IMG/VR virus record: IMGVR_UViG_3300036828_000667
Location: 1 to 64,000 of that record
DNA length: 64,000 nt
Strand: one strand, 5' to 3'
DNA from: a virus
In this document: one piece after another, positions 1 to 64,000 of the stretch
Layout: every line of letters starts with the position of its first letter
Position numbering within the stretch: the first letter of the stretch is position 1
The notes under the pieces: model-generated
Database searches by the model: none
Told to the model about the DNA's origin: nothing
What the model saw: only the letters and a program-made list of their open reading frames with translations
Program-made: the position numbers and the translations under genes

Positions 1-132
1 AAGCTTTGTTTAGAAAGCTAGAAGGACAGTCTATAATGAATCGCCATTGGGCTCTGTAGGACCTTGCACGCACCCTAGAAAAGTCAAAATTGCCGTTCAT
101 TGAGGAGTGATCCTAGTAGAAGAGGGGAACCC

Positions 133-774
133 ATGGGAAGAGCTAGAAGAGACTTCACAAACCAACGCTTTGGTAGACTGGTCGTAATCGAAGCGACTGA
201 TGAAAAAACCAGTAACGGTGCTGTTAAATGGCTATGCCTTTGCGACTGTGGCAACACTACACGAACTCGTAGTGACCAACTCTCATCTGGTAAGATACAA
301 TCATGTGGTTGCTTATACGTTAACGATCTTACCAACAAACGTTTCGGACAATTAATAGCTCTTTATCCTACAGACCAACGCGCAAGCAATAGGACAATCA
401 TATGGGAATGTATTTGTGATTGCGGAAATACAACCCTAGTTCCTACTGACAGCTTATTATCTGGGAACACACAGTCATGTGGATGCTTTCTACCATCTAC
501 TATACACGGCAGGTGCTATACATCTGAGTATAGCAGCTGGAAAAACATGATCCAACGATGCTCAAATCCAAATTCCATAAACTACAAAGATTATGGAGGT
601 AGAGGCATCGTGGTATGCCAACGTTGGATGACCTTTGAGAATTTCTACGACGACATGGGAGACAAGCCAACACCAGAGCATACCATAGAGCGTAACGATA
701 ATGATGGCAATTATGAGAAATCAAACTGTCGCTGGGCTACGCCGTGGGAACAAGCACAAAACAGAAGGTCTTAG
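133..774 (+). CDS. HNH homing endonuclease with repeated N-terminal CxCDCG modules
   Basis: Two RFG.L..CxCDCGN..SCGC repeats plus YGGRGI..C..W and IER.DNDGNY..NCRWAT; ATG 133 follows GAGGGG. Confidence 0.85.
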   Translation: MGRARRDFTNQRFGRLVVIEATDEKTSNGAVKWLCLCDCGNTTRTRSDQLSSGKIQSCGCLYVNDLTNKRFGQLIALYPTDQRASNRTIIWECICDCGNTTLVPTDSLLSGNTQSCGCFLPSTIHGRCYTSEYSSWKNMIQRCSNPNSINYKDYGGRGIVVCQRWMTFENFYDDMGDKPTPEHTIERNDNDGNYEKSNCRWATPWEQAQNRRS

Positions 775-1247
775 ATCATATCTCTATTCAGATGATGCTG
801 AGAGATTACATCTTCTATCTTCATATATTCTAAACCAGCAAGGTGTCTATCCAATGACTCTTTGTCCATTTGTCGCAAGTCATCGAGGACGGTCTTGAAT
901 AGCTCCTCAATGCCATTGATATACGTATGTTTCGGAATGTAGATACCTAAACTGTTCATATCAGTATAATCAACTACGACTACTCTTTGCTGAAGTAGCT
1001 TGTCCCGTAATCTCTCATAAGTGTCTCTATTACGAATGTACAGTTGCCATATCTTGTCAACTGCCCAGTAACTTGCAGCGTAGGAAAGATCATTCCCATA
1101 CTCAGTTATCAATACAAGCTCTGGTGAAAAGTATTCGTGACTAAGAATACCTTTAGGCTCATAGGGGCCTTCTTTTAAGGTAGTCTGAGCAACGCCATCT
1201 ATATTTCTAGGAGGAATAGGCCTTAAGCCACCTTCTCCAGTGGTCAT
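771..1247 (-). CDS. hypothetical protein
   Basis: 158 aa ORF coupled to portal stop. Confidence 0.7.
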   Translation of the reverse strand: MTTGEGGLRPIPPRNIDGVAQTTLKEGPYEPKGILSHEYFSPELVLITEYGNDLSYAASYWAVDKIWQLYIRNRDTYERLRDKLLQQRVVVVDYTDMNSLGIYIPKHTYINGIEELFKTVLDDLRQMDKESLDRHLAGLEYMKIEDVISQHHLNRDMI

Positions 1248-2944
1248 GCGGCAAACCTCTCCAGTCTACGGAAGCCTTTCTCACTATCCGAACGACGTAG
1301 ATTTTCAGCTAGCACTCTAAGCTTTGACTTCAAGGGGTAGAAGTCTAAGTCTCTCGAAGAACGAAGTACTACATAATCCTGACTCGCTCCAGGCACTGCT
1401 CCTATACCACTAGCGCTAAACATCTTAGCTACATTACGGGGCATACCTAGAGTCACTAGTAAGTTGGCGTACAAATCTCCTTGGGCAGCTGGCATAACAG
1501 GTTGGCCACTCTGCGGATCTGTCGTAGCACTACTGGTTCTCCACGTGTTGATAAGAAGACCAGCCGTTTCAGCAATTTTGGCGTAACCATCAATCATCGT
1601 AAGAGCTAGTTGCGGAGGCTTCTTTATTCCTACAGTAACTTCAAAGTTTGATATGTCAGCTTTAGCGACATAGGTGGCAATAACTAGACATAACCTAACT
1701 AGACCCTCAGACCAAGCATTCTGATAATGAATTAATTTCCTGGCGAACACGACATCCTGAGCTTGTAGTGCTGAACCTCTATCAGTTGCAGTTCTATCGG
1801 CTAGAAGATATCCTTTTGGAATACCCGATGATTGGATAGCTTTATCTCTGAAGTACTCAACATCCTCCACACTACTAAGATCAACGTTTGAAGATAACTT
1901 TTCCGCCGCAAAGCCCTGGTCTGAGGGCATGAACAAGACATCTGTTAGACCTGGAGTTTTACCATAAGTCTTCGTACCAAGAGAGGTATCCTTAAATATG
2001 ATATTTTTGAATTGTGCCTTTAGAGCCTGTATTTTCTGTGCCGCCTGGACAGGGTTCGTACTGCCAGTAGGAATCTTTAGCACAAGTCGTTCTACTCGAC
2101 TCGCTCTGGAAAGAGCTAGTAGTGCTTCCAATGTAACTAGATGGTCAAAGTCAATTCTCATACCTTCCAAAAGTGATCTTCCGTACGGTCTGAAGTCTTG
2201 ATCAAATACGGTCATCTGGACAAATTCCCAGGGCTGTAATATCTTCTTACGTCTACCAGATGATGTTGGATTTTTCACCCATCTATTAAACTTGTCGTCT
2301 AGCCTATACCCTACCGCCAGATGGCCTCCGTCCTTAGGAATAACAGCTTCCCATTGGAGGGGATCAATGTATTCCAATCCTATATCAGTAACGTCGGTCT
2401 CTGGCTCTGGACGAGGTAATTCTATCTTGATACCAAGATCACCGTATTTGATTTGGTTTCTAATATAAGACCGACTACGCTTGATAATCTCATTCTTATC
2501 AAGCACAGCCATAACTTGAGCACCAACTGCTCTATCGTTAAATTTAATTGCTATAGGATCTTCGACAAAGCCAACTGCTAGACATTCATCGGCGTAAGTA
2601 TCTAAAGAAATACAAGCCTCGGCCATCGCATCGTCCATAATCTTATAGGTCTGAACACGTCTGTTTCTTTCGTTCTCAACTCGGGACTTACCAACTGTTT
2701 CCTCTAACCAGTGGTCAATGAACTGAAGCTTGATCTCGCCTTGTTGATTACTCAGGTCTATGTTCGGAGGAAGAGAAACATAGCTTCCATCGTCAGCCTG
2801 GACAACCTGAAGACCTAAGCGACCCGCTAATCCGGCAATACGATCTGGAGAGAGAGTGACCGTCTCCATAATGCTTGTCCCTGGAGTCCTCTGTACATTA
2901 GGTCCAGGTCCTAGCTGTGGTACAATTTCGTCATACCAGGGCAT
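1244..2944 (-). CDS. portal protein, T4 gp20-like
   Basis: Motifs YGRSLLE, R.SR..ER.V.KI..G, VEDVEYFR.K...GIPK.YL, AQDV.FAR; AGGAGA before ATG 2944. Confidence 0.88.
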   Translation of the reverse strand: MPWYDEIVPQLGPGPNVQRTPGTSIMETVTLSPDRIAGLAGRLGLQVVQADDGSYVSLPPNIDLSNQQGEIKLQFIDHWLEETVGKSRVENERNRRVQTYKIMDDAMAEACISLDTYADECLAVGFVEDPIAIKFNDRAVGAQVMAVLDKNEIIKRSRSYIRNQIKYGDLGIKIELPRPEPETDVTDIGLEYIDPLQWEAVIPKDGGHLAVGYRLDDKFNRWVKNPTSSGRRKKILQPWEFVQMTVFDQDFRPYGRSLLEGMRIDFDHLVTLEALLALSRASRVERLVLKIPTGSTNPVQAAQKIQALKAQFKNIIFKDTSLGTKTYGKTPGLTDVLFMPSDQGFAAEKLSSNVDLSSVEDVEYFRDKAIQSSGIPKGYLLADRTATDRGSALQAQDVVFARKLIHYQNAWSEGLVRLCLVIATYVAKADISNFEVTVGIKKPPQLALTMIDGYAKIAETAGLLINTWRTSSATTDPQSGQPVMPAAQGDLYANLLVTLGMPRNVAKMFSASGIGAVPGASQDYVVLRSSRDLDFYPLKSKLRVLAENLRRSDSEKGFRRLERFAA

Positions 2945-2952
2945 TATATCTC

Positions 2953-3438
2953 CTATCGGGCATAGCGATGGGGAGAATCCTTGTCGCTTATATACCACTC
3001 GAATTTCACTTTTGAAACAGGATCTTGTGCGATGATGTGAGCTTCAGAACCTGTAACCAATGCAGCTACCGCATATATCTTATTGTGATCCTGCTGTACT
3101 CCTTCAAACGCTAATATACGTGCGTTGATACAGCTAGTTATCGCATACTCTGAGAACTTTGAAAGATATATTCTACTGGATAGAAACAACAAGGTAGGTA
3201 TTTCTATCCTATTAGATACATTAAATTGACCTGAATTGATCCTTGGGTCACCAAGAACCTTGACGTTTATACGAAACTCACCACGACTTTCTTTCTTATA
3301 ATCTGTAATCTGGACTACGTCATTCCGAGAGAACGGTTTATCTGCAAGAATGCAAAAAGTATGATTTACAAACCCGTATTCATAGCTATGTAATCCATGG
3401 AAGTTCTTGCTACTGGAATAAATTAGGAAAGCGTACAT
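2953..3438 (-). CDS. hypothetical protein
   Basis: 161 aa, packed in operon. Confidence 0.65.
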   Translation of the reverse strand: MYAFLIYSSSKNFHGLHSYEYGFVNHTFCILADKPFSRNDVVQITDYKKESRGEFRINVKVLGDPRINSGQFNVSNRIEIPTLLFLSSRIYLSKFSEYAITSCINARILAFEGVQQDHNKIYAVAALVTGSEAHIIAQDPVSKVKFEWYISDKDSPHRYAR

Positions 3439-4547
3439 CAGATATTTTGAGTCATTCTGGCGTGGATTAAACCAGATGTCTCAACAAAATACTCTATCAT
3501 ACTTGAAGTATTAGCGACTGCGTATATTAATGTTTGAGTAGTCCCTGGCGCGTGTGCATAAGGCATATAATTAAACGGTGGCTGAGGAATACTTAACGTA
3601 TGAGGAGTTGGGCCTTGCTTCACGATAATAAATCCTGTCTGTCCAGGTTTAGCGTTAATAATAGAAGATACAGTAGAATTACCTGAAGCCACACTATAGG
3701 TGGCATTTTTAAATAAATTGAAGTCCCATACAACAGAAGATGCCCAATTTATAGCAACGGGAGTCATAGAATTCCAAAACACGTCGGTTGATATAAGTTT
3801 CTGTGCAGTAGCATTAAGCAGCTGTTGTAAATTAGCAATTGCTGAAGGATCAATATTGCCATATGCCAAGCTATTGAGAACGGCCAGAATACCTAGACCT
3901 AAGTTACCTCTTGCAACGGATGCTGTACTATAAAGCTCGGACAAGTTATTAGTTGGAATTAGGAAATTATTAGTATTCTGTGTAGCAGCTGATCCTAATC
4001 CCAGGTTTGATCTAGCTGCTGACTGACTAGATAAATCACCAAGGTTGTTACCTGCGATCAGCGCAGGCCCTTGCTCGACAATAGTCCAGTTACGCGCACC
4101 GTCACTCTCGACAACCAAATAACTGAAACGTTTATTTAACATCACAGCTGAGTTTAAACCATCAATAAAATCAGAACCGGCTGGAGCCACTGCTATAGGA
4201 AACTGACCAATCACACCAGCTAAATCAACTATCCTCCGACGCTGCCCTGGTGCCACAGAGTTAGCTTGGGTTAATGTCCAGGTCCTACCAGTTGAAAGCG
4301 CAGCTTGACTTACTAACTCAAAATCACTAGGCTTCATATTTATATTGATATCACCAACATAAGTAATGAGGCCTGTGCCTGATTTCGTTAATAGATAAGT
4401 TACTAGATCGCTAAAAGTCCCACCAAAAGTATTCCATGGGCCAATAGGATTCCCATTGACATCTAGAGGTCCATACCCCATACCAAAACGGTCTGTATCT
4501 TGGTATGGAGCCCTAGCTCTGGTGAAACCGTCAATGGTTTGTCCCAT
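3438..4547 (-). CDS. tail fibre-like structural protein
   Basis: NNL.DL...AARSNLGLG fibre motif twice; SDGA.NW.I motif. Confidence 0.7.
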   Translation of the reverse strand: MGQTIDGFTRARAPYQDTDRFGMGYGPLDVNGNPIGPWNTFGGTFSDLVTYLLTKSGTGLITYVGDININMKPSDFELVSQAALSTGRTWTLTQANSVAPGQRRRIVDLAGVIGQFPIAVAPAGSDFIDGLNSAVMLNKRFSYLVVESDGARNWTIVEQGPALIAGNNLGDLSSQSAARSNLGLGSAATQNTNNFLIPTNNLSELYSTASVARGNLGLGILAVLNSLAYGNIDPSAIANLQQLLNATAQKLISTDVFWNSMTPVAINWASSVVWDFNLFKNATYSVASGNSTVSSIINAKPGQTGFIIVKQGPTPHTLSIPQPPFNYMPYAHAPGTTQTLIYAVANTSSMIEYFVETSGLIHARMTQNI

Positions 4548-4550
4548 TCC

Positions 4551-7500
4551 TTAAGCTCCGGTCAAGAGGATAACAGCCCTCTGTATAAGACTACGAACTT
4601 TTCTAAAAACACTGATAACTGAATCTTGTACTATAATAAACGTCTTACCATAACGAGTAGAAGCAGTAGCAATTACTGGAGTTACCCAACTCATAGCTCG
4701 ATGGTATATTATACCCTGTTGTACCTTATTACGAACGACAAATCCAATACGCTTAAGCGTAGTACGAGGAACTGTCAAACGACTAGTAATTCTAACTCTG
4801 ATCGATTTCAAAGAAGTCTTACTAACAAACAACGTCTCAAACCAATGAATGGCTACAGACTTATGGTACCCAAAGCTTCTAGTGATCTTCTGGGGGGAAT
4901 AAAACACGCGGACAAAATAATAGGTTACATTTCTACTTAGCTTCTCAGAAACTGTGATCCTAATATGTTTTAGTACTGCCTTTCCTAACATAAACAGCTG
5001 AGCCGATCGAACAATAATTGATTTAGCCTTTCTAGTAGAAATTACATAAGCAAGATGAACATCAGTTACAATCCGCACAGGCTTTAGCATAGTACGACGC
5101 AAACTCGACAGCATATGCTGTGTAAATATTACAGGCTTACCAATAAGGCTTTTAACTATCTCATGGATAGAAATCCGAATTGTCTTTTGCAACGCCTTAG
5201 CTAGGCTAATACGTTCAATGAACCTGATCCCAAGAGACCTGTTGGTGACTCTGGTCAGAGTAATAGGTACAATAGTAACGATACGTAAAACCCTACTTGT
5301 AAAGGAACGTGATATAGTTATAATTTGTTCTTGGAATCCAATTATCTTTGACGCAACTCTTGATAAGGTTAATCTCTCTGGAGTACGAACCAGCGTGCGC
5401 CAATTCGCAGACTTGATCAAATCTAATGTTTGATCTATGTCTATGAATAGCTTACCTTTACTAGTTCTTACGAACTGTAATAACTCGTGTATCGTTACCT
5501 TCAACGTCTTCGAGATAACAACAGTAAAACTATACAACTGACTAGACGCAAACAACACCAAATGTGACGTTCTTACTACAATGAGAACGTTTTCAACAGT
5601 TGATAGATTAAATACCTTATAGACTGCTGGTCTAAATACCGTAGTACGCGAACTCTGTATAAACGCGAAATACTTAGACCCAACTCTAGAGAACGACATC
5701 ACAGGCCGCGTAATGAAAGAGAATAGCTTATTAGTAGCTTTGGTAAAGTCTAGCCTATAACTTGATATCAGAGTAATGTATTTGACTATCAGATTCGTAG
5801 AAGTAGTAACTTCGTTAGTTATATAAGAGAAGACCTTAATACTACTCTTAACCAAGCGAAGCTGTTCAACAGACTGTATATTAAATATCCTGTAAAACAG
5901 TTTGATCAGTTTGACAGGTTGATTAGTGACTAGTCCGAAGATCTTAGTATATGATCTAATTATAGAAGATACAACAGACAGACTAAAGGAAAACGACGAT
6001 TTAAATATCATTTTCGTTGAAGTAAACGTACTTACTGAAGTAATCTGGATGATCTTAACGGCTCTCTCAGTGGCTTTCCATAACTGAGAGTGTTGTATGA
6101 CCAATCTAAACTGAGCAGCTGGCTGCTTAGCTACCAACGAGAGTGTCTGGCCCATAGAGACTAGGTTCTGAAATGATGTGAACTGTATCGATGTAGTCGT
6201 TGCAACAATCTCACTCGAAAAATCAAGAATAATTCTAGCGATAATCTTTCCAGTAGAAATGATCTGATTTGTAATAACAAGTATCGAACCAGGTAGAGCT
6301 TTCGCTATCAAGAAAACCTGACCAGTAATAAGCGAAGGAGTCTTGATATAGATTCTTAGAACAGATAACACTTCAGAAGACCCGAACAAAAACTGGGGAA
6401 AGTAACTTAGCCTAGCTCTAGTTAGTAACATAGAGATAGAGGATGTAATTAGAGTCAATCTATTGAGCACTCTTATGTAAATAATACTTTCTCTTGTAGC
6501 AAAGTTGATAGAACTAGACGGCACGCGTATGATAGAAATAGCCTCAGATACTGTAAGTGCCAATGTTCTGAAGAAGGAGCTTACCCGAGTAGTCGAGATG
6601 ATTTGACTAGATAAGACTGGAAATACTCTACCTCTTTGGAAAAAGAGAACGAGTGAGAGAGCACTAGACATAGTTGCAACAATTGGAGCTATAAACTTGA
6701 ATAGAGCCGTCCTAACTGTGACTGCTTCTTTAGATATGTACGAGAACACAAGATCATACTGCTTAGGCTTTGTAACACGGGTATATAGAAGAATAATTTT
6801 ATTGGTGACCTTGCTAGTAGTAGCTGTAGCAGATACAAAAAATGTAGAAACCACTTGACGAACACGCGTTATGCCGAGATGTTGAGAAAGGACAACACCC
6901 ACACGTGCTGGGATAGCCCTTGTGATTCCCATCAACTCGGACAAGACAATCCCGAAAATCTTGTATGGGTTCTTAGAAATACTAAGAGACTGGACCATAG
7001 AAAATGCAGACAATCTACCAGAAAACTTGATACTAGAAATGGTCTCCTGACTTAGAAAATTTCTTACTACAATAAGACTTTTGGTAAACCTGAAATTCTC
7101 TGAGTTGATAATAACAACGTTTTTCGAAACATATGAAGCATAGCTGACAACCTGACTACTAAAAACCTGAATTATCGCTACCGGAAGTGTATGCAAGCCC
7201 TTGACAGCAGATACTACTAAAAGACTTCCGGTCTGGACAGTTCGCATTAAGCGAAGAGTCATATATCCTTTAGCAGTTAGCAGATTATTAGTAACAAACG
7301 ACGCCTGATATTTATAGATAGGAGCTAGCTCGGTAACTATCGAAGATATGCTAAATATAATCTTTGATCGAAGTGATTTAAAGAATTTGATCACCTGACC
7401 TATAGTGACGCTAATACTACGAGACACATACTTTATGAGAGACACTAGACTAGAGCTAGAAACATTAACAAATTTCAACAAAGAAATACGTCTAGTTATT

Positions 7501-9284
7501 ATCTCTAGTGTGGAGAAGAGCACTACCCTAACAGGACTAGTTCCCTTTGTGACACTCTCACCAACTTTGAACAAAAACGGCTTACTGGGACCTCGAATAA
7601 CTACTAACAAAACCGAGATGGCGTAGGGTAAAATCCTACTAATATATCTAATAAAAGAGATTACTTGGGACGACGTCAGCACAGTAGTTTTCGATACAAT
7701 AGCAGTTCTAGTGACTTTTTCTGGTGAAGAGAAAAGTCTAGTAAGAGATGGACTAGATAGCCTTGTAACAGATTCATGGACTGAGAATAAAATTGTTCTT
7801 CTTAAGCTTCTAGTAACTGCCAGCACAACAGAAATCGGGTTAACAACGACAGGTATCTTTTTAGTAGATAACTTGATACCAGTTACAAGCTGGGCAGACT
7901 TAATAGATAGCTTACCTGTAACGTTCTTCGTTACGAAGTTAGCCCCAGTGAGTGTAGAGTACGTAGATAGCGTCGATCTCAGTGCAATATTTGATTTAAA
8001 AGTCTGAACAGTAGCTATGCTGGTTTCAAATACTGAACTCAGCTTAGCTAAACCTTTAGCGATTCTAATAGTCTCATTAGAGTATATTGAAATCAGCTTA
8101 GCAGTCATTCCTCCAATGAACTTTTGAGAAACAACAGACACAGTCATACTAGGTATTGCTGTCGTTACTGTACCGGTACTAAAATCACTAGAAAAGTCTT
8201 TGTTGAAATCGCCTCCAGCGGTATCAACCATAAAGTCGGCAGAGTTAAAATCAATAGAGCTAAAATCAACAACACTACCGCCAGCACTACCGGCATTAGT
8301 AAACGATATTAGCTTAGAGAGCACTACCTTAATAGCTCTGATAGTCAATACACTAGTCTCGGTTATCGAAACTTGTTTCTGTCTAGCTAACATCCTAGCA
8401 GTTTGAAGTATTTCAGATGTAGCTATTGAAAGCTGTCTTTGTGTAACTGAGGCTATTATACGTTGAACAGTCAAGACTTCACGAGACTGTATCAGCAACT
8501 GCTTAATAGTAGATGTTCCAGTAAGTTTAGCGTAAATAATAGATACAGCCATACTAGGTATTACTGTCGTCGCTGTACCAGTACTAAAATCACTAGAAAA
8601 GTCTTTGTTGAAATCGCCTCCAGTACTAGACGTACCACTAGCACCAGCATTAGTAAATGATATTAGCTTAGGTAACTTCCTAATAGCTTGAAATATTTCA
8701 GACGTAGCTATTGAAAGCTGTCTCTGTGTAACCAAGGCTCTTATACGTTGGACAGTTAAGACTTCGCCAGAATACAACAACAGTTGTCTTACATTAGGTA
8801 TTCCGGTAAATTTAGCAGGAATAATAGATATAGTCATACTAGGTATAGTTGCTGTACCAGTACTAAAATCACTAGAAAAGTCTTTGTTGAAATCACCTCC
8901 AGTACTAGAAGCACCACCACCAGAATTGAGGAAGGATATCAGCTTTGATGTAGATGCTCCTACTACCTTAGCAGCTTGGACAGTAAACCTAACAGGTTGA
9001 GCAATCGAGATCAGCTTCGGTACATTAGCAGCTGTTCGCTTGACAGTTTGAACAGTTAATACACTTGAATGAGCAACCGAGATTAGCTTTGGTGTAACTA
9101 ACGCTTTTATTCGTTGGACAGTTAATACTGCACTAGAGTGTAACGAGACCAGCTTAGGAGTAGATGCCCCAGCACTGATCCTAGTGGCAGTGATAGATAC
9201 AATGCTTGACTCAGTAACCGCCAGTTTACCAGTTACATTTTTTGTTACTTGACTAGCCCCAGTGACTACCTGTCCAATGGGCAT
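4551..9284 (-). CDS. giant low-complexity S/T/I/V/K/R-rich repeat protein, probably virion-associated
   Basis: 1577 aa open frame, about 19-21 aa pseudo-period, three GGDFNKDFSSDFSTG motifs. Confidence 0.7.
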   Translation of the reverse strand: MPIGQVVTGASQVTKNVTGKLAVTESSIVSITATRISAGASTPKLVSLHSSAVLTVQRIKALVTPKLISVAHSSVLTVQTVKRTAANVPKLISIAQPVRFTVQAAKVVGASTSKLISFLNSGGGASSTGGDFNKDFSSDFSTGTATIPSMTISIIPAKFTGIPNVRQLLLYSGEVLTVQRIRALVTQRQLSIATSEIFQAIRKLPKLISFTNAGASGTSSTGGDFNKDFSSDFSTGTATTVIPSMAVSIIYAKLTGTSTIKQLLIQSREVLTVQRIIASVTQRQLSIATSEILQTARMLARQKQVSITETSVLTIRAIKVVLSKLISFTNAGSAGGSVVDFSSIDFNSADFMVDTAGGDFNKDFSSDFSTGTVTTAIPSMTVSVVSQKFIGGMTAKLISIYSNETIRIAKGLAKLSSVFETSIATVQTFKSNIALRSTLSTYSTLTGANFVTKNVTGKLSIKSAQLVTGIKLSTKKIPVVVNPISVVLAVTRSLRRTILFSVHESVTRLSSPSLTRLFSSPEKVTRTAIVSKTTVLTSSQVISFIRYISRILPYAISVLLVVIRGPSKPFLFKVGESVTKGTSPVRVVLFSTLEIITRRISLLKFVNVSSSSLVSLIKYVSRSISVTIGQVIKFFKSLRSKIIFSISSIVTELAPIYKYQASFVTNNLLTAKGYMTLRLMRTVQTGSLLVVSAVKGLHTLPVAIIQVFSSQVVSYASYVSKNVVIINSENFRFTKSLIVVRNFLSQETISSIKFSGRLSAFSMVQSLSISKNPYKIFGIVLSELMGITRAIPARVGVVLSQHLGITRVRQVVSTFFVSATATTSKVTNKIILLYTRVTKPKQYDLVFSYISKEAVTVRTALFKFIAPIVATMSSALSLVLFFQRGRVFPVLSSQIISTTRVSSFFRTLALTVSEAISIIRVPSSSINFATRESIIYIRVLNRLTLITSSISMLLTRARLSYFPQFLFGSSEVLSVLRIYIKTPSLITGQVFLIAKALPGSILVITNQIISTGKIIARIILDFSSEIVATTTSIQFTSFQNLVSMGQTLSLVAKQPAAQFRLVIQHSQLWKATERAVKIIQITSVSTFTSTKMIFKSSFSFSLSVVSSIIRSYTKIFGLVTNQPVKLIKLFYRIFNIQSVEQLRLVKSSIKVFSYITNEVTTSTNLIVKYITLISSYRLDFTKATNKLFSFITRPVMSFSRVGSKYFAFIQSSRTTVFRPAVYKVFNLSTVENVLIVVRTSHLVLFASSQLYSFTVVISKTLKVTIHELLQFVRTSKGKLFIDIDQTLDLIKSANWRTLVRTPERLTLSRVASKIIGFQEQIITISRSFTSRVLRIVTIVPITLTRVTNRSLGIRFIERISLAKALQKTIRISIHEIVKSLIGKPVIFTQHMLSSLRRTMLKPVRIVTDVHLAYVISTRKAKSIIVRSAQLFMLGKAVLKHIRITVSEKLSRNVTYYFVRVFYSPQKITRSFGYHKSVAIHWFETLFVSKTSLKSIRVRITSRLTVPRTTLKRIGFVVRNKVQQGIIYHRAMSWVTPVIATASTRYGKTFIIVQDSVISVFRKVRSLIQRAVILLTGA
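8176..8900. repeat. three copies of a 41-bp repeat encoding GGDFNKDFSSDFST
   Basis: gtactaaaatcactagaaaagtctttgttgaaatc(g/a)cctcc at 8176, 8581, 8860. Confidence 0.9.
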
Positions 9285-10096
9285 TAAAGTATTATCACTT
9301 TATTGATTGTCTTTGGGACACTCACTGACTCAGTAGACTGCATAGGCAATACCCTCCCCAGCTGAGCAGCCTTACTAAGGCTGACAAACTCAGGTGACGT
9401 AGAGCCTATAGTCTTATTAAGTCCCAAACGCTTTGATATAATCTCTGGCGAAGTAAAGTCATACTCACGTTGATAGGCAACAGCCGCAGGTTTGAACGAA
9501 ACCAGCATTACCGTAAAAGTCCGAGAAGTAATCGTTGGATTATAGGTAACTGAATTGGTAGAAGAAACAACAATAGATCCGCCTCTAACCGATACACTAT
9601 TATTTGCTGCTACTATACTATCAAATGGTATAGCCCAACCACTAGGTTGATTAAAAGTATCAGATGTCCCTGTAGTACCCGTATATACACAACCAAATAA
9701 AGCTTCATTAGATGAAGTTAGGGGTCCAGATGAAACCGATGGAGTAGTAGAAGTCCCGCCAACCAAAGCAGGGTTTGCATCAGTTAGAAAAGGACCACCT
9801 GTAACGGACCCGATAGCTAATGCAAGAGCACTAGCAGAAGAAGCTCTTGTCCAAGTTATCTTCTGACCAGCGTTTATTGCTATACAATTGTGACATACCC
9901 AAAGGTAAGCCCCACTACCCGAATTAAGTAACTGATAAGTATTTCCTACATCATCACCAAGAGAAACAGACGCTTGCCCTGAAATACCAGCAGCACAAAT
10001 CGAAGCCCCTGCTGGAATATTATTTGGTAACGTCCTAGATATAGTCAGTCCTGATAAAGCACTTGCACCTCCTTGGTCTGCAATTACTATCGCCAT
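9284..10096 (-). CDS. virion structural protein (beta-rich)
   Basis: S/T/G-rich, D..GNTY motif; C-terminus carries the S.E repeat style of its neighbour. Confidence 0.6.
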   Translation of the reverse strand: MAIVIADQGGASALSGLTISRTLPNNIPAGASICAAGISGQASVSLGDDVGNTYQLLNSGSGAYLWVCHNCIAINAGQKITWTRASSASALALAIGSVTGGPFLTDANPALVGGTSTTPSVSSGPLTSSNEALFGCVYTGTTGTSDTFNQPSGWAIPFDSIVAANNSVSVRGGSIVVSSTNSVTYNPTITSRTFTVMLVSFKPAAVAYQREYDFTSPEIISKRLGLNKTIGSTSPEFVSLSKAAQLGRVLPMQSTESVSVPKTINKVIIL

Positions 10097-10761
10097 ACAT
10101 ACAATCCCCAGAAGGTCGCTTCACTTAAAGCCCTAGGCACTACCTCTGGGTCCAAACTACCTATCTCCAATTCTTCGAAACCAACGTCCTTGATCAGTTT
10201 TTGAATGTCAATACCATCATTAGCCCATCCCCTCTCTAGAGTAGGAACAACTCTAGTTACATTGTTGACGACAAACATCTTGGCACCTGGGAAGAGGGAA
10301 TCCCTTATAGTCCTGAGATCTTCTTCAGGATCGAGACAATGCTGTAGAACCCATACAACGACAGCAAGATCAAACTTCATATGTTTCCTAATCATATCAA
10401 ATGATTTCGGAGAACAAGCGAAGAAGCTATCGTCATCTACATGATGGGCTGCAAAGCCTCTCATACTAGAACTTATGTCAACCCCTATGGCTGTGCAGTT
10501 ACTCTTGCTTATCAGTTCCTTGGAGATCCTTCCTATCCCACAACCATAGTCCAAAACAAACCTTTCTCCGGCGTCGAGTTTGACCTTAGAAAGGATCAGG
10601 TCGGTCAGGTATGGAGTTTCCCTAATCCACCTTTCTTTAGAGCTTTGATCAAACTCTGTAGTAAGGATAACATTTCTAGCCTGTTCCATACTAGGAACGT
10701 TGAAAACACCAGGATAATAAGTAGCCTCATCGTAAGCAGGCATAGTCATGTTGGTTTCCAT
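10087..10761 (-). CDS. class I SAM-dependent methyltransferase
   Basis: VLDYGCGIGR motif I, GVDISSSM, FDLAV...VLQH. Confidence 0.88.
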   Translation of the reverse strand: METNMTMPAYDEATYYPGVFNVPSMEQARNVILTTEFDQSSKERWIRETPYLTDLILSKVKLDAGERFVLDYGCGIGRISKELISKSNCTAIGVDISSSMRGFAAHHVDDDSFFACSPKSFDMIRKHMKFDLAVVVWVLQHCLDPEEDLRTIRDSLFPGAKMFVVNNVTRVVPTLERGWANDGIDIQKLIKDVGFEELEIGSLDPEVVPRALSEATFWGLYVWR

Positions 10762-11549
10762 AGTGCTAACCTAGGTGACGCTATCCCCATAACAACCTTA
10801 CCTTCCTTTTCTAATTGTTTTAACGCTAAATAAGCATTGTCACGACCAAATGGACATTTATCAGCAATTTGCTGAGTAGTTTCCCACTCTCCTGACATAA
10901 CAGCTAAAACAGCCTTAGCTCTAGTCCCACGATTCTGAGCTTTCTTGGAAGCAGAAATTCTCTTACCGATCTCGACAAATTCACCTGAAGCTTTCTTCTC
11001 AGCTATTACTCTATTACGAGCATCGCTCATTTTAGCTAGAGTCTCGTCAGAGTGCTTAGTACCTATACGATGGTGAGGTACCCAACCAGATTTGTTGGCC
11101 GGACTACTCTCACGGGCTACTGCAGCATTTCCTTTCCAAACTTCTTTTTGCGCCTCTGTTGGCAAAGGATTATTAATCCAATGCTCACGCATTGTTTGAC
11201 TAATTTTATCCTGGACTTCTGGAGTAAGACCAGGATGTACAGTCATATGAACATTATACCTAGGACTTAGAGTATCTATATAAAACTGTTCTCTTACAAA
11301 TCTATCCCTAACCTTACACTCTTCCAAAAATCTAATCTTAAATCCTACTCCTTCAAACTCATTCCAGGATTTCTGAAACTCAGGACTGGAATGGTCATTT
11401 CTTTTTAGTGTATTTGTATGTAATCGAAACCTTTCCTCTAAGGTCATAGTAGTTGAACCTACATAGCATTCTCCTCTCGGGGCATTATCTCGTGAGATCT
11501 TGTAGATAAAAGCAGTAGTTCTTACTCTTTTCTTACTGTTATCAACCAT
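10746..11549 (-). CDS. GIY-YIG homing endonuclease with NUMOD3 motif
   Basis: FIYKI..YVGST..R...H, REQFYID..YN, GTKHSDETLAKMS. Confidence 0.85.
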   Translation of the reverse strand: MVDNSKKRVRTTAFIYKISRDNAPRGECYVGSTTMTLEERFRLHTNTLKRNDHSSPEFQKSWNEFEGVGFKIRFLEECKVRDRFVREQFYIDTLSPRYNVHMTVHPGLTPEVQDKISQTMREHWINNPLPTEAQKEVWKGNAAVARESSPANKSGWVPHHRIGTKHSDETLAKMSDARNRVIAEKKASGEFVEIGKRISASKKAQNRGTRAKAVLAVMSGEWETTQQIADKCPFGRDNAYLALKQLEKEGKVVMGIASPRLALWKPT

Positions 11550-11679
11550 TTGGGTACTCCTTGCATCAGACTCTCTGCAAGCGTACCCATAGCCAAATCA
11601 CGCACCGGCTGTCTACTGATCCCCGATTGTTATCGGGTTGTACTACAGCCTCAACAACCCTAGCTAACCCCTTGATTTC

Positions 11680-12369
11680 TCAATTGAATTGGTCCTTAAA
11701 AGTAAAATTGATACTATCGCCAATACTGACTGCGATACCAGCAAAGTCAGCATGAGCAAACATCGACCCACCTCCAGGCAAAGTAGCTGGCCAAGGCGAG
11801 GCAGTGGCACCTCCTAAGCCAGGGCCATACTGATAAGCACCACCATCACCACCCGGAGTAAACGACGTACCTACAGGCCAGCCAGAAGCAGTTGATCCAA
11901 GCTGTGCTCTAACAACAGTGACAACCGCAGCAGTCTGACCCGCAGTGACCAGAACAACTTCGTTGCCTATCTGAGCATAGTAGTTAAGAGCAGTTGGACC
12001 TGTCTGTGCACCAAGACTTATAGACGTGGTACCAGATGCAATGGAGACAGCAAGAGTCGTGGTTGGTGAGTTAGTACCAGAGTCGAACAAGCCAGCTTCC
12101 GAGATGGTTTTAATAGCAGCTGCTGTTATCGATCCAGTTACCTGATAAGTATCAGCCAACTGAGCGGTAGTGATTTGCACAGACGTACCAGTCGCCCTAG
12201 CCTCAGATGCAGGAAGGAAAAGGTTCACATCCGAGTTAGTTGAACCCGTTATAGTAGGAGCAGCATTCGCACCACCCCAGCCAATGAATTTTGGCTCAGT
12301 GCCATTACCCTTCAGCTTGTTGGTGATGATCGACCGGCCACTGTAGGTCGCAGTTGCGTTATTCGTCAT
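11680..12369 (-). CDS. virion structural protein
   Basis: TISEAGLFD and F..I....GDSINFTF motifs typical of tail/fibre-attachment proteins. Confidence 0.6.
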   Translation of the reverse strand: MTNNATATYSGRSIITNKLKGNGTEPKFIGWGGANAAPTITGSTNSDVNLFLPASEARATGTSVQITTAQLADTYQVTGSITAAAIKTISEAGLFDSGTNSPTTTLAVSIASGTTSISLGAQTGPTALNYYAQIGNEVVLVTAGQTAAVVTVVRAQLGSTASGWPVGTSFTPGGDGGAYQYGPGLGGATASPWPATLPGGGSMFAHADFAGIAVSIGDSINFTFKDQFN

Positions 12370-12375
12370 GGAGTG

Positions 12376-13767
12376 TCATCCTTGTTTCTCCAGAAAGGAC
12401 CGAGAATACTTTTTCAATTCTGACTTTACTTGTTCCAGTGGGGGAATCCAGTTACCTGGGGAAGATTGACGGAATATTCTAACTGAAGGATACCAACACG
12501 ATGTATCTCCCTCATGAAGCCATATCCAGTACGGATTTGTAGATAGTAGAAGCCAAGTCGGGACTCCCATTGATCCCGCCAAATGAGCAATCGAGGTACA
12601 TGTTGTGACAACGAGATCCAAGTTTAAGAGAGTCATAGCCGTTCCAATATATCCTTTAGAAGCCATAACATTTCCAATATCTAAACATAACTCCTCTGCG
12701 CCATTATCTCTAATAGCTTGACTACCTTCCCCGACTTGTAAACTATATAACGAAATATCGGGATTTTCAGCTAGTTCAAGTAAGAACTCAAAAGGTATCC
12801 TTCTATCATTATCGGAATCATTCTCAGGATTACCAGACCACCTGATCCCTACCTTAAGGGACTTGGTTTTAGGACAGAGAACGCCGCCTTTCCTAAACGC
12901 CAGGACTAGGTCTTTATCCGGCTCTACTCTTGCTCTAATGAAACCAGGATCTGGCGGTACATTATCAGGCATTGACTTATGAAACTTCGCTAGGCTCATT
13001 AGAAACAAAGCATAATCAGCTTTAACATCTCTATATGGAGTTTCCATTTCAAGGAATTCAATATGATGTCTGTAGCACCACATCAGCTTCTGGCAGTCAG
13101 GTAGAGTGACGTGCAAAATCCTACAGTCTGGATAAGTCTCCTTCAGCCACACAAGATATCTAGAAAAAAGGATTCTGTCTCCCGTTCCTTGCTCACCATG
13201 AATGAGAATGGTCTTTCCATTCAAGTCTTCGCCGTTCCACATAGGAAATAGTAACTTGGGGTATTGATAAATCCCCGTGGCATGCATTCTGCATTCGTAG
13301 TATTCAAATCCCTTATCCCATTGCCCTGTCTTTAGGTAAAACAGTGCAAGACTCCACTTAGCCAACATATACTCTGGATTCAACCGGATGGATTCTTTAA
13401 ACTGTAACTCTGCCTCGTCAAGCATGCCCATAGAAGACATAACAAGTCCCATATTGCCATGACAGACAACAGTAGGTCTCATAGACAATGATCTTTGAAG
13501 AACATCATATGCTAGCTTATAGTCTCCATAGTTCCAAAGACTAGCACCTAAGTCACACCAAATATCAGGATCATCCGGTAGTAACTCAGCTGACCTCTTC
13601 AGAGCAATAACTGCCGATAAAAAATGTTTTCTACTTTTACAGTTGTTTCCGTAATTATGCAGAGTAGAAGCGATCTCAGAGATAAGAACACTCTCAGATC
13701 CCTTTACCTTCTGAATAAGCTCCGGCTTTTTGATTCTGACTTGAGGAACGGAAGGCAGCTGTCTCAT
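12376..13767 (-). CDS. TPR-containing glycosyltransferase (GT-B, GT9-like)
   Basis: N-terminal TPRs; EQGTGD.I.F.RY; LDLVVT..TSIAHLAGSMG.PTWLLL. Confidence 0.85.
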   Translation of the reverse strand: MRQLPSVPQVRIKKPELIQKVKGSESVLISEIASTLHNYGNNCKSRKHFLSAVIALKRSAELLPDDPDIWCDLGASLWNYGDYKLAYDVLQRSLSMRPTVVCHGNMGLVMSSMGMLDEAELQFKESIRLNPEYMLAKWSLALFYLKTGQWDKGFEYYECRMHATGIYQYPKLLFPMWNGEDLNGKTILIHGEQGTGDRILFSRYLVWLKETYPDCRILHVTLPDCQKLMWCYRHHIEFLEMETPYRDVKADYALFLMSLAKFHKSMPDNVPPDPGFIRARVEPDKDLVLAFRKGGVLCPKTKSLKVGIRWSGNPENDSDNDRRIPFEFLLELAENPDISLYSLQVGEGSQAIRDNGAEELCLDIGNVMASKGYIGTAMTLLNLDLVVTTCTSIAHLAGSMGVPTWLLLSTNPYWIWLHEGDTSCWYPSVRIFRQSSPGNWIPPLEQVKSELKKYSRSFLEKQG

Positions 13768-13772
13768 AGTGT

Positions 13773-14063
13773 TTAAGCTGCCTTAGGTGTTTCCGTATTA
13801 GCAGTCTCTTCAAGCTCCACCGTAACGAGTATCTTAGCACCCTGCTTGAATAACTGTTCTGCTACAGCAACTTCCTCCCCAACAAATCGGAAAGTTGGAG
13901 TTCCGTGTCTCGGATTAGCGCTAACCAGTTCTATCTCCATGCAATCCACCATAGCGTTGATGGGCTTGCCCTCGAACTCAACCCTGACCGGGGCGGATGT
14001 CATGCTGACGCTGTGAACATGGAATGGGACTTTCAAAGCCATGATTAACCCTCTCTCTCTCAC
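13773..14063 (-). CDS. hypothetical protein
   Basis: ORF in operon. Confidence 0.6.
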   Translation of the reverse strand: MRERGLIMALKVPFHVHSVSMTSAPVRVEFEGKPINAMVDCMEIELVSANPRHGTPTFRFVGEEVAVAEQLFKQGAKILVTVELEETANTETPKAA

Positions 14064-14362
14064 TTCTTGATTAGACTTTTCACTTTTTCAACCAACCGTC
14101 GGAATGATCCCTGAAGTTTCCACTCCCTGGACCATATTTCACCTAAGTCTGTAGTCTCCGGTCTTAAAGCACCACAACAAGGACATACAGGTCCTACACT
14201 CCTACCAGCCCAAAGTGGCTTAAAAACCTGAGGATAATTTTTGGCAAAAGATTCATTATTCTGGTAAACTCCCGGAGCGTGACACTTCTGGCAAGCTCTG
14301 GATACTGACGCTGAAAGAGACTGACGACGTATAATAGCGTTAGTTACATATTGAGTAGTCAT
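14060..14362 (-). CDS. hypothetical protein with two CxxC motifs
   Basis: CQKC and CPCC. Confidence 0.6.
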   Translation of the reverse strand: MTTQYVTNAIIRRQSLSASVSRACQKCHAPGVYQNNESFAKNYPQVFKPLWAGRSVGPVCPCCGALRPETTDLGEIWSREWKLQGSFRRLVEKVKSLIKK

Positions 14363-14386
14363 AGTCTTATTCCCCTTGTAGTCATA

Positions 14387-14806
14387 TTACGTTAGACCAG
14401 CGGCTAGAGAGCTAGGTTGGAACTGCAGCGTATCCCCATCCTGGATAAGCTTAGGATTAGCCAGCGGACCCATCGCCCAGCAGTTACCCAAAGTCAGCCC
14501 ATCCCAAATGAGCCCATAAATAACAGTTCCCCAGTCCCCACCATTTGCTGTAAACTGTATGAGCGTTGTATTAACACACTGTCCAGGATTACCTGACGCA
14601 GGTGAGAACGTAACTGATTTCCTAGAGTATCCTTTACCAACAGGTTCTGTGACCCCGCCAGCCGTAGAGGTAGGTACTGTAGTAGACAATCCTATAAACC
14701 AAGTCGTAGGTCTGGTATTTGGTCCTGACATAGAAACAGTCGTATACGCCCAATTTAAAATCGCTAACTGTGCAAAATTAGAGAACTGAGATATATTTGT
14801 TGGCAC
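14387..14806 (-). CDS. phage tail-associated protein
   Basis: GYSRKSVTF..N...I.F....WGT..DGDTL.F pattern. Confidence 0.65.
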   Translation of the reverse strand: MPTNISQFSNFAQLAILNWAYTTVSMSGPNTRPTTWFIGLSTTVPTSTAGGVTEPVGKGYSRKSVTFSPASGNPGQCVNTTLIQFTANGGDWGTVIYGLIWDGLTLGNCWAMGPLANPKLIQDGDTLQFQPSSLAAGLT

Positions 14807-15288
14807 TAGAACTCTCCATATTGCAATAGCTGGTAGTCAGGACTAACTACGCTGATCTTCACACTTGCTCCACCGTCGATCGTAGTAAGGATGATGAAGT
14901 CATTGCCAAAAGCAGTTAACTGGGGGGCGACCCCATATGGTGTAGTCGAGTTAGCAGGCCAGTGTTGAATTACAAACGTTCCTTGATTGTAGATATCTAA
15001 ATGTACCCTTCCAAGATAAGGTGGAGGAGGCCAGTTATGAACAACAAAGGAGGTGATATCGTCTTGAAGAATAAGTCTGACGTACTCACCGAGGCTCCTA
15101 TCTATAACGAGATCAGGACCCTGAGAAAGAACCTGCTGAGAAAGTATAGATACCGTATTAAAGACCGCTACCGGTGGTACAATCCCTGCCGGACCTAAAG
15201 GTATAACATTGATCTCTTCATTATCAAGCGTAATCTCTATGAGAGTAAGAGTATCGCTTATATCAATAACAGTTACATCATCGGACAT
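14806..15288 (-). CDS. tail-associated hypothetical protein
   Basis: coupled ORF, T.DGG motif. Confidence 0.55.
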   Translation of the reverse strand: MSDDVTVIDISDTLTLIEITLDNEEINVIPLGPAGIVPPVAVFNTVSILSQQVLSQGPDLVIDRSLGEYVRLILQDDITSFVVHNWPPPPYLGRVHLDIYNQGTFVIQHWPANSTTPYGVAPQLTAFGNDFIILTTIDGGASVKISVVSPDYQLLQYGEF

Positions 15289-15658
15289 ATAAATTCCGGA
15301 CTGGCTGTACCAGCAACCCTGTCGCTACCCCGTCATTATTATCAATGTAAAACTTCAAGATCGGTCGCTGAGGAAGCGGGCTAACCCTAAGTACTTCGAA
15401 TACGATCCTACCTACACCCAAAAAATCTGTATCCGCAGGAGTCAAAGAAATAGACAACTGACTGGTATCAGCCATGAGATGCATTCGCGACGTAAGATCA
15501 AGGTTATTATTTGGTAGATTAACCCTTTGAACCCTACCATTCAAAGTCCAAGTTGCAAGTGACTGGGGAACTGGAGGATCACCTACTACAAATTGGAATA
15601 TCGAAGACCAAGCAGCATTTATTTGCATCTTTTGGGCGACATATCTACGAGTACCCAC
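15278..15658 (-). CDS. baseplate/fibre adaptor-like protein
   Basis: ISLTPADT..L motif, coupled ORF. Confidence 0.5.
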   Translation of the reverse strand: MGTRRYVAQKMQINAAWSSIFQFVVGDPPVPQSLATWTLNGRVQRVNLPNNNLDLTSRMHLMADTSQLSISLTPADTDFLGVGRIVFEVLRVSPLPQRPILKFYIDNNDGVATGLLVQPVRNLYVR

Positions 15659-15912
15659 TATATAGAATCCTTTACGAAATAAAAAATCTTGCCATCATAG
15701 TATAACATACCTCCACCATCGGTAATATCCACACCAAATTCATGACCATTTATCATAGCACGCTGTCCGTGAGTGTCCGGGAAAAATACAAACGGGTCAC
15801 ATACCCCATTATTTATGTTACCAACAAATATTACAGTACTAGGGTGATTAGGAGCCTGTATTTGCTGAAGGTAAGCACACGTCATAAATGCGATCGTAGT
15901 AAACATCGTCAC
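15658..15912 (-). CDS. hypothetical protein
   Basis: coupled ORF. Confidence 0.45.
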   Translation of the reverse strand: MTMFTTIAFMTCAYLQQIQAPNHPSTVIFVGNINNGVCDPFVFFPDTHGQRAMINGHEFGVDITDGGGMLYYDGKIFYFVKDSI

Positions 15913-16099
15913 GGGTTTATCCTTATACGTACATTTGCTTGGGATGACGCCCCTCTCATAATATCAGCTATAGACTTATCAAAATCAATATAGAGAAAAC
16001 CATCCCTAGAAGTATATCTGACTTGATTGCCAGACACAGTAAGGCTTCCCCCTGTAAACGATTCATACTCTTGTAGTAGTCTTAGAACGTGACTATCCA

Positions 16100-16618
16100 T
16101 TAGATATGGACTGTCGCTTTTACAACACAAGTATGAGTAGTCGCATGAGTCGCAGGATCTTCATGATACTGAACAGAGACCATATTAAACCCACGCTCTT
16201 TCAAAGCAGCATTAATAGCGTGTTGTGTCTTTTGAAAATCAACCTGACTAAGTCCCGTACAGGTGATGATGAAACTATCTCCGGTTTTACCGTTGGGCAC
16301 GCCCACGGCATTCGCACAGCCACTAGCATGGAATGCACTGATAGCATCAGCCAATGTAGCCGCTTCTTTAATACCCTGGATACTTTCCCGAATAATCTTT
16401 TTCGCTGGAGTCAACAACATGGACATGCTTTCATCTCCTATCCATTTTGAGTCGTGTACCTTCCAAGGACCATACTTTTTATTTCCCGCAGCATTTACTT
16501 CTTTTTCAGCACGACTTCGCAACTGATGTTCAGTATCAGAATTTCTTACACTAGCTGTCTTATGAAGAGTCATTTTGTGCCCTTGTGGGGTCTTAAGAAC
16601 AATCCACAATTGGGCCAT
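16100..16618 (-). CDS. hypothetical protein
   Basis: GGAG RBS, 172 aa. Confidence 0.65.
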   Translation of the reverse strand: MAQLWIVLKTPQGHKMTLHKTASVRNSDTEHQLRSRAEKEVNAAGNKKYGPWKVHDSKWIGDESMSMLLTPAKKIIRESIQGIKEAATLADAISAFHASGCANAVGVPNGKTGDSFIITCTGLSQVDFQKTQHAINAALKERGFNMVSVQYHEDPATHATTHTCVVKATVHI

Positions 16619-16675
16619 GGTTACTCCAGAACAAGACGCTTGACATTGGGTCTAGGCATGGTACCGTGGCGATGT

Positions 16676-16760
16676 GCACACCGAACCGGAGCATACCTAC
16701 CCACGCCTTCCCGCGCCATTCCAAACCATACCCAACCTACCCTCACCACACCGCACCATA
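16676..16760 (+). ncRNA. pentamer element E1, 17 units
   Basis: (C/G)C-NNN x17; TTGACA 16640; ends CCACA CCGCA CCATA. Confidence 0.85.
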
Positions 16761-16777
16761 CTATTACCTAGTACATA

Positions 16778-17578
16778 CTACCCACTGTGAGGCAGGCTCA
16801 CCCCAACATTTGGAAGAACGGGCGAGACATCCGATGGACGCACCACACCAGCAGTCGCATTTGGCTGGACGTTCACGGGTGCGGTAACTGGCACTAAACC
16901 ACCAGCGTTCGGCCCTGTATAGTTGACTTGCTCGATATCAAGAATCGATACATTACTATAATCTTTTTCCTGTGCGACTCTCATAGCAATAGACTTGGCC
17001 TCTTCTGGAGAAGAAGCTCTAATCGATAGGTGCTCCGTTCGTGGCGTTTCTGTCTCCGGAGTCGAATACTGAATTTTCACGGCGAACGTATAGAGCCCTC
17101 CCGGAGCAGTGAGAGTAGGATCGTGACCTGCGAAGTCTTCACCAAACACAGCCACATGCACTGAACGCCTCATGGCATTTTCACTTATTTTCATGACTTG
17201 GGTTCCTGTCGTTACGATACAAGAATCACTGTAATGCGGTGACAGTTCCCAAGGAACATTAACACCGATATAGTTCAACGCTCTGGTGAGAATATCCCTA
17301 GGATTGTCTACACCGTATTGTTTAGCTAAAGTCCTAACCAAACTCCCTTGTGAGGTGTCATTGACCAAGGCCATGACATCCTCGACTGGCAAGTGATCTC
17401 CTCTTGCAATAGCATCAGTACTCGGATCACTAGGATCAGTATCAGGAGTACCAGGACGCTTAGACATCAGATGAATAGGGAGTGCATCTGAAAATGCGCA
17501 TATAAACTGGAAATCTCTTCGCGAGAAGTCATCTCCTAACATTCTTAATCTATCCCACACACGTAATGTCGTCACCAT
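16778..17578 (-). CDS. hypothetical protein (contains E1 match)
   Basis: 266 aa, GGAGA RBS. Confidence 0.75.
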   Translation of the reverse strand: MVTTLRVWDRLRMLGDDFSRRDFQFICAFSDALPIHLMSKRPGTPDTDPSDPSTDAIARGDHLPVEDVMALVNDTSQGSLVRTLAKQYGVDNPRDILTRALNYIGVNVPWELSPHYSDSCIVTTGTQVMKISENAMRRSVHVAVFGEDFAGHDPTLTAPGGLYTFAVKIQYSTPETETPRTEHLSIRASSPEEAKSIAMRVAQEKDYSNVSILDIEQVNYTGPNAGGLVPVTAPVNVQPNATAGVVRPSDVSPVLPNVGVSLPHSG

Positions 17579-17606
17579 GACGTTTTCTCCAAAAATGAGA
17601 CGTACA

Positions 17607-18134
17607 CTACTCTACCCAGTTTTTACCACTCCGAATATAAGAAATCATAACATGACTAACTCCAAATTCTGCTGCTAAACTCGTATTAATACCCCAATAG
17701 TGAGAACGAGACCTAATATCATCAACTTGTGATCGCGTAAGCTTTGAATTGCCGTTGCGTTGACCTTTCCCACTAGTTCCGTGTTCAATCTGGTCTTTCA
17801 CATTTTTTTCATGAGTATCCCATTTAATATTTTCAGGCCAGCGGTTATCAGAAGGATTTCCATTAAGATGACGACATTCTTGCCCAGGTGGACAAGGACC
17901 ATAAAACGCATTCAGGATAAGAGCATGAACTCTATATGTCTCCAACTTCCTTTCTTCGCCCTTCCACCGTCCAACTGTCATATACCCATCAGAGTTAGAT
18001 GTTAATTTTCTAAACTCAATCTCTTTTATAGTACGATTCTTAAACCTTCCTCCAGGAAGTACCCTAACACGACCACGATTTGAGACCTGATGGAACGGCC
18101 AACTCTCGATATCTTTCCAAATCTCTTCAGTCAC
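17607..18134 (-). CDS. NUMOD4-HNH homing endonuclease
   Basis: EIWKDI..QVSNRGRVR; RVH.LI..AF; CRHLNGNPSDN; GTG start after AGGAGG. Confidence 0.88.
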   Translation of the reverse strand: MTEEIWKDIESWPFHQVSNRGRVRVLPGGRFKNRTIKEIEFRKLTSNSDGYMTVGRWKGEERKLETYRVHALILNAFYGPCPPGQECRHLNGNPSDNRWPENIKWDTHEKNVKDQIEHGTSGKGQRNGNSKLTRSQVDDIRSRSHYWGINTSLAAEFGVSHVMISYIRSGKNWVE

Positions 18135-18281
18135 TGTGATCCCTCCTAGTTTTACAGTCGTAGTTTTACAAACAGAAAAATCGGCGGCTGGCGGGAGACC
18201 GCCTTCCTCCGTCAAATAACCGCCAATCCATGGAGATTTAGTCCAACGTACTCCTGTTGTACGATCGACGCAAGAGGGAAT

Positions 18282-18767
18282 TCACTTCTCAGGCTTGGGT
18301 TTTGGCTTGGGGTTATAGTGCGGCTCGATAAGCTTCAGTATTTTGTGCAATCTGACTATAGCTCTATCTAACTCTTCATCCTTATCTTCTTTGATCCCTC
18401 TCAATTCCTTCAACTTACCGACTGCATGAGTTAGAGCAGCGTGAGCTAAAGTCTTACTGATACTAAGACTTGTACCAAGATGTTCAATCTGATGATGCAA
18501 ATGTGTCTCTACATCCCCAGGCGCAATATCTATATGAGCGGCATGCGTAATCCCCGTAATTACTGCACTGGCAAGAACTGATTTATGATGTTCCTTTACA
18601 GTTCCAAGAACCTTGCTAGCAGCACTGTGAACTGCCTGCTGTCCCTTACCGTTAACAAAACCGTTTATTCTAGATTTAATATCAGGTGACTTTGGACGAT
18701 CCCCCATTGTACCAAACATATATTGATCTTTTTCTATGAAGTCCAAAACACTAAGAACATAGCTCAT
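18282..18767 (-). CDS. hypothetical protein
   Basis: 161 aa coupled ORF. Confidence 0.65.
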   Translation of the reverse strand: MSYVLSVLDFIEKDQYMFGTMGDRPKSPDIKSRINGFVNGKGQQAVHSAASKVLGTVKEHHKSVLASAVITGITHAAHIDIAPGDVETHLHHQIEHLGTSLSISKTLAHAALTHAVGKLKELRGIKEDKDEELDRAIVRLHKILKLIEPHYNPKPKPKPEK

Positions 18768-19411
18768 TGAGATCCACCGTTCTTGGCCAGCATGTTGGAA
18801 AGTTCACGTGGACTCTTGCTTAGGTCACTAGTGCCAGCATCAGTAGTATCAGGTGCAGACATCTGATTTTGTATTCCTGTTGTCCCTAGAAGGCTAGTAG
18901 CACCTGTAGTGAGAGAAGATTGGGGCGTTGTCGTAGGAGGGTTGATACCTATAGATGATTGATCTAAGCCAGGACTAATAGGAGGCCTATTCAGGTTATT
19001 GGGACCGACATCGCCGGTCTGATGTTGACCCGTCAAGGACGGTTGACGTAAGCCCGTAGGTGGCTCACTGGATACAGAATTCGTTGTAGTCGTAGATCGA
19101 CTAGAAATATTCCCTAGGTCAGTCGTAGGATTATCATCAGAATAAGTCTTACCAATAAGCTCTCTGAGAACGGAAGAAACTGGGGAAGAGAAACTGGTCA
19201 AGGACTCACCTCGCTTCCTGCTATAAAACGCCGCGAGAGCTTGTTGTCTACGCTTAGCCTTGGACTTTCCCTTAAATCTGGGATCATCGCTGTTAACGAA
19301 GTCCTTTATCCAGGCACCAGCACCACTAGACACTGATAAGGGCATATCTTTACTCCTAGTCACATTACTACGTTGACCAACCATATTAATTGTATTGAGA
19401 ATATAACGCAC
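18764..19411 (-). CDS. hypothetical protein, S/T/P-rich tail
   Basis: WIKDF..SD.P.FKGKSK..RR..ALAAFY motif. Confidence 0.7.
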   Translation of the reverse strand: MRYILNTINMVGQRSNVTRSKDMPLSVSSGAGAWIKDFVNSDDPRFKGKSKAKRRQQALAAFYSRKRGESLTSFSSPVSSVLRELIGKTYSDDNPTTDLGNISSRSTTTTNSVSSEPPTGLRQPSLTGQHQTGDVGPNNLNRPPISPGLDQSSIGINPPTTTPQSSLTTGATSLLGTTGIQNQMSAPDTTDAGTSDLSKSPRELSNMLAKNGGSQ

Positions 19412-19437
19412 TTAAACATACCTCATTTTCCAGAATG

Positions 19438-19724
19438 TCTCGGGCAAGAGGTATAAGGCAGCGCTGTCTCTAGTTGCCTCTACCTCTTGCCCGCCGTGGG
19501 TCCTTTAGAGGATATGCACTAGGAGCTTCTCGGGTTTATCCTCCAAAGGCACGGGAGTGATCTCGGACAAAGCAGCACAAGGTACAGATACCTTTCCAGA
19601 TGATTCCTTCCTTGTACTACTTTGTCCGCCGTGGTCCCGAAACTAGTATGCGAAAAACGATCACTTAGCACTACGAGCACTGCGAGTACCTTGTGAAATC
19701 GATTTCTAATTTCAGGCACGGGAG
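19438..19724 (-). ncRNA. candidate structured RNA with two tandem units
   Basis: CTCCCGTGCC-stem-GGAC(C)CACGGCGG-stem-CCGAGA twice; most stem mismatches are G-U on minus strand. Confidence 0.6.
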
Positions 19725-19726
19725 CT

Positions 19727-19918
19727 TCATTTAATAATCCGTTTCAAGTCAGGAACTTTCCTCTTATTTCGCAATCTCAATTCACTCAACCGGTTCATTA
19801 CCGCCCTTTCGTTACGTCCCCTTGAATTAAGAGACATAGCCAAACAGGCAGGATCTACCTTGACTTTGTCATTATGCCACTGCTTAAGAAATTCATCGTC
19901 CTCTTTAGACCACTTCAT
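19727..19918 (-). CDS. small HTH/Myb-like protein
   Basis: KWSKEDDEFL...R.ERAV..RL..L. Confidence 0.5.
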   Translation of the reverse strand: MKWSKEDDEFLKQWHNDKVKVDPACLAMSLNSRGRNERAVMNRLSELRLRNKRKVPDLKRIIK

Positions 19919-19919
19919 T

Positions 19920-20213
19920 TCACTTGGTCTCAGACTCCAGTGGACGTAATGGAGGTAATGGTACTGTTTCGGTTTCGTCCGATTGTAATCCGAAAGTGGT
20001 ATTACTTCTATTACCACTTATACATTGCGACAGTAATGTGTGAATTGACGCAAGATCACGACTACGTACATCAGCTTGCTTTACCAACGCAAAATAGATC
20101 AAGCCCAATAGAGCCATGTTCATGACTACTAGAGCAAGGGATAATGGCTGCGATTTAAGAGAATCCATGAAACTGGCAGCAGCCTTACCAGCCTCTTCAA
20201 CAGGACCAGTCAT
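19920..20213 (-). CDS. single-TM membrane protein
   Basis: hydrophobic LSLALVVMNMALLGLIYFAL. Confidence 0.6.
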   Translation of the reverse strand: MTGPVEEAGKAAASFMDSLKSQPLSLALVVMNMALLGLIYFALVKQADVRSRDLASIHTLLSQCISGNRSNTTFGLQSDETETVPLPPLRPLESETK

Positions 20214-20219
20214 TGGTTA

Positions 20220-20492
20220 TCATCCTGTAGGATGCTTAGAAGCATCTTCAGGTGTCTTTGCCTTATGGTGTTCTTCAGGTGCTTTTGCTTTATGGTCTTC
20301 AGGCTTCTTTGCCTTTACAGGCTCCTCGGGCGGGGGAGGCTCAACATGAACCGGGTAGACCGGCTGATCGTCAACGCCCTCGGGCTGATCGCCGAGCGTG
20401 TGGATCACGGGCCTAATCATCTCGTCCCGAGAATGACGATATTCTGGGAACCCACCATCAGCACCCACGATCTTTTCAACGTATTGAGCCAT
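20220..20492 (-). CDS. P/E/K-rich hypothetical protein (contains E2 match)
   Basis: AGGAGA RBS. Confidence 0.7.
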   Translation of the reverse strand: MAQYVEKIVGADGGFPEYRHSRDEMIRPVIHTLGDQPEGVDDQPVYPVHVEPPPPEEPVKAKKPEDHKAKAPEEHHKAKTPEDASKHPTG

Positions 20493-20546
20493 TGGTCATC
20501 TCCTTTGTTGACAAGACTACCTCAATAGGTGTTAAAAGCTTCTTCT

Positions 20547-20611
20547 ACGGACCATTCCGATCCGAAGCCAGCCCCACCGTGCCTATCCCCTCCCCAGCGA
20601 ACCGAACCACA
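20547..20611 (+). ncRNA. pentamer element E2, 12-13 units
   Basis: TTGACA 20508; CC-NNN register; ends CCGAA CCACA. Confidence 0.82.
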
Positions 20612-20846
20612 CACACTTTATCACGATCACACACTATCCTGGGGCACGTCTCTAACTCTAGTCCAAGAATCACTACTCTTGGTATAGAACCAAACGCTAG
20701 CGTCGTCACACAAAGCGACTATCGGATTAACTTCGGACCCCTGTGAAACCTGGACAACTTTTCTAGTCTTACCAGGAGGATTAGGTTGCTGAGGTGCCAT
20801 GTTCATCCAACCTTCTATCCATACGCGTGTCATCATGACCTTGTCC

Positions 20847-21083
20847 TTAGATGGTGTGGCGTATTAAATACTTTCCAACTAGAAAACATAGTTCATTTAC
20901 TATCAGACAGGTAACAATCACTGTAATGCCAGTAAGAGTACCAACACCCGCTTTCTGCAATAGAACGGCAGCAACAATTGCAAGTACCAACCCAAGGAGG
21001 ACAAGTACTACCAATGAGCGCTGAAGTCCTTGTAGAAAGCCCGTGACTCCGCTTATCCCTAGTAACGTAAAGGTAAGTTTCAT
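20847..21083 (-). CDS. small membrane protein
   Basis: two or three hydrophobic segments. Confidence 0.55.
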   Translation of the reverse strand: MKLTFTLLGISGVTGFLQGLQRSLVVLVLLGLVLAIVAAVLLQKAGVGTLTGITVIVTCLIVNELCFLVGKYLIRHTI

Positions 21084-21104
21084 ATTGTTTCCCCATTGTT
21101 ACAG

Positions 21105-24100
21105 TCACGCAGCCATTTTAGTTTTAAAGGTGTACTCAATACGCCCTTTAACTGTAATATAAGCAGATGGATCAGCTGACCTAATCCATACGATCTCACG
21201 ATCGGCTATCAAGTGTATATCGCCTTGATTGTCTACCGAGTATGGCATAGTCGGAGTGATATCAAGTGATGGAGTATATGCTATGAAACACTCACCACGT
21301 CTGACTTCAAGAACTATGCCTATTGCAATATCTTGAACTAATCCAGACGCTATAGGTATCCAATCGCCCTTGACGTTGATCCACTCAAACGACAACATTC
21401 CCCCAGGCTGGAGGAAGTTTGGAAGATACCAGAATTTATTGGTAACGTATCCCCAGACTTGAGAAGTCTTAATATAAGCTAGAACACCACGTAGCTTACC
21501 AGCAATCGTAGTAACCAACGATCTACTATATAGAGATAGAGTTAGATAGACTGATCTAGATCCTTGGACAACCTGTGTCTGAGAAAGACGGATTAGTACC
21601 TCAATAGCAGTTTTAAGGAAATTCTGATTGATAACGATATTGACAATATGAGCCACAGTACCCTTAACTAATAAAATAGAAGAGTCGTATATCAATACGA
21701 TCTTAGCACGGTTCGGCCTGGGAAGCAAGAGGATTTCCCCTGAGACAAGGCCTACCCTCTTGACGACCGAAACAAGTCGCTGCACACTCTCAGCCTGAAT
21801 AAACGACACCAGCCTTCTGGCAATAGAGCTTCTCGTTATAATCTGAGACTGGAAGAGTAAGAACTGGCGAAGAGACGATCTGAGAGAGACCAACGTCTCT
21901 GGACTTACTACAGACAAAGACCTTGTAAATAGCTTACCAAAAGAACTGGTTAACACCCCATGACTAACAAACGTAGCTAGCCTGGACAACAGCTTAACAG
22001 CAGACACCAACTCAGATTGAGTCACAGCAATGATTCGACTTGGTATCTTTCCTATCGCAACGACACTAGAGTTTATAAAAGAGAGTGTCCTGTAGAATGA
22101 GACCATAGCAACTCTAGTAACAATCTCAGGATGCAATATGGATACGGTTTTTAGAAATGCTCTTTGGTTAAACTGAGTAACCACTTCGTGGCTAACGAAG
22201 GAAGCCAGTCTACCTGTCAGTCTAATCAATGAGTAGAGTTGAGACTGAGTGAGTGTTGTAAGCCGACCGACAACCCTAGAGACCGAAGCGACCTGCGACT
22301 GAGCAAATACTGCTAGCTCTGGACGCGTAACCTGACGAGTAATCAGTTGTCCAATCAGTGTAGACAAGGTCTTAAAAAATGCCTTCTGATTGAACTGAGT
22401 TACAATCTCGGGACTAGAGAACTGTTTGATCCTACTAAATACCTTAACTAGACTAATAGCTTCACTTGAAACCAGAGACCTTATACTAGTAATCGCTCTA
22501 GCGGACGACAGTATCTGAGACTGTTGAAATATCCCGTAAGCTGTATTCCTGGTAGACATAAGTATGGATATAGCTGTATGAACTATTATAGTTCTACTTG
22601 TCAAAGTTATATGTGTAATGAATTCTCCAGTCGAGAAGGTAAAGGTTTTGGTAGTTGAAATTGCCCTAGTGAAAATTTGTGGATTCGTAGTTAGAATCGA
22701 CTGTAGTTTAGTTCTGATAGCTGAATAAGTCAGAACTTCTGCGAGTGTAGTCTTGACGATCTTAACAGCCTGACGTACGGCTGTAAGAGCTTCACTGCTG
22801 GTAGCGACGATCGACCGAGTGACAACCCTAACTAAGAAGACGGCTTCAGAGCTAGCCAACGTCAACATACGCGAAGACAGCCTAACCAGAGACAAGAATT
22901 CAGAACTGGTTAAGGTAACAGTCCTAAAGAACGTTTTGATTTGACTTAAAGACAAACTCTCACTAATCGATAGGGTAACTACTCTAAACCTACTAGAGAC
23001 CCTGGCTAATGTCAGAGACTCAGGACTTGCAGTAGTTATAACATGAGAAACACTACCTATAACATCTGCATACAATTCAGAACTAGTAATAGATATTGTA
23101 CGTAGTAAGCTCTTGACTCTAGTCAGGGTTAATACTTCATTGGTAATCACTGTTATAATACGGGAAATACTACCTATTACGTCTGCATACAATTGAGAGC
23201 TAACAAGAGATATGAGTTTTTGGTTTACTACTACACCGGACTGAAACTGCGTAACTGCAGTTACTAGTTCTCCAATCGAGAATACCCTGAATCTACCAGG
23301 AATCTTAGCTAGTGTAAGTGTTTCTCCACTAACGACAGCTACGATATGTGAAATGCTACGTATTATACCAGCATACAATTCAGAGCTAGTAAGAGTTATG
23401 GTACGTAGTAAGCTCTTGACTCTAGTCAGGGTTAATACTTCACTGCTAGTAACTATTATAATATGAGAAATACTACCTATAACATCTGCATACAATTGAG
23501 AGCTAGTAAGATATATCGTGCGTAGTAGACTCTTAATTCTAGTCAGAGTCAGTACTTCATTGCTAGTCACTGTTATGATATGAGAAACACTATCTATTAC
23601 ATCAGAGTAGAATTCGGAACTGGTAATAGATACGATATGAATATACTGTCTAACTGTAGTTATCGTCTCGACTATCGACAACGTGATTGTTCTAAACTTA
23701 CTTGAAATCCTAGCGAGTGTAAGTATCTCTGGACTAGAAATCTGTAAGAACTTGGCAGTAATCTTTGCAGTAACTCTAGAGACTAATTCAGGATCGACGA
23801 AGACCAGCATCTTAGTAACTGATCTAATAAGATACACAGCCGAAGAATTGAAGAAAACCGTAACTCTCGATATGCTCATAACAAATTTTGATAGACTAGG
23901 TTGAATAACAAGTAACTTACCTGTTACGTTCTTATTAACGAAGTTAGCCCCAGTAATCATAGAAAGCATAGGGTTAATCGTAACAAGCTTTCGAGTACCA
24001 AAGGTTTGATACGTTGGAATAGCAGTTAGTGTCTCCGCAATCGACAACGTAACCGTCCTAAACCTACTAGAAATGCTGAATAGCGTAAACGCCTCTGGAT

Positions 24101-25025
24101 TAAATACGCCTAAAACTCTAGATATATTCGATATCCTAGTAAGACTCTCAGAACTCGTTAAAGTTATTGTCCTAAAACTCTGTACAGATCGTATACCAGT
24201 AACTACCTGATGTGAAGTTATAGTAGTAATTGCTTTCTGACGTAGAATAGATCGTATACCAGTAACTGCCGGATGTGAAGTTATAGTAGTAATTGCTTTC
24301 TGACGTAGAATAGATCGTATACCAGTAACTGCCAGATGCAAAGGTGCAACTGTTATCGGCAGTTGGGTTACAACTGGACCACCACCACCAGAAAAATCAG
24401 GTGTAACAATAGTAGCTGTACCAATTCTAAATAGTACGTCAGAGCTACCGTTAGCACTTGCTGTAGTCAGTACCCATTCAAGCTGAATGAACAAATACTC
24501 ATTACTCAATACTATAGGAGATCCGCTGTTCATAACAATCGTTATACTAGAATTAGTGTCTACAGTAGTTGATAAGGTAATATTCGCACATTGAAAAGTT
24601 GCTTGTAACTTAGTAGCTGCAGAACCATCGGCATTTGCCGATTTCCATACCTGGGCAGCAATATTCCCAATAGCGCCAGCTACAGTAGCACGCATATTAA
24701 AATTAAAAGTCCAAGCTGTGCCTGCAAAAGTACCTGTATATGCCGGAGTTATAAAACTATCACCAGCCCCAGCATTAGTAGCATCACTACCTTTTGTTGG
24801 ACCGGAAGAAAAAATACCAATTGGATCAGTAAAAGCAGAAGCTGAAGAAGTAGATGATGCGCCTAACCTAGAAGCAAAATATGGCGTACTAGTAGAAGTA
24901 GTACCTACAAGCCAGCCATAGGTGGAGTTGGCTGCAGTCGGAGCAGTACCGCCATCTTGTAATTGACCAAAGAAATTAGGTGACGGAGCAGCCGTACCAA
25001 GGATATACAGTGTTTTAATAGCCAC
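21105..25025 (-). CDS. second giant S/T/I/V/R-rich repeat protein with globular N-domain
   Basis: 1306 aa; T.TSSE.LT repeats; shares TGANFV.KNVTGKL with 4551-9284. Confidence 0.72.
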   Translation of the reverse strand: MAIKTLYILGTAAPSPNFFGQLQDGGTAPTAANSTYGWLVGTTSTSTPYFASRLGASSTSSASAFTDPIGIFSSGPTKGSDATNAGAGDSFITPAYTGTFAGTAWTFNFNMRATVAGAIGNIAAQVWKSANADGSAATKLQATFQCANITLSTTVDTNSSITIVMNSGSPIVLSNEYLFIQLEWVLTTASANGSSDVLFRIGTATIVTPDFSGGGGPVVTQLPITVAPLHLAVTGIRSILRQKAITTITSHPAVTGIRSILRQKAITTITSHQVVTGIRSVQSFRTITLTSSESLTRISNISRVLGVFNPEAFTLFSISSRFRTVTLSIAETLTAIPTYQTFGTRKLVTINPMLSMITGANFVNKNVTGKLLVIQPSLSKFVMSISRVTVFFNSSAVYLIRSVTKMLVFVDPELVSRVTAKITAKFLQISSPEILTLARISSKFRTITLSIVETITTVRQYIHIVSITSSEFYSDVIDSVSHIITVTSNEVLTLTRIKSLLRTIYLTSSQLYADVIGSISHIIIVTSSEVLTLTRVKSLLRTITLTSSELYAGIIRSISHIVAVVSGETLTLAKIPGRFRVFSIGELVTAVTQFQSGVVVNQKLISLVSSQLYADVIGSISRIITVITNEVLTLTRVKSLLRTISITSSELYADVIGSVSHVITTASPESLTLARVSSRFRVVTLSISESLSLSQIKTFFRTVTLTSSEFLSLVRLSSRMLTLASSEAVFLVRVVTRSIVATSSEALTAVRQAVKIVKTTLAEVLTYSAIRTKLQSILTTNPQIFTRAISTTKTFTFSTGEFITHITLTSRTIIVHTAISILMSTRNTAYGIFQQSQILSSARAITSIRSLVSSEAISLVKVFSRIKQFSSPEIVTQFNQKAFFKTLSTLIGQLITRQVTRPELAVFAQSQVASVSRVVGRLTTLTQSQLYSLIRLTGRLASFVSHEVVTQFNQRAFLKTVSILHPEIVTRVAMVSFYRTLSFINSSVVAIGKIPSRIIAVTQSELVSAVKLLSRLATFVSHGVLTSSFGKLFTRSLSVVSPETLVSLRSSLRQFLLFQSQIITRSSIARRLVSFIQAESVQRLVSVVKRVGLVSGEILLLPRPNRAKIVLIYDSSILLVKGTVAHIVNIVINQNFLKTAIEVLIRLSQTQVVQGSRSVYLTLSLYSRSLVTTIAGKLRGVLAYIKTSQVWGYVTNKFWYLPNFLQPGGMLSFEWINVKGDWIPIASGLVQDIAIGIVLEVRRGECFIAYTPSLDITPTMPYSVDNQGDIHLIADREIVWIRSADPSAYITVKGRIEYTFKTKMAA
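24186..24330. repeat. 63-bp in-frame tandem repeat, about 2.3 copies
   Basis: agatcgtataccagtaact at 24186, 24249, 24312. Confidence 0.9.
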
Positions 25026-25081
25026 TTAGTCAATCCAAGTAAAACTATATGTAGACCTTACCCAAGGCATTACACATCTCT

Positions 25082-25783
25082 CTAAGACACGTTCCACTGA
25101 GTCTGAGTAGGCCAGCTGTATACGAGAGGCCATGGTAATGTTGGAGGAGTAAACCCACCTACAGGAAATATCGCTGTATTTGATATTCTGAGTTCGTCAA
25201 TGTAACCATTAAAAGGAGAGCCAGCAGTAGGGAAGACACTATTTCCTATTCCTACGCTAGCGGTTGCAGTACCAATATTCTGAGTGCTAACACCACTCCC
25301 GCTTGCTGACGGTACGCCATTAAGAAACCCAGTTACGTTATTAGAACTGTCTCTTTGCCATGCGACGTGATACCACGTACCTGTAACAGGTGTAAAATCA
25401 ATATGAAAAAAGTGAGTACCGGGTTGATCACTGAAATACAAATTAAGACCACCCCCTGTAATCCAATTGATAATATTAGTACCCATACCTAACATACATA
25501 TATTACCAGCTGTTGAATTCCAATTAACCCAAAAATCAAAAGTAAAAGGCGAACCAGACGGGAAATAGAAATCAGGACTAGGATCTATGGCTAAACCATC
25601 ATAATTACCACCTGTAGTGCAATTTAGTGATCCACTACCAAAGTAAGCGTTACTAGATATTGTACCGACACCTCCCTGAACACTGTATGGCGCTACATTG
25701 TGTCCATTACCAGAGACATCAGTAAAGGTGCTAGAACCTGGGGGACCATCGAAATGGCAAACGAACAGAGGATTAGTAGCCAT
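25082..25783 (-). CDS. LamG/concanavalin-A-like domain virion protein
   Basis: FT.DFW, WYHVA..R, FNGYIDELRIS. Confidence 0.82.
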   Translation of the reverse strand: MATNPLFVCHFDGPPGSSTFTDVSGNGHNVAPYSVQGGVGTISSNAYFGSGSLNCTTGGNYDGLAIDPSPDFYFPSGSPFTFDFWVNWNSTAGNICMLGMGTNIINWITGGGLNLYFSDQPGTHFFHIDFTPVTGTWYHVAWQRDSSNNVTGFLNGVPSASGSGVSTQNIGTATASVGIGNSVFPTAGSPFNGYIDELRISNTAIFPVGGFTPPTLPWPLVYSWPTQTQWNVS

Positions 25784-28700
25784 TATGAAGCATAACCATA
25801 GGACGAGCCATCGGCTATGATCTTAGAATGATCATCAGTAGTCCCCAACCATTGCCAGCAGTTAAACTTTGTGATCCCTTGGTCAGTTTTAAGAAAAACA
25901 TCTACGATTGGAGTCTGGGATAGAGGACCGCCTTGGCCTCCTCCAGTTGCTCCAGTCATACTGAACGAAACAACATCAGATAACCAATTAGCAAAACCTG
26001 AAAAGGAGTCAGCACCAACCCCACCACTCGGACCAGTTCTAGTAATAGTTCTTAACCCAGCCTGAGTTAGATCAATAGTAGCTGTAAAGTTGTTCTGGAT
26101 TAAATTGGAATCAAAAGCATTTGATGTTATACTAAAACGAAGACTGCTTGAACCTGTATAGATTGCTGGTCTGAGCACGTTTATGAGAAACGTATCAACG
26201 TTTCCCCACAAAATCATAGCATCAACGTAACCTGCGATAGACTCTTGCCAACCAAAGAATTCACGACGGCCTCGACTGAACAAAGGATCTTCAATAGAGC
26301 CATTTAGATCAGCAATCATACGTCCGCCTGTATTTCCAAATGCTGTCAACCTAGGCATTGGATGAGGACGGAATTTCAGAGCATTAGACACAGCAGTAAC
26401 AGTACCAGTAGCCGCAGAAAGATTAACTGGAGAACCGCCTTTCGAGGTGGCTACTTGAAATTGTCCCGTTGTCATACCAGCTGATAACACATAAAATGTC
26501 GTACTTTGATCAACAGGAAAAGTGCCGGTTGTTGTAAAATGGACAGGAGTATCAACAGATAAACTATGACCTGACCACAAAACAAAATTACCAGAAAATG
26601 TAACTGTAGATTTAGTACTGTTTCCAACAGGCTTTGATGTTAGAGTCGTCTCGAAACAGAAGTTGTTACTACCATCAGTAAAGATATTACCAACCATAAA
26701 TGGAGCACCCATATTCGCATGGACGCCTGCCATATCAGTAACAAACATTTTATGACCAGGAATAGCCCATTGGTTTATATTAGCCATTGAAGTGAGCGGA
26801 ATACGGAATGTACCATTGTCCCACGTGAACCTCTCGATCATATTATAAATCGCGGTAGGGCCGTTAGCATCGTCGAAGCGAGTAACAATATCAACTTTGT
26901 TAATTTCATTACCAAGCAATAAACAACTCTCTGTCACACCAAAAGTAGGACCAAATACCATATTTTGAATTTTACTTTCTTTGAACACGTTTCTTTTGAC
27001 AGTACCATACATACCAGCAAATTTGCAACCTTGTACACTAAGAACATTAGTAGCAGCACTAGCAAGATTAAGGCTAATATTTGTACCCTCGCAATGTTTA
27101 TATTCTAAATATTCTATGTTCTTATCTACCTCAATCCCGGTATTATCACCACAAACTCGACATCGTTCGAAGATCACACGTTTAGAGGTGCTAGGTTGTA
27201 ACCCCTGGCCATCTAAGGCACAGTCCTCAAATTTGACGAATCTGCCAGTCGCTATACTAGGTCCCCAGGGCTCTAAGGCACGAAAACCTCTAAATATTTG
27301 CTCTTGATCCCAGCCTGCACCCAACGCATAAATACCAGCTGGTCCTATTGGAGCATATTGATTTCCTCCGTCATTAGTACCAGGAAAAATCATAGGCCAT
27401 TTAGCTGAGAAGCTACAATACGTAGGTTCACTAATAGTGACAGCACCAGAAGAGTTAATCGCTATGATCTTGACATACTGACACACACCAAAATTAGGTG
27501 GGTTTGAGGCATTTACAACACTAGGATCAACAGGATTAGCTACATAGAAATTTTGTGTGTCTATCCCAGCAACTCGAATCCATTGACCAACATAAAAAAG
27601 ATTATATCTAGTAGGATCTTTAAGCTGGAGAACTGTAGAACCATGCTGGACTGAGTTGATAAGAGCCCACTGTCCAAAAGCAGCAGCATCAGTATTACCA
27701 CAGGATAACTGATCAAATACCGCACCATAAGCCTCTATAAGCATTTTCCTCTGAGAACCACTTCCTGGAACATAAGCGATTTCGTGAGGAAATCTATAAT
27801 ATCCAGGAGGAATAACAGTCTTCACCCACTCTCTATTCAGTGGAGTAACAAACAATGGATTAGAGAAACCAGTGTGATTACCCTGACCACCATCTGAAAA
27901 TGTAATAACTGATCCACCTGGAGTAGTTGATATCTTGAACGAAGTCCCAGGAACAAGCCCAGTTGCTGAAGCATAGAATAATGTAAGCTTGCATGGTTGA
28001 GTAGGTGAAATAAGGTTTTGAGGTAATGCTTGATCTGATACAAAGCAAACTGGAGTATTAGCTGTGATGTTATGACCGCTCCATTGTACGTCTGAGCCTG
28101 AGAACGTCACAGGACCATAAATGCCTGAAGCACCTCCGCTAGTGCTGACTGGCACGTTAGGAGGACTAGGAAGGACACCTCCGACTTGCCATGCATTATC
28201 AGCTGAGAATGAAAACGTATCCTTCGTGAAGTGTTGTCCAGGAGTACCTTGTGTGTAGTCGAGTACATAGTATGGCTGAAGAAGAGTTATTCCTGATGGG
28301 GCTGGCATACCTCCAGGTATGAAACAAAAACAGTCATTGCGTCTCATATCATGGTTAGGCCAATGAACGACAGTCGTACCGCCGCTATCGATAGTTACAG
28401 GATAACTACCACTTCTAACTTGCCGAGAGATCGAAGATGCCCAATCCCACCAAGGACCAGAAGTACCATCTATCACTTGATTCCATGTGACACCGTCCCC
28501 ATGAACCCCATAATCTCCAACATTCAATACAGGTAACTGTCCGGTAACTCTTTCCCAGTATTTACCGTCAGCAGACTGGACATTGTTAAACATTGGTCCT
28601 TGTGTTGTAGCTGGTTTCCAGAAACAGAAACCTTCCTTGTCACCAATCCCCAATGTGACTACGAAGCTCATACCAGGGTCTAATGTAGCTGCCTGTAACT

Positions 28701-28815
28701 GAGCAATAGAATCAAATGGGATAATCATACTAAGCAAAGTCCGCATAGTAGCGGCACTAATAGCTCCAGTACCAGTCGTCGGCAGACTTGAGTTTATGAC
28801 ATCACGAACTGTCAT
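25783..28815 (-). CDS. tailspike/receptor-binding protein, paralogue B
   Basis: YGVHGDGVT, beta-helix-like core, colinear with 28831-31884. Confidence 0.75.
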   Translation of the reverse strand: MTVRDVINSSLPTTGTGAISAATMRTLLSMIIPFDSIAQLQAATLDPGMSFVVTLGIGDKEGFCFWKPATTQGPMFNNVQSADGKYWERVTGQLPVLNVGDYGVHGDGVTWNQVIDGTSGPWWDWASSISRQVRSGSYPVTIDSGGTTVVHWPNHDMRRNDCFCFIPGGMPAPSGITLLQPYYVLDYTQGTPGQHFTKDTFSFSADNAWQVGGVLPSPPNVPVSTSGGASGIYGPVTFSGSDVQWSGHNITANTPVCFVSDQALPQNLISPTQPCKLTLFYASATGLVPGTSFKISTTPGGSVITFSDGGQGNHTGFSNPLFVTPLNREWVKTVIPPGYYRFPHEIAYVPGSGSQRKMLIEAYGAVFDQLSCGNTDAAAFGQWALINSVQHGSTVLQLKDPTRYNLFYVGQWIRVAGIDTQNFYVANPVDPSVVNASNPPNFGVCQYVKIIAINSSGAVTISEPTYCSFSAKWPMIFPGTNDGGNQYAPIGPAGIYALGAGWDQEQIFRGFRALEPWGPSIATGRFVKFEDCALDGQGLQPSTSKRVIFERCRVCGDNTGIEVDKNIEYLEYKHCEGTNISLNLASAATNVLSVQGCKFAGMYGTVKRNVFKESKIQNMVFGPTFGVTESCLLLGNEINKVDIVTRFDDANGPTAIYNMIERFTWDNGTFRIPLTSMANINQWAIPGHKMFVTDMAGVHANMGAPFMVGNIFTDGSNNFCFETTLTSKPVGNSTKSTVTFSGNFVLWSGHSLSVDTPVHFTTTGTFPVDQSTTFYVLSAGMTTGQFQVATSKGGSPVNLSAATGTVTAVSNALKFRPHPMPRLTAFGNTGGRMIADLNGSIEDPLFSRGRREFFGWQESIAGYVDAMILWGNVDTFLINVLRPAIYTGSSSLRFSITSNAFDSNLIQNNFTATIDLTQAGLRTITRTGPSGGVGADSFSGFANWLSDVVSFSMTGATGGGQGGPLSQTPIVDVFLKTDQGITKFNCWQWLGTTDDHSKIIADGSSYGYAS

Positions 28816-28830
28816 CAGAGATTTTCCTGG

Positions 28831-31800
28831 TTAAGAGGCATACCCGTAGCAAGCGCCGTCGGCTATGATCTTAGAATGATCGTCCACAGTCCCTAACCAT
28901 TGCCAACAGTTAAGCTTAGTGATTCCTTGGTCAGTTTTAAGAAAAACATCTACGATTGGAGTGGCGTTAAGAGGACCACCCTGACCTCCTCCAGATGCTC
29001 CAATCTGCCATATCCCTATGTAATCAGATAACCAATTAGCAAAACCTGGGAAAGGAAGTGAGTCTGCTCCGATTGGAGTACTTGTAGTAGTTCTAGTAAT
29101 AGTTCTAAGTCCTGGTTGGGTTAGATCAATCGTGGCTGTGAAATTGTTCTGGATCAGAAGAGAGTCAAAAGCATTAGCTGACATATTCAAACGAAGACCG
29201 CTTGAACCTACATAAGTCGCTGGTCTGATCACGTTTATAAGGAAAGTATCTACGTTTCCCCAAAGTTGAATTCCATCAGTATATTGACCAGTATTTCCAT
29301 CTGACCAACCAAAGATCTGACGACGACCTCTACTGAATAGCGGCTCTTCGATAAGAGAGCCACACATATCACTAATCCCTCGTCCGCCTGTATTTGCAAG
29401 TGCTGTTAGTCGAGACGTGGGATGAGGACGGAATTTAAGAGCGTTAGATACCCCTGTATGAGTACCAGAACCTCCAGTGAAAGTAACAGGTGAACCTCCC
29501 TTGGAAGTGGCTACTTGGAAAGTTCCTGTAGTTAAGCCAGCTGATAATACATAGAGAGGAAAGCTTTGATTAAACCCAGAAGGCAAAGTTCCTGTCGTAA
29601 GGAAAAAGACCGGAGTATTAACAGGCAAGTTATGATTTGCCCATTGAACATTCGTACCAGAAAACGTAACTGTAGCTTTAGTAGTGTTCCCTACAGGCTT
29701 GGAAGAAAGAGTCGTCTCAAAACAGAAGTTACCACTACCATCGTTATAAACATTTCCAATTACAAATGGCATACCCATATTTTGAAATGCACCTGCCATA
29801 TCAGTGACAAAACACTTATTACCAGGAACACACCACTGATTTATAGGCCCCATCGCGGTAAACGGAATACTAAATGTGCCGTTATTGTACGTAAATCTTT
29901 CAATCATATTAACAATAGGATTTACCATACCAGCATCATCGAAACGATTAACAGTATCAATATAACGTATTTCGTTACCAAACAACAAACAGTTATCTGA
30001 CATTCCAAATGTAGGGCCAAAAACCATGGTACCGAGTTTACTATCTTTAACAATAGTTCTTTTTACTGTACCTCCTACGGTATAAAATTTAGAACCTTGT
30101 ATACTGAGAATATTATTACAAGCACTAGCAATATTTAGAGAAATTTTATCACCTTCAATATGAGTATATTCATCATGCTCAGAGAGTTTGTCCACTTCAA
30201 TCCCGGTATTGTAACCACAAACTTGACCACGTTCAAAAACTGTACGTCTAGATGACCCTGGTTGAACTCCTTGACCTTCCATTCTAACATCAAAAATATG
30301 CATAGTCCTCCCGTTAGAACTCTGAGGACCCCATGGTTCTAGCGAACGCATGCCAAAAGATACAATATCACAATCCCATCCTGGACCCATACCATAAATA
30401 CATGCTGGACCACTCCCAGGTATACTATCATCTGACATACCCGGATAAATCAAAGGCCATTTAGCTGAATAAGTATAAGCTGTAGGCTCGCTAATACCAA
30501 TGGCTCCAGATGAATTAACTGACGTGATCTTGACGTATTGAAAAACCTGTAGATTGATCGGCCATGAGTCAGGCCCTTGACTCGTAGGCGGAGCTTGATA
30601 ATGATTCTGTAAGTCCAAACCACCAATAAAAATCCATTGACCAACATAAAAACGATTATACCTAGTAGGATCTTTTAGCTGAAGTGTCGTAGCACCATTC
30701 TGGACTGAATTGATAAAACCCCAAGCTTTAGGATTCTGCATAATAACAGAACTACCATCAGTATTACCAACACCAGTAGAATCAAATATAGCACCATAGC
30801 TTTCCATAACCATTTTTCTCTGAGAACCACTCCCAGACTGTGCAGCAGACTCATGAGGCATTCTATAGTATCCAGGAGGAATAACGCTCTTCACCCACTC
30901 CCTATTCAGTGGGGTAATAAACACAGGATTAGAGTAACCAGTAGCATTACCAGAGCCACCATCTGTAAACGTAATAGGAGACCCACCTGGAGTAGACGAG
31001 ATTTTAAATGAAGTCCCTGCAACAAGTCCTGTCGATAAGGCATAGAAAAGCTGAAGTTTGCATGGTTGATTAGGTGGAATTAAAATCTGAGGTAATGCTG
31101 CATCTGAAGTAAAGCACACAGGTGTATTAGCTATGATATTATGTCCACTCCATTGCACATCTGATCCTGAGAACGTCACAGGACCAAAGATGCCCGAAGC
31201 ACCTCCAGTAGTACTAACAGGTACATTAGGAGGACTAGGCAAAAGACCACCGACTTGCCATGCATTGTCAGCAGAAAAGGCAAAGCTATCTCTGGTAAAG
31301 TATTGTCCAGGAGTACCTTGTCCCAGATCGAGTACAAAATATGGTTTGAGAAGAGTAAGTCCAGTTGGGAGTGTCATCCCTCCTGGTATGAAGCAAAAGC
31401 AATCGTTACGCCTCATATCATGCTTGGGCCAGTGAATGACCGTAGTACCTCCACTGTCAATAGTAGCTGGGAAACTCCCTCCTCTGTTCCGTCGAGTGAT
31501 TGTAGCTGAAAAATCCCACCATGGACCCGACGAACCATCATCTACTTGATTCCATGTAACACCATCACCATGAATTCCGTATTGTCCAACATTCAAAACT
31601 GGTAATTGACCTGTAACTCTTTCCCAGTATTTACCATCGGCAGACTGGATGTTATTGAACATTGGACCTTGGGTAGTAGCTGGTTTCCAGAAAGAGAAAC
31701 CTTGCTTATCACCTATCCCTAATGTTACTACGAAGCTAATCCCTGAATCTAAGGTTGCTTGTTGTAGTAGAGTAACAGAATCAAACTGAACGATCATACT

Positions 31801-31884
31801 AAGCAAGTTACGCATAACAGCAGCAGTAATAGCTCCAGCACCACTACTTGGAAGATACGAATTTATGACATCACGTGTTGTCAT
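28831..31884 (-). CDS. tailspike/receptor-binding protein, paralogue A
   Basis: YGIHGDGVT, beta-helix-like core. Confidence 0.75.
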   Translation of the reverse strand: MTTRDVINSYLPSSGAGAITAAVMRNLLSMIVQFDSVTLLQQATLDSGISFVVTLGIGDKQGFSFWKPATTQGPMFNNIQSADGKYWERVTGQLPVLNVGQYGIHGDGVTWNQVDDGSSGPWWDFSATITRRNRGGSFPATIDSGGTTVIHWPKHDMRRNDCFCFIPGGMTLPTGLTLLKPYFVLDLGQGTPGQYFTRDSFAFSADNAWQVGGLLPSPPNVPVSTTGGASGIFGPVTFSGSDVQWSGHNIIANTPVCFTSDAALPQILIPPNQPCKLQLFYALSTGLVAGTSFKISSTPGGSPITFTDGGSGNATGYSNPVFITPLNREWVKSVIPPGYYRMPHESAAQSGSGSQRKMVMESYGAIFDSTGVGNTDGSSVIMQNPKAWGFINSVQNGATTLQLKDPTRYNRFYVGQWIFIGGLDLQNHYQAPPTSQGPDSWPINLQVFQYVKITSVNSSGAIGISEPTAYTYSAKWPLIYPGMSDDSIPGSGPACIYGMGPGWDCDIVSFGMRSLEPWGPQSSNGRTMHIFDVRMEGQGVQPGSSRRTVFERGQVCGYNTGIEVDKLSEHDEYTHIEGDKISLNIASACNNILSIQGSKFYTVGGTVKRTIVKDSKLGTMVFGPTFGMSDNCLLFGNEIRYIDTVNRFDDAGMVNPIVNMIERFTYNNGTFSIPFTAMGPINQWCVPGNKCFVTDMAGAFQNMGMPFVIGNVYNDGSGNFCFETTLSSKPVGNTTKATVTFSGTNVQWANHNLPVNTPVFFLTTGTLPSGFNQSFPLYVLSAGLTTGTFQVATSKGGSPVTFTGGSGTHTGVSNALKFRPHPTSRLTALANTGGRGISDMCGSLIEEPLFSRGRRQIFGWSDGNTGQYTDGIQLWGNVDTFLINVIRPATYVGSSGLRLNMSANAFDSLLIQNNFTATIDLTQPGLRTITRTTTSTPIGADSLPFPGFANWLSDYIGIWQIGASGGGQGGPLNATPIVDVFLKTDQGITKLNCWQWLGTVDDHSKIIADGACYGYAS

Positions 31885-32204
31885 CAGACCATCCTGATTT
31901 CACCGTGCTCTACAAAGAAGTGAGCACGACATCCACTGAGTAGTAGTATTGAACTAGAGTTTGCTTTTAACGAGAGATCGTAGAAGCTATGTCCTACGAA
32001 CTCCCACCGACCGGGCTTAGGATGAATAGTCAAAGGGACATGAGTTCGCCAGCAAATGACGATATGAGTATTATTCGTAGTGAAACATTTAGGACACTTG
32101 AAAAGAATGCCATCACTATCGACTACCAACGTACTTGAAATACAACGCCAAGCCTCCTCGGATTCCAACTTTATAAATTCCGGCTCTAAATCAGTTAGTT
32201 TCAC
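31884..32204 (-). CDS. conserved small Cys/His protein
   Basis: F.CPKC..H..W......SL...SI....C..HFFV..G.I. Confidence 0.6.
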   Translation of the reverse strand: MKLTDLEPEFIKLESEEAWRCISSTLVVDSDGILFKCPKCFTTNNTHIVICWRTHVPLTIHPKPGRWEFVGHSFYDLSLKANSSSILLLSGCRAHFFVEHGEIRMV

Positions 32205-32212
32205 AGCTTAAC

Positions 32213-33670
32213 CTAGTGATACCGCCAACTAGCGCCGTCACACAAAACAGATGATATCGTCGATCCAGTCGTACCTACCGCTGCATTATATGTAGGTGAT
32301 GCAACTCCATTAGAAATCTTGACAGCTTGTCCAATAAGAGCCGCCGAAGGTGTTGGCAAAGATGCTATCGTATATAGATACTCTGGATAATTTCCATATA
32401 TTAAATGATTTGTACCACTATTAACGATATTATTACCAAGGTTCGAAAACGTATTACCAGTGATCAAGACCTTAGTTGAACCCGACTGTAGAAATATACC
32501 TGTCCCCGCTGGCGTAGAATCTGAATTATAGAATACATTTCCTGATATCACACTTGACCATGTAACTGCTTCCTGCACAGCTACTCCATTATTGGTACTG
32601 CCATTATGAAGTATAACGAAAACATTGTTGATGATTGAGAACCCCCCTATTCCTACCTCCAGAGCAATTCCAACTGAATTGGCAGGGTCCATATAAAACG
32701 TACTTCCGTTAATAGTTACTTGCGACATAGATGATTCTAAACGAACACCACCTCCATTACTACCACCAGCATTAAATTGACAGCCGACAACAGCTAGCTC
32801 GGCTTGGTTTACTAACCCGGGTGGCGCACGAATACCGTAAGTAACGCCTGTAAAATTACAGGAAGTAAACGCAAGTCCTTGGGTATAATTTCCGTATACT
32901 ACTCCAGTACCTAGTAAGTTAAAGGTTGATCCAATAAAGTTATGAGCAACTGGAAACGTTGATGAAGTACCTTGTACGATAACACCCGTGCCGAGAGTCT
33001 GCCATAAACTAGGCGGCCCTGGTCCGTGGAAAATATCCCCTATCCAATTGATATTATTCAATCCATTAATGATTACACCTGTAGTCCAATAGTTAGGACC
33101 AATCGAGTAGCCACCATTACCACGTACAGCAATTCCAGATATCTCACTTACCGGACCATAGCCAGGAGTCGAAGTAGCCTGTCCCTGATTCACCTGGATA
33201 GCGTATCCTCCAGATGCTCCAGCAGTACCAGTGGTAATCGAGAAATCCTTGAAGTGAATACTATTCTGTTGGCTTTGCAGATTGATATTAAATCCAATCC
33301 CAACAGTTGGGAATGTCAACTCAGTTGCTTCGGCTCCATCACCAACAATCACCAAGCTATCTGTAGATGAAGTAGTAGACCAAGTATTCGGTGTTGTTGA
33401 GAACAGATACTTTCCAGCTGGAAAGTAGATACACTTACCTGTAGTAGAAGCAGGAAATCCAGCTATGGCAGCATTATATGCTGGAGTATTGTCCGTTAAG
33501 TTATCTCCTTTACCTCCATAAGCAGTAATATCTACACGTTTTTGATCAAGCAAGATAGCCGAAGAGTTCACTATATCATGCAGAATACCTCTAACAGCAA
33601 CAGCGGTGTTAGCTTGACCAGAAGGAAGATTAGTGTCAATCTCAGAATTAAGCGCTGATTGTGACTTCAC
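32213..33670 (-). CDS. tailspike with pectin-lyase-like beta-helix
   Basis: YGGKGD..TDNT.A...AI, IYFPAGKY, I.GN.F repeats. Confidence 0.82.
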   Translation of the reverse strand: MKSQSALNSEIDTNLPSGQANTAVAVRGILHDIVNSSAILLDQKRVDITAYGGKGDNLTDNTPAYNAAIAGFPASTTGKCIYFPAGKYLFSTTPNTWSTTSSTDSLVIVGDGAEATELTFPTVGIGFNINLQSQQNSIHFKDFSITTGTAGASGGYAIQVNQGQATSTPGYGPVSEISGIAVRGNGGYSIGPNYWTTGVIINGLNNINWIGDIFHGPGPPSLWQTLGTGVIVQGTSSTFPVAHNFIGSTFNLLGTGVVYGNYTQGLAFTSCNFTGVTYGIRAPPGLVNQAELAVVGCQFNAGGSNGGGVRLESSMSQVTINGSTFYMDPANSVGIALEVGIGGFSIINNVFVILHNGSTNNGVAVQEAVTWSSVISGNVFYNSDSTPAGTGIFLQSGSTKVLITGNTFSNLGNNIVNSGTNHLIYGNYPEYLYTIASLPTPSAALIGQAVKISNGVASPTYNAAVGTTGSTISSVLCDGASWRYH

Positions 33671-33714
33671 TGCATAAGCTCATTAGACCTGTACCTGTGA
33701 CTTCGATAGGAGTT

Positions 33715-34278
33715 TCAAGGTGCGGCTTCATATACGCCAGAAGCCACAAATTCATATGGAGGAATAATATTAAACATAAGACCAATAGCAGACGGACTCG
33801 TCAAACCAGGAACAATCGCTATCGCAGTAGCATTAGCTCTAGCTATTCCAAACAACGCATTCCATTGAGAGTCGTCAGCACTGCCTGTAGCATGATAAAC
33901 TGCACTCGTAGAAAACATGAAGTTAGTCTTAACAGGCAAATCTACATACGCGTTGCTAACCCAGTTAGCACTTCGAGGTCCACTAACCTGGACTACAAAT
34001 TCAAAGCATATTGTAGTACCTAGCTTTCTATATCTGCCAATAGCCGTATAGATTATACCAGTAGCTAATGTACCTGTACCAGCAGAATTCCTATATCCAA
34101 ACATCGTAGGAGTATACGATTGCCAAGGAGCAAAGTTACCATCAATTGTAAGATCACCGTGTATGTGTACATTCTTTCGAACTAGTAAGTTTCGATTTAC
34201 ATTGAGATCCAGGAAAGGATGTGTCTGCTCGCTAGCCCCTGGTTGGGTCCATGAGGGTCGCCAACCCTTAGTTGACAT
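33715..34278 (-). CDS. tail fibre-associated protein
   Basis: WQSYTPT, GRYRKLG, SGVYE motifs. Confidence 0.65.
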   Translation of the reverse strand: MSTKGWRPSWTQPGASEQTHPFLDLNVNRNLLVRKNVHIHGDLTIDGNFAPWQSYTPTMFGYRNSAGTGTLATGIIYTAIGRYRKLGTTICFEFVVQVSGPRSANWVSNAYVDLPVKTNFMFSTSAVYHATGSADDSQWNALFGIARANATAIAIVPGLTSPSAIGLMFNIIPPYEFVASGVYEAAP

Positions 34279-34436
34279 AACCGCTCACCACACCTAACCC
34301 CAAGGGGAGGCTCTGGACGGGCTTTCCCGTGGCCCTGTGGGGGGTAGCTGGGGAGCCGGAAATCTGCACTGGCGGGCTTCTAAGCAGAGCCTGGACCCAC
34401 TTGCCATCCAATAGATCCATGGGGTAAGAACAATAT

Positions 34437-34511
34437 GCATACCGCCCCTCTCCAGGCCGCTGCACGGCATACCGAACCGCCCCTGCCCTGACCAAAGCAC
34501 ACCGCACCATA
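34437..34511 (+). ncRNA. pentamer element E3, 15 units
   Basis: TTGCCA 34401; ends GCACA CCGCA CCATA CTTT. Confidence 0.85.
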
Positions 34512-34537
34512 CTTTCTCCCTTTTTCATCACCCAACT

Positions 34538-34906
34538 TTATTCCTTTTTATTGAGACAAGCCTTGTCATCAGGGTATCGGCCACAGAAAGCTTTTGCTTG
34601 TTCCATGATCCAATCACGTCCCTGGTCTTGTGACATATCTTTCCAGCTTTTAGTAACTGTCACGGTCTTAGTTCTGTATTGAATAGTAGGTTTAGGAGTA
34701 GGCTTAGGTTCACGGTATTCACGCTCACGATGATGAACTATCGGTCTGGTAGTATGGTGTCTTGGTTCAGATGTTGGCTGTCGTTCCCGATACTCAGGTT
34801 GCTGAAACGACTGCCAGCAGCCCCACATCCACTGTGGACAGTTCTGGGCGTGAACTGGGCTGACCCCAAACAGGATGAAGACAATAGCTCCGATGACTAC
34901 TTTCAT
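34538..34906 (-). CDS. secreted hypothetical protein
   Basis: signal peptide ending VHA. Confidence 0.65.
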   Translation of the reverse strand: MKVVIGAIVFILFGVSPVHAQNCPQWMWGCWQSFQQPEYRERQPTSEPRHHTTRPIVHHREREYREPKPTPKPTIQYRTKTVTVTKSWKDMSQDQGRDWIMEQAKAFCGRYPDDKACLNKKE

Positions 34907-35014
34907 TTACTCACCAATCTGTCTTCAACCAAAGAAAAAGTAGATAAGCAAAAGAGCCAACACCACAAAAAACAATATAGGAAAAAAAATCGGATTATAG
35001 TTCATCTTATAATC

Positions 35015-35308
35015 CTAGCTCCCTATGATCTTCCACGCGGTTCCGTTATAATAAACTAAAACATGGTTTGACCCACCACCAACCACAACAGTCGAAACAG
35101 TAGTAACTGTCGCATCGGTCACAGGCATGACCATGCCCTCACTTGGTCCTACAGGTAAACCTGACACTAACCCAGCTACAGGAAAATCACATGTATTCAT
35201 ATTATGAAGAGTAGCTTTAAGCCCAGTAACATTAGTACTGGCGTAAATGTTTGGCGTAACGTTAGCTTCGATTTGTCCATCGATATCAGACTTTAGAAAA
35301 GCAGCCAT
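35015..35308 (-). CDS. small fibre-like virion protein
   Basis: VTDAT....V.GGGS..V.V.YNGTAW; related to 42462-42659. Confidence 0.65.
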   Translation of the reverse strand: MAAFLKSDIDGQIEANVTPNIYASTNVTGLKATLHNMNTCDFPVAGLVSGLPVGPSEGMVMPVTDATVTTVSTVVVGGGSNHVLVYYNGTAWKIIGS

Positions 35309-35509
35309 CTAGGTCTCCTTTTGTTGAGTCACGATCTTGGTGATTTCTCTAACAATCGAATGGTATGGACTACCATCATATTCTTCATTGAACTGATTAC
35401 TCAGTCCAACTGCCTCTTCTTTCGAATACGGTCCCTGACAGTTCATCACAGGTTTACTATCAGTATCATGATCAATAATGAGAATAACAAAAGCTGTTTC
35501 CAGTTTCAT
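35309..35509 (-). CDS. hypothetical protein
   Basis: coupled ORF. Confidence 0.5.
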   Translation of the reverse strand: MKLETAFVILIIDHDTDSKPVMNCQGPYSKEEAVGLSNQFNEEYDGSPYHSIVREITKIVTQQKET

Positions 35510-35512
35510 GAT

Positions 35513-35953
35513 TTAGAAGTCCGCCCCCTGACACTCAATATCTATTTCTTTACCAGTACTTACAGCAGCAATCATACATCTGACCTGGAGAAGATCAGTT
35601 GGATTGAGAAACACAAAAGCCTGGCCAGTTTCGTCTAGTGGCAATGCTGATATGGAATTGAGTAGACTTACCGAAGGTACTGTGCCAATATATCCAGCAT
35701 TGGCTGGGACAGTCACAGTCCCAAGAGGTGTGAAGCCTACTGAGGAGGAGCCTTGATCTGTGATCCCAATCTGAATATCGTGTGCAGACGTATCGTTGTT
35801 GGACGCAATCACAGCATATACTTTGGTAGGGGCTGTACTTCCATTGGTAATTCCACCTAGAGCAACAGTAACTAGATTAAGAGCACTGGTGGGAAGTATC
35901 TTCCCTTTCTGACTCCAAGGAGTCTGTAACGCTGTTGGGACCATATTAACCAT
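35513..35953 (-). CDS. virion structural protein
   Basis: beta-rich, GGAGA RBS. Confidence 0.6.
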   Translation of the reverse strand: MVNMVPTALQTPWSQKGKILPTSALNLVTVALGGITNGSTAPTKVYAVIASNNDTSAHDIQIGITDQGSSSVGFTPLGTVTVPANAGYIGTVPSVSLLNSISALPLDETGQAFVFLNPTDLLQVRCMIAAVSTGKEIDIECQGADF

Positions 35954-35997
35954 TAAAGTATCTCCATCTGTTTCAATTTACAGTTGGACTTTTTCAA

Positions 35998-36285
35998 TCA
36001 TGCGAGCCAAATCTCACTCCTATTGTCTAAGGTAATAAGCCCGCTATTAGAGATTGCTTCAATACGATGATATCCAAAAGAATACTTATCGTTTATTGGA
36101 TAACTGGGACAATCAATCTGATTAGAAGTAATCGTAATCCAGTCTCCGGCGTTGAAACCAGACGGAAGAACTGGTACCTTGTCTAGAACTATCTTCTTTA
36201 CAGGCATCAGGGAGCTTGCCCTGACAATAGCAGGAGCTACGAAGAGAGATCCCAATCCAATAAGAAGAGAACGACGAGCAATCAT
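35998..36285 (-). CDS. twin-arginine-signal small protein
   Basis: RRSLLIGLGSLFVAPAIVRA. Confidence 0.65.
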   Translation of the reverse strand: MIARRSLLIGLGSLFVAPAIVRASSLMPVKKIVLDKVPVLPSGFNAGDWITITSNQIDCPSYPINDKYSFGYHRIEAISNSGLITLDNRSEIWLA

Positions 36286-36327
36286 GGCCTTTCCTTACAA
36301 CATTAGAAGAACCTTACCGGCATAACG

Positions 36328-36900
36328 TCATGCGCCTAAGACTTTACGCATTCGTTTTTTAAACTCAGGTTGTTTCAATCTAGCCTGATAATGCGTTATT
36401 GCATTTGGATTTTCAAAAGTATGAACACGATGAAGATTTTCAGGGTCATAAATAATATGAGAGAAGGAGCCTACATCCTCTTCCTGATTTTTATAACGTA
36501 CCGAAGATATCCCTTTATTCTTAAGCAACCTTCCAACAATAGAGTCATGATCATGAGGATGATTTTTAAGACTAGCCTGAAGATTCTCATGTTCATTCTT
36601 GGTAATCGTACCCATAGAGTGTAATTTTTTGACAATATGAGGAGCAGGAGATTCATCTCCCCAGGTGTCTTCAACGTCAATAGACTTACCTGACGGTTTA
36701 TATTTGTAAGCACGAATCTCAGTATCATGCCTACTCCCAACACCTTGGATTATATTTTTTGCTGCATCAATCGATCCAAAATGTGATCCAGGATTGGGAG
36801 CACCAAACTTCTTATATGTCCCGTGATAAAGGAGGGTGTCCCAAGAAGATTCGGCTAGTCTAGCATCTACTAAACTACGAATGATGTCTATCGTTCCCAT
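36328..36900 (-). CDS. putative ADP-ribosyltransferase-fold protein
   Basis: LYHGT, GSHFG..AA, GI..V.Y.N..ED.GS.S.II.DP. Confidence 0.55.
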   Translation of the reverse strand: MGTIDIIRSLVDARLAESSWDTLLYHGTYKKFGAPNPGSHFGSIDAAKNIIQGVGSRHDTEIRAYKYKPSGKSIDVEDTWGDESPAPHIVKKLHSMGTITKNEHENLQASLKNHPHDHDSIVGRLLKNKGISSVRYKNQEEDVGSFSHIIYDPENLHRVHTFENPNAITHYQARLKQPEFKKRMRKVLGA

Positions 36901-37636
36901 TTACCGCTCCTGTCAACTTAGGACCGATGGAGATCTTGGTAACTCTATGTTATGTTACCTTCCCCAGTTTCTTACTGTAATACAGAACGATATGACAGCC
37001 AATGCAATGGCTAGACAGATTTTGTATACAGTCCAATCCAGATTGGTGTCGCGGACTACATCCAACATACTAGAAAAGCAGAATGCGAGAGCGAGGATCA
37101 TACCTATGACTGCTACACGCTCTCTATACAGAATGACACTATCCTGCCTTGTCATATACGAGTCTGACTGTTCCATGGCCAATCAACCTATGATAATTGA
37201 TCAAACCCTCTCTTACTAACTCTAACTTATCGAAGGATAGTATCTGTTCGGCAATCACCAGTTTCTTCCCAAAGTCAACGTATATAACATCCGAGGTAGA
37301 TACGAATGGTTTTTGATCACACACTTTCGTCGTCCAGAAATTTGAGCTTTGGTAATGTTGGTTTCTTCTTATTCCTTCTCCCAGATGAGAGCCCTTCATT
37401 CGCACGAAGAATTTTAAGAACATAAAGATCTTTTTTTGATATGAATCCATAGTCAGGGTAGATCCCATGTCTTTCTCGAAATGCATTAATCCTATTCATT
37501 CCGTCCTGAGATACATACTTATTGCGATGACGCCTGTGAATACTAAGCGTTGACTCTGTTGGCTTTAAAAAAGGAACTGAGCACTTCCTAGGACCAATCT
37601 GGTCCAGACCAGCTTTAAGGTTCTTAGACATGGGGA

Positions 37637-37849
37637 TCACACACTTTCATTGAAATCCTTCTGCGGTCCTCTCTGTCTTTTCGGCTGACCATATTGCCGT
37701 ATAGCAATATCACTAACTGTAGCTATATTGGTGTTGTGTATCCTAGCAATATTCCTAAGAAGTTCCTTGTTAGAATACCTTTTGACTATATCGTGTTTTT
37801 CACTATCAGTGAATTTACGCACTCGTCTGAACTTCTTGACGTAAGGCAT
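37637..37849 (-). CDS. small HTH protein
   Basis: LRNIARIHNTNIATVSDI. Confidence 0.5.
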   Translation of the reverse strand: MPYVKKFRRVRKFTDSEKHDIVKRYSNKELLRNIARIHNTNIATVSDIAIRQYGQPKRQRGPQKDFNESV

Positions 37850-38055
37850 GCTAGCTCTCGTCTGGTAGTTTAAGCTTGTCCCTTCTGGCCATCACTTTGA
37901 TTGTTTTAGCGATAAGAGGTACATCCTCAGGCGAACAGTTCAGTTTCTCTAATGCTCTTCTGAAATAATGATCGAAGTGACTGTGGTGAATACCAGTTAG
38001 CCTACATATTCTCGCTTTGTAAGCTTTGTTGAGATTAAGGGACATTGTTACAGCC

Positions 38056-38571
38056 TTATTGAGACCGGTAGCCCAGCTGATCAAGTCTACTCGATATGTT
38101 ACTGTAGACAAGATTGTCGATACCCGTAATATAGTCCAGCGTTTTGTTATGACAGTTGAAAGCGAACACACGCCATGTAACCTTATTAGTTAAGGCTAAT
38201 AGATCGGTCCCGAAGACCTCGACAAAGGATAGGAACAGACTAGCGTTATCAGACTTAGCACTATAGTATTGGCTTAAGACAAACTCATCAAACTCCTCCG
38301 AAAAAGCGGAGAACACCTTCAGAGCAAAACTAGAAATATCAGGAGTGTTATCAGGAACACGGATATCGACTGGGATATCTAGCTTATAGATAAGAGGTGC
38401 AGCCTTATCAAGACCATCTATCTCAGCTTCTTTGAGAGAGATACCACGAGAAACTGGGGAAAGGAATAACCTGCAATCAGCCTTGTCAAGGATCAAAGAG
38501 AGTTCATCGATCTCGGTGTAATCTGTAATTACAGTACCATCAGAAAACTGTACGACTTTATTACAACTCAT
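38056..38571 (-). CDS. hypothetical protein
   Basis: 171 aa. Confidence 0.6.
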   Translation of the reverse strand: MSCNKVVQFSDGTVITDYTEIDELSLILDKADCRLFLSPVSRGISLKEAEIDGLDKAAPLIYKLDIPVDIRVPDNTPDISSFALKVFSAFSEEFDEFVLSQYYSAKSDNASLFLSFVEVFGTDLLALTNKVTWRVFAFNCHNKTLDYITGIDNLVYSNISSRLDQLGYRSQ

Positions 38572-39077
38572 TCCGATCTAGTCTCAGTACAAGCATAAGG
38601 TCCAGCTATACGATTAGCTGCCTCAACATAAGCTTGATGCGCTTCGTCTGGCGTATTAAATGTACCAAGACAAATGTATTTATTATCACGCTTGATTCTA
38701 GCCTGCCATCTATTACCGTTAGCCACTACACCTTTCAGTCCACTGGTAGTATTCTTACGCACACTGTTATAACGATTTTGCGAAGTAGTTGCTGGACGTA
38801 GGTTTGTCCAAATATTATTTGCCTTATTCCTATCTTTGTGATCAATTTCATCTTCTGGCCATTCTCCTTTCATCCACAACCAGATGATACGATGTACCTT
38901 ATAATCCTGTCCTTGATATCTAACTACCACATATCCGAACTTATGAATACGACCTGCCTTAGATCCTATAGGAGTGTTCTTCCTAGGCCTTATTGTCCAG
39001 ATCAGATCACCGGTCAATGGATTGTAATGAAAAATCTCTCTGACAGTATCTGCTGTCAGATCATTTACATATTCCAT
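38568..39077 (-). CDS. HNH-AP2 endonuclease
   Basis: HRIIW, IDHKDRNKANN..NLR, SGLKGV..WQARI..LGTF. Confidence 0.88.
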   Translation of the reverse strand: MEYVNDLTADTVREIFHYNPLTGDLIWTIRPRKNTPIGSKAGRIHKFGYVVVRYQGQDYKVHRIIWLWMKGEWPEDEIDHKDRNKANNIWTNLRPATTSQNRYNSVRKNTTSGLKGVVANGNRWQARIKRDNKYICLGTFNTPDEAHQAYVEAANRIAGPYACTETRSE

Positions 39078-39098
39078 ATTCTGTTTTTCCTCTGATGG

Positions 39099-39269
39099 TC
39101 AATCACGGATGAAACGCTGGATGACAAGTTGATTATTTGACAAGGATGCTTTATACCTACCGTCATCGCCAATCTTTTCACAGATTTGACGAGCCTCAGA
39201 ATCAGTAACACTGTCCTCCTTGATCCCAAGTTGAACTTTAGTCACGTGATCCGCTGACACTAGCACCAT
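39099..39269 (-). CDS. 56-aa protein paralogous to C-terminus of 39402-39920 (not in ORF track)
   Basis: MVLVSADHVTKVQLGIKEDSVTDSEARQICEKIGDDGRYKASLSNNQLVIQRFIRD. Confidence 0.7.
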   Translation of the reverse strand: MVLVSADHVTKVQLGIKEDSVTDSEARQICEKIGDDGRYKASLSNNQLVIQRFIRD

Positions 39270-39315
39270 GACCTAACATCCCTCTTGACTTTCAGACTGA
39301 CCTATGCTCACATCA

Positions 39316-39380
39316 CCACTTCACCCCGAACCGACCCGAACCATGCCACCCCGATCTGCACCCGTCCGCTCCATACCACA
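39316..39380 (+). ncRNA. pentamer element E4, 13 units
   Basis: TTGACT 39285; ends CCATA CCACA CTTTTT. Confidence 0.82.
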
Positions 39381-39401
39381 CTTTTTATATCACACATATA
39401 T

Positions 39402-39920
39402 TCATTCGGCGGACCACTGGATGATAAGCTTGTCGTTAGATAGACCAGCCTTGAAACTGCGATTATTGGCGATTTGTTCGACTATCTGTCTGGCACGAAC
39501 AATGGTCACTTCTTTTTCCATGATTCCTAAAGCTTCACGAATAGACTTACCTACCCGCACCTTAATCATACCACTACTCCTTGTCGTGCCATCCGAATTC
39601 AACCTACGTCTCCACTCAAGATTACTAGGACGGTTATCAAACCTAATATCATTCAGATGTTTAGCCATATACCCAGGTTTTTTAACCTGTCCAGTGAACG
39701 CAGATAATATAAACCAATGAGAAAGGTAACGACGATAGTGTTTTATAACTACCAAATAACCATCAGGGGTAAGAGTTTGTATTCTAAGTTCTGTCTTCTC
39801 TACGACTCTATGGCCAACGATACCACCCGGTAACACTCTAATACGACCATGATCAGAAGCTTGGTGATAAGGCCAATCTGGAATGTCTTTCCAGATCTCA
39901 CCCTTGTGTCCCCGAATCAT
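39402..39920 (-). CDS. NUMOD4-HNH protein fused to an extra C-terminal domain
   Basis: EIWKDI..QASDHGRIR; HLND...DNR.SNLEW. Confidence 0.75.
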   Translation of the reverse strand: MIRGHKGEIWKDIPDWPYHQASDHGRIRVLPGGIVGHRVVEKTELRIQTLTPDGYLVVIKHYRRYLSHWFILSAFTGQVKKPGYMAKHLNDIRFDNRPSNLEWRRRLNSDGTTRSSGMIKVRVGKSIREALGIMEKEVTIVRARQIVEQIANNRSFKAGLSNDKLIIQWSAE

Positions 39921-40137
39921 CTTTCATACTCATGGGGGGGGGTTCCGTATCACACCATTCGGAGTGAGCATGTAATAGATCACTCTCGGCTCGTGTGAAG
40001 AATATCGTCCCACCAAGGTCACGACCTAACAATTTCTCTGCTTCGTCCCGTGGAATGTAACCTATCGGCTTTTTGTCGTCATCGGTCGCAAAGACAGAGT
40101 TCTTCCAACTCTTTTCAATAACTAGCCATTCTCTCAT
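39898..40137 (-). CDS. hypothetical protein
   Basis: GGGG RBS. Confidence 0.55.
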   Translation of the reverse strand: MREWLVIEKSWKNSVFATDDDKKPIGYIPRDEAEKLLGRDLGGTIFFTRAESDLLHAHSEWCDTEPPPMSMKDDSGTQG

Positions 40138-40176
40138 CGGTCACCCCTTGACTTCCAAACCAACCCATGCTTACGT

Positions 40177-40258
40177 GACCGTCTATCCCATCCGAACCAG
40201 TCCAATCCTATCCTATGCACACCGCACAGAATGACCTAAGAGAAATCTTAGGTCATTC
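40177..40258 (+). ncRNA. pentamer element E5 (8-10 units) with GAAA-loop hairpin
   Basis: TTGACT 40148; GCACA CCGCA; 13-bp stem 40229-40258. Confidence 0.85.
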
Positions 40259-40263
40259 GCTTT

Positions 40264-40476
40264 TCAATCAGTGTCATAACCATCTGCGCTATAGTAGTTA
40301 TTTTCGTGGTACGGACACTCTTCTCTCATGAGAGCTAAGCAACGGCGAATAGATGCACTGCTTGTCCCATAGGACTCAACCACGTGGTCGCACCTTGAAC
40401 AAGTAACCTTGACACTGGGAACTTCCCCGTGATCACCTTCCAATTCGATTTCATCTATGGTACATTTTACCTTCAT
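40264..40476 (-). CDS. small Cys-rich protein (contains E5 match)
   Basis: CSRC, RRCL..MREECP. Confidence 0.7.
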   Translation of the reverse strand: MKVKCTIDEIELEGDHGEVPSVKVTCSRCDHVVESYGTSSASIRRCLALMREECPYHENNYYSADGYDTD

Positions 40477-40682
40477 GGCGCATCGTCAGGCCAGTATTTG
40501 AACTGGTTCCTAGATTGCCAATTATATATAGGTTGCCAGATCCCAATCTTCGCTAGTAGCTTCAAATACAATGGAGCGGCAGCATGACAAGCAACTAGCA
40601 TCTGATCGTAATGATCGTTGTGAGCCTTGATCCGGTCAAGAAAGGGAGTCTCTCCCTTCGTATGTTCACCGATTGATCCCAT
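40473..40682 (-). CDS. hypothetical protein (contains E6 match)
   Basis: ATG 40682 after GGAGG. Confidence 0.65.
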   Translation of the reverse strand: MGSIGEHTKGETPFLDRIKAHNDHYDQMLVACHAAAPLYLKLLAKIGIWQPIYNWQSRNQFKYWPDDAP

Positions 40683-40729
40683 ATCCCCCTCCACTTGACT
40701 CACAAAGATTATTTGGCTACTATCCAAAC

Positions 40730-40811
40730 GCGAGCCAAACCGGTCCACTCCACGCCCCTCCTTCGCTTACCGATCCACACAGAATGGCCTGAGAGAAATC
40801 TTGGGCCATTC
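40730..40811 (+). ncRNA. pentamer element E6 (10 units) with GAAA-loop hairpin
   Basis: TTGACT 40695-N17-TACTAT; stem 40782-40811 with two G-U pairs. Confidence 0.85.
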
Positions 40812-40920
40812 GCTATTCCATTGCCTTCACGGTAAAGATTTCGTCAACCTGACCACCACACGTGCAAGGCCAGTATCTCATAATTTAGCATTTGCGTTCA
40901 CCACAAACCTTCGTCATTGT

Positions 40921-41196
40921 CTAATTCACGTTTCTGTCCACCACAATCGGGACGTTATCCAGGTCACGAGTAAGTCTAATCGTATCGTAAAAATCTCGTT
41001 CCTCGTCATCCGTAAGTGTATTACCAAACTCTCCATGTGCCAAACCAAGCTCGAATGAGTCAAGTAGTTCTGTCTTACCAAACTTCTCTACTATGTGTGC
41101 AACAACACGGTCTTTCATAGCATCGCTACCTGAGGAAAGTCGGATGAACTTTTCCCAGGTTTCGAAAGATACCATATGGCCGTACAGGTGCATCAC
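40921..41196 (-). CDS. hypothetical protein
   Basis: 91 aa. Confidence 0.5.
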   Translation of the reverse strand: MMHLYGHMVSFETWEKFIRLSSGSDAMKDRVVAHIVEKFGKTELLDSFELGLAHGEFGNTLTDDEERDFYDTIRLTRDLDNVPIVVDRNVN

Positions 41197-41271
41197 TCAC
41201 TGTAGCACACAGCACAACCATGTCCAGAGACTTGACACCTAGCTATGGAATGCTTGAACTACGCACCGTCG

Positions 41272-42384
41272 TCATGGCGTCGAATAGGTCCAGGTGTTGA
41301 TCAGCAACGGCGAAATCCCAGAGATGCCGGTCGCCGCTACAATACCGACCCAAGCCATGGAACCGCCAACGGCCGTTGGAATATCGATACCGGTCCAGGT
41401 ATGCGTGTAACAAGTCTCTCCGGGACAGACACCGTCGGCCGTTACATCATACATGCTGAGCGTCAGCTTGCTACCATCGTAAACGGTCGTCGCCGAGTAG
41501 ACATGCCCAGTCGTGGTGTTTTGCTTATTGCTTGGCGAATTAAGGGCCACTGGACTTGTAGAAAGCTTGTCGACACCGACATAATGATAGTTGGTGCCAC
41601 CCTCACCAGGAATACACGGCGACTGTCCCGGTGCGACATTGCCGGGCGGTTGGGTGTCGGTGCGATAAATCTGCACCGACGAATAAACGAAATCCCAGGA
41701 ACTTGCGACCAGTGGGCTGTAACTATCAAGCTCAAGAGCAAATACACGATCCGGCGGCTCCGGCTGGCTCCAGCCCTGGAAAAATCCAGCCTCGCAACCT
41801 GCACCACCCGAAAAGTGCTTGCCGTTGAAACCCGCAGGATTGTTGGTCGAATTTTGCACGACGAACGCCACATTCTGGCCGTTCGGCACAAAAGTAAACG
41901 TAGATTTGAAGGCTCTCGCGTCTACCTGCGTTTGATAGATCAGACTGGCCCCAATATGCGATAGATTGGCAGGGATCAAATTAACCTGATTGCCCGACAA
42001 TCCCATGCCGTTGGAACCGCTTGCCCAGAATTTCTGCTCGCCACCGGCACTGGGAAATTGCACCCCGCACGAGCCGGACGAAGAGAAGCCAGCCGAGCAG
42101 TCGAATGCAACGACACCCGTGGGTGGCTCGATTGGTTCGATCGGCGGCCGTTCCGGTCGGACACACGGTACTGCTGCAACGTCTACCATGCACAACTGGA
42201 GCTTCTTACCGCCGACTGCAGCATCGGAAGGACACGGCACGGCCGTACCGCCGGTAATGCAAATATTGATGGTCTGGGCATGTGCTGGCCACAACCAAAG
42301 CATTCCGCATATCGCTAACAAGACAACAAAGATGAAAAAGCTCAAAAGACGTTTTTCTTTCTGCAGATTCATGGCAATCCCCAT
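41272..42384 (-). CDS. secreted legume-lectin-like (ConA fold) protein, GC-rich
   Basis: signal peptide; F.STFTF, AFVVQN, FALELDSY, AWVG..AATG. Confidence 0.7.
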   Translation of the reverse strand: MGIAMNLQKEKRLLSFFIFVVLLAICGMLWLWPAHAQTINICITGGTAVPCPSDAAVGGKKLQLCMVDVAAVPCVRPERPPIEPIEPPTGVVAFDCSAGFSSSGSCGVQFPSAGGEQKFWASGSNGMGLSGNQVNLIPANLSHIGASLIYQTQVDARAFKSTFTFVPNGQNVAFVVQNSTNNPAGFNGKHFSGGAGCEAGFFQGWSQPEPPDRVFALELDSYSPLVASSWDFVYSSVQIYRTDTQPPGNVAPGQSPCIPGEGGTNYHYVGVDKLSTSPVALNSPSNKQNTTTGHVYSATTVYDGSKLTLSMYDVTADGVCPGETCYTHTWTGIDIPTAVGGSMAWVGIVAATGISGISPLLINTWTYSTP

Positions 42385-42397
42385 TCGATTCCTTCAA

Positions 42398-42422
42398 CCA
42401 GTGCACAGCGCAGCATACCGCA
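42398..42422 (+). ncRNA. truncated pentamer element E7 (3' part)
   Basis: CCAGT GCACA GCGCA GCATA CCGCA CTTTTTATATCAC; same 3' flank as E4. Confidence 0.65.
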
Positions 42423-42461
42423 CTTTTTATATCACCTAGAGAACACTACTATCATTCAGAA

Positions 42462-42659
42462 CTATCCAACAACCCACGCCGTACCATTGAAAAACACAGG
42501 CACAACCACGGCACCTCCACCAGTAAGAACCGCACCAAATGCTGGTGTTGTGGCATCCGTCACGAAGGCTCGATCACCGGGTTGGAGATTGGTAGTCGGT
42601 ATAGCCTGCAACGCCGCAACCGTATACCGCTTTTCACCGCCAAGGATGTTGGTCGCCAT
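42462..42659 (-). CDS. small fibre-like virion protein
   Basis: G.RAFVTDAT...GGGA.VVPVFFNGTAW.VG. Confidence 0.7.
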   Translation of the reverse strand: MATNILGGEKRYTVAALQAIPTTNLQPGDRAFVTDATTPAFGAVLTGGGAVVVPVFFNGTAWVVG

Positions 42660-42711
42660 GGAGAACTCCTTTCATTTGACCTTTGAAGACTACTGTTTAA
42701 CTCTTTTTCTT

Positions 42712-43386
42712 TTATTCAAACCTAGCAAAGGAACCAGCTATACGATCAGCAGCTTCAGCATATGCCTTAGCCGCATCCTCAGGCTTATCGAAACAACCCA
42801 AGTGAATTGTTTTACCTGCGTGTCCAATACAAGCTCTCCATTTATCCTTATGACGCCAGACACCCTTAAAACCACTTGTGTTATTCTTCTGCTTTGAACG
42901 ATTATACTTATTCTGTATATCGGTTGCTGAACGGAGATTGTCCCATATATTATTAGCCCTATTTAAATCCTTATGATCAATCTCATCTTCTGGCCAGCTT
43001 CCTGTCATCCAAAGCCATATAATACGATGCACACGATAACTCTGTCCACAAATCTCAACTTGTATATACCCATCGCTGCAAAGACCACCTGCCTTGTCTC
43101 CAGCCATAGCATTACTTGATCGTCCAACTTTCCATGTAAGACAACCAGTCATTGGATCATAGTCAAATAATTGTCTGACTAACTCAAATGTCATACTTTC
43201 TTCAGGCATCTCCACGTCGTTAATAATACAGGAAAGCTCAGTCATGGTTCCAAACTTCCTAGTTTTACTATATAGTCTTATAACCCATGTTTTTAGATAG
43301 GTAAGCGTAGCTGACCTGTCATCAAAGCTGACCTGGACCCCGGCAGACCCCATCTGGCACCCTCCCGGAGCCCTCAGACTGGACAA
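42712..43386 (-). CDS. HNH-AP2 endonuclease (true start probably near 43200-43250)
   Basis: paralogue of 38568-39077. Confidence 0.82.
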   Translation of the reverse strand: MSSLRAPGGCQMGSAGVQVSFDDRSATLTYLKTWVIRLYSKTRKFGTMTELSCIINDVEMPEESMTFELVRQLFDYDPMTGCLTWKVGRSSNAMAGDKAGGLCSDGYIQVEICGQSYRVHRIIWLWMTGSWPEDEIDHKDLNRANNIWDNLRSATDIQNKYNRSKQKNNTSGFKGVWRHKDKWRACIGHAGKTIHLGCFDKPEDAAKAYAEAADRIAGSFARFE

Positions 43387-44010
43387 AGACTATAAAATAA
43401 AGTTACTTTACAACAGACAGCAAGATAGAAATCTCAACCAGAGTTTCTGATTGAGATCCCTCACATCAACTTTCTCACAGTCTCTGCAAGTTTCTCTCGT
43501 GGTACCGAAGCCAACTGCCGGAATATATCATCGACAGGAACCTTCTTCGCCATGGCAATCTCGTTGGAAATTTCGCTGATATGGGCCAAATATTCATAAT
43601 GCGACATCGTAGTAGTCTCCCTTAGTGTAAGGCCATGCATGGTCGATAGGAAACCCAGGAAGGTCTCCCTTGTTGCCAACTTCATGGTCCGTACGAGGTA
43701 GCTCACCCACGGTCTCCATTCACGACCTTTTACAAAAAAGGTCTTTGCAGTGGTCAATCGATCAATCGAGCCACTGGCTATTCTCTTTGCTGTCCCACGT
43801 CGTTCTTTTCTTTGTCTGTCTGTCACTCTACTTATCGATTGGCAAGACGCCAAACCTGAGTCTTGTAGGCAAACCGGTCAACACTCATGACCCTTCAAAG
43901 GCGTGAACCTTCTCTTTAGGTCCCACCTTCAGGTCCTCCCTAGGTCCGGCCTAGATCCCTCCTTACAACACATTGCACATCTCCGACAACCATGAAAACA
44001 ACAAAAAGTT

Positions 44011-44223
44011 TCAATTTTCCTCGACAGCCTCTCGGATGGCAAACTGTAGAGCTTCGATCGTAGGAATGATCTCCATTAGCTCCTCCAGGTTTGTATCAAC
44101 CAAGTCTTCATGCTGTCCGTCTTCAATCAATCTATAAGAAGTAGTCAAGGTACGTCTGAAAGAAGCGAACCTCTTGCATGTCTCAATATGGTTTTCAGCC
44201 AGTTCTATAGTTAGTTGTTTCAT
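44011..44223 (-). CDS. hypothetical protein
   Basis: last gene of the main minus block. Confidence 0.55.
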   Translation of the reverse strand: MKQLTIELAENHIETCKRFASFRRTLTTSYRLIEDGQHEDLVDTNLEELMEIIPTIEALQFAIREAVEEN

Positions 44224-44309
44224 GTAGTAGGTTTTCCTGTTGTGCTAGTTTAACTGAGATAAGGGCGGTAGGTCCCCTCGATCCCTCCCCAGCCCAGCCC
44301 CTCCCGGCA

Positions 44310-44379
44310 TTGTCAAGCCTGTACTGTGTATAACATGTGAAATTTGGCATTTGCAAGGCTTTGGGAACCATGCTACGGT
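44310..44379. promoter_or_regulatory. divergent sigma70-like promoters at the strand switch
   Basis: TTGACA on minus near 44311-44316; TTGCAA-N17-TACGGT on plus 44351-44379. Confidence 0.45.
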
Positions 44380-45203
44380 ATGTACCTGAAAATCGAGGTC
44401 AGACTTCCTCTGAGAAGCCTGAGTTATTACTATTGCCAAAGACCATAAGTCAAAACTACTACCAATTAACTATAGGAGATTTGCCGGTACAATTGTCCCA
44501 CCAAATCCGAATACAACTCAGAGGTGTAATTGCTTGTAATTGCTATCCTAGCCTGGGAGAGCGGTAGGGAGCCCTGTGGTTAATCCGACTCGCACCCCTA
44601 CCCTTGTCAGGCTGGTCACTGAAATCATCACCAGCGGCCTTCCCTGGAGCTTGACGGAGGGATCGAAATGAAACCGATGTGGTGTAGCTACTGCGGCTCT
44701 AAGAACCATACCTATCGGCTATGCCCATTATAGCATGTCCAAAGACCCATATCAGTACTGCTAACCGTGATCCAGACCATTATGTGAAGGATAAATCCTA
44801 ATGAACCATATGAGAAACTTTAGCACCGTTATCGATAATGGAAAAGTCCTATACATCTGGGGTAGTTCCAGGATAGTAGGATGGCTTCTGACCAACATCA
44901 TCGTAGCAATAATAGCATGGTTTGGAGTAGCTTGGATTACATAAGACAGCTGCGAAGGGGGAGGGGGTTATGGCTTATCAGTCCATCGAAAAGTGCATTC
45001 TAGACTGTTCTGATTTAGTCAAAAGAGGCATCACGATCCACCAGAAGTGGACGTGTCACGAGCCCTAATACAATTCACTACTCAGGACGATGTGAAAAGT
45101 GTAAGAAAGCGAGTCGTATCAAGGAATGCGGCTATATAACAAGTCGAACTCTGGTAGCTGATATATCCTTGGAAAAGATCAGAATTAAAGTTATCAAATA
45201 AAG

Positions 45204-45467
45204 ATGGACCGGGGAATGAAGATGGCGATGGCGAATAAAGAAGATGATGAAGAAATCAGATATGTCATCGAGCCACACAATGTCAGACCTAAACAGAAAG
45301 TCGTTACGGTCTATTGTGGTAACGAACTGATATGTTCGTTCTATATGCACTCATATGAGAATAGACAGTTCTGTGTATTTATGTCAAAGTATCTAGGCGA
45401 GGTTTACACTGATCTAAAGAATCCAATGGCACCAGGGCTTATCATTGAACTTTCCCAAAAGAAATGA
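45204..45467 (+). CDS. hypothetical protein
   Basis: 87 aa. Confidence 0.55.
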   Translation: MDRGMKMAMANKEDDEEIRYVIEPHNVRPKQKVVTVYCGNELICSFYMHSYENRQFCVFMSKYLGEVYTDLKNPMAPGLIIELSQKK

Positions 45468-45497
45468 CACTCAGATTCGAAAGGTCAATAGATAAAG

Positions 45498-45557
45498 TAT
45501 GGTGTGGTATGCTGCGGTGTGGTTCGAGGGGCCGCGGGCTGGTTTGGTTAGGGTTGC
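45498..45557 (-). ncRNA. pentamer element E8, 12 units
   Basis: NNN-GG/GC register on plus; tandem with E9. Confidence 0.8.
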
Positions 45558-45578
45558 AGAACACAGTATGAACTAAAG

Positions 45579-45633
45579 TATGGTGCGGTATGCTGAGGAT
45601 TGCGATGGTCTGCGCTGGGTCGCTGTGCTAGGC
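45579..45633 (-). ncRNA. pentamer element E9, 11 units
   Basis: TTGACT(-) 45663-45668 N17 TATGGC; ends GCATA CCGCA CCATA. Confidence 0.82.
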
Positions 45634-45674
45634 AGACAAGCCATACCAAACGGTGGATTCGGAGTCAAGGGAGA

Positions 45675-45962
45675 ATGACGATGATAATAGAGCTTCCTGT
45701 CACGATCGTTTGGGACTGGGAAGGCAACCGTTCCCTCGGTAAACATCGCAGGCTACGTCGGACATTCACAGTACGCATGAGCACCCAGGATGATGCTGGA
45801 CCACTAACTTATTGCACCGAATACCCACCTAGAGAGAATTCAAGATGGCAAGTCGACCATGGTGTACTATCGACATTGCTAAGCAATGAAGCTAATAGTG
45901 AAATATGCATGCGTGCGGTAGATGATCCAGAAGGCTATGAACCACAGTATCTAAAGGAGTAG
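45675..45962 (+). CDS. hypothetical protein
   Basis: ATG after GGGAGA. Confidence 0.55.
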   Translation: MTMIIELPVTIVWDWEGNRSLGKHRRLRRTFTVRMSTQDDAGPLTYCTEYPPRENSRWQVDHGVLSTLLSNEANSEICMRAVDDPEGYEPQYLKE

Positions 45963-46367
45963 TCAATGGGAACACGTAAGTCACCTAGTCGATTTGATGT
46001 GGATCTGTCAAAGTTGGACGAGGACGAACCTTTTTTTATACTCAGGGGCAATGACGAGTTGGCCGCAGAACTCGTTAGGGATGAATCACGATAAAGTTCT
46101 CGCGGCCTATCAATGTGCCGAAGACATGAGGAGGTGGAACAAGAGAAAGACACCAGACTAAACCTATTAATTTTTGGAGGGGAGAATGATTACTAGGAAA
46201 GAAGTGATTAAAAGACTACAGGATCAATTACAGTGGAGGTCCCACACCGGGAGATTGATGGGGCAAGTAATGGTACCAAGAGAGCATGCTGAGTTTATAA
46301 TAGAAAACTTGATCCATCTGACAGAGCTACATCCCAACGAGAAAACATTCTAAAATGGAGAGAACCA

Positions 46368-46877
46368 ATGCAAGCTACCTTCCACCAGTTCATCGATAAA
46401 ATCAGAGTCGAAACACTCCGAACGTTCAACGAAAATGGAAGTATACACCCAACATGGTTTTTACAAGAAGAGGATGGCCAGATCCTACTTGTGGCCACAC
46501 CATATACAGATGATCTGACAAAAGACATGGTAGACTTCGCCATTAGAGAAGCCATCAGAATTAAGCATATCCAACGCTACGCGTATATTTCAGAAGTTTG
46601 GATGGCATTTCAAAAAGATTTGACTTCACTAGAAGACTACAAGGGACTAAGACCAAGCCAAAGACCTGATCGGAAAGAAGCATTGATGTTTATAGCAGAA
46701 GACATTTCAGGAGACTATATAATGTCGTACTCTGATATCTACAGAGACTCCAAAACTGACCTTGCTATGATTGCTGAGATCAAGATAGACGGAAAAGAGG
46801 TAGACCCAGATACTCTTAAAGGACGTTTTGTAAAAATGTTCAAAGGAAGGAAGAAGCCCTCAGGCTCGCCACACTAG
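46368..46877 (+). CDS. conserved phage protein
   Basis: SEVWM..RPSQRPDRKEAL motif. Confidence 0.7.
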   Translation: MQATFHQFIDKIRVETLRTFNENGSIHPTWFLQEEDGQILLVATPYTDDLTKDMVDFAIREAIRIKHIQRYAYISEVWMAFQKDLTSLEDYKGLRPSQRPDRKEALMFIAEDISGDYIMSYSDIYRDSKTDLAMIAEIKIDGKEVDPDTLKGRFVKMFKGRKKPSGSPH

Positions 46878-47188
46878 CTAGATCAGCGCTAGAAGGTTAC
46901 TGCCGAGAGCTATAGTGAAAAGGCTTCACCTAATCTTCGTCCTCACAGGTTTCAGGAGTACATAGGTAGCACTCTGTCCGTCGGTGGTGAATAAACCAGC
47001 ACCTTCCGCAGTACCACTTACCGTCGTCCCCCTTCATGGGTTGAGGCTTCTCGCAGTCCCGCGGACAGTGGTAGTGATCAGCTTTCATACTCACCGCTCC
47101 GCAGAGTTCGTCTTTGACCATAATTTAGGACAGCTTTCTCCGAAGAGGACCATCCTTCCTTACCCCATATCTCCATTAAGTACAAAAG

Positions 47189-47268
47189 TATGGTGCGGTG
47201 TGCAGCGGTTAGGCATGGGATGGGCGGGCTGGCGACGGCGAGGCACGGGTTGCATTGGTGTGGGTTGG
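47189..47268 (-). ncRNA. pentamer element E10, 16 units
   Basis: follows hairpin 47281-47317; ends GCACA CCGCA CCATA CTTTT. Confidence 0.85.
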
Positions 47269-47325
47269 TAGGATAGAGGACAAAGGACCAGAAGATTAGA
47301 TATCCTCTGATCCTTTGAACAGATG

Positions 47326-47390
47326 TGCGGTTTGGTATGCTGTGGGCCGGCACGGCTGGGGGTGGCGCGGGAAGGCTTGGCATGGCTTGC
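47326..47390 (-). ncRNA. pentamer element E11, 13 units
   Basis: TTGACT(-) 47421-47426 N17 TAGTCT. Confidence 0.88.
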
Positions 47391-47433
47391 ACCAAAAAGA
47401 CTACTACCAAACTTACCGCTAGTCAACCACTAT

Positions 47434-47847
47434 TTACCTGATACGCTGCACTAAGCAACCTTCCGATTTTGCCTGCCACGTCCCACACCACTGGCCAGCT
47501 TCAACAGGTCGCAAGATCCACTTTCGTGAATATTCCCAGATCGGAACGACCTTTTTTTCCATGACCTTCTGGCCGTTCTCGTCTAAGACGAGTTTGTTCT
47601 TTTCACCCCGCTTAGACCGTGAGATTTCCTGTGTCCCGACTTGCGTGGCAAATTTCATTTTGACCGCGGACACAGCTGAACCCAAAGTTTTCATGGGATC
47701 GGGCATCTTCTCGGTCTTAGCTGCGAAGAAGCTCTGTCCGACGCCCAATTTATCAAGAGGATATTTGGCGACCCCATTACGGTTACCACGTTTCGACTTC
47801 GGCATTTCCACCGCGTCGATGATTTCAAACGTCACTTGCTCTTCCAT
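47434..47847 (-). CDS. putative DNA-binding phage protein (contains E10 and E11 matches)
   Basis: KYPLDKLGVGQSFF motif. Confidence 0.75.
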   Translation of the reverse strand: MEEQVTFEIIDAVEMPKSKRGNRNGVAKYPLDKLGVGQSFFAAKTEKMPDPMKTLGSAVSAVKMKFATQVGTQEISRSKRGEKNKLVLDENGQKVMEKKVVPIWEYSRKWILRPVEAGQWCGTWQAKSEGCLVQRIR

Positions 47848-48227
47848 TCTGTTCTCCGTCTTTTGTGAGACGGCTCTTGACCGTCCTCTGTCACCATTTT
47901 ATCTCGTCACGATCCCATTGGGACCGATTACACTCTACAAAAATAGGGTGCTCCATAGCCCTTGTCAATAGCCTAGACACTACAGGCCATTGGCTACAAA
48001 GTGCCTTGGCAGGCGTGATCTAGGCCTACTCATATCTTAAAAGCCACTAGACCAGAACATTTTAATTCCACTGGGGAGAGCCGCATTGGCCTTTTTTCCG
48101 ATGGCCCAGGCCAAGGCTCCCATGCTGCACTGCACAAAACGATTTCGAATCAACCTGCCGTCTTGACCCCCGGACCACACGGTCTACACTACCCCAAGTC
48201 GTTCCCTCTCGCAGATCGGTTGAAAAA

Positions 48228-48479
48228 ATGACGAACAACCGGAATGACTTCGTTGACCGTGTCATGCGCATGACTTGTGGTGAAATAGAGGACTATGCCA
48301 GCCAACATAACATGACTCTAGAAAGTTTCTTGGATATGGTTTGCGACTGTATAGTAGACATGATGGACCAAGAGGTTTCAGAGCTAGCTGATAAATACGG
48401 TATTGACTCCACTAAAATGGCAGATAGCATCAAAAATATCATAGAAAAGTACCTAGCTCATAGCAGCACTAAACACTAG
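48228..48479 (+). CDS. hypothetical protein
   Basis: upstream TTGACC..TACACT. Confidence 0.55.
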   Translation: MTNNRNDFVDRVMRMTCGEIEDYASQHNMTLESFLDMVCDCIVDMMDQEVSELADKYGIDSTKMADSIKNIIEKYLAHSSTKH

Positions 48480-48622
48480 TCCACCTCGACCGGTTTCACA
48501 TTTCTTAACAATGTCGAGTTCCATACACAAAACAGTTGATTGTAACAAGGGGCAAGTCTAAGATCAGAAAACTGCCTGTACAGTATAAAATCTGAATCAC
48601 CTAAATAAAGAGGGCCACAAAG

Positions 48623-49387
48623 ATGTCGGACCTTGCCCCAAAGCCAGCCGTTTATCCTCAACGAGAACCCATGGAAGACGAAATATCGGGGATTGGACTT
48701 ATCCTCGATGAAGCGATTACTTTCAAGAAGGTCCAGGATGACTTGGTAAGACTTCTGTCATCAGAATGCCCAGACGCAGGCATCTGTGCTATTCTGGACA
48801 TTTCCCAGGAACTTCTCGACAAGTTCAAGGTCAAGGTCAAAAGGAAGATCCGAAAGGTCAACGTCGACTTGGGGCTCTCCGTTAGCTCCGAGAGCAACGA
48901 AAGATCATTCTGGGAATTCGTAAAAGAGACAACTGGGGATATAGACTTACTGGGATGGCCCAGCTACTATAGTTGTATGGGCTGTGTAAGGAAAGAAGCG
49001 AACTCGATAGTCCACTCAGTAGACAAATCATTCCATCGGACCAGGGAAAGCCATGCTGGTGGAAGAGGCATCTTTTTCCAACACCCAGACCTGATCACTC
49101 TGTTAAGACTGAACTTCAGAAGAAAATACCATAGCGATATAGTCAAGTATGTAATAGACAATCAACTGAACGTATTCAAGATAACATGTAAGGAAGTTGA
49201 TAGAACCACCTTATTACCACCAGATCGGGTAAAAGGTGAACCTGTATTGATCAGAAGGATTAGGTTTATTCAGGTACAGGTTTTAGAAAACCTTTTCAGT
49301 GTTATAGTCGAAGCTCGTATGCATGCCAACCAAGTCGAACGGGATAGGCTATTGGAGATCACACCTGAAAACGTGTTTATCCTATAG
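48623..49387 (+). CDS. hypothetical protein
   Basis: 254 aa. Confidence 0.65.
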   Translation: MSDLAPKPAVYPQREPMEDEISGIGLILDEAITFKKVQDDLVRLLSSECPDAGICAILDISQELLDKFKVKVKRKIRKVNVDLGLSVSSESNERSFWEFVKETTGDIDLLGWPSYYSCMGCVRKEANSIVHSVDKSFHRTRESHAGGRGIFFQHPDLITLLRLNFRRKYHSDIVKYVIDNQLNVFKITCKEVDRTTLLPPDRVKGEPVLIRRIRFIQVQVLENLFSVIVEARMHANQVERDRLLEITPENVFIL

Positions 49388-49433
49388 TTTATGCCGACTG
49401 ATATCCCTAAAGGATTGATGTCGGTTCGGAAGG

Positions 49434-49805
49434 TTGGACTTGCGCCTAGGATGGAGAATACCCAGGAGGATTGGCAAGATCCTTGGTTACCTGGAAGGGT
49501 TCAAATCCCTACATCCCTTGCCCTTAAGAAAGTTCAACCTTCCACCAAAAATAGGGGAAAGACCTTTGAAGAAAGAAAAGAAGGAGAAGGAGAACAAGGC
49601 ATATACTATAGCCGACGAACTATCCAATTGGCTAACTAAAAACAAAGTAGATATAGGTGATGCTATCGATGCCATGGCTAGGTTAATAGGATTGGCTGTA
49701 GGTGTCAGCGTAGACTATGAGGAAATAGAAACCATACTACAGAATATCTACAAGGAAAGTCTCAAAGCGGCGTACTTTTCGTATAAAAAGAATCAAGCTA
49801 ACTAG
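49434..49805 (+). CDS. hypothetical protein (start probably internal; contains E12 match)
   Basis: helical C-terminal half looks coding. Confidence 0.6.
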   Translation: MDLRLGWRIPRRIGKILGYLEGFKSLHPLPLRKFNLPPKIGERPLKKEKKEKENKAYTIADELSNWLTKNKVDIGDAIDAMARLIGLAVGVSVDYEEIETILQNIYKESLKAAYFSYKKNQAN

Positions 49806-49913
49806 ACCAGTATAACAATGGGAGGCTACAATGAAAAAAAGTGTAAGTGGGGCTGGTGACTTACCACCAGCCCCTTTGGACTACGCTGTCTCTTATTCTC
49901 AGGGACTAAATTG

Positions 49914-49978
49914 TGCGGTTTGGCCTGCAGCGGAGCGGATAGGCTAGGTTCGGATAGGCAAGGAAAGGCGTGGTATGA
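49914..49978 (-). ncRNA. pentamer element E12, 12-13 units
   Basis: TTGACA(-) 50011-50016; ends CCAAA CCGCA. Confidence 0.85.
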
Positions 49979-50027
49979 ACAATCACTCCCTTAGCCTAGC
50001 TCACAAAAGCTGTCAAGGTTCTTTTCG

Positions 50028-50552
50028 ATGTACTTACCACCTTGGGTGAAGGTCGACATGATTGCACTGAAAAATAGAAAACGGTTATCACAGTTGGTCA
50101 GGATGCTAAGTTCTGGCCATCAAGGTGAAGCAATGGCAGCCAGAGACGCTGTTCAAAAAATCTGTTCTTTTAACGATCTAGCAGATTTGATCGAGAGTGG
50201 TAGTGATTTTAAAAAAGCAGAATTGCAGTTCGTGTACGACTCAGGACATGAGGATGGATTCAAAAAAGGTTTTGAAAAAGGGCTTCAAGAAGGAAAACTC
50301 GGTAGTAATAGCTCACGTCCTCCTCCCAGTTCTCATAAGAAGGGCGACATTTTCTTCGACATTGGCGATAAACCTGACATAATTAAAGAAAAGATACAAT
50401 TTTGTCAAAAGCATAAAGATAGACTCAGAAAAGATAGGGAAAAAGAATTCATCGCCAATATAGTTAATTGGACCACGGTTTTAAATAGACCTCTAACTCC
50501 AGGTCAAGAGAACTGGCTAAACGATATATACGCCAGACTAGGGGGTAAATAA
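50028..50552 (+). CDS. conserved phage hypothetical protein
   Basis: RMLSS.H.GE..AA; REKEFI; LTPGQENWL.DIY. Confidence 0.7.
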   Translation: MYLPPWVKVDMIALKNRKRLSQLVRMLSSGHQGEAMAARDAVQKICSFNDLADLIESGSDFKKAELQFVYDSGHEDGFKKGFEKGLQEGKLGSNSSRPPPSSHKKGDIFFDIGDKPDIIKEKIQFCQKHKDRLRKDREKEFIANIVNWTTVLNRPLTPGQENWLNDIYARLGGK

Positions 50553-50735
50553 TATGAAAACAATTACTACAAATGACGCACTTGATCTCACTCGTAAAAG
50601 AGCCTACGAGCTAATAGAAGAACACACACTTTCAATACCTTACAGTGAGCTTATACCCACAGAACAACTAGTAAGTCGTGTACTCATGGAACTAGTAGCT
50701 AAGTACTTAAAACAGGAACTGGGGAGGACTCCTAA

Positions 50736-51068
50736 ATGAAGCTAGAGAAAGTCATATCAGAAGCCGTCGAGAACATCCTTACCAATAACTTCGAAATTAT
50801 TGATAAGCAAATAGTCAGACTTGTAGAGAACGAAGTGATGAAGGCCCTAGAACAACTTCTTAAGGATAGGATAAGAACTAAGGTAATAGAGATCATCGAA
50901 GAACATAGCCAAAGGATCATTGAGAGGTCCCAAGAAATACTTCTAGTATACGAAGGTGGGGATTCTGATCTCAAAGAGGTAAATAACGTAGCCGAAAAAC
51001 ATCTAGACCAAGTTGAGGCTGATATGAGAAATAAAGTACAAAGAAAAAAGGGAACTACAGAGGAGTGA
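50736..51068 (+). CDS. coiled-coil hypothetical protein
   Basis: GGAGG RBS. Confidence 0.6.
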   Translation: MKLEKVISEAVENILTNNFEIIDKQIVRLVENEVMKALEQLLKDRIRTKVIEIIEEHSQRIIERSQEILLVYEGGDSDLKEVNNVAEKHLDQVEADMRNKVQRKKGTTEE

Positions 51069-51397
51069 CCCATGCCTATGGGACCTGACGACCATCTGGT
51101 TGAAACAATCAAGAACGTCCTCTGGAAAGATGAAGAATTACTGGATAGGGCTATTCATAAGATAATAGAAAAGAGAATACATTTCATACTAGAACAGCAC
51201 ATAAACAATGGTTTGTCATCTAGACATATTTCAGAAGTTCTAGATGAATACATAACTTACCATATCAAAAGAATTCTCAGTTCGACTTTGGAACTGGAGG
51301 GAAAGGAGTAGTGGTTCACGATTTGGTCTTTTTGCCATTATTTAAACAGTAGGGAGGTCTAGATGTTGGCCGGCCCCTTTGGTAGAGTAGAGGCGAT

Positions 51398-51871
51398 ATG
51401 ACTATTTACACTATCTACCATGTTCCTAATATAAAAGTAGGAGCAACCGATAATTTAAAAACTAGAATGGCTAGATACAAGTCTAGATACAAGGAGGTTG
51501 AGATAGAAATACTCTTGAAAATGAGATTCGAACAAGTACCAGAATATGCAAGATGGTATATAGTAGGAACTTATGAATGGATATTTGCTGATATGTATGG
51601 ATACCCTAGAGGTTTTCATTACTATATCAGCAGATATAGTAATAGAGTAAAACAAAGTCCATATAGCACTTTAGAACAAATTAAGTCTAATTACGGGAAA
51701 CAACATGCAAATGATTACTTTAATCAAATTACTGTAACAAACGAAACACTATGGAAATTCCTATCGTTGCTTTTAAATCAACAAAGTTACATAGAGAGAC
51801 TTGTCAAAGAGATATTCCCAAATTCTTCTCCTCAATCCTTTCCTCTGGCACTCTTTCTCTTCACCAGCTAG
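51398..51871 (+). CDS. GIY-YIG-like protein
   Basis: IY....KVGAT.NL..R...Y. Confidence 0.45.
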   Translation: MTIYTIYHVPNIKVGATDNLKTRMARYKSRYKEVEIEILLKMRFEQVPEYARWYIVGTYEWIFADMYGYPRGFHYYISRYSNRVKQSPYSTLEQIKSNYGKQHANDYFNQITVTNETLWKFLSLLLNQQSYIERLVKEIFPNSSPQSFPLALFLFTS

Positions 51872-52105
51872 TTAAATCACCAGTTAGTTAAGTCAGTAAA
51901 AGACGAGGGGAGTATGAGGGGAGTTTTTCAATAGTTTGTCAATTCTACTTAGGTATAGGTTTATATCACACTATGTTACAAACTGTAAGAATGGGATATA
52001 CTTTAGACACGACAAAAAGCCCCATTAGACTATGTCTAGGGGTTTATGGTCATTTGGGGGTTGTTTTTAGGATGTAAGGAGGTGCTGTTGTGGATAGCCT
52101 CTTGG

Positions 52106-52326
52106 TTTTATCAGGCGCCTGATAAAATTCCCTGGATTACCTGCGGTGCACCACCGTAACCCAGTATGGTTAGGAGAATAGCTTCCCCCTGGAATACAGG
52201 GGCCTGCTCGTCTATTAAAGATCCACGGGCCAGACCGTCAGTCGCTGGATTTTTCTCACCGTGGTAGCAGCCATGGCAGTCGCCGTTAGGTCGGCCCCAT
52301 GGCACCGCTGTAACTCGCGGGTAAAC
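52106..52326 (-). ncRNA. candidate structured RNA, about 220 nt
   Basis: TTGACT(-) 52356-52361 N17 TATGGA; several stems; palindrome 52106-52127. Confidence 0.5.
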
Positions 52327-52382
52327 GCATCTTCCATATTAGAAAACGAACTGCTAGTCAACATCACTTGGAGATAAAATTG

Positions 52383-52437
52383 TGCGGTATGGGATGCATG
52401 GGGCAGGTCCGGCAGGGTAAGCGTCGGGGTGGGGTGG
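52383..52437 (-). ncRNA. pentamer element E13, 11 units
   Basis: TTGACA(-) 52469-52474; ends CCATA CCGCA CAATTTT. Confidence 0.83.
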
Positions 52438-52711
52438 ACAAAGCTTCATTACTATCATTGCAATCCATTGTCAAGAAGTCTAAAATCAAGCCTCCCGTCC
52501 TCCCCTGGCTGGAGCATAGGATGAAAAAAGGCCCATATCGCAGAAGAACCCTTGTCAGAAAATACAGGTTTCATCCCTATGAGAATTTTGAGTCAGGTAA
52601 GGGATGGAACCTTCCCCATAACAGAAAAAGGGTAAAGAAACATCATGGTCCAGCACTAAATAAACTAGGTCAATTAAGACGTTTTTGGATTACTGTTACA
52701 AGAACATACAG

Positions 52712-53077
52712 ATGAAAGACCTTACCTATCTCGACAAATACAGAATGCCTATCCCTGAGGTCTGCCTTGTAGGAAGTGGTACAGTCGACCTAAAGTTCAA
52801 CGGAGCCTTTGCATTTGCCATAAAAGGTGTTAGTGTTGTGGTAATAGCAGGACGCGGTAAGGGATGGGATCACGTATCAGTCTCTTGTGAAAACAGAACT
52901 CCAACTTGGGAAGAAATGGAAACGGTCAAGAGGATGTTCTTCAAAGACGATGAAGTAGCCATGCAATTGCATGTAGCTGTTGAGGATCACATCAATATGC
53001 ACCCTTATTGTCTTCATTTATGGCGCAGTTACAATAAGCTTAGGCCAATTCCACTTCCACCAAAAGGATTCGTGTAA
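52712..53077 (+). CDS. conserved phage protein
   Basis: GWDHVSVS..RTPTWEEM..VK..FF..QLH..HPYCLHLW. Confidence 0.8.
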   Translation: MKDLTYLDKYRMPIPEVCLVGSGTVDLKFNGAFAFAIKGVSVVVIAGRGKGWDHVSVSCENRTPTWEEMETVKRMFFKDDEVAMQLHVAVEDHINMHPYCLHLWRSYNKLRPIPLPPKGFV

Positions 53078-53343
53078 TGAAACGAGCAGATTTCGTTAGA
53101 GCCTACGCAAATCGTTCTGGACTATCAGATAAGTGGGCAAACATAGGGTTGATAGATAGACATGATGGCTGGGTATTTGTAGCTCTGCCTTGTGTATGTG
53201 GTGAAGATGGTTGTCAGGGATGGGCCATGCTCTCAGCTGAGCAAGTCTTACACCACTTACAATTCAATGCTCCTGATGGGCTACGTGAAGCCTATATGAA
53301 ATCTGTTGAAGACGAGGAAGCAAAGACATAGGCATGAATTGAT

Positions 53344-53613
53344 ATGAAGTATAGGCATTACAAACTACCGCAAAGAGGATATAGACACGACTGGAATGAA
53401 GCCAGAAGAATTCACGTATTTCTTCTAAGATGTGAAGGATTGTCATATGGAGAAATTGCATTACGTCTTGGTGTAACCAGACAAGCAGCTAGAGAAATGT
53501 ATCGTAGAGCAGCCCATATGTTAATGTGGGCATGGCGACATATACTACAACCTCATACAATGATAGACCCAGAGTGTAGACTAGAGGCAGAGGAACATGA
53601 GAGCGACGAATAA
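53344..53613 (+). CDS. sigma70 region-4-like HTH protein
   Basis: LR.EGLSYGEIALRLGVTRQAAR. Confidence 0.7.
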   Translation: MKYRHYKLPQRGYRHDWNEARRIHVFLLRCEGLSYGEIALRLGVTRQAAREMYRRAAHMLMWAWRHILQPHTMIDPECRLEAEEHESDE

Positions 53614-54206
53614 CCGTGACTTCCACCCAGTACCGATTTTAGGTGGAGATCACTGTCCGAAGTGTGGTAACATCATGCAAAGGTACACTCATAACCCAAA
53701 GTGGAAGCCTCTCCCTGGCCGTGGCTTCTACAAACACTGGGATCGGTGCATAGACTGTCGGCGATATTACAATCCAGCTGATGCCTATGTTAAAGGAAGT
53801 AAAGATGAGTGATGATTGTAAAAAGCGTCAACTTGCAATGCTCATGATTGATGAAATAGAAAAATCATTGGCACGTGGCACTAAACATTACAACAAGAGT
53901 GGGAAGTTGCTAAAGACACCTAAGGCTGTCTTAGAATGCTTACTTAAAGACGGAAGTGTTGAACTCAAGTATAGGAAAGAGAAGGATGAATAGTGTAGTC
54001 AAATTACTGATAGAAATAGCTGGGGAGGTTGGAAGTGCTGTTGTGTTTGTAGCTGGTCTAAGAGCCTTAGCACTTTCTGTAGTTACAGAAGTAACCTCAA
54101 CTTCCCCAGAGGAACGTGGTAAGATAAATAATCTGATAATCAAAGCAATGGTGTTTATCGCAATTGCTTTTTCATTTCTCATACATACAAGACTATAGGA
54201 GTCGAA

Positions 54207-54587
54207 ATGAAGCTAGTTGGATGTGTGGTTCTCTTATCGGTAGTCTTCTCCCCAGTTGCCTATTCTGAATTTGTCCCTGGTAATGTGTTTATTGAAAGCT
54301 GTAACAACCCTAGTCCTGAACGTCAGGCAGCTTGTATAGGTTTTACGGCAGGGGTTACCGATAGCTATCTCAGGTCTGGTCAATTTTGCTTACCACCAAA
54401 TGTTACTCCAAAAGAGATTTCAGATTTCACGAAGTACTACATCAACAAAACTGTTTCAATCCGCAATCAATCAGCCCTCATGATGGTGCTGTATGCATTG
54501 AAATCACGGTGGCCGTGTGTTAATAGTGGACCACGGATGGTCTTCCAACTACCTCCCCAGTTCCAGTTTCAATTCCGTGGGTTCTAA
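54207..54587 (+). CDS. Rap1a/Tai-like secreted protein
   Basis: signal peptide; GN.F...C..C.GF..GV.D..FCLP..VT..WPC. Confidence 0.7.
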   Translation: MKLVGCVVLLSVVFSPVAYSEFVPGNVFIESCNNPSPERQAACIGFTAGVTDSYLRSGQFCLPPNVTPKEISDFTKYYINKTVSIRNQSALMMVLYALKSRWPCVNSGPRMVFQLPPQFQFQFRGF

Positions 54588-54798
54588 AGGAACAGTACGA
54601 TGATGACAAAAATCTACCTGATCGACCCGGGGGCATCAGACGGTTATCCTGGTCTTGTAAAAGAAATTGTCAGAGAGAACATCGAAGCGTTCGATATTGT
54701 CGAGTACACGAATTTATATGGAAAACATGGGTATTACGTGTTTGACGGCATGGTAAAAGATGATATCGTTTACAGACGGGTGATTCGCGTCGCTAGAA

Positions 54799-55062
54799 TT
54801 GCAGAAAAGAAGGAACAAAAGAATGGCCAAGGCGGTCAGACGACCTCCGAAGGGACACCATGATGGCAGTGGAATAAAACTTGCTGTCAAATTTACACCG
54901 AAGCTTTTTAAAAGAATAAACGAACGGGCAACCAAACATAACAAAAACTTTTCAGAAATCGTGAATGAGACTTGTGAATGTGGTCTATTATGCTTGGAAG
55001 AATCGGAGCGGGACGAGCCTAATTATAAGACAGTGGTGAGCCAACATGAAGATCGGGCCTAG
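54799..55062 (+). CDS. ribbon-helix-helix-like protein
   Basis: LAVKFTPKLFKRINERA....FSEIV. Confidence 0.5.
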   Translation: MQKRRNKRMAKAVRRPPKGHHDGSGIKLAVKFTPKLFKRINERATKHNKNFSEIVNETCECGLLCLEESERDEPNYKTVVSQHEDRA

Positions 55063-55212
55063 GTTCTAAAGCTTCCTGGACAGCCTAGGTCTGACGGTGG
55101 AGGAGTACAGGACTATACCTTAGTGCCCCCAGTACTCCTCCACTACACTATAAGGAATCCCATAGCAAATGACGAAGGGGGTTCCTAAACTGTAACACTA
55201 GGAGTAACTAAC

Positions 55213-55803
55213 ATGATGAAGCAAACCTCGTTGGCAAGGCATATAACCGTAGAGATTCCTAGTGAGAACTCAGCTGATGTTGACTTTCTTCATGAGCTAG
55301 AAGAAGCTCATGACCACGACAATTTGAAAGACGTAGGTGCTGGTGTCGAGAAAGCATTCAAGGACAGAGTTGAAAAAGAGTTCTCAGGACAAGACATTAC
55401 ACCAAAGACACGGGCGTCCATCACAGACTTCTGTATATATTTAATGTCGATTGCAAAATTTTACGGTTATGATCTTTTACTAGGTGGGTTTATTACTACT
55501 GTTCACGAAGACATGTTTTCTGTACGAACTCAACCTACCAAAGGGATTACGGCTCTCATAGAGTCAACGTTCACGTATTTTGACGATGAGGGAAACTATA
55601 AACTCACTGCCAATGGTTTCATGAGAAGGGATTGGGCAACTGCCCCAGACGATCCAGTCAGCCGACGTAATCAGATCCTGAGAGATAACAACGATATTTT
55701 TCCCGGATTGCAATACAGTAATGCCAACACCAATAAGCTCCATATTCATATAGAAATAACAGGACAGTTCCCGCTATTAATCCTCCCAGTTACCTACCAA
55801 TAA
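55213..55803 (+). CDS. hypothetical protein
   Basis: C-terminus paralogous to next ORF. Confidence 0.7.
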   Translation: MMKQTSLARHITVEIPSENSADVDFLHELEEAHDHDNLKDVGAGVEKAFKDRVEKEFSGQDITPKTRASITDFCIYLMSIAKFYGYDLLLGGFITTVHEDMFSVRTQPTKGITALIESTFTYFDDEGNYKLTANGFMRRDWATAPDDPVSRRNQILRDNNDIFPGLQYSNANTNKLHIHIEITGQFPLLILPVTYQ

Positions 55804-55837
55804 ATTATAGGGGCTGGGAAGATGGGGGGATTATTGT

Positions 55838-56098
55838 ATGTCCAATGTAATCAACTTACCTATAATGGTAAGAGCGAGATTCTCTTATTTTAATACCAAA
55901 GGTATATTTCAATTATCAGCAGACGGTCATATGAGGCAAGATTGGGCTACTCACTCCAATCTGCCACGGCCTAGACGTACCCAAATCATCCAAGACAATA
56001 AAGGAATGCCAGGAATGCCTGGAAGGGCTTCCGCGTATTTCATACATATTGTCACACAGGATAAGAAACGAACTCTCGTACTTCCGGAGACACCTTGA
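55838..56098 (+). CDS. hypothetical protein
   Basis: paralogue of preceding C-domain. Confidence 0.65.
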   Translation: MSNVINLPIMVRARFSYFNTKGIFQLSADGHMRQDWATHSNLPRPRRTQIIQDNKGMPGMPGRASAYFIHIVTQDKKRTLVLPETP

Positions 56099-56158
56099 AC
56101 AGGGAGGAAAATCAGAACTCAACATGAACAACAAGCAGAAAACCGTAATCACCTATAG

Positions 56159-56437
56159 ATGAAATACTCTAAGGATCGGAGACAAACCATGGATCACGCT
56201 GAACTTCTTGCTAACCTCAATACAGCACTAGACAACTTCGTGAACAGTAGTGATGGAACTAAGCAAGAACTGAAAGATGATCTCGAAGACTTTCGAGACG
56301 ATATAGACGGACGTATCATGGCCCTGGAAGAAGAAATCGAGGAGGAGCAAGGCGAAGATACAGATGAAGATGAAGGAGATGACGGTGAGGAAGCGCCGAT
56401 TGTAGAAACGGGAGAAATGGGAGAAGAGCCGAAGTAA
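56159..56437 (+). CDS. very acidic small protein (contains E14 match)
   Basis: D/E-rich; start probably 56189. Confidence 0.7.
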   Translation: MKYSKDRRQTMDHAELLANLNTALDNFVNSSDGTKQELKDDLEDFRDDIDGRIMALEEEIEEEQGEDTDEDEGDDGEEAPIVETGEMGEEPK

Positions 56438-56445
56438 TAGAGATT

Positions 56446-56544
56446 AAGTCATCCTCTGTTTTTGAAATGACAGAGGATGACTTGTGCGGTTTGGTTAGGA
56501 ATGCAGTGGCTCGGCAGGGTTCGCTTCGGTTTGGTATGGTTCGA
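56446..56544 (-). ncRNA. pentamer element E14 (11-12 units) with 3' hairpin
   Basis: TTGACA(-) 56576-56581 N17 TACGTC; stem 56446-56483. Confidence 0.85.
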
Positions 56545-56565
56545 ACATGCGGGACGTAGCAGAAC

Positions 56566-57183
56566 TTGACCGTCTTGTCAAATGGGTGCAAAATGTCCAA
56601 GAAGTTCTCAATATCAGTGGACCATAATGCATTAAGGCAATTTCCGTTTCTGGATCGACTCCAGAAACAACAATTCCCCATTTCAACCCTCAATGAAGTT
56701 ATGTACGTTCTTGAAAATAGACCTGAAGGATTCAAAATCGAGTTGGTTTATAGTGTATTGAAAGTGTCGTTAATTAACGTCAATAGAGACACCAATGACG
56801 ACTACTTGGGATTGCCGAAGATTGAAGGTCAGTTGAAAGACCTGTGTGATGTGATCAGAGAGACCACGTCATATGGAACACGTGGGGGAGTCGACCCAAG
56901 GACACAAATATATTATAGTAGGAAGTCGTCTATTCTACAGGGTAGTAACCTTAGTGATGATGCTCTGATAGCTCCTAATTATGTTTCTAATAGAGGTTTG
57001 AGAAAACGCCATCCTCTTGATCTTGTGTCCACAGAAGAGGTCGTTAAAAGAAGGGAACTTGCTAACCGACACTGGCAAGAACAGAAAAAAGAGCAACGAA
57101 GAAAACAACAGTCCAGTATCAACTCAAAAATCCGGAATGCTCAGGACTTTTTGACAAGAAGCAATTTTGACAAGAAGCAATAA
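56566..57183 (+). CDS. hypothetical protein (contains E15 match)
   Basis: start probably 56593. Confidence 0.7.
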   Translation: MTVLSNGCKMSKKFSISVDHNALRQFPFLDRLQKQQFPISTLNEVMYVLENRPEGFKIELVYSVLKVSLINVNRDTNDDYLGLPKIEGQLKDLCDVIRETTSYGTRGGVDPRTQIYYSRKSSILQGSNLSDDALIAPNYVSNRGLRKRHPLDLVSTEEVVKRRELANRHWQEQKKEQRRKQQSSINSKIRNAQDFLTRSNFDKKQ

Positions 57184-57201
57184 TAATGTTAACCTTCTTC
57201 G

Positions 57202-57299
57202 GCGAACCGGTCCAATCCGAACCGACCCTATCCCTACCGGACCCTTGCACAGCATACCGCACATCTACCCCTCAGGCTGTATTACACAGCCTGAGGGGT
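57202..57299 (+). ncRNA. pentamer element E15 (12 units) with 3' hairpin
   Basis: TTGACA 57167 N17 TAACCT; stem 57267-57299. Confidence 0.87.
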
Positions 57300-57321
57300 T
57301 ATTATTATTAGGAGGTTAGAG

Positions 57322-57918
57322 ATGGTGACCAAAGAAATGGTAGATGAGTTCTGTAAGCATCTGATTGATGAAGGAAAGATCGTAGAAGCTGGGTGGCTAG
57401 GCTTTAAAATCATGGTGCTTGAACCTGTTGATCTCTCGGAGAATCAAGTCGAAGATATGAAAATGGCATTCTTTGGTGGTGCTTATCATCTGTTCACGTC
57501 GATGACAAGGATGTTAGACCCTGGCAAAGAGCCGTCAGACAATGACATAAAGCGTATAGATCAAATCAATACAGAGCTTGAAGCATTCGTAGGAGTGTTT
57601 GAAGAAGAGCTAAGGAAACGTCAACAGAAACCACCTATATCAGAAGATCCAGCACCAACTCTAGGTGATGCGCCTATCGAACAAGAGTATCGTAGTAAAA
57701 TGCAAGCTGTTGCCATGACCTTAGATAAATTCTTCAATGGCGAGCTTGAAGGAAACGACAGACACACCGGATTTGTCCTACTAGTATTCCCCTTTGAAGA
57801 AAGGGAAGGACGGTGTAACTTCATTTCAAATGGTGCTGATCGAGAGGATGTAGTCACACTTTTCAAAGAAATGATCCAAAAATTTTCTGGCCAACCAGAT
57901 ATAGTTGGACATGCTTAA
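57322..57918 (+). CDS. two-domain conserved phage protein
   Basis: AFFGGA..LF domain plus GFVLLVFPF..CNFISN domain. Confidence 0.75.
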   Translation: MVTKEMVDEFCKHLIDEGKIVEAGWLGFKIMVLEPVDLSENQVEDMKMAFFGGAYHLFTSMTRMLDPGKEPSDNDIKRIDQINTELEAFVGVFEEELRKRQQKPPISEDPAPTLGDAPIEQEYRSKMQAVAMTLDKFFNGELEGNDRHTGFVLLVFPFEEREGRCNFISNGADREDVVTLFKEMIQKFSGQPDIVGHA

Positions 57919-57929
57919 GGAGGTTAACA

Positions 57930-58568
57930 ATGACCAAAAAGGGACCGCCTAACGTTTTTTGTCTACTATGCAATGAAGGATTTGGAAACAATGTTCATCT
58001 AGGTCGTCACGTACTGCAAATGCATGGAATTAACTTTGCCGATTATGATTGGTACAAAGTACAGAATAACATCGAACCACCTTGCTGTGCCAATTGTCAA
58101 GGTCCAGCAAAGATACACTCAGGTCGATATATAAAATTTTGCAGCACTGAGTGTAGTAGCGCCGGCCATATGATTTCTGACGAAGCTAGAGAAAGAGTTG
58201 CGAAGAGTGCGAAGCTAGTAGGTCTAGCAAATCGTACACATGGCGAAAGTAGTAAAGATAATCTGACACCTGAATATAGAGCGTATCACAGTATGCTCTC
58301 ACGATGCTTGAACTCAGCTGACGCACGCTATCCTAATTATGGCGGGAGAGGCATCAAAATCTGTGACCGTTGGCTTGGTGAAAATGGCTTCCGCCATTTT
58401 CTTGAAGATATGGGACGTAGACCGTCTAGCGACTTATCTCTTGATCGCTATCCCAACAATAATGGAAATTATGAGCCAAACAACTGCCGTTGGGCAACAC
58501 GTAGCCAGCAACAGCGTAATAAGAGTCGTGTAAAATCACTAGACAATCCTCCCGATATACTACCATGA
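57930..58568 (+). CDS. HNH endonuclease with N-terminal zinc fingers
   Basis: C2H2, YGGRGIKICDRW, SLDR..NNGNYEPNNCRWAT. Confidence 0.87.
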   Translation: MTKKGPPNVFCLLCNEGFGNNVHLGRHVLQMHGINFADYDWYKVQNNIEPPCCANCQGPAKIHSGRYIKFCSTECSSAGHMISDEARERVAKSAKLVGLANRTHGESSKDNLTPEYRAYHSMLSRCLNSADARYPNYGGRGIKICDRWLGENGFRHFLEDMGRRPSSDLSLDRYPNNNGNYEPNNCRWATRSQQQRNKSRVKSLDNPPDILP

Positions 58569-59140
58569 AATCAAAAACAATAAAACTTATCAGGAACCGT
58601 AACGTCCCCTTACCTGGGGACGTATATATTAAGAGGCTTGCTGTGTATCGTGTCGTCATGTACGATGAGACTAACGATACTACACTATTCGCTACCACTA
58701 ACGATATCATTACTATCTATGGTCAAATACCACGGTTGGAGATAAGAAAAAACGACTTTTACCCTTGTCCCTACCAGCTACTAGGTCCTGCCATTCAGGT
58801 ATTCGAACTAGATGAAAAATACAGTGAAAAGAGTCTAGTAAACCTACAAGACTATCGCTTACAGCATGTCAAAACATATGAGAGGATCGGCCTACCTGAA
58901 TTGTTTGAAGACATTGAAGACGCAAGGACTAGAGTTTACACAGTGCCAGACGAGCAAGGAGAACAATTTCCTGGACTGAAAGGAAAGTCGTTCCAGGTAT
59001 TGGTACCTTTCATGTGCATCTCAAAAGGGACATATAAAGAACGTTATCAGACACTTGACTTGCCAGCTGATAAGGGGTATTTCAAAGCAATGAGATATAC
59101 GGCATGGCCAATCTTCTACGTCCCCAGTAGATTTGAATAA
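58565..59140 (+). CDS. hypothetical protein
   Basis: 191 aa. Confidence 0.65.
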   Translation: MKSKTIKLIRNRNVPLPGDVYIKRLAVYRVVMYDETNDTTLFATTNDIITIYGQIPRLEIRKNDFYPCPYQLLGPAIQVFELDEKYSEKSLVNLQDYRLQHVKTYERIGLPELFEDIEDARTRVYTVPDEQGEQFPGLKGKSFQVLVPFMCISKGTYKERYQTLDLPADKGYFKAMRYTAWPIFYVPSRFE

Positions 59141-59418
59141 TCACTTGCGTCGTACCATCAGAGATGATAGGGAGCCAATCATGACATTCCTGGTGACGTG
59201 ATATGAGGTAATTATATGAGACGGTCAGATGATTTGCTGATACTTTTAATTCGAGAACACCATATACAACTATCACCAAGAACTGTGAAATCACTACTAA
59301 CTAGCATAGGTCTCTTGTCCAACAACAAATATCTAAGTGCAACTCAGGTGAAAAAGTTCAGAAAACCACGGATAAGTTCTAGTTCTAAAAAAGTAGCAGT
59401 AAAAAGAGGGAAAGTAAC

Positions 59419-59661
59419 ATGACGAAGCATGTAATGAATATTCTAGATCAAACTGGCCACACTACTATCGGATGGGATGCAGGCAACGAACAGGAAATAG
59501 CTATTGCTAAAGAAGCTTTCGATAGTGCTATAAAGAAAGGATACCATGCGTTTCACGTTATTGAAGAAAAGGGTGGAGAGACTAGACGTGGAGAACGTAT
59601 GACAAGATTTGATTCTGACGCAGAACGGATGATCCTGATGCCGCAATTACAAGGAGGTTGA
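59419..59661 (+). CDS. conserved small protein ending PQLQGG
   Basis: D.TGH....WD..A...F..FD..A...P...GG. Confidence 0.7.
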   Translation: MTKHVMNILDQTGHTTIGWDAGNEQEIAIAKEAFDSAIKKGYHAFHVIEEKGGETRRGERMTRFDSDAERMILMPQLQGG

Positions 59662-59662
59662 T

Positions 59663-60346
59663 ATGATATTTGCCGCCTATCAACGATCTATAGGCATCTC
59701 CACACCTCTCCCACAGTCTGTAATTTTTACAATGGCCGACTCTATGACAAATACCTGTAGCTCAACCTATCCAACCTATCCAGTCTGGCATAATAACATA
59801 ATAGTTTTTAACGACAGTACTCGTACATATAGTGTATATAACCCCACCACCTGTACCAACAACACGGTTGCAAGCACCTGTTTTCCTATTATACTCCAAT
59901 GGCCAGATTGGCATGATCACATTTCTATGCCAAACATTATCCAAGAAAGGATGGAGGCAGAGAACGCTAGGCTAGAACTCCAAAGACAAGCTATTGCGGA
60001 AGCTAATAGAATTGAAATGGAGAGAGCTAAGGAAAGAAGACTTAGCTCTGAGAAGGCCAAGCAGTTACTTCTAGAACACCTAACGTCTGAACAACGTGAA
60101 ACAGTTGAGAAGAATGGATGGTTTGTTATCGAAGGTGGTCGATCGAAGAAACGTTACCGGATAAGATCCAGTGGTGTTACTGGTAATGTTGAGGAGATGG
60201 ATGGAGAAAGAGTCATAGCCAAATATTGTTGTCACATATCACATAGTTATCCACGCTCGGACCATCATCTCACCCAAAAGCTCATGCTAGAATGGGATGA
60301 AGAAACCTTCTTACGACTAGCTAATAAAACTGCGATAGGCTCATAG
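59663..60346 (+). CDS. conserved phage protein
   Basis: KA..LL.EHL..EQ; C.H....P..D..L.QKL.LE.DE..FL. Confidence 0.7.
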   Translation: MIFAAYQRSIGISTPLPQSVIFTMADSMTNTCSSTYPTYPVWHNNIIVFNDSTRTYSVYNPTTCTNNTVASTCFPIILQWPDWHDHISMPNIIQERMEAENARLELQRQAIAEANRIEMERAKERRLSSEKAKQLLLEHLTSEQRETVEKNGWFVIEGGRSKKRYRIRSSGVTGNVEEMDGERVIAKYCCHISHSYPRSDHHLTQKLMLEWDEETFLRLANKTAIGS

Positions 60347-60902
60347 TCTCTCAAATGACAACCAGCAACCTGTACGGTTATGCTCGGCCTTGGTGGAGAC
60401 AAGCAAGCGTAGCCTTTGATCTTTGACCAGTTCAAGAAACTCCTCGCAGTGTGGTAGTCGCAAAAACTCATTGGTTGCTTCAGTAAGATCGTCTAGGGGA
60501 ACGAATGAATCCTGCCAGTGCGCACCAATGAGCAATGTGATCTGGACTGTCAGTTCGTCTTTTTGGGTAGTCATGTGCTCTCGCCTGTAATAAGGTGTGT
60601 AAAAAGGAATGTAACAATGAAAAAACGAATTATCAAGAAGGCCATGCGAAAAAATATGGTGTGGTGCACCCATGAAGTCTATGCCCCAAACATATTACCG
60701 TGTTCAGATCTTAACTGCCCCTTCAAGGAAGACAAAGCCCGCTTAGCCAAGCCAAAAGAACTCAAGCAATGCAGGTCATTTCAAATAACCAAGCCTACTG
60801 ACGAGTTCGAAAACTCGGTTAGCGTCCTCATAGCAAAGAGAAAAGCAGTACCTGAGATAATACCAGATAAAACCATTAGACGAAAGATAGCAGTCGCCTG
60901 AG

Positions 60903-61328
60903 ATGGTGAAGATACGTAATGTCGACCTGAGTGATCTAGTCGACCAATTCAAGGACTTCACAAAAGTCCTTGGACCCGAGGAGGTCAAAATCCTCTCTGA
61001 TGCTGATCTCCTCCTACATGTTACCATACCTCATGACGAACCTGGGAAGCTAGCCTACTTAAGCAAGAGCGCTCAAATCCAATCTAAGCTCAATAACCTT
61101 CTTTCACGACTATCCTATATTTTTAATATGACCACTATCGATAGAGATAGTTATTGGGGAAACTTGATAGAATCACAAGAAGTCGAAGGCCGAGAAAAAC
61201 GATACATAGCCTTAACACGTGATCCTAAATTCAGAGATTTAGAAGAGACCAAGTCAGCCTTGGAAGTCATACGGGATCACACTAGTAGTTTACTTTGGAT
61301 ACTCAAAACCATAGCCGGGAGGCTGTAA
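60903..61328 (+). CDS. helical protein, possibly UvsY-like
   Basis: size and coiled-coil pattern only. Confidence 0.4.
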   Translation: MVKIRNVDLSDLVDQFKDFTKVLGPEEVKILSDADLLLHVTIPHDEPGKLAYLSKSAQIQSKLNNLLSRLSYIFNMTTIDRDSYWGNLIESQEVEGREKRYIALTRDPKFRDLEETKSALEVIRDHTSSLLWILKTIAGRL

Positions 61329-61329
61329 A

Positions 61330-61611
61330 TTGGCAAAAGCAACAACGCGAGAACGTCAACCATTGACTAAGCGTGCGTTGCGTATTTATATAATAGTCAA
61401 ACAGTACGGTCCCCCAGTAGGACTTCCTATGTCCGTAGTGGACATACAGAAATATATTCCAGAAATAACCGTTGATTGTATCAGTCCACGTATGCCAGAG
61501 CTTCGTGAAAAAAGATGGCTTCTGCGTATTGGAAAAGCACCGCGTCCAAATCGAACTGGACGTTCGCAAAGCCAGTGGGTTTATAGAGTAATTAACGAGG
61601 ATGAACTTTGA
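61330..61611 (+). CDS. winged-helix-like protein
   Basis: SPRMPELREK..R....GR...W. Confidence 0.55.
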   Translation: MAKATTRERQPLTKRALRIYIIVKQYGPPVGLPMSVVDIQKYIPEITVDCISPRMPELREKRWLLRIGKAPRPNRTGRSQSQWVYRVINEDEL

Positions 61612-61623
61612 GTGGCAACAGAT

Positions 61624-61645
61624 GGACGTGTAGCTCAGCGGTAGC
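61624..61645 (+). pseudogene. tRNA 5' fragment
   Basis: GGACGTG TA GCTC AGCGGTAG; no T arm found. Confidence 0.4.
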
Positions 61646-61648
61646 ATC

Positions 61649-62176
61649 ATGGCAAAACACAATGAAGAAAATGATCTATGGTTCCTTAGCAAAATCGCAG
61701 ATGGAACCATTTCTGTATCCGAAGACGGAGAGGTCTTCAACAACAAGACAGGTAGATATATAGGCGCTCAACAAGGAGCAGGTTACCTTAAGATTTCTAT
61801 GGCAAAGAGAGTTGATGGAAAACTTGTTATTGTCCATATGCAAATCCATAGGTTAGTATGGCTACATTTCAAAGGACCTATTCCTCAGGGACTAGAAGTC
61901 AATCACAAAGATTTAAACAAATCGAACCCACGATTGTCAAATCTAGATTTACAAACACCCAAAGGGAATGCTGAACATGCCACCTTAAATGGTGTTGACC
62001 GACGCTCAAAAACAGGAGGCCATAAAAACGCTAATGCCAAATTTACACGTGAACAAGTCGAGATGCTACGGAGACAATTCAAATCGAAAGAAACCACAGT
62101 TAAAGAAATAATGATAAACTATAGTGTTTCTAAGCCAGTTGTGTATTGGATGCTGGAAGGAAGGACCTATAAATAG
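61649..62176 (+). CDS. HNH endonuclease
   Basis: IHRLVW..F.GPIP..EVNHKD.NK.N..L.NL. Confidence 0.88.
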   Translation: MAKHNEENDLWFLSKIADGTISVSEDGEVFNNKTGRYIGAQQGAGYLKISMAKRVDGKLVIVHMQIHRLVWLHFKGPIPQGLEVNHKDLNKSNPRLSNLDLQTPKGNAEHATLNGVDRRSKTGGHKNANAKFTREQVEMLRRQFKSKETTVKEIMINYSVSKPVVYWMLEGRTYK

Positions 62177-62201
62177 CTACTAACCTGTAGGATTTATAAC
62201 A

Positions 62202-62531
62202 ATGGTAGAATTTGGAGCGTTCATTCGCAAAGAACGAGAGGCCAGAGATATTAGCTTACGAAAGATGGCCAAGAAGATTGGTGTAAGTGCAACCTATCTA
62301 TCACAAGTGGAACTTGATAGGTTCCCACCACCAACTGAGGATAGGGTAAAGGCTATTGCCAAGATCATTGACTGTAATCCTGACTACCTACTGGCCAAAG
62401 CTGGACGGATCTCGACCGACATTTCCGACATCATTAAACGTCGTCCGATCGAGCTTTCGATGCTTATTCGAGCCGCCAAGTACTTGAGTAACGATGACAT
62501 TGCCCAATTGATTAATGCGGCGTCAGCGTAG
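62202..62531 (+). CDS. XRE-family HTH regulator
   Basis: SLRKMAKKIGVSATYLSQVE. Confidence 0.88.
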   Translation: MVEFGAFIRKEREARDISLRKMAKKIGVSATYLSQVELDRFPPPTEDRVKAIAKIIDCNPDYLLAKAGRISTDISDIIKRRPIELSMLIRAAKYLSNDDIAQLINAASA

Positions 62532-62625
62532 GAGCCTCACTGGTAAGTCTTTTAGGCCTGGAGGCCCTACCACCTGGCCTGTCCATAATTCGCGTCAGTG
62601 GGCTTCCAACAAAGAGGAGAGGGTA

Positions 62626-62811
62626 ATGCGTTGCGATCGGTGTCAGGGAACAGGCTGGGATCGGGCAGGAGTACACCCTGTACTTGGGCCGCTCTTCGAT
62701 TGCAACCATCCGTGTACTGAATGCGGCGGGTCAGGCATCGCCCACTGTTGCGACGGCATCTGCGAACAGCCTTCAATTGACAAGTCTATAGATGACAAGC
62801 TAACATCTTGA
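62626..62811 (+). CDS. small DnaJ-like zinc-finger protein
   Basis: CDRCQGTG, CTECGGSG. Confidence 0.6.
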   Translation: MRCDRCQGTGWDRAGVHPVLGPLFDCNHPCTECGGSGIAHCCDGICEQPSIDKSIDDKLTS

Positions 62812-62812
62812 C

Positions 62813-62877
62813 GCCTACCGTACCACTCCGACGCCAACCACACCGAGCCGGTCCATACCTTTCCAAACCAAACCACA
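62813..62877 (+). ncRNA. pentamer element E16, 13 units
   Basis: TTGACA 62777 N18 TAACAT; ends CCAAA CCACA CTTTTTT. Confidence 0.85.
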
Positions 62878-62932
62878 CTTTTTTATTACTACTAGATATT
62901 CAGGAAAGGCGAACATGAGAGGTTAGGTTAAA

Positions 62933-63085
62933 CTAACTTCGTTCTTCCTTTAGCTCAGCTACAAACTTCTTAATCAGAGTTGTTAAGGTTGGAGTGTGCT
63001 TAGCTGGAAAGTTACCAGCAAGTACCTTGGCAATAGCATACCGAATTACCTTAAACTCTTCCTCAGTTAGCTCCAACGTTATCAC
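62933..63085 (-). CDS. 50-aa hypothetical protein (not in ORF track)
   Basis: GTG start after GAGG; MITLELTEEEFKVIRYAI... Confidence 0.5.
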   Translation of the reverse strand: MITLELTEEEFKVIRYAIAKVLAGNFPAKHTPTLTTLIKKFVAELKEERS

Positions 63086-63314
63086 TAGGCACCTCGCCTT
63101 TCTTTATCACGCTAACCTTACTATCATCGATCTTCAGAGTAAACCTCTTATTATCCACAACTTCTCGCCATCTATTTTCCTCAATATAAGCACAGGCTTT
63201 AAGGTAGTCCGTCAAACAAAAAACATGAGTATGTATCTGTGACCAACACGGATGCTCACGGCATAAGTGTTCAATCTTGGCGGCTAACTCCCTGAGTGGT
63301 GATTGCATACCCAA
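63063..63314 (-). CDS. hypothetical protein
   Basis: GGAGG RBS. Confidence 0.55.
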   Translation of the reverse strand: MGMQSPLRELAAKIEHLCREHPCWSQIHTHVFCLTDYLKACAYIEENRWREVVDNKRFTLKIDDSKVSVIKKGEVPSDNVGAN

Positions 63315-63410
63315 CCTCCCTTTTGTGTGACCATAAAGTTACACTTAAATTGAATCTGATTCTGGGAATTGACCTGCCAAGGCTGATAGGCGAAAACTCA
63401 TATTGCAAGG

Positions 63411-63514
63411 TCGAACCGCTGCCTTGCTTGCCAAACCGGGCCAAGCCGGCGCGGACCAAACCTCCGCACACCGCACAATGGGAGTAGTCAAATGGCTTGC
63501 AGACTACTCCCATT
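63411..63514 (+). ncRNA. pentamer element E17 (13 units) with 3' hairpin
   Basis: TTGACC 63369; GCACA CCGCA; stem 63477-63514. Confidence 0.88.
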
Positions 63515-63533
63515 AACACAGGAGTAAAACAAC

Positions 63534-64000
63534 ATGCTAATTTCAGTCACGATCTCCGGAATCCGACCTTTAATCCTCGACGCGTTTTCCGAGGAAGCGT
63601 TGCTTAAGGGGAAGGGAGGAAAGAGTACAGCCCAGCCCAAGGAACTGAGTCCCTTGGATCAAGCCAAGCGTAGGTTATACTATAATGGAGATGGTACCGA
63701 CGTTCCTATATTCCCAGCAGACAACCTACTCAGCTGTATCATCGCTGCCGGGCGGTTTATCAAGGTCGGGAAAAGGCAACTAACTACTCGCGACAGTACG
63801 ACAGTAACTTCATTCCTACAGATATCAGAACTATATCTTCCCATTAGGTCGATAGATGGATGGCGAGTCGACTCCAGGAGCATCGTCAACCCGTCTACAA
63901 AAGGTCGTCACATATGCTACCGTCCCATCTTTGACGACTGGGAGTTAGATTTCACGCTCGACATCGATACGAATGAAGCGAGCGACAGCTTGGTTAGACA
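63534..64000 (+). CDS. RAMP/Cas7-like protein, truncated by the window end (not in ORF track)
   Basis: AGGAG RBS; MLISVTISGIRPLIL..., PIFPADNLLSCI, D.R.IV...GRH..YRPIFDDWELDFTL.ID; no stop to 64000. Confidence 0.7.
   Translation, partial: MLISVTISGIRPLILDAFSEEALLKGKGGKSTAQPKELSPLDQAKRRLYYNGDGTDVPIFPADNLLSCIIAAGRFIKVGKRQLTTRDSTTVTSFLQISELYLPIRSIDGWRVDSRSIVNPSTKGRHICYRPIFDDWELDFTLDIDTNEASDSLVR

Follow-up and report, generated by a model that had tools for sequence, protein, structure and literature searches.

Why should a short tract of five-base units resemble the gene beside it, read backwards and with the third base of each codon left free? The question is raised by an element that we call E12. 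We analysed a window of 64,000 nucleotides, which is the first 64 kb of a 113,838-bp virus record (IMG/VR record IMGVR_UViG_3300036828_000667); coordinates above 64,000 refer to the remainder of that record. The record has portal and tail-fibre PHROG matches, and its DNA is present in two soil-metagenome runs. E12 is very probably a guide RNA gene, a vrRNA of the VIPR system, and its match to the neighbouring gene follows a gapped code that skips the wobble base.

On the plus strand, which is the G-rich strand of the element, the E12 tract reads GGTTT GGCCT GCAGC GGAGC GGATA GGCTA GGTTC GGATA GGCAA GGAAA GGCGT GGTAT. The triplets of variable bases, read along the complementary C-rich strand, are ATA ACG TTT TTG TAT GAA TAG TAT GCT GCT AGG AAA. 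The two units closest to position 49917 are part of a conserved handle. E12 stands between the ORF 49434-49805, which is followed by a hairpin, and the next gene, which starts at 50028 (all features are listed in Table 1). This neighbouring ORF belongs to no Pfam or PHROG family, and no relatives of the gene after E12 were found in IMG/VR. The hairpin could be a terminator for the gene on the plus strand and also for an E12 transcript on the minus strand, where a T run follows. A sigma-70-like promoter on the minus strand ends 11 nt ahead of the tract.

The stretch that E12 resembles lies 122 nt from the element, 5-12 codons ahead of the stop of the neighbouring ORF. In frame with this ORF the gene reads GCG GCG TAC TTT TCG TAT AAA AAG. 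The reverse complement of the E12 triplets includes GCA GCA TAC TAT TCA TAC AAA AAC, just as an earlier, sequence-only reading of this DNA had written it. The two strings share 18 of 24 bases and encode six identical amino acids out of eight. The earlier reading had described E12 as antisense to its neighbour with unit position 5 on the wobble position. The mismatches of the core bear this out: five of the six fall on codon position 3, the remaining one on position 2. A frame shift of one base had been claimed as well. This offset is found between the codon frame and the boundaries of the reverse-complemented triplets, and it brings position 5 of the C-strand unit onto codon position 3. The reversed, wobble-phased match of E12 to its neighbouring gene is real.

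E12 belongs to a family. Runs of at least five GGNNN units occur 121 times in the window, compared to 1.3 expected from shuffled sequences. Register-aware scans resolve about 29-30 elements between 16.6 and 68.3 kb. About 17 of these are intergenic singletons or pairs (solo guides), spread over 52 kb. One guide lies upstream of a gene for a 213-aa protein, vipr, and an array of about 10 units lies directly behind it. Every element starts, on the G-rich strand, with (T/A)GT(G/A)(C/T), for example TGTGC or AGTAT, followed by GGTGY, GGTNT and GC. After this handle come 5-20 units per element. Across 294 units the first position is G in 97%, the second is G in 81% or C in 16%, and positions 3-5 are variable. 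The third base is not restricted to pyrimidines (A.21, C.20, G.22, T.36).

Table 1. Positions of the features discussed in the text. Solo guides are predicted vrRNA genes; NN gives the identity over the two bases of each unit that are read.
Feature	Position (nt)	Strand	Details
Solo guide	16673-16757		Matches flanking gene 16778-17578, core NN 24/26
Solo guide	20549-20608		Matches flanking ORF 20220-20492, core NN 17/18
Solo guide	34434-34508		No match in this genome
Solo guide	39323-39382		No match in this genome
Solo guide	40184-40223		Matches flanking gene 40264-40476, core NN 13/14
Solo guide	40727-40776		Weaker match to flanking gene 40473-40748, NN 13/16
Solo guide	45501-45560		No match in this genome
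Solo guide	45582-45636		No match in this genome
Solo guide, paired with 47329-47393	47192-47271		No match in this genome
Solo guide, first of the pair with 47192-47271	47329-47393		Matches flanking gene 47434-47847 (DUF7303), NN 20/20 over 10 units
Neighbour ORF of E12	49434-49805	+	123 aa
Eight codons matched by E12	49767-49790	+	AAYFSYKK; NN identity 15/16; unread base on codon position 3
G+C-rich hairpin between neighbour gene and E12	49849-49874		GGGGCTGGTG-actta-CACCAGCCCC
Conserved handle of E12	49912-49916		TGTGC (C strand: GCACA)
E12 pentamer tract	49917-49976		12 units, G(G/C)NNN on + strand, NNN(C/G)C on - strand
Sigma-70-like promoter	49988-50016	-	TTGACA (50016-50011), 17-nt spacer, TAAGGG (49993-49988)
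Solo guide	52386-52440		No match in this genome
Solo guide	56488-56542		Weak match to flanking gene 56159-56437, core NN 13/14, local p about 0.02
Solo guide	57199-57258		Weak match to flanking gene 56566-57183
Solo guide	62810-62879		No match in this genome
Guide E17, upstream of vipr	63413-63477		Triplets read EALLKGKGGKSTA, identical to vipr codons 21-33
vipr gene	63534-64175 (beyond window end 64000)	+	213 aa, RAMP/Cas7-like, phrog_4652
66-aa ORF inside the vrRNA array	64949-65149 (past window end)		Shine-Dalgarno-like AAGGAG
81-aa ORF directly after the array	65437-65682		HNH endonuclease family phrog_374, E 2.5e-14
Second guide of the antisense class	68198-68282		Matches 68402-68452, 3' end of minus-strand gene 68353-69909

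Two short GG-periodic runs (44280-44305 and 10593-10614) have no conserved handle and are unlikely to be vrRNA genes. Tandem repeats at 23344-23632 and 24186-24338, with periods (117 nt and 63 nt) that are divisible by three, lie inside a 1306-aa ORF (21105-25025), which probably encodes a repeat-containing structural protein.

We decoded all elements and searched the genome with target periodicities of 2, 3, 4 and 5, that is, with skips of 0-3 nt. Among 29 elements only a skip of one base gives a signal in the neighbouring genes, with scores of 11.5-28 compared to at most 11 for skips of 0, 2 and 3. This points to recognition with a one-base skip in this phage. For 11 of the 29 elements the best or a near-best match is found in the directly flanking gene. 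These 11 are nine solo guides and two guides beside vipr (E17 and unit A), each located in the intergenic region that flanks its matched gene. All 11 matches place the skipped base on codon position 3. Several guides attain an NN identity of 92-100% in the core, and five have 80-95% NN identity to their own neighbour over the full length.

The matches use both strands. The string of the C-rich strand is gene-sense in nine matches and antisense in two (E12 and 68198-68282). The core of the guide 68198-68282 has an NN identity of 21/24, which none of 4000 shuffles attains, and the skip again falls on the wobble position. The sequence-only reading had suggested tabulating strand and phase, with a random phase of further antisense matches speaking against it. 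Within this genome the two antisense matches are not random in phase. It had also argued that either strand can be matched and that the target is therefore probably dsDNA. The split of nine to two, together with the published homologues, agrees with this view. DNA-level recognition would be the unifying reading, because one polarity class cannot pair with mRNA, whichever strand is transcribed.

The unread base carries information of its own. In split codon boxes the guide triplet is synonymous with the gene codon in 49 of 53 cases, where a random base would give 25.7 (p < 5e-5). Four-fold boxes show a random unread base, with 5 identities, 12 transitions and 20 transversions. Where the read bases mismatch, 8 of 17 codons are block switches of Leu, Arg or Ser. 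E17 and unit A show how far this can go: 13 of 13 and 17 of 20 residues, respectively, are identical to vipr at about 65% nucleotide identity, Leu/Arg/Ser block switches included. Between E17 and vipr (63594-63629) the NN identity is 20/24, and the mismatches are found where Leu and Ser codons change block. Third bases seemed to differ in excess (anticorrelation), but this is not significant on the full count of synonymous split-box pairs (18 of 47 identical).

These counts refine what had been said about position 5, namely that it tolerates mismatches and makes guides robust to synonymous change. The robustness fits the 11 unread bases on codon position 3 as well as the published systems, where the same is found. 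The position does lie at the wobble, but it is not free of information, since it keeps the synonymous class of the codon. As far as the codons tell, an unread base that keeps codon meaning is the signature of two coding homologues that have diverged to synonymous saturation. This suggests a foreign allele of the adjacent gene as the source that the guides were copied from or keep track of, down to the third base.

The protein that would read such guides is found in the same genome. The 213-aa protein has no Pfam family. It matches 'SUSP1 Vipr protein' (PDB 36pp_D) with an E value of 4.7e-5, in residues 124-174 only (about 50 residues). Its AlphaFold (AF2) model has a pLDDT of 81.8 and matches Csm3/Cas7 RAMPs in Foldseek (E about 1e-6, TM about 0.5). 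We found 95 homologues, none of them closer than 66% protein identity. A Vipr homologue occurs in 80 viral (IMG/VR) loci, mostly with pentamer arrays beside the gene, and SUSP1's own locus has the same unit type as the pentamers of this phage. Two further ORFs belong to the locus. The 66-aa ORF is a truncated paralogue of the C-terminal part of Vipr, G-loop included (phrog_4652, E 1.9e-9), and guide unit A resembles both vipr copies, the full gene and the truncated paralogue. The 81-aa HNH-like ORF has no Pfam match; its PHROG family makes it a possible nuclease-type vap.

VIPR (Viral Interference Programmable Repeat), which resembles CRISPR in that an RNA guides the binding to DNA, was first described in 2026 (bioRxiv 10.64898/2026.04.26.720920, PMC13142463; 10.64898/2026.04.26.720927, structures; 10.64898/2026.10.15.759431; together the VIPR preprints). 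It consists of Vipr, vrRNA and Vap, and Escherichia phage SUSP1 is the type II exemplar (VIPR preprints). Vipr is a small ancestral RAMP, and cryo-EM reveals a Vipr filament that sequesters GGY and forms an R-loop triplex (VIPR preprints). The published vrRNAs, all of them G-type, have 9-16 YNNGG repeats and a tail; NNNGG units are named as an alternative in the methods (VIPR preprints). The RNP pairs the NN bases only and skips one target base, and the purified RNP needs this 1-nt skip to bind dsDNA (VIPR preprints). Skipped bases lie overwhelmingly at wobble positions, targets occur on both strands and a GFP reporter is silenced from either strand (VIPR preprints). According to the VIPR authors, wobble skipping defeats escape by synonymous mutation (VIPR preprints). 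Activity is known for the SUSP1 and P. fulva systems only (VIPR preprints). For the types examined there are no self hits at an NN identity of at least 80%, and there is precedent for self-match scores below those of non-self matches (VIPR preprints).

What had been concluded from E12 is therefore right and already published. The VIPR code was found a second time, independently and from sequence alone: even when a guide is directed at the other strand, its unread base stays at the wobble. E12 adds an example from a soil phage and no new principle.

The likeness of the locus to VIPR extends well beyond this point. Both are phage-borne, with a small stand-alone RAMP, here similar in sequence to SUSP1 Vipr. 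In both, the guides consist of 8-20 pentamers in which variable bases accompany a constant G-G, and vipr has a single guide ahead of it and an array behind. Both skip one target base on the wobble position, with sites on both strands. Both include guides aimed at early and late vipr codons as well as solo vrRNAs. There are also differences. Unlike those of the VIPR exemplar, the units here are of the NNNGG kind, and the second G is a C in 16% of them. Read on the G-rich strand, the handle here and the 3' tail of SUSP1 are found at opposite ends of their tracts. In place of SUSP1's vap1, the array is followed by a small HNH-like ORF. Furthermore, about 17 solo guides are scattered over 52 kb and 11 guides flank the gene that they match, unlike in published VIPR.

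Three features are apparently unreported in the three VIPR preprints: dispersed solo vrRNAs with 11 guides flanking matched genes, a skipped guide base that keeps its codon meaning (49 of 53 synonymous) and promoter and terminator signals that favour the C-rich strand. We regard the locus as a variant of VIPR because its guides are dispersed and adjacent to what they match, because the unread base remembers the codon and because of these polarity signals. The dispersed guides, their adjacency and the codon-following base bear on two questions left open in the preprints: where guides come from and how self-silencing is avoided.

The backbones of Class 1 CRISPR-Cas systems, in which Cas7 or Csm3 line a crRNA, are similar in several respects. 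They share the RAMP fold (Foldseek finds Csm3, type VII Cas7 and Cas7-11, E about 1e-6), one protein subunit per period of RNA and periodically unpaired bases. In contrast to these systems, the locus lacks cas genes, cas1/cas2 included, and has no unique spacers set between identical direct repeats. Two bases are read per period of 5 nt, compared to five per 6 nt in the CRISPR-Cas backbones, and the target is gapped as well. The guides are also separate mini-genes, each running from promoter to terminator. Tandem-repeat and Rfam scans found no CRISPR repeat; the sole RAMP gene found stands alone, and the units share only the short handle.

A different parallel comes from the free-standing homing endonuclease genes of T4-like phages (seg/mob), known for 'intronless homing'. 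There, a selfish targeting function sits in an intergenic region beside a resident, insensitive allele, and foreign alleles are attacked. In our locus, unlike in seg/mob, the specificity resides in an RNA guide, and the known VIPR activity is binding and silencing, not cleavage and co-conversion.

Other candidates were dropped early: G-quadruplex tracts, protein-binding repeats of the TRAP, CsrA or Hfq type, extended ribosome-binding leaders, a DGR or retron template, and a planted or synthetic sequence. They were dropped because of the Vipr homology, the literature, the DNA in two soil-metagenome runs and the relatives in IMG/VR. Scans for tRNAs and Rfam families found nothing, and a phage GenBank collection gave neither a DNA nor a protein match.

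By analogy with published homologues, E12 would be a stand-alone vrRNA gene of the phage's VIPR system, expressed and assembled into an RNP. As in SUSP1 VIPR, copies of Vipr would form a row on the RNA, with one copy for each pentamer, holding its constant bases and presenting its variable dinucleotide. The filament would then read dsDNA in a gapped manner, with two bases paired and one target base skipped. Binding would form an R-loop-like triplex and block transcription, if dsDNA binding and silencing proceed as in the homologues. With a target period of three and the skip on the wobble, such a guide reads codon positions 1 and 2, and hence can be written against either DNA strand. The pentamer family, the Vipr homologue, the gapped rule, its wobble phase, the use of both strands and the adjacency of guide and gene are demonstrated at the level of the DNA letters.

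What do the guides aim at? We lean towards a foreign target. In related phages that compete with this one, a foreign allele of the adjacent gene would be the target of E12 and its sister guides, and the resident copy would be a diverged, tightly linked and partly mismatched homologue. The basis for this reading is the full-length NN identity of E12 to the resident gene (67-75%), the excess of synonymous split-box codons, the codon-block switches and the published lower self scores. The resident gene falls below the published criterion of 80% NN identity and by that measure would not count as a target of E12; it may not be the functional target. However, the guide 47329-47393 matches its own neighbour at every read base. 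It looks like true self-targeting and speaks against the foreign-allele reading.

No perfect external target was found with the N-skip patterns of unit A (in IMG/VR viral contigs) and E12 (in IMG/VR and JGI metagenome contigs). We also compared, all against all, the guides of the sub-clade (this phage and its closest relatives L002, L003 and L008) with 1.2 Mb of DNA comprising this genome and 80 related loci. No cross-phage target rose above the control in this search, and the relatives' own loci contained no self hits. In the complete genome of L002 (47.6 kb), the array is accompanied by no more than one pentamer run elsewhere, and a dispersed set is absent.

Alternatively, the guides may regulate their own genome. 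Solo vrRNAs would bind their resident neighbours, E17 and unit A would bind vipr, and the phage would time or damp its own expression. Adjacency would then reflect the birth of guides by local duplication. We consider autoregulation, the main rival of the foreign-allele reading, possible, if on the unlikely side. It would account for all 11 matched guides standing in the intergenic region directly beside the matched gene, for the core NN identities of 92-100% and the 20 of 20 of guide 47329-47393, and for the five guides with at least 80% over the full length. However, an RNP that acts in trans needs no adjacency. E12 and most of the others have, not counting the two handle units, two mismatched outer guide units, and these together with the Leu, Arg and Ser block switches are expected of a diverged homologue. 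Were a guide to co-evolve with a resident target, its unread bases would not stay within the synonymous class. The published surveys, moreover, are without self-targeting at 80% or above.

The foreign-allele reading can be taken one step further, to a proposal that we regard as doubtful. Solo vrRNAs could be linked cassettes of a guide plus an insensitive allele. Each guide would be a codon-by-codon copy, wobble included, of the foreign allele, with two constant bases per codon. The guide may be kept beside the resident mismatched allele so that recombinants never part the weapon from the immunity. If the HNH-like ORF acts together with the complex, this could be RNA-guided marker exclusion or homing between related phages. 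If the proposal is true, the codon memory in the unread base is the first clue to the birth of vrRNA guides.

Control at the RNA level, with the elements pairing as antisense with the neighbouring mRNA and not with DNA, is very unlikely. The elements do lie near the matched gene, and the G-rich strand is mostly the local gene-sense strand, which would put an antisense-like tract into the same transcript. However, with polarities of nine and two (E12 and 68198), one class cannot pair with mRNA. Homologous RNPs also bind dsDNA and silence from either strand.

It is more improbable still that the resemblance between E12 and its neighbour arose by chance. Over its full length the guide is no more similar to the gene (15/20 to 16/24) than the best random match in 1.2 Mb of other phage DNA. 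Furthermore, 11 of 300 shuffled guides (3.7%) attain the E12 score somewhere in the genome. Yet, by dinucleotide scoring, the neighbour match is E12's best in the entire 113.8-kb genome (14, runner-up 12), and it is close by. Only 1 of 4000 shuffles of the unit order attains the score within +-600 nt (p about 2.5e-4). The phase is correct, the split-box codons of the two antisense matches (E12 and 68198) are synonymous in eight of eight cases and ten sister elements behave alike. Since the full-length identity is no better than random, the significance of E12 rests on proximity, the contiguous core of eight units, the phase and these ten sister elements.

We give next to no credence to hidden coding, in which triplets would be decoded as amino acids, for example by skipping of the CC dinucleotide, into peptides identical to parts of the neighbouring protein: the residues shared by E17 and unit A with vipr and the synonymous split-box codons are what it would predict, but in-phase stop codons interrupt seven elements, E12 among them, two of the matches (E12 and 68198) are antisense, the tracts have no start codons or ribosome sites, and guides copied from or tracking a coding homologue explain the pattern fully in a family whose members are experimentally shown to be guide RNAs. 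Literal decoding of the tracts was rejected on account of the seven elements with stops and the two antisense matches.

Which strand is transcribed? The handle and its hairpin lie 5' of the tract on the G-rich strand and 3' of it on the C-rich strand. Of the 15 solo units at the head of a cluster, 13 are preceded on the C-rich strand by TTGAC(A/T), 32-41 nt before the first unit, usually with a hexamer starting with TA 17-18 nt further on. A hairpin follows the handle on this strand, sometimes with a T run. A generic scan for promoters and terminators stays near background overall, and the folding energies of the post-handle region do not single out either strand. From the position of these signals, the C-rich strand is probably the transcribed one.

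The G-rich strand runs opposite to vipr in this phage and in L002, L003 and L008. In contrast, it is co-directional with vipr in 164 of 188 elements of more distant relatives and in SUSP1. Either the guides of this sub-clade are G-type, have a 5' handle and are transcribed from promoters that we do not recognise, or the RNA is C-type. All published vrRNAs are G-type; hence, if the C-strand signals are taken at face value, either the polarity or the motif that Vipr reads would be different here from the model system. It is a possibility that the sub-clade reads C-type repeats, or all three variable bases. The organisation thus draws attention to a sub-clade that may depart from the model system in its transcribed strand or in the motif that is read.

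Two local arrangements were seen at solo guides. At guide 57199-57258 the plus strand carries a duplicated TTGACA promoter (57149-57181) and a terminator (57267-57299). The promoter region is an exact tandem duplication of TTTTGACAAGAAGCAA, which places two -35-like boxes before the guide. The hairpins after guides 40184 and 40727 (40192-40260 and 40745-40815) are paralogous, with GAATGACCTAAG and GAATGGCCTGAG arms. They differ by one compensatory change from A-T to G-C and by two changes that lead to G-U pairs on the C-strand RNA only.

What the first reader, a model, noticed from the sequence alone, without database searches (positions are those of the whole stretch)
56788..57299. E15 decodes to EGNEDYLGL versus adjacent DTNDDYLGL, both Leu codons switched CTN to TTG
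Match to 56788-56814. As in E6 and E17, position-1 mismatches are synonymous Leu swaps, a recurring signature compatible with self-protection.
Basis: partly seen in the sequence, partly recalled or inferred. Interest (0 to 1): 0.7.

Follow-up and report, generated by a model that had tools for sequence, protein, structure and literature searches.

The report
Phage VIPR guide RNA gene (E15)
E15 is a guide-RNA gene of a recently described phage RNA-guided DNA-recognition system (VIPR); its punctuated code fits the neighbouring gene as it occurs in related phages better than the phage's own copy, which suggests allele-level rivalry between related phages.

Summary
At 57199-57263 the + strand is a run of NNNCC pentamers. 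Its triplets read EGNEDYLGL, against DTNDDYLGL at 56788-56814 in the adjacent gene, and both Leu codons are CTN in E15 and TTG in the gene.

This is the VIPR code (bioRxiv 10.64898/2026.04.26.720920): a small RAMP protein plus guide RNAs of GG-punctuated pentamers that read target DNA codon by codon.

- The 113.8-kb phage record holds at least 29 such units.
- It has a 213-aa Cas7/Csm3-fold gene at 63534-64175, followed by a 10-unit array.
- Most singleton units sit beside a gene that they nearly match.

E15 matches the homologous site of orthologues in related metagenomic phages at 18/18, 17/18 and 17/18 discriminating bases. It matches the resident copy at only 14/18, so E15 probably aims at rival alleles and spares its own.

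Pooled over eight unit-gene pairs, two measures do exceed a random-codon null:
- block switches: 8/10, p about 0.03;
- codon dissimilarity: 16 identical codons against 27.7 expected, p about 0.0006.

First readers of overlapping windows of this same genome had already noted the system. None of those notes had been followed up.

The parts
57199..57248 (-). E15 guide tract: 10 pentamers (GGNNN on the - strand, NNNCC on the + strand). Nine of them (57204-57248) carry the code GA. GG. AA. GA. GA. TA. CT. GG. CT.
57249..57266 (-). Conserved head shared by all units of this genome (on the - strand, AGATGTGCGGTATGCTGT). Inferred to be the 5' handle and transcription start region of the guide RNA.
   Evidence: The strand of the RNA is inferred by analogy with the published YNNGG RNAs; it was not measured.
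57267..57309 (+). A 14-bp hairpin plus a T-rich tail. This is an intrinsic-terminator-like site for the mRNA of gene 56593-57183. It lies directly upstream of the E15 head on the - strand.
56788..56814 (+). Resident near-match of E15 (DTNDDYLGL). It matches 14/18 discriminating bases. The mismatches are GG to AC (Gly to Thr) and two CT to TT (Leu block switches).
56593..57183 (+). Neighbouring gene, a 196-aa conserved hypothetical phage protein. Seventeen homologues were found. Most carry EGN[ED]DYLGL at the E15 site, and the resident Thr is unique among them.
56483..56547 (+). E14, the unit on the other side of the gene. Its best local match (14/18, p 0.048) is in frame in the upstream acidic-protein gene at 56267-56293.
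63534..64000 (+). vipr candidate (213 aa). It runs beyond the window to 64175 of the record. It is a Cas7/Csm3-fold RAMP with a conserved Gly-rich loop.
63426..63475 (-). E17, the unit upstream of vipr. It decodes to EALLKGKGGKST, the resident Vipr residues. All 3 units with a mismatch in the first two bases are synonymous Leu/Leu/Ser block switches.
16676..16770 (-). Singleton unit beside gene 16778-17578. Its code fits orthologue alleles (TDGMYTFAIKIQYST) better than the resident PGGLYTFAVKIQYST.
47324..47398 (+). Singleton unit beside the DUF7303 gene 47434-47847 (-). It matches 21/22 first-two-base positions of the resident site. Eight of the 10 aligned third bases differ.
20547..20616 (-). 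Singleton unit upstream of gene 20220-20492. It matches 17/20 discriminating bases of the resident site.
40177..40231 (-). Singleton unit downstream of gene 40264-40476 (YHESNYYT against the resident YHENNYYS).
40725..40784 (-). Singleton unit upstream of gene 40473-40748 (EKGTTPFLD against the resident TKGETPFLD).

Best explanation
E15 is a gene for a VIPR guide RNA (vrRNA). It is most likely transcribed from the - strand as 5'-GUGCGGUAU...(GGNNN)n.

Inferred mechanism, by analogy with the published system: copies of the phage's small Cas7-like Vipr protein (63534-64175) coat the RNA, hold the constant GG of each pentamer, and present the variable bases. These variable bases pair with consecutive codons of double-stranded target DNA. 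This silences the target gene.

Shown here: the code of E15 specifies [D/E]-G-[N/K]-[D/E]-[D/E]-Y-L(CTN)-G-L(CTN). That is the sequence of the neighbouring gene as found in related phages. The resident copy differs at 4 of the 18 discriminating bases: a Gly-to-Thr codon and two Leu CTN-to-TTG switches.

Inferred function: E15 represses that gene in co-infecting or competing relatives while sparing its own genome. Guide and spared allele sit side by side and so are inherited together. This clade uses NNNGG units rather than GGY/NN, and its third variable base also carries target information.
For: System identity:
- At least 29 units of 8-26 GG-punctuated pentamers share a common head. They occur as singletons and as a 10-unit array directly behind a 213-aa gene.
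- That gene folds as a Cas7/Csm3-type RAMP: pLDDT 83, Foldseek probability 1.0, E about 1e-6 to type III-A Csm and type VII chains.
- It has 95 homologues of about 190-200 aa with an invariant Gly-rich loop.
- 79 viral contigs encode homologues and 49 of them show flanking GG-pentamer units.
- The preprint describes exactly this kind of system, including the one-base (wobble) skip and alternative NNNGG repeats.

E15 target:
- Orthologue DNA matches 18/18 (L003), 17/18 (L004) and 17/18 (L002) at the homologous site, against 14/18 for the resident copy.
- Most protein orthologues read EGNEDYLGL or EGNDDYLGL; the resident Thr is unique.
- A second unit (16676) likewise fits orthologue alleles better than the resident one.

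Third base:
- Its purine/pyrimidine class agrees with the resident wobble base in 37/41 split codon boxes but only 14/30 four-fold boxes (Fisher p 1e-4).
- TA units are 17 TAY against 4 TAR.

Avoidance of the resident codons:
- 16 identical codons against 27.7 expected (p 0.0006).
- 8/10 block switches against 4.6 expected (p 0.03).
Against: - Nothing was measured on RNA. The transcribed strand, RNA ends, Vipr binding and mismatch tolerance are all unmeasured.
- No conserved 3' tail like that of the published type II vrRNAs was seen. The conserved part lies at the other end of the tract.
- No vap accessory gene was recognised.
- Four resident sites match their unit at 85% or more of the first two bases (47324 95%, 63426 90%, 64188 89%, 20547 85%; 16676 reaches 80%). 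By the preprint's 80% criterion these count as self-hits, so sparing by mismatch is not obviously general unless the third base is read.
- For E15 alone the Leu switches are no more frequent than background.
- The best DNA-level orthologue (L003) shares only 3/9 third bases with E15.
- Exact-pattern scans of viral contigs found no target.
Confidence: 0.68

Rival explanations
1. Self-regulation. E15 and the other singleton units guide Vipr to the phage's own neighbouring genes despite a few mismatches. This would give timed or feedback repression. For example, E17 and the first array unit would repress vipr itself.
For: Several units match their resident neighbour at 85-95% of the first two bases, above the preprint's 80% hit criterion. 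Two units flank vipr and decode to resident-specific Vipr residues. Units lie within 60-400 nt of their sites.
Against: E15 and unit 16676 fit foreign alleles better than the resident ones. Resident codons are significantly more unlike the unit triplets than chance allows, which is the opposite of what a self-directed guide needs. The preprint found no self-hits in the systems it analysed.
Confidence: 0.17
2. Relic guide. E15 is a decaying or orphan unit, and its similarity to the neighbouring gene only reflects how such units arise. It has no present function.
For: The resident match is marginal on its own (p 0.014 to 0.105). Three of E15's 12 pentamers have GC instead of GG. No exact target was found in viral contigs.
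Against: A perfect 18/18 match exists in a related metagenomic phage. The head is intact and like that of the other units. Stop triplets are avoided across units.
Confidence: 0.1
3. Not a guide at all. E15 would be a C-rich 3'-UTR, REP-like or terminator-associated repeat, or a stretch translated by an unusual five-base reading, and the peptide resemblance would be coincidental.
For: E15 lies between a stop codon and a terminator-like hairpin. No Rfam family matches it.
Against: The codon-phased matches of many units to neighbouring genes lie far above shuffle nulls. An adjacent Cas7-fold gene with an array is present. The published code explains the pattern without any new translation mechanism.
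Confidence: 0.03

Closest known systems
VIPR systems (Vipr RAMP + vrRNA), type II of Escherichia phage SUSP1 and a Pseudomonas fulva prophage; bioRxiv 10.64898/2026.04.26.720920
   Same: A small stand-alone RAMP protein is flanked by non-CRISPR arrays of 9-16 pentamer repeats with constant GG. The variable bases specify a gapped, codon-phased DNA target. The targets are genes of competing phages, and some guides are aimed at vipr genes. The system is phage-encoded.
   Different: - Here the unit is NNNGG: the third base is a pyrimidine in only 59% of units, against roughly 80-90% in distant homologous loci. It still tracks the wobble class of the target.
- The conserved part is a head at the start of the tract on the GG strand, not a 3' tail.
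- The units lie on the strand opposite to vipr.
- At least 16 singletons are scattered over more than 50 kb, most beside a near-match in the resident gene.
- Several resident sites exceed the preprint's 80% criterion, whereas the preprint reports no self-hits.
- No vap gene was recognised.
Class 1 CRISPR crRNA on a Cas7 backbone (e.g. Csm3 of type III-A)
   Same: The protein fold is the same (Foldseek probability 1.0). The guide RNA is periodically interrupted, with protein-held bases excluded from pairing. This last point is my own knowledge, and the preprint also states it.
   Different: The guide period is 5 nt per 3 nt of target, rather than 6 to 6. No repeat-spacer array, cas1/cas2 or large subunit was seen in the window. 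Each unit appears to be its own small gene.
Free-standing homing endonuclease genes with a resistant resident allele (intronless homing in T-even phages; own knowledge, not tested here)
   Same: A selfish or competitive element lies next to the gene it attacks in relatives. The resident copy is protected by sequence differences that keep the protein intact.
   Different: Recognition here is RNA-guided, and by analogy probably repressive rather than cleaving. No nuclease is linked to the units. The HNH genes in the region (61649-62176 and record 66253-66807) show no demonstrated connection to them.

Membership tests
VIPR system | Small (about 20 kDa) stand-alone RAMP protein (RRM core, Gly-rich loop, thumb), not in a cas operon | tested here: met
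   The 213-aa ORF at 63534-64175 was modelled with AlphaFold2 (pLDDT 83, pTM 0.76). The best PDB matches are Csm3/Cas7 chains, with E about 1e-6 and probability 1.0. Its 39-sequence alignment has an invariant Gly-rich loop, G.G..MRP.RK...G. Pfam and NCBIfam give no hit. The thumb was not examined separately.
VIPR system | vipr flanked by intergenic tandem pentamer repeats (9-16 YNNGG units, or the alternative NNNGG units) | tested here: met
   There is one unit upstream (63426-63475) and about 10 downstream (record 64188-65414), and 29 in the whole record. GG occupies 307 and GC 67 of 393 units. The third base is T 43%, A 21%, G 20% and C 16%, which is the NNNGG type. The preprint names NNNGG as an alternative.
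VIPR system | Variable bases specify a target with a one-base skip that falls on the codon wobble position | tested here: met
   E15 matches L003 at 18/18 of the first two codon bases, in frame at the homologous site. Nine further units match neighbouring genes in frame. Mismatches fall mainly on the third triplet position.
VIPR system | Invariable structured 3' tail after the repeat tract | tested here: not met
   The 3' flanks of the units on the GG strand are not conserved. The conserved motif (A/T)GTGCGGTNT precedes the tract instead. Distant homologous loci do show conserved 3' tails. This feature defines the characterised type II, not necessarily all seven types.
VIPR system | vrRNAs are expressed as roughly 100-nt RNAs and co-purify with Vipr | not testable with these tools
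   This needs small-RNA sequencing and a pull-down. Only consensus promoter and terminator scans were possible.
VIPR system | Accessory vap gene next to vipr | tested here: inconclusive
   The neighbouring ORFs have no Pfam hit apart from HNH/AP2 homing-endonuclease-like genes. Two small Cys-rich ORFs follow the array (L001:2438-2997), and their function is unassigned.
VIPR system | No self-targeting (no own-contig hit at 80% or more NN match) | tested here: not met
   By the first-two-base rule, resident sites reach 95% (unit 47324), 90% (63426), 89% (64188), 85% (20547) and 80% (16676). E15 itself stays below the threshold at 70-78%. If the third base is also counted, all resident sites fall to about 62-73%.
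CRISPR-Cas | Array of identical direct repeats separated by unique spacers, plus cas genes | tested here: not met
   No such array appears in the repeat and tandem-repeat scans of the window. No Rfam CRISPR repeat family matches. The only RAMP is the stand-alone gene.

The most novel reading that the evidence does not exclude
In this NNNGG clade all three variable bases are read, so a guide can tell apart two alleles that encode the same peptide. The phage carries many guide-plus-recoded-allele cassettes scattered through its genome. Each guide silences the unrecoded allele of its neighbouring gene in closely related rivals. The resident copy is immunised by synonymous recoding at wobble bases and at Leu/Ser/Arg block switches. 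Tight linkage would make each cassette a poison-antidote unit that spreads by recombination during co-infection. If so, this would be allele-level, genome-wide interference between near-identical phages. It would also reverse the published idea that wobble skipping exists to defeat synonymous escape.
Probability: 0.3. Interest if true: 0.8.

Novelty: new variant of a known kind. Interest (0 to 1): 0.58.

Why it matters
- It places an odd intergenic element in a system that was described only in a 2026 preprint.
- It shows how to annotate such elements: a GG-punctuated 5-nt period, with triplets that decode to nearby peptides.
- This genome adds three things that the parts of the preprint I read do not report: guides scattered across the genome beside the resident version of their target, resident sites that nearly match their guides, and a third variable base that carries codon information.
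- If the guide-plus-spared-allele pairing is real, it gives a natural series of matched and mismatched targets for measuring VIPR mismatch tolerance.
- It would also be evidence that related phages fight each other gene by gene.

Tried and rejected
Ideas considered before the literature search, and dropped once the preprint explained the code:
- a TRAP-like ring protein binding site;
- two-tier G-quadruplexes;
- a Rho loading site;
- translation by five-base steps;
- a synthetic watermark.

Searches that found nothing:
- megablast of 40000-60000 against phage records;
- Rfam at gathering threshold over the whole window;
- exact wobble-free patterns for E15, unit 16676, unit 47324 and the first array unit in viral contigs.

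Other negative or limited results:
- All 29 guides were scanned against about 1 Mb of fetched loci. Only E15 to L003 and the first array unit to the vipr of L007 stood out, so the targets of the other array units remain unknown.
- 130 units in 79 homologous loci showed no near-self match above shuffles. The neighbour-match pattern therefore could not be generalised beyond this genome.
The DNA of the closest protein orthologues (P0002, P0003, P0005, which read EGNEDYLGL) could not be fetched.
- The single metagenome scan returned only three loci.
- No sigma-70-like promoter was called for the array units.

Full report
**What is there.**

Between the stop codon of gene 56593-57183 and a 14-bp terminator-like hairpin (57267-57299), the + strand is a run of pentamers NNNCC, some of them NNNGC, that ends in ...ACAGC ATACC GCACA. 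The triplets of nine units read GAA GGT AAT GAA GAC TAT CTA GGA CTT, which is EGNEDYLGL. The adjacent gene has GAC ACC AAT GAC GAC TAC TTG GGA TTG (DTNDDYLGL) at 56788-56814, in frame.

**E15 is one of many.**

A scan for a 5-nt GG/CC period finds 16 such units in the window and 29 in the whole 113,838-bp virus record, of which the window is bases 1-64000.

- On the GG strand each unit starts with a shared head, (A/T)GTGCGGTNT, followed by 8-26 GGNNN pentamers.
- Ten units form an array directly behind a 213-aa gene at 63534-64175, and one more lies upstream of it.
- I concatenated the triplets and translated them. For nine units the best match in the whole record lay within 400 nt of the unit, far above triplet-order shuffles. 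Examples are KMKFATQVG, LKGKGGKST and PERKRQYG, each an exact match.
- The matches are at amino-acid level. Mismatches concentrate on the third triplet base (for example 12 of 16 and 9 of 12).

**What it is.**

A literature search found a 2026 preprint (10.64898/2026.04.26.720920) that describes VIPR systems. According to it:

- A small stand-alone RAMP protein (Vipr) binds guide RNAs made of 9-16 GGY/NN pentamers.
- The NN dinucleotides pair with double-stranded DNA, skipping one target base per unit. That base is usually the codon wobble position.
- Natural targets are competing phages and satellites, and sometimes other VIPR systems.
- Alternative NNNGG repeats exist.
- No guide hit its own contig at 80% or more NN match.

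I tested membership here.

- The 213-aa protein has no Pfam or NCBIfam hit. Its AlphaFold2 model (pLDDT 83) matches Csm3/Cas7 chains with Foldseek probability 1.0.
- It has 95 homologues with an invariant Gly-rich loop.
- 79 viral contigs encode homologues and 49 of them show flanking GG-pentamer units.
- Distant homologous loci have canonical GGY units with a conserved 3' tail. This phage and its closest relatives (L006, L007, L081) have a variable third base and no such tail.

E15 is therefore a vrRNA gene of an NNNGG-type VIPR system.

**What E15 is aimed at.**

The neighbouring protein has 17 homologues in metagenomes. Most read EGNEDYLGL or EGNDDYLGL at the site, and the resident Thr is unique.

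DNA of three orthologues could be fetched. Counting the first two bases of each codon, E15 matches as follows:

| Site | Match |
|---|---|
| L003 | 18/18 |
| L004 | 17/18 |
| L002 | 17/18 |
| Resident copy | 14/18 |

The resident mismatches are GG to AC (Gly to Thr) and the two Leu block switches.

A second singleton, 16676, behaves the same way. Its code, T-[D/E]-G-[M/I]-Y-T-F-A-I-K-I-Q-Y-S-T, is the allele of P0123 and, in part, of P0113. The resident gene has P-G-G-L-Y-T-F-A-V-K-I-Q-Y-S-T.

The simplest reading is that singleton guides target rival alleles of the gene they sit next to.

**Is the Leu switch a signature of self-protection?**

For E15 taken alone, no. Between the resident gene and its orthologues, conserved Leu/Ser/Arg positions are block-switched at 38-51% outside the window. 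The 2/2, 1/2 and 2/2 seen inside the window are therefore unremarkable (Fisher p 0.24-0.63).

Pooling eight unit-neighbour pairs gives a different picture:

- 8 of 10 conserved six-fold residues are switched, against 4.6 expected from codon usage (p about 0.03).
- Only 16 of 71-74 identical residues use the same codon, against about 27 expected (p 0.003 with genome-wide usage, 0.0006 with gene-specific usage).

The resident windows are thus more unlike their guides than chance predicts. This fits selected recoding. It rests on few sites and on hand-anchored alignments.

**The third base.**

In this clade the base next to GG is a pyrimidine in only 59% of units.

- Where the first two bases match, its purine/pyrimidine class agrees with the resident wobble base in 37/41 split codon boxes but only 14/30 four-fold boxes (p 1e-4).
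- Over all units, TA is followed by Y 17 times and by R 4 times, so stop triplets are avoided.

The third base is therefore target-derived and possibly read. If it is, resident sites that look like self-hits by the two-base rule (up to 95%) fall to about 62-73% identity. This would reconcile this genome with the preprint's finding of no self-hits. It is an inference: the one perfect two-base target (L003) shares only 3/9 third bases with E15.

**What remains open.**

- No RNA data exist for this phage. The transcribed strand is inferred from the published YNNGG polarity.
- No vap gene was recognised.
- The targets of the array units are unknown.
- Self-regulation of the neighbouring genes by near-matching guides is a live rival, especially for the two units that flank vipr.

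**Verdict.**

It is explained by a known, very recently described kind of system. This genome is a distinct variant of it: NNNGG units, a conserved head rather than a tail, and many dispersed singletons beside near-matching resident genes. The self-protection reading is plausible and weakly supported in the pooled data, but it is not shown for E15 itself.

Noticed in passing
window 57149-57181: There is a perfect 16-nt tandem duplication (TTTTGACAAGAAGCAA, two copies) at the very 3' end of gene 56593-57183, just before E15.
   Followed up: no
record 64955-65146 (L001:1950-2150), outside the window: A 66-aa ORF inside the guide array is a paralogue of the C-terminal third of Vipr, including the Gly-rich loop (48% identity).
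   Followed up: partly
window 49912-49986 and 49766-49795: This unit's near-match (15/20, p 0.043) lies on the template strand of gene 49434-49805. Its skipped base still falls on that gene's wobble position. The other nine neighbour matches with a known gene are all complementary to the coding strand, which suggests a possible strand bias.
   Followed up: partly
window 56593-57299: The mRNA of the neighbouring gene should run through the complement of E15 before reaching the terminator hairpin. The guide and the 3' UTR would then be perfectly complementary convergent transcripts.
   Followed up: no
record 65365-65414, outside the window: This array unit decodes to QMIMIGAPGT, which looks like the start of a Walker A (P-loop) motif. 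Its target may be an ATPase gene of another element.
   Followed up: no
window 61649-62176; L001:3254-3808 (record 66253-66807): HNH (HNH_3) homing-endonuclease-like genes lie on both sides of the vipr/array region. The second also carries an AP2 domain.
   Followed up: partly
window 25783-28815 and 28831-31884: Two adjacent genes of about 1010 aa are diverged duplicates, with 73-84% DNA identity in blocks.
   Followed up: no
window 21105-25025: A 1306-aa ORF contains 117-nt and 63-nt tandem repeats, giving a repetitive structural protein.
   Followed up: no
window 40177-40240, 40725-40795, 57249-57299: In three singletons a short hairpin lies 4-8 nt upstream of the conserved head on the GG strand. 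Array units instead carry an AT-rich GATAAAGTATGG motif at that position.
   Followed up: no
L032, L034, L035 (viral contigs): In these distant VIPR loci the unit upstream of vipr decodes to RQMVGMTPLIWK, against the Vipr N-terminus VHITGVTPLICN 47 nt away (75% of discriminating bases). This echoes E17 here.
   Followed up: no

Follow-up and report, generated by a model that had tools for sequence, protein, structure and literature searches.

Why would a run of five-base repeats lying just ahead of a gene spell, three letters at a time, 13 residues of that gene's own product in other leucine and serine codons? The locus that raises this question comes from a 113.8-kb virus genome (43% GC) from soil. 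The first 64 kb of this genome (64,000 nucleotides) are referred to here as the window, and coordinates are those of the window unless they are given as genome positions.

A repeat element and the gene behind it

The element, E17, occupies positions 63411–63475 on the plus strand and consists of 13 units of the form [C/G]C+NNN: TCGAA CCGCT GCCTT GCTTG CCAAA CCGGG CCAAG CCGGC GCGGA CCAAA CCTCC GCACA CCGCA. Its unit-final triplets (GAA GCT CTT TTG AAA GGG AAG GGC GGA AAA TCC ACA GCA) decode to EALLKGKGGKSTA. Codons 21–33 of the gene that follows, vipr (63594–63632, plus strand), read GAA GCG TTG CTT AAG GGG AAG GGA GGA AAG AGT ACA GCC and decode to the same peptide. The sequence-only reading of this locus had claimed that E17 spells 13 residues of the putative effector, that the only differences at the first two codon positions are synonymous, and that the two terminal units form a conserved 3′ end. 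All of this survived re-parsing: the peptides agree at 13/13 residues; the four missed letters fall at two Leu codons and one Ser codon (CTT/TTG, TTG/CTT and TCC/AGT, read as CT/TT, TT/CT and TC/AG), all synonymous; and the terminal units GCACA CCGCA are common to many other elements. Overall, 27/39 nucleotides are shared, with 22/26 identities at positions 1 and 2, which are the letters read under the published rule, and 5/13 at the third base. Because the last two units belong to a shared 3′ end, the match amounts to 11 independent units and 18/22 read letters. The repeat tract and the matching segment are 119 bases apart.

With many K and G residues in the peptide, and with the constant tail accounting for two of its units, we considered a chance resemblance of a low-complexity sequence. 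When the unit order of E17 was shuffled 1,000 times and compared in six frames with the whole 113.8-kb genome, the best match reached at most 9/13 residues (mean 6.5), which rules out a chance match; at positions 1 and 2, the same shuffles reached at most 20/26. The real match, moreover, lies in the cognate gene close by, and a further eight to nine guides fit the genes beside them. We give chance next to no credence.

E17 has further elements on either side, on the plus strand. Upstream is a promoter-like site (63369–63398) with TTGACC (63369–63374), an 18-nt spacer and a weak −10 hexamer, AAAACT (63393–63398). Downstream, a hairpin at 63477–63514 caps the guide as its 3′ tail (13-bp stem; minimum free energy of −41.9 kcal/mol, z = −4.3). 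No U run follows the hairpin, so read-through into vipr is possible.

The vipr gene (63534–64000 on the plus strand, continuing past the window to genome position 64175) encodes a small Cas7-like RAMP protein of 213 amino acids. The product falls in PHROG 4652 (function unknown) and in no Pfam family. An AlphaFold model built with 34 homologues has a pLDDT of 81, and its top Foldseek matches are Csm3/Cas7 proteins of types III-A and VII (E = 2e-6). Comparison by hhalign of the family profile with the 195-amino-acid protein of the SUSP1 locus gave a probability of 98.5% (E = 3e-15, 164 columns), in an alignment that spans YRPIF.DW and the G-loop. We collected 95 homologous proteins, the closest of which is 66% identical; the loop that contains the peptide spelled by E17 is the family's most variable one.

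Phage systems of this kind are already published, in preprints of 2026, under the name VIPR, and guides directed at vipr are already known. VIPR combines a small ancestral RAMP protein (Vipr; about 20 kDa, a single RRM with G-loop and thumb) with vrRNAs that consist of YNNGG repeats and a 3′ tail; there is one protomer per repeat, GGY is buried and NN pairs with double-stranded DNA, one target base in three, mostly the wobble position, is left unread, competing phages and satellites are transcriptionally silenced, and the identity cut-off for targets was set at 0.8 (bioRxiv 10.64898/2026.04.26.720920,.720927). The Csm3/Cas7 fold, the SUSP1 profile match, the guide array and the reading rule described below together identify the present system as VIPR. 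As judged from sequence, the open reading frame at 63534 is the Vipr protein of the system and E17 is a vrRNA.

The surroundings of vipr are sparse. No gene lies directly beside it on the same strand and no obvious vap accessory gene adjoins it; two small ORFans are found nearby on the opposite strand, and a protein of the HTH_3 (XRE) family is encoded 1 kb upstream (62202–62531; E = 1e-12). CRISPR-type repeats are absent, and the RAMP gene is the sole cas-like gene. Within the guide array, a 66-amino-acid open reading frame with its own ribosome-binding site (P0002; L002:2950–3150, genome 64949–65149) encodes a protein paralogous to Vipr over its C-terminal third (FEDWQLDFTLD ... GLGSMRPERHGPYGQF; PHROG 4652, E = 2e-9); from this resemblance, the frame may be what is left of another vipr gene, either a second copy or a captured one.

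Guides across the genome and how they are read

We found 29 pentamer runs with a strict 5-nt period in the genome, compared with 0–1 in shuffled sequence. Immediately behind vipr, about 12 of them make up an array (genome 64183–65414), and a search of the arrayed units against their own genome returned no matches. The other units, about 16, are solo and dispersed over 16–68 kb on both strands. Upstream of 14/16 dispersed units, a TTGAC[A/C/T] box (background frequency of 0.0014 per base) lies 35–47 nt before the first pentamer, often with a TAnnnT hexamer 16–18 bases past it. Stable 3′ hairpins (z = −4.2 to −5.3) follow a shared CCGCAC end in E17 and three other dispersed units; the sequence of this 3′ tail differs from the SUSP1 pseudoknot. 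The clearest mini-gene lies at 62777–62877 on the plus strand and comprises TTGACA-18-TAACAT, 13 units (62813–62877) and a T run; it has no self match.

Nine or ten dispersed units spell a peptide of a gene 59–383 bases away. Identities at positions 1 and 2 in the guide–neighbour pairs, including both vipr-directed guides, are 24/26, 17/18, 16/18, 13/16, 20/20, 12/14, 22/26 and 34/38. The plus-strand guide at 16676–16760 spells GIYTFAIKIQYST, and the resident gene encodes GLYTFAVKIQYST at 17060–17098 on the minus strand; in the core, 24/26 read letters agree. Three further plus-strand guides also match minus-strand sites: 20547–20611 matches a neighbouring gene at 20352–20378 (17/18 read letters), 40182–40226 matches 40285–40311 (YHENNYYSA, 16/18) and 40725–40779 matches 40635–40658 (KGETPFLD, 13/16). 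On the minus strand, the guide at 47326–47395 spells KMKFATQVGT of the gene just upstream (47632–47661, minus strand), with 20/20 read letters and 2/10 third bases identical. The plus-strand guide at 57197–57261 lies behind the gene at 56566–57183 and matches its positions 56794–56814 (NDDYLGL), with both Leu codons block-swapped. A further pair (49914–49973 and 49766–49789) is antisense to an open reading frame and weak (E = 0.55), and was left out of the statistics. Apart from the vipr-directed guides, the self-like guides match ORFan genes in their middle or at their 3′ end rather than promoters.

This layout is not general, because the complete phage G001 of the close clade (47.6 kb) has no dispersed or self-like guides; it carries an array only, with a best self match of 16/20. 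Among other close-clade loci, L003, L005 and L006 show no clear self-vipr guide. The L003 phage has a regular array (L003:6600–7860) whose pentamer tracts run to 55–160 bases, always a multiple of five, with CCGCACCACA GGCGACAG between them; the motif MIVR[A/V]PTF occurs in two of the tracts, and no targets of this array were found in its own 47.6-kb genome.

The ten guide–gene pairs show which letters agree. Identity is 86/105 (82%), 99/105 (94%) and 28/105 (27%) at codon positions 1, 2 and 3, and a translation-free scan in three phases and on both strands returned significant neighbours only when the third base was ignored. The published rule, by which two letters are read and the wobble base is skipped, is thus reproduced in this genome.

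The constant letters are different. On the vipr strand, the units have the composition [C 80%/G 19%]-C 98%-N-N-N, and the GGY motif of VIPR is not found. We treat CC as a variant and retain the system within VIPR, as the preprints allow 'a related consensus'. The dispersed units are mini-genes in the CC sense, because the TTGAC boxes lie upstream and the hairpins downstream in that sense; a GG-sense reading was rejected on this promoter evidence and on covariation with the protein. In the register of the published structures, the unit is x-[C/G]-C-N-N here compared with G-G-Y-N-N in SUSP1-type VIPR. The SUSP1 residues H17 and D177, which hold the first guanine, and W178, which stacks on the second, correspond to D16, V169 and M170 here, whereas R138 and R179 are kept. 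Across 50 loci, all Vipr proteins with G-x-G-[V/S]-M-R-P are accompanied by CC-periodic runs on their own strand, and all those with D-[F/Y]-R-P by GG-periodic runs or none.

The freed position x (G1 in SUSP1) is the third base of the decoded triplet, and it tracks the purine or pyrimidine class of the codon. In 24/25 two-fold codons, counted by hand in alignments of five pairs found without translation, x keeps the required class, yet it is usually the other base of that class. If the third base is read, this clade uses a triplet code, which raises the question of whether some VIPR clades read triplets rather than doublets. Three features are new here. The first is the use of CC for GG as the constant letters, with covarying G-contact residues; the second is an informative third base; and the third is a genome-wide set of about 16 putative guide mini-genes, most with a promoter-like box and nine or ten beside near-self genes. 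The switch from GG to CC with matched contact residues offers a natural experiment on RNA selection by Vipr.

Several observations were made in passing. Ahead of the guide at 57197, the promoter box TTGACAagaagcaat occurs in tandem duplicate (57150–57195). At least four free-standing genes resembling HNH/AP2-type homing endonucleases (57930–58568, 61649–62176, L002:4254–4808 and L002:11065–11607; recognized by eye from HRLVW and NHKD.N..NP) share their part of the genome with the solo guides. A 3-kb tandem duplication on the minus strand (25783–28081 compared with 28831–31150; 72–84% identity; repeat families D2–D8, spacing of around 3,060) probably reflects a large structural gene present as two copies that have diverged. 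The sequence at 61625–61650, GTGTAGCTCAGCGGTAGC, resembles the 5′ half of a tRNA; ARAGORN found no tRNA in the window.

Silent differences between guides and resident genes

Where guides and resident genes encode the same residue, they tend to use different codons. In eight pairs, 76 same-residue codons had a synonymous alternative available; 17 of these were identical, compared with 29.5 expected from random choice according to the codon usage of this genome (P = 0.0012). Six-fold codons were in the same block in 2/10 cases, compared with 5.3 expected (P = 0.038, ten codons only). As E17 misses only where a difference is silent, either the gene has diverged under constraint on its protein or the guide was copied from a different functional allele; drift of an untranslated guide is unlikely, because its misses would not be confined to silent differences.

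One way to account for these differences is that E17 was once a match for an ancestral allele of vipr and has since become idle or begun to decay, with silent differences that reflect ordinary divergence. The weak −10 hexamer and the failure to find a present-day target are what such a relic would leave. Its 13/13 units are nevertheless in register, its hairpin is stable, and two separate soil studies contain the identical locus. The codon differences also exceed saturation, while the peptide has kept 13/13 residues in a loop that varies more than any other in the family, where neutral divergence that saturates silent sites should also have changed residues. We regard a relic as very improbable.

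Other accounts of the pattern were tried and rejected: translation of the pentamers, as several units decode to stop codons; tRNA or T-box-like sensing, as synonymous codons use different tRNAs; and a deaminase-like copying bias, as many third-base differences are transversions.

With confidence only a little above even, we favour a reading in which E17 is a guide against the vipr genes of close relatives and the resident copy has been silently recoded. By the mechanism established for the SUSP1 system, Vipr protomers would polymerize on the guide RNA, one per five-base unit, with the constant letters buried; the variable letters would pair with double-stranded DNA in three-base steps, and a bound site would block transcription. 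The true target would be the vipr gene of very close relatives competing in the same cells. The resident gene would have kept its peptide while both Leu codons and the Ser codon moved to the other block; its site also differs at 8/13 third bases. The ribonucleoprotein would then spare the resident site, and a guide-perfect rival allele would exist. Given that the guide ignores or tolerates wobble changes, a swap of six-fold codon blocks would be the only silent escape; and with 119 bases between them, the guide and the resistant allele would be inherited together. If the third base is skipped in this clade, as under the published rule, the excess of third-base differences would not be protective and would need another cause.

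E17 is not the only guide directed at vipr. A second lies directly behind the gene (genome 64183–64287) and matches codons 165–183 (17/19 amino acids, 34/38 read letters); both guides are in codon phase. The second guide fits the resident vipr at 0.89, that of L003 at 0.84 and that of L006 at 0.82, all above the 0.8 cut-off. In a distant GG-type clade (L017, L020 and L021; around 40% identity), a guide upstream of vipr spells the N terminus of its own Vipr, HITGVTPLICNRFS, with 22/28 read letters. The third base of this guide (L017:3360–3429 with L017:3482–3523) is a constant G, and its fit is 18/20 on the vipr of L009/L010 and 16/20 on its own.

These self matches raise autoregulation as an alternative, in which Vipr loaded with E17 binds resident codons 21–33 despite three mismatched units and damps its own gene; with the guide in the vipr leader, guide dose would track vipr expression. 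The residual self identity of 0.82–0.85 passes the published 0.8 cut-off, so the ribonucleoprotein might still bind, and no better match than the resident gene turned up anywhere. Co-transcription is plausible, with E17 between the promoter-like site and the vipr start and no U run after the hairpin. The close fit of the second guide to the 3′ part of vipr and the vipr-directed guide upstream of vipr in the distant clade point the same way. However, a regulator should keep its matches, yet all six-fold codons in the site differ in block from the guide, and the codon statistics argue against autoregulation because selection seems to have removed matches rather than kept them. Codons 165–183 of 213 are a poor position for feedback, the other self-like guides are aimed away from promoters, and the guide of the L017 clade has its better fit on a foreign vipr. 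We consider autoregulation unlikely.

A guide against relatives with a recoded resident copy predicts a rival allele, and we searched for one. The exact decoded E17 (33 bases) was not found in viral contigs, and a degenerate pattern for any EALLKGKGGKS allele, in either codon block, is absent from viral and metagenome contigs. The best match of E17 anywhere is the resident vipr (0.82), with other known vipr genes at 0.64 or less; no non-self vipr gene fitted better than the resident one, which is weak evidence given the lack of close relatives in the databases. The sequence-only reading had pointed to an allele with guide-type codons as its check, and neither the viral nor the metagenome collections yielded one. 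Its proposal of self-escape by recoding, with the guide aimed at a rival allele, thus holds in part: the misses are all silent and the codon statistics agree, but the rival allele was not found. Absence of this allele is weak evidence, because the databases contain no close relative of this phage. In GenBank phages, there is no Vipr of this clade, and the nearest phages by terminase are 34–37% identical. Homologues of two target genes (137 and 266 amino acids) were not found in viral contigs, and exact NN-skip patterns, which tolerate not even one mismatched unit, revealed no targets of two array guides in viral and metagenome contigs, a weak negative.

In two soil metagenomes, an identical locus co-occurs with a vipr variant at around one-fifth to one-third of its depth (contig level). 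All ten listed differences of the variant (L002:1819–2045, genome 63818–64044) are silent, nine at wobble positions and one CGG>AGG, which falls inside the target of the second guide. Close rivals with silent vipr differences exist. The contig-level tables of the soil runs also show joints in the array region (L002 around 2100–3700).

Solo guides could serve another purpose if they load onto, or soak up, the Vipr of a co-infecting rival, turning the machinery of the rival on its own genes; recoding of the resident gene would again be self-protection. Satellites and VIPR-null phages have been reported with solo vrRNAs that redirect the Vipr of another element, and most dispersed units here (14/16) have their own promoter-like TTGAC box. 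This phage, however, has its own vipr, which makes hijacking unneeded, and the covariation of the CC letters with the G-loop means that its RNAs would fit only a Vipr of the same clade. No evidence here separates this possibility from the reading that we favour; we judge it improbable.

If E17 is a guide against the vipr of relatives and its resident copy is recoded, the locus bears on a broader problem. VIPR has no PAM and no known distinction between self and non-self, and a phage that aims guides at genes common to close relatives must protect its own copies. The locus suggests a rule for doing so, in which silent escape moves six-fold codons (Leu, Ser and Arg) to the other block, as the resident genes show. 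If confirmed, the rule predicts immunity and escape in VIPR conflicts and would aid the design of guide-resistant rescue genes. We also put forward, as possible rather than probable, a wider proposal: that this CC-type VIPR, its first constant position freed, reads whole codons as three contiguous target bases per five-base unit, and that the roughly 16 solo guides, nine or ten of them welded to silently recoded, resistant copies of the genes that they attack, form a genome-wide poison–antidote set. Such a set, if real, would decide the winner of mixed infections, and its cassettes would spread by recombination.

Comparison with known systems

The Cas7 proteins of Class 1 CRISPR systems (Csm3 and type VII) resemble Vipr in their RAMP fold, G-loop and thumb, and in the periodic flipping of bases on the guide. 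The present locus differs in that it has neither CRISPR repeats nor cas1 or cas2, and in its period of five rather than six bases, without a contiguous spacer.

The type II VIPR of Escherichia phage SUSP1 is the closest in plan. Both systems are phage-borne, with a single small Cas7-like protein and five-base repeat guides that have a structured 3′ cap, one upstream and an array downstream of the gene. In both, two letters are read per unit, the wobble base is skipped and targets lie in coding sequence. The constant letters are GG in SUSP1 compared with [C/G]C on the vipr strand here, and a further difference is the dispersal of about 16 solo guides, of which 14 carry a promoter-like box. Matches to the same contig exceed 0.8 here, whereas the VIPR preprints found none at that level. 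Among the alternative repeats NNNGG, YNNNG and NNNNG of the VIPR type classification, the units here, which read C-NN-x-[C/G] in the Y-NN-G-G register, come closest to YNNNG, with the first guanine free; the second guanine is C in around 80% of units here.

Free-standing homing endonucleases of T4-like phages and synthetic cleave-and-rescue drives, which carry a recoded rescue copy, place a sequence-specific weapon beside a resistant allele of its target, so that the two are inherited together. They cut, whereas such VIPR is reported to silence, and this vipr has no linked nuclease.

A precedent for avoiding autoimmunity through an imperfect match to the carrier itself comes from vrRNAs that target other vrRNAs, for which the self match is below the non-self match (bioRxiv 10.64898/2026.10.15.759431). 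Their target is a non-coding vrRNA gene, whereas here it is coding sequence and the mismatches are silent only.

A parallel in choice of target is found in VIPR-null SUSP1-like phages, which carry solo vrRNAs aimed at the early codons and the end of competitors' vipr genes and interpreted as weapons against the VIPR of those competitors (bioRxiv 10.64898/2026.10.15.759431). The two guides described here likewise address early codons and the gene end, with the skipped base on the wobble position. The VIPR-null phages face no autoimmunity problem, because they have lost vipr; the carrier here, in contrast, retains a vipr that looks functional and specifies the identical peptide with alternative Leu and Ser (and Arg) codons.
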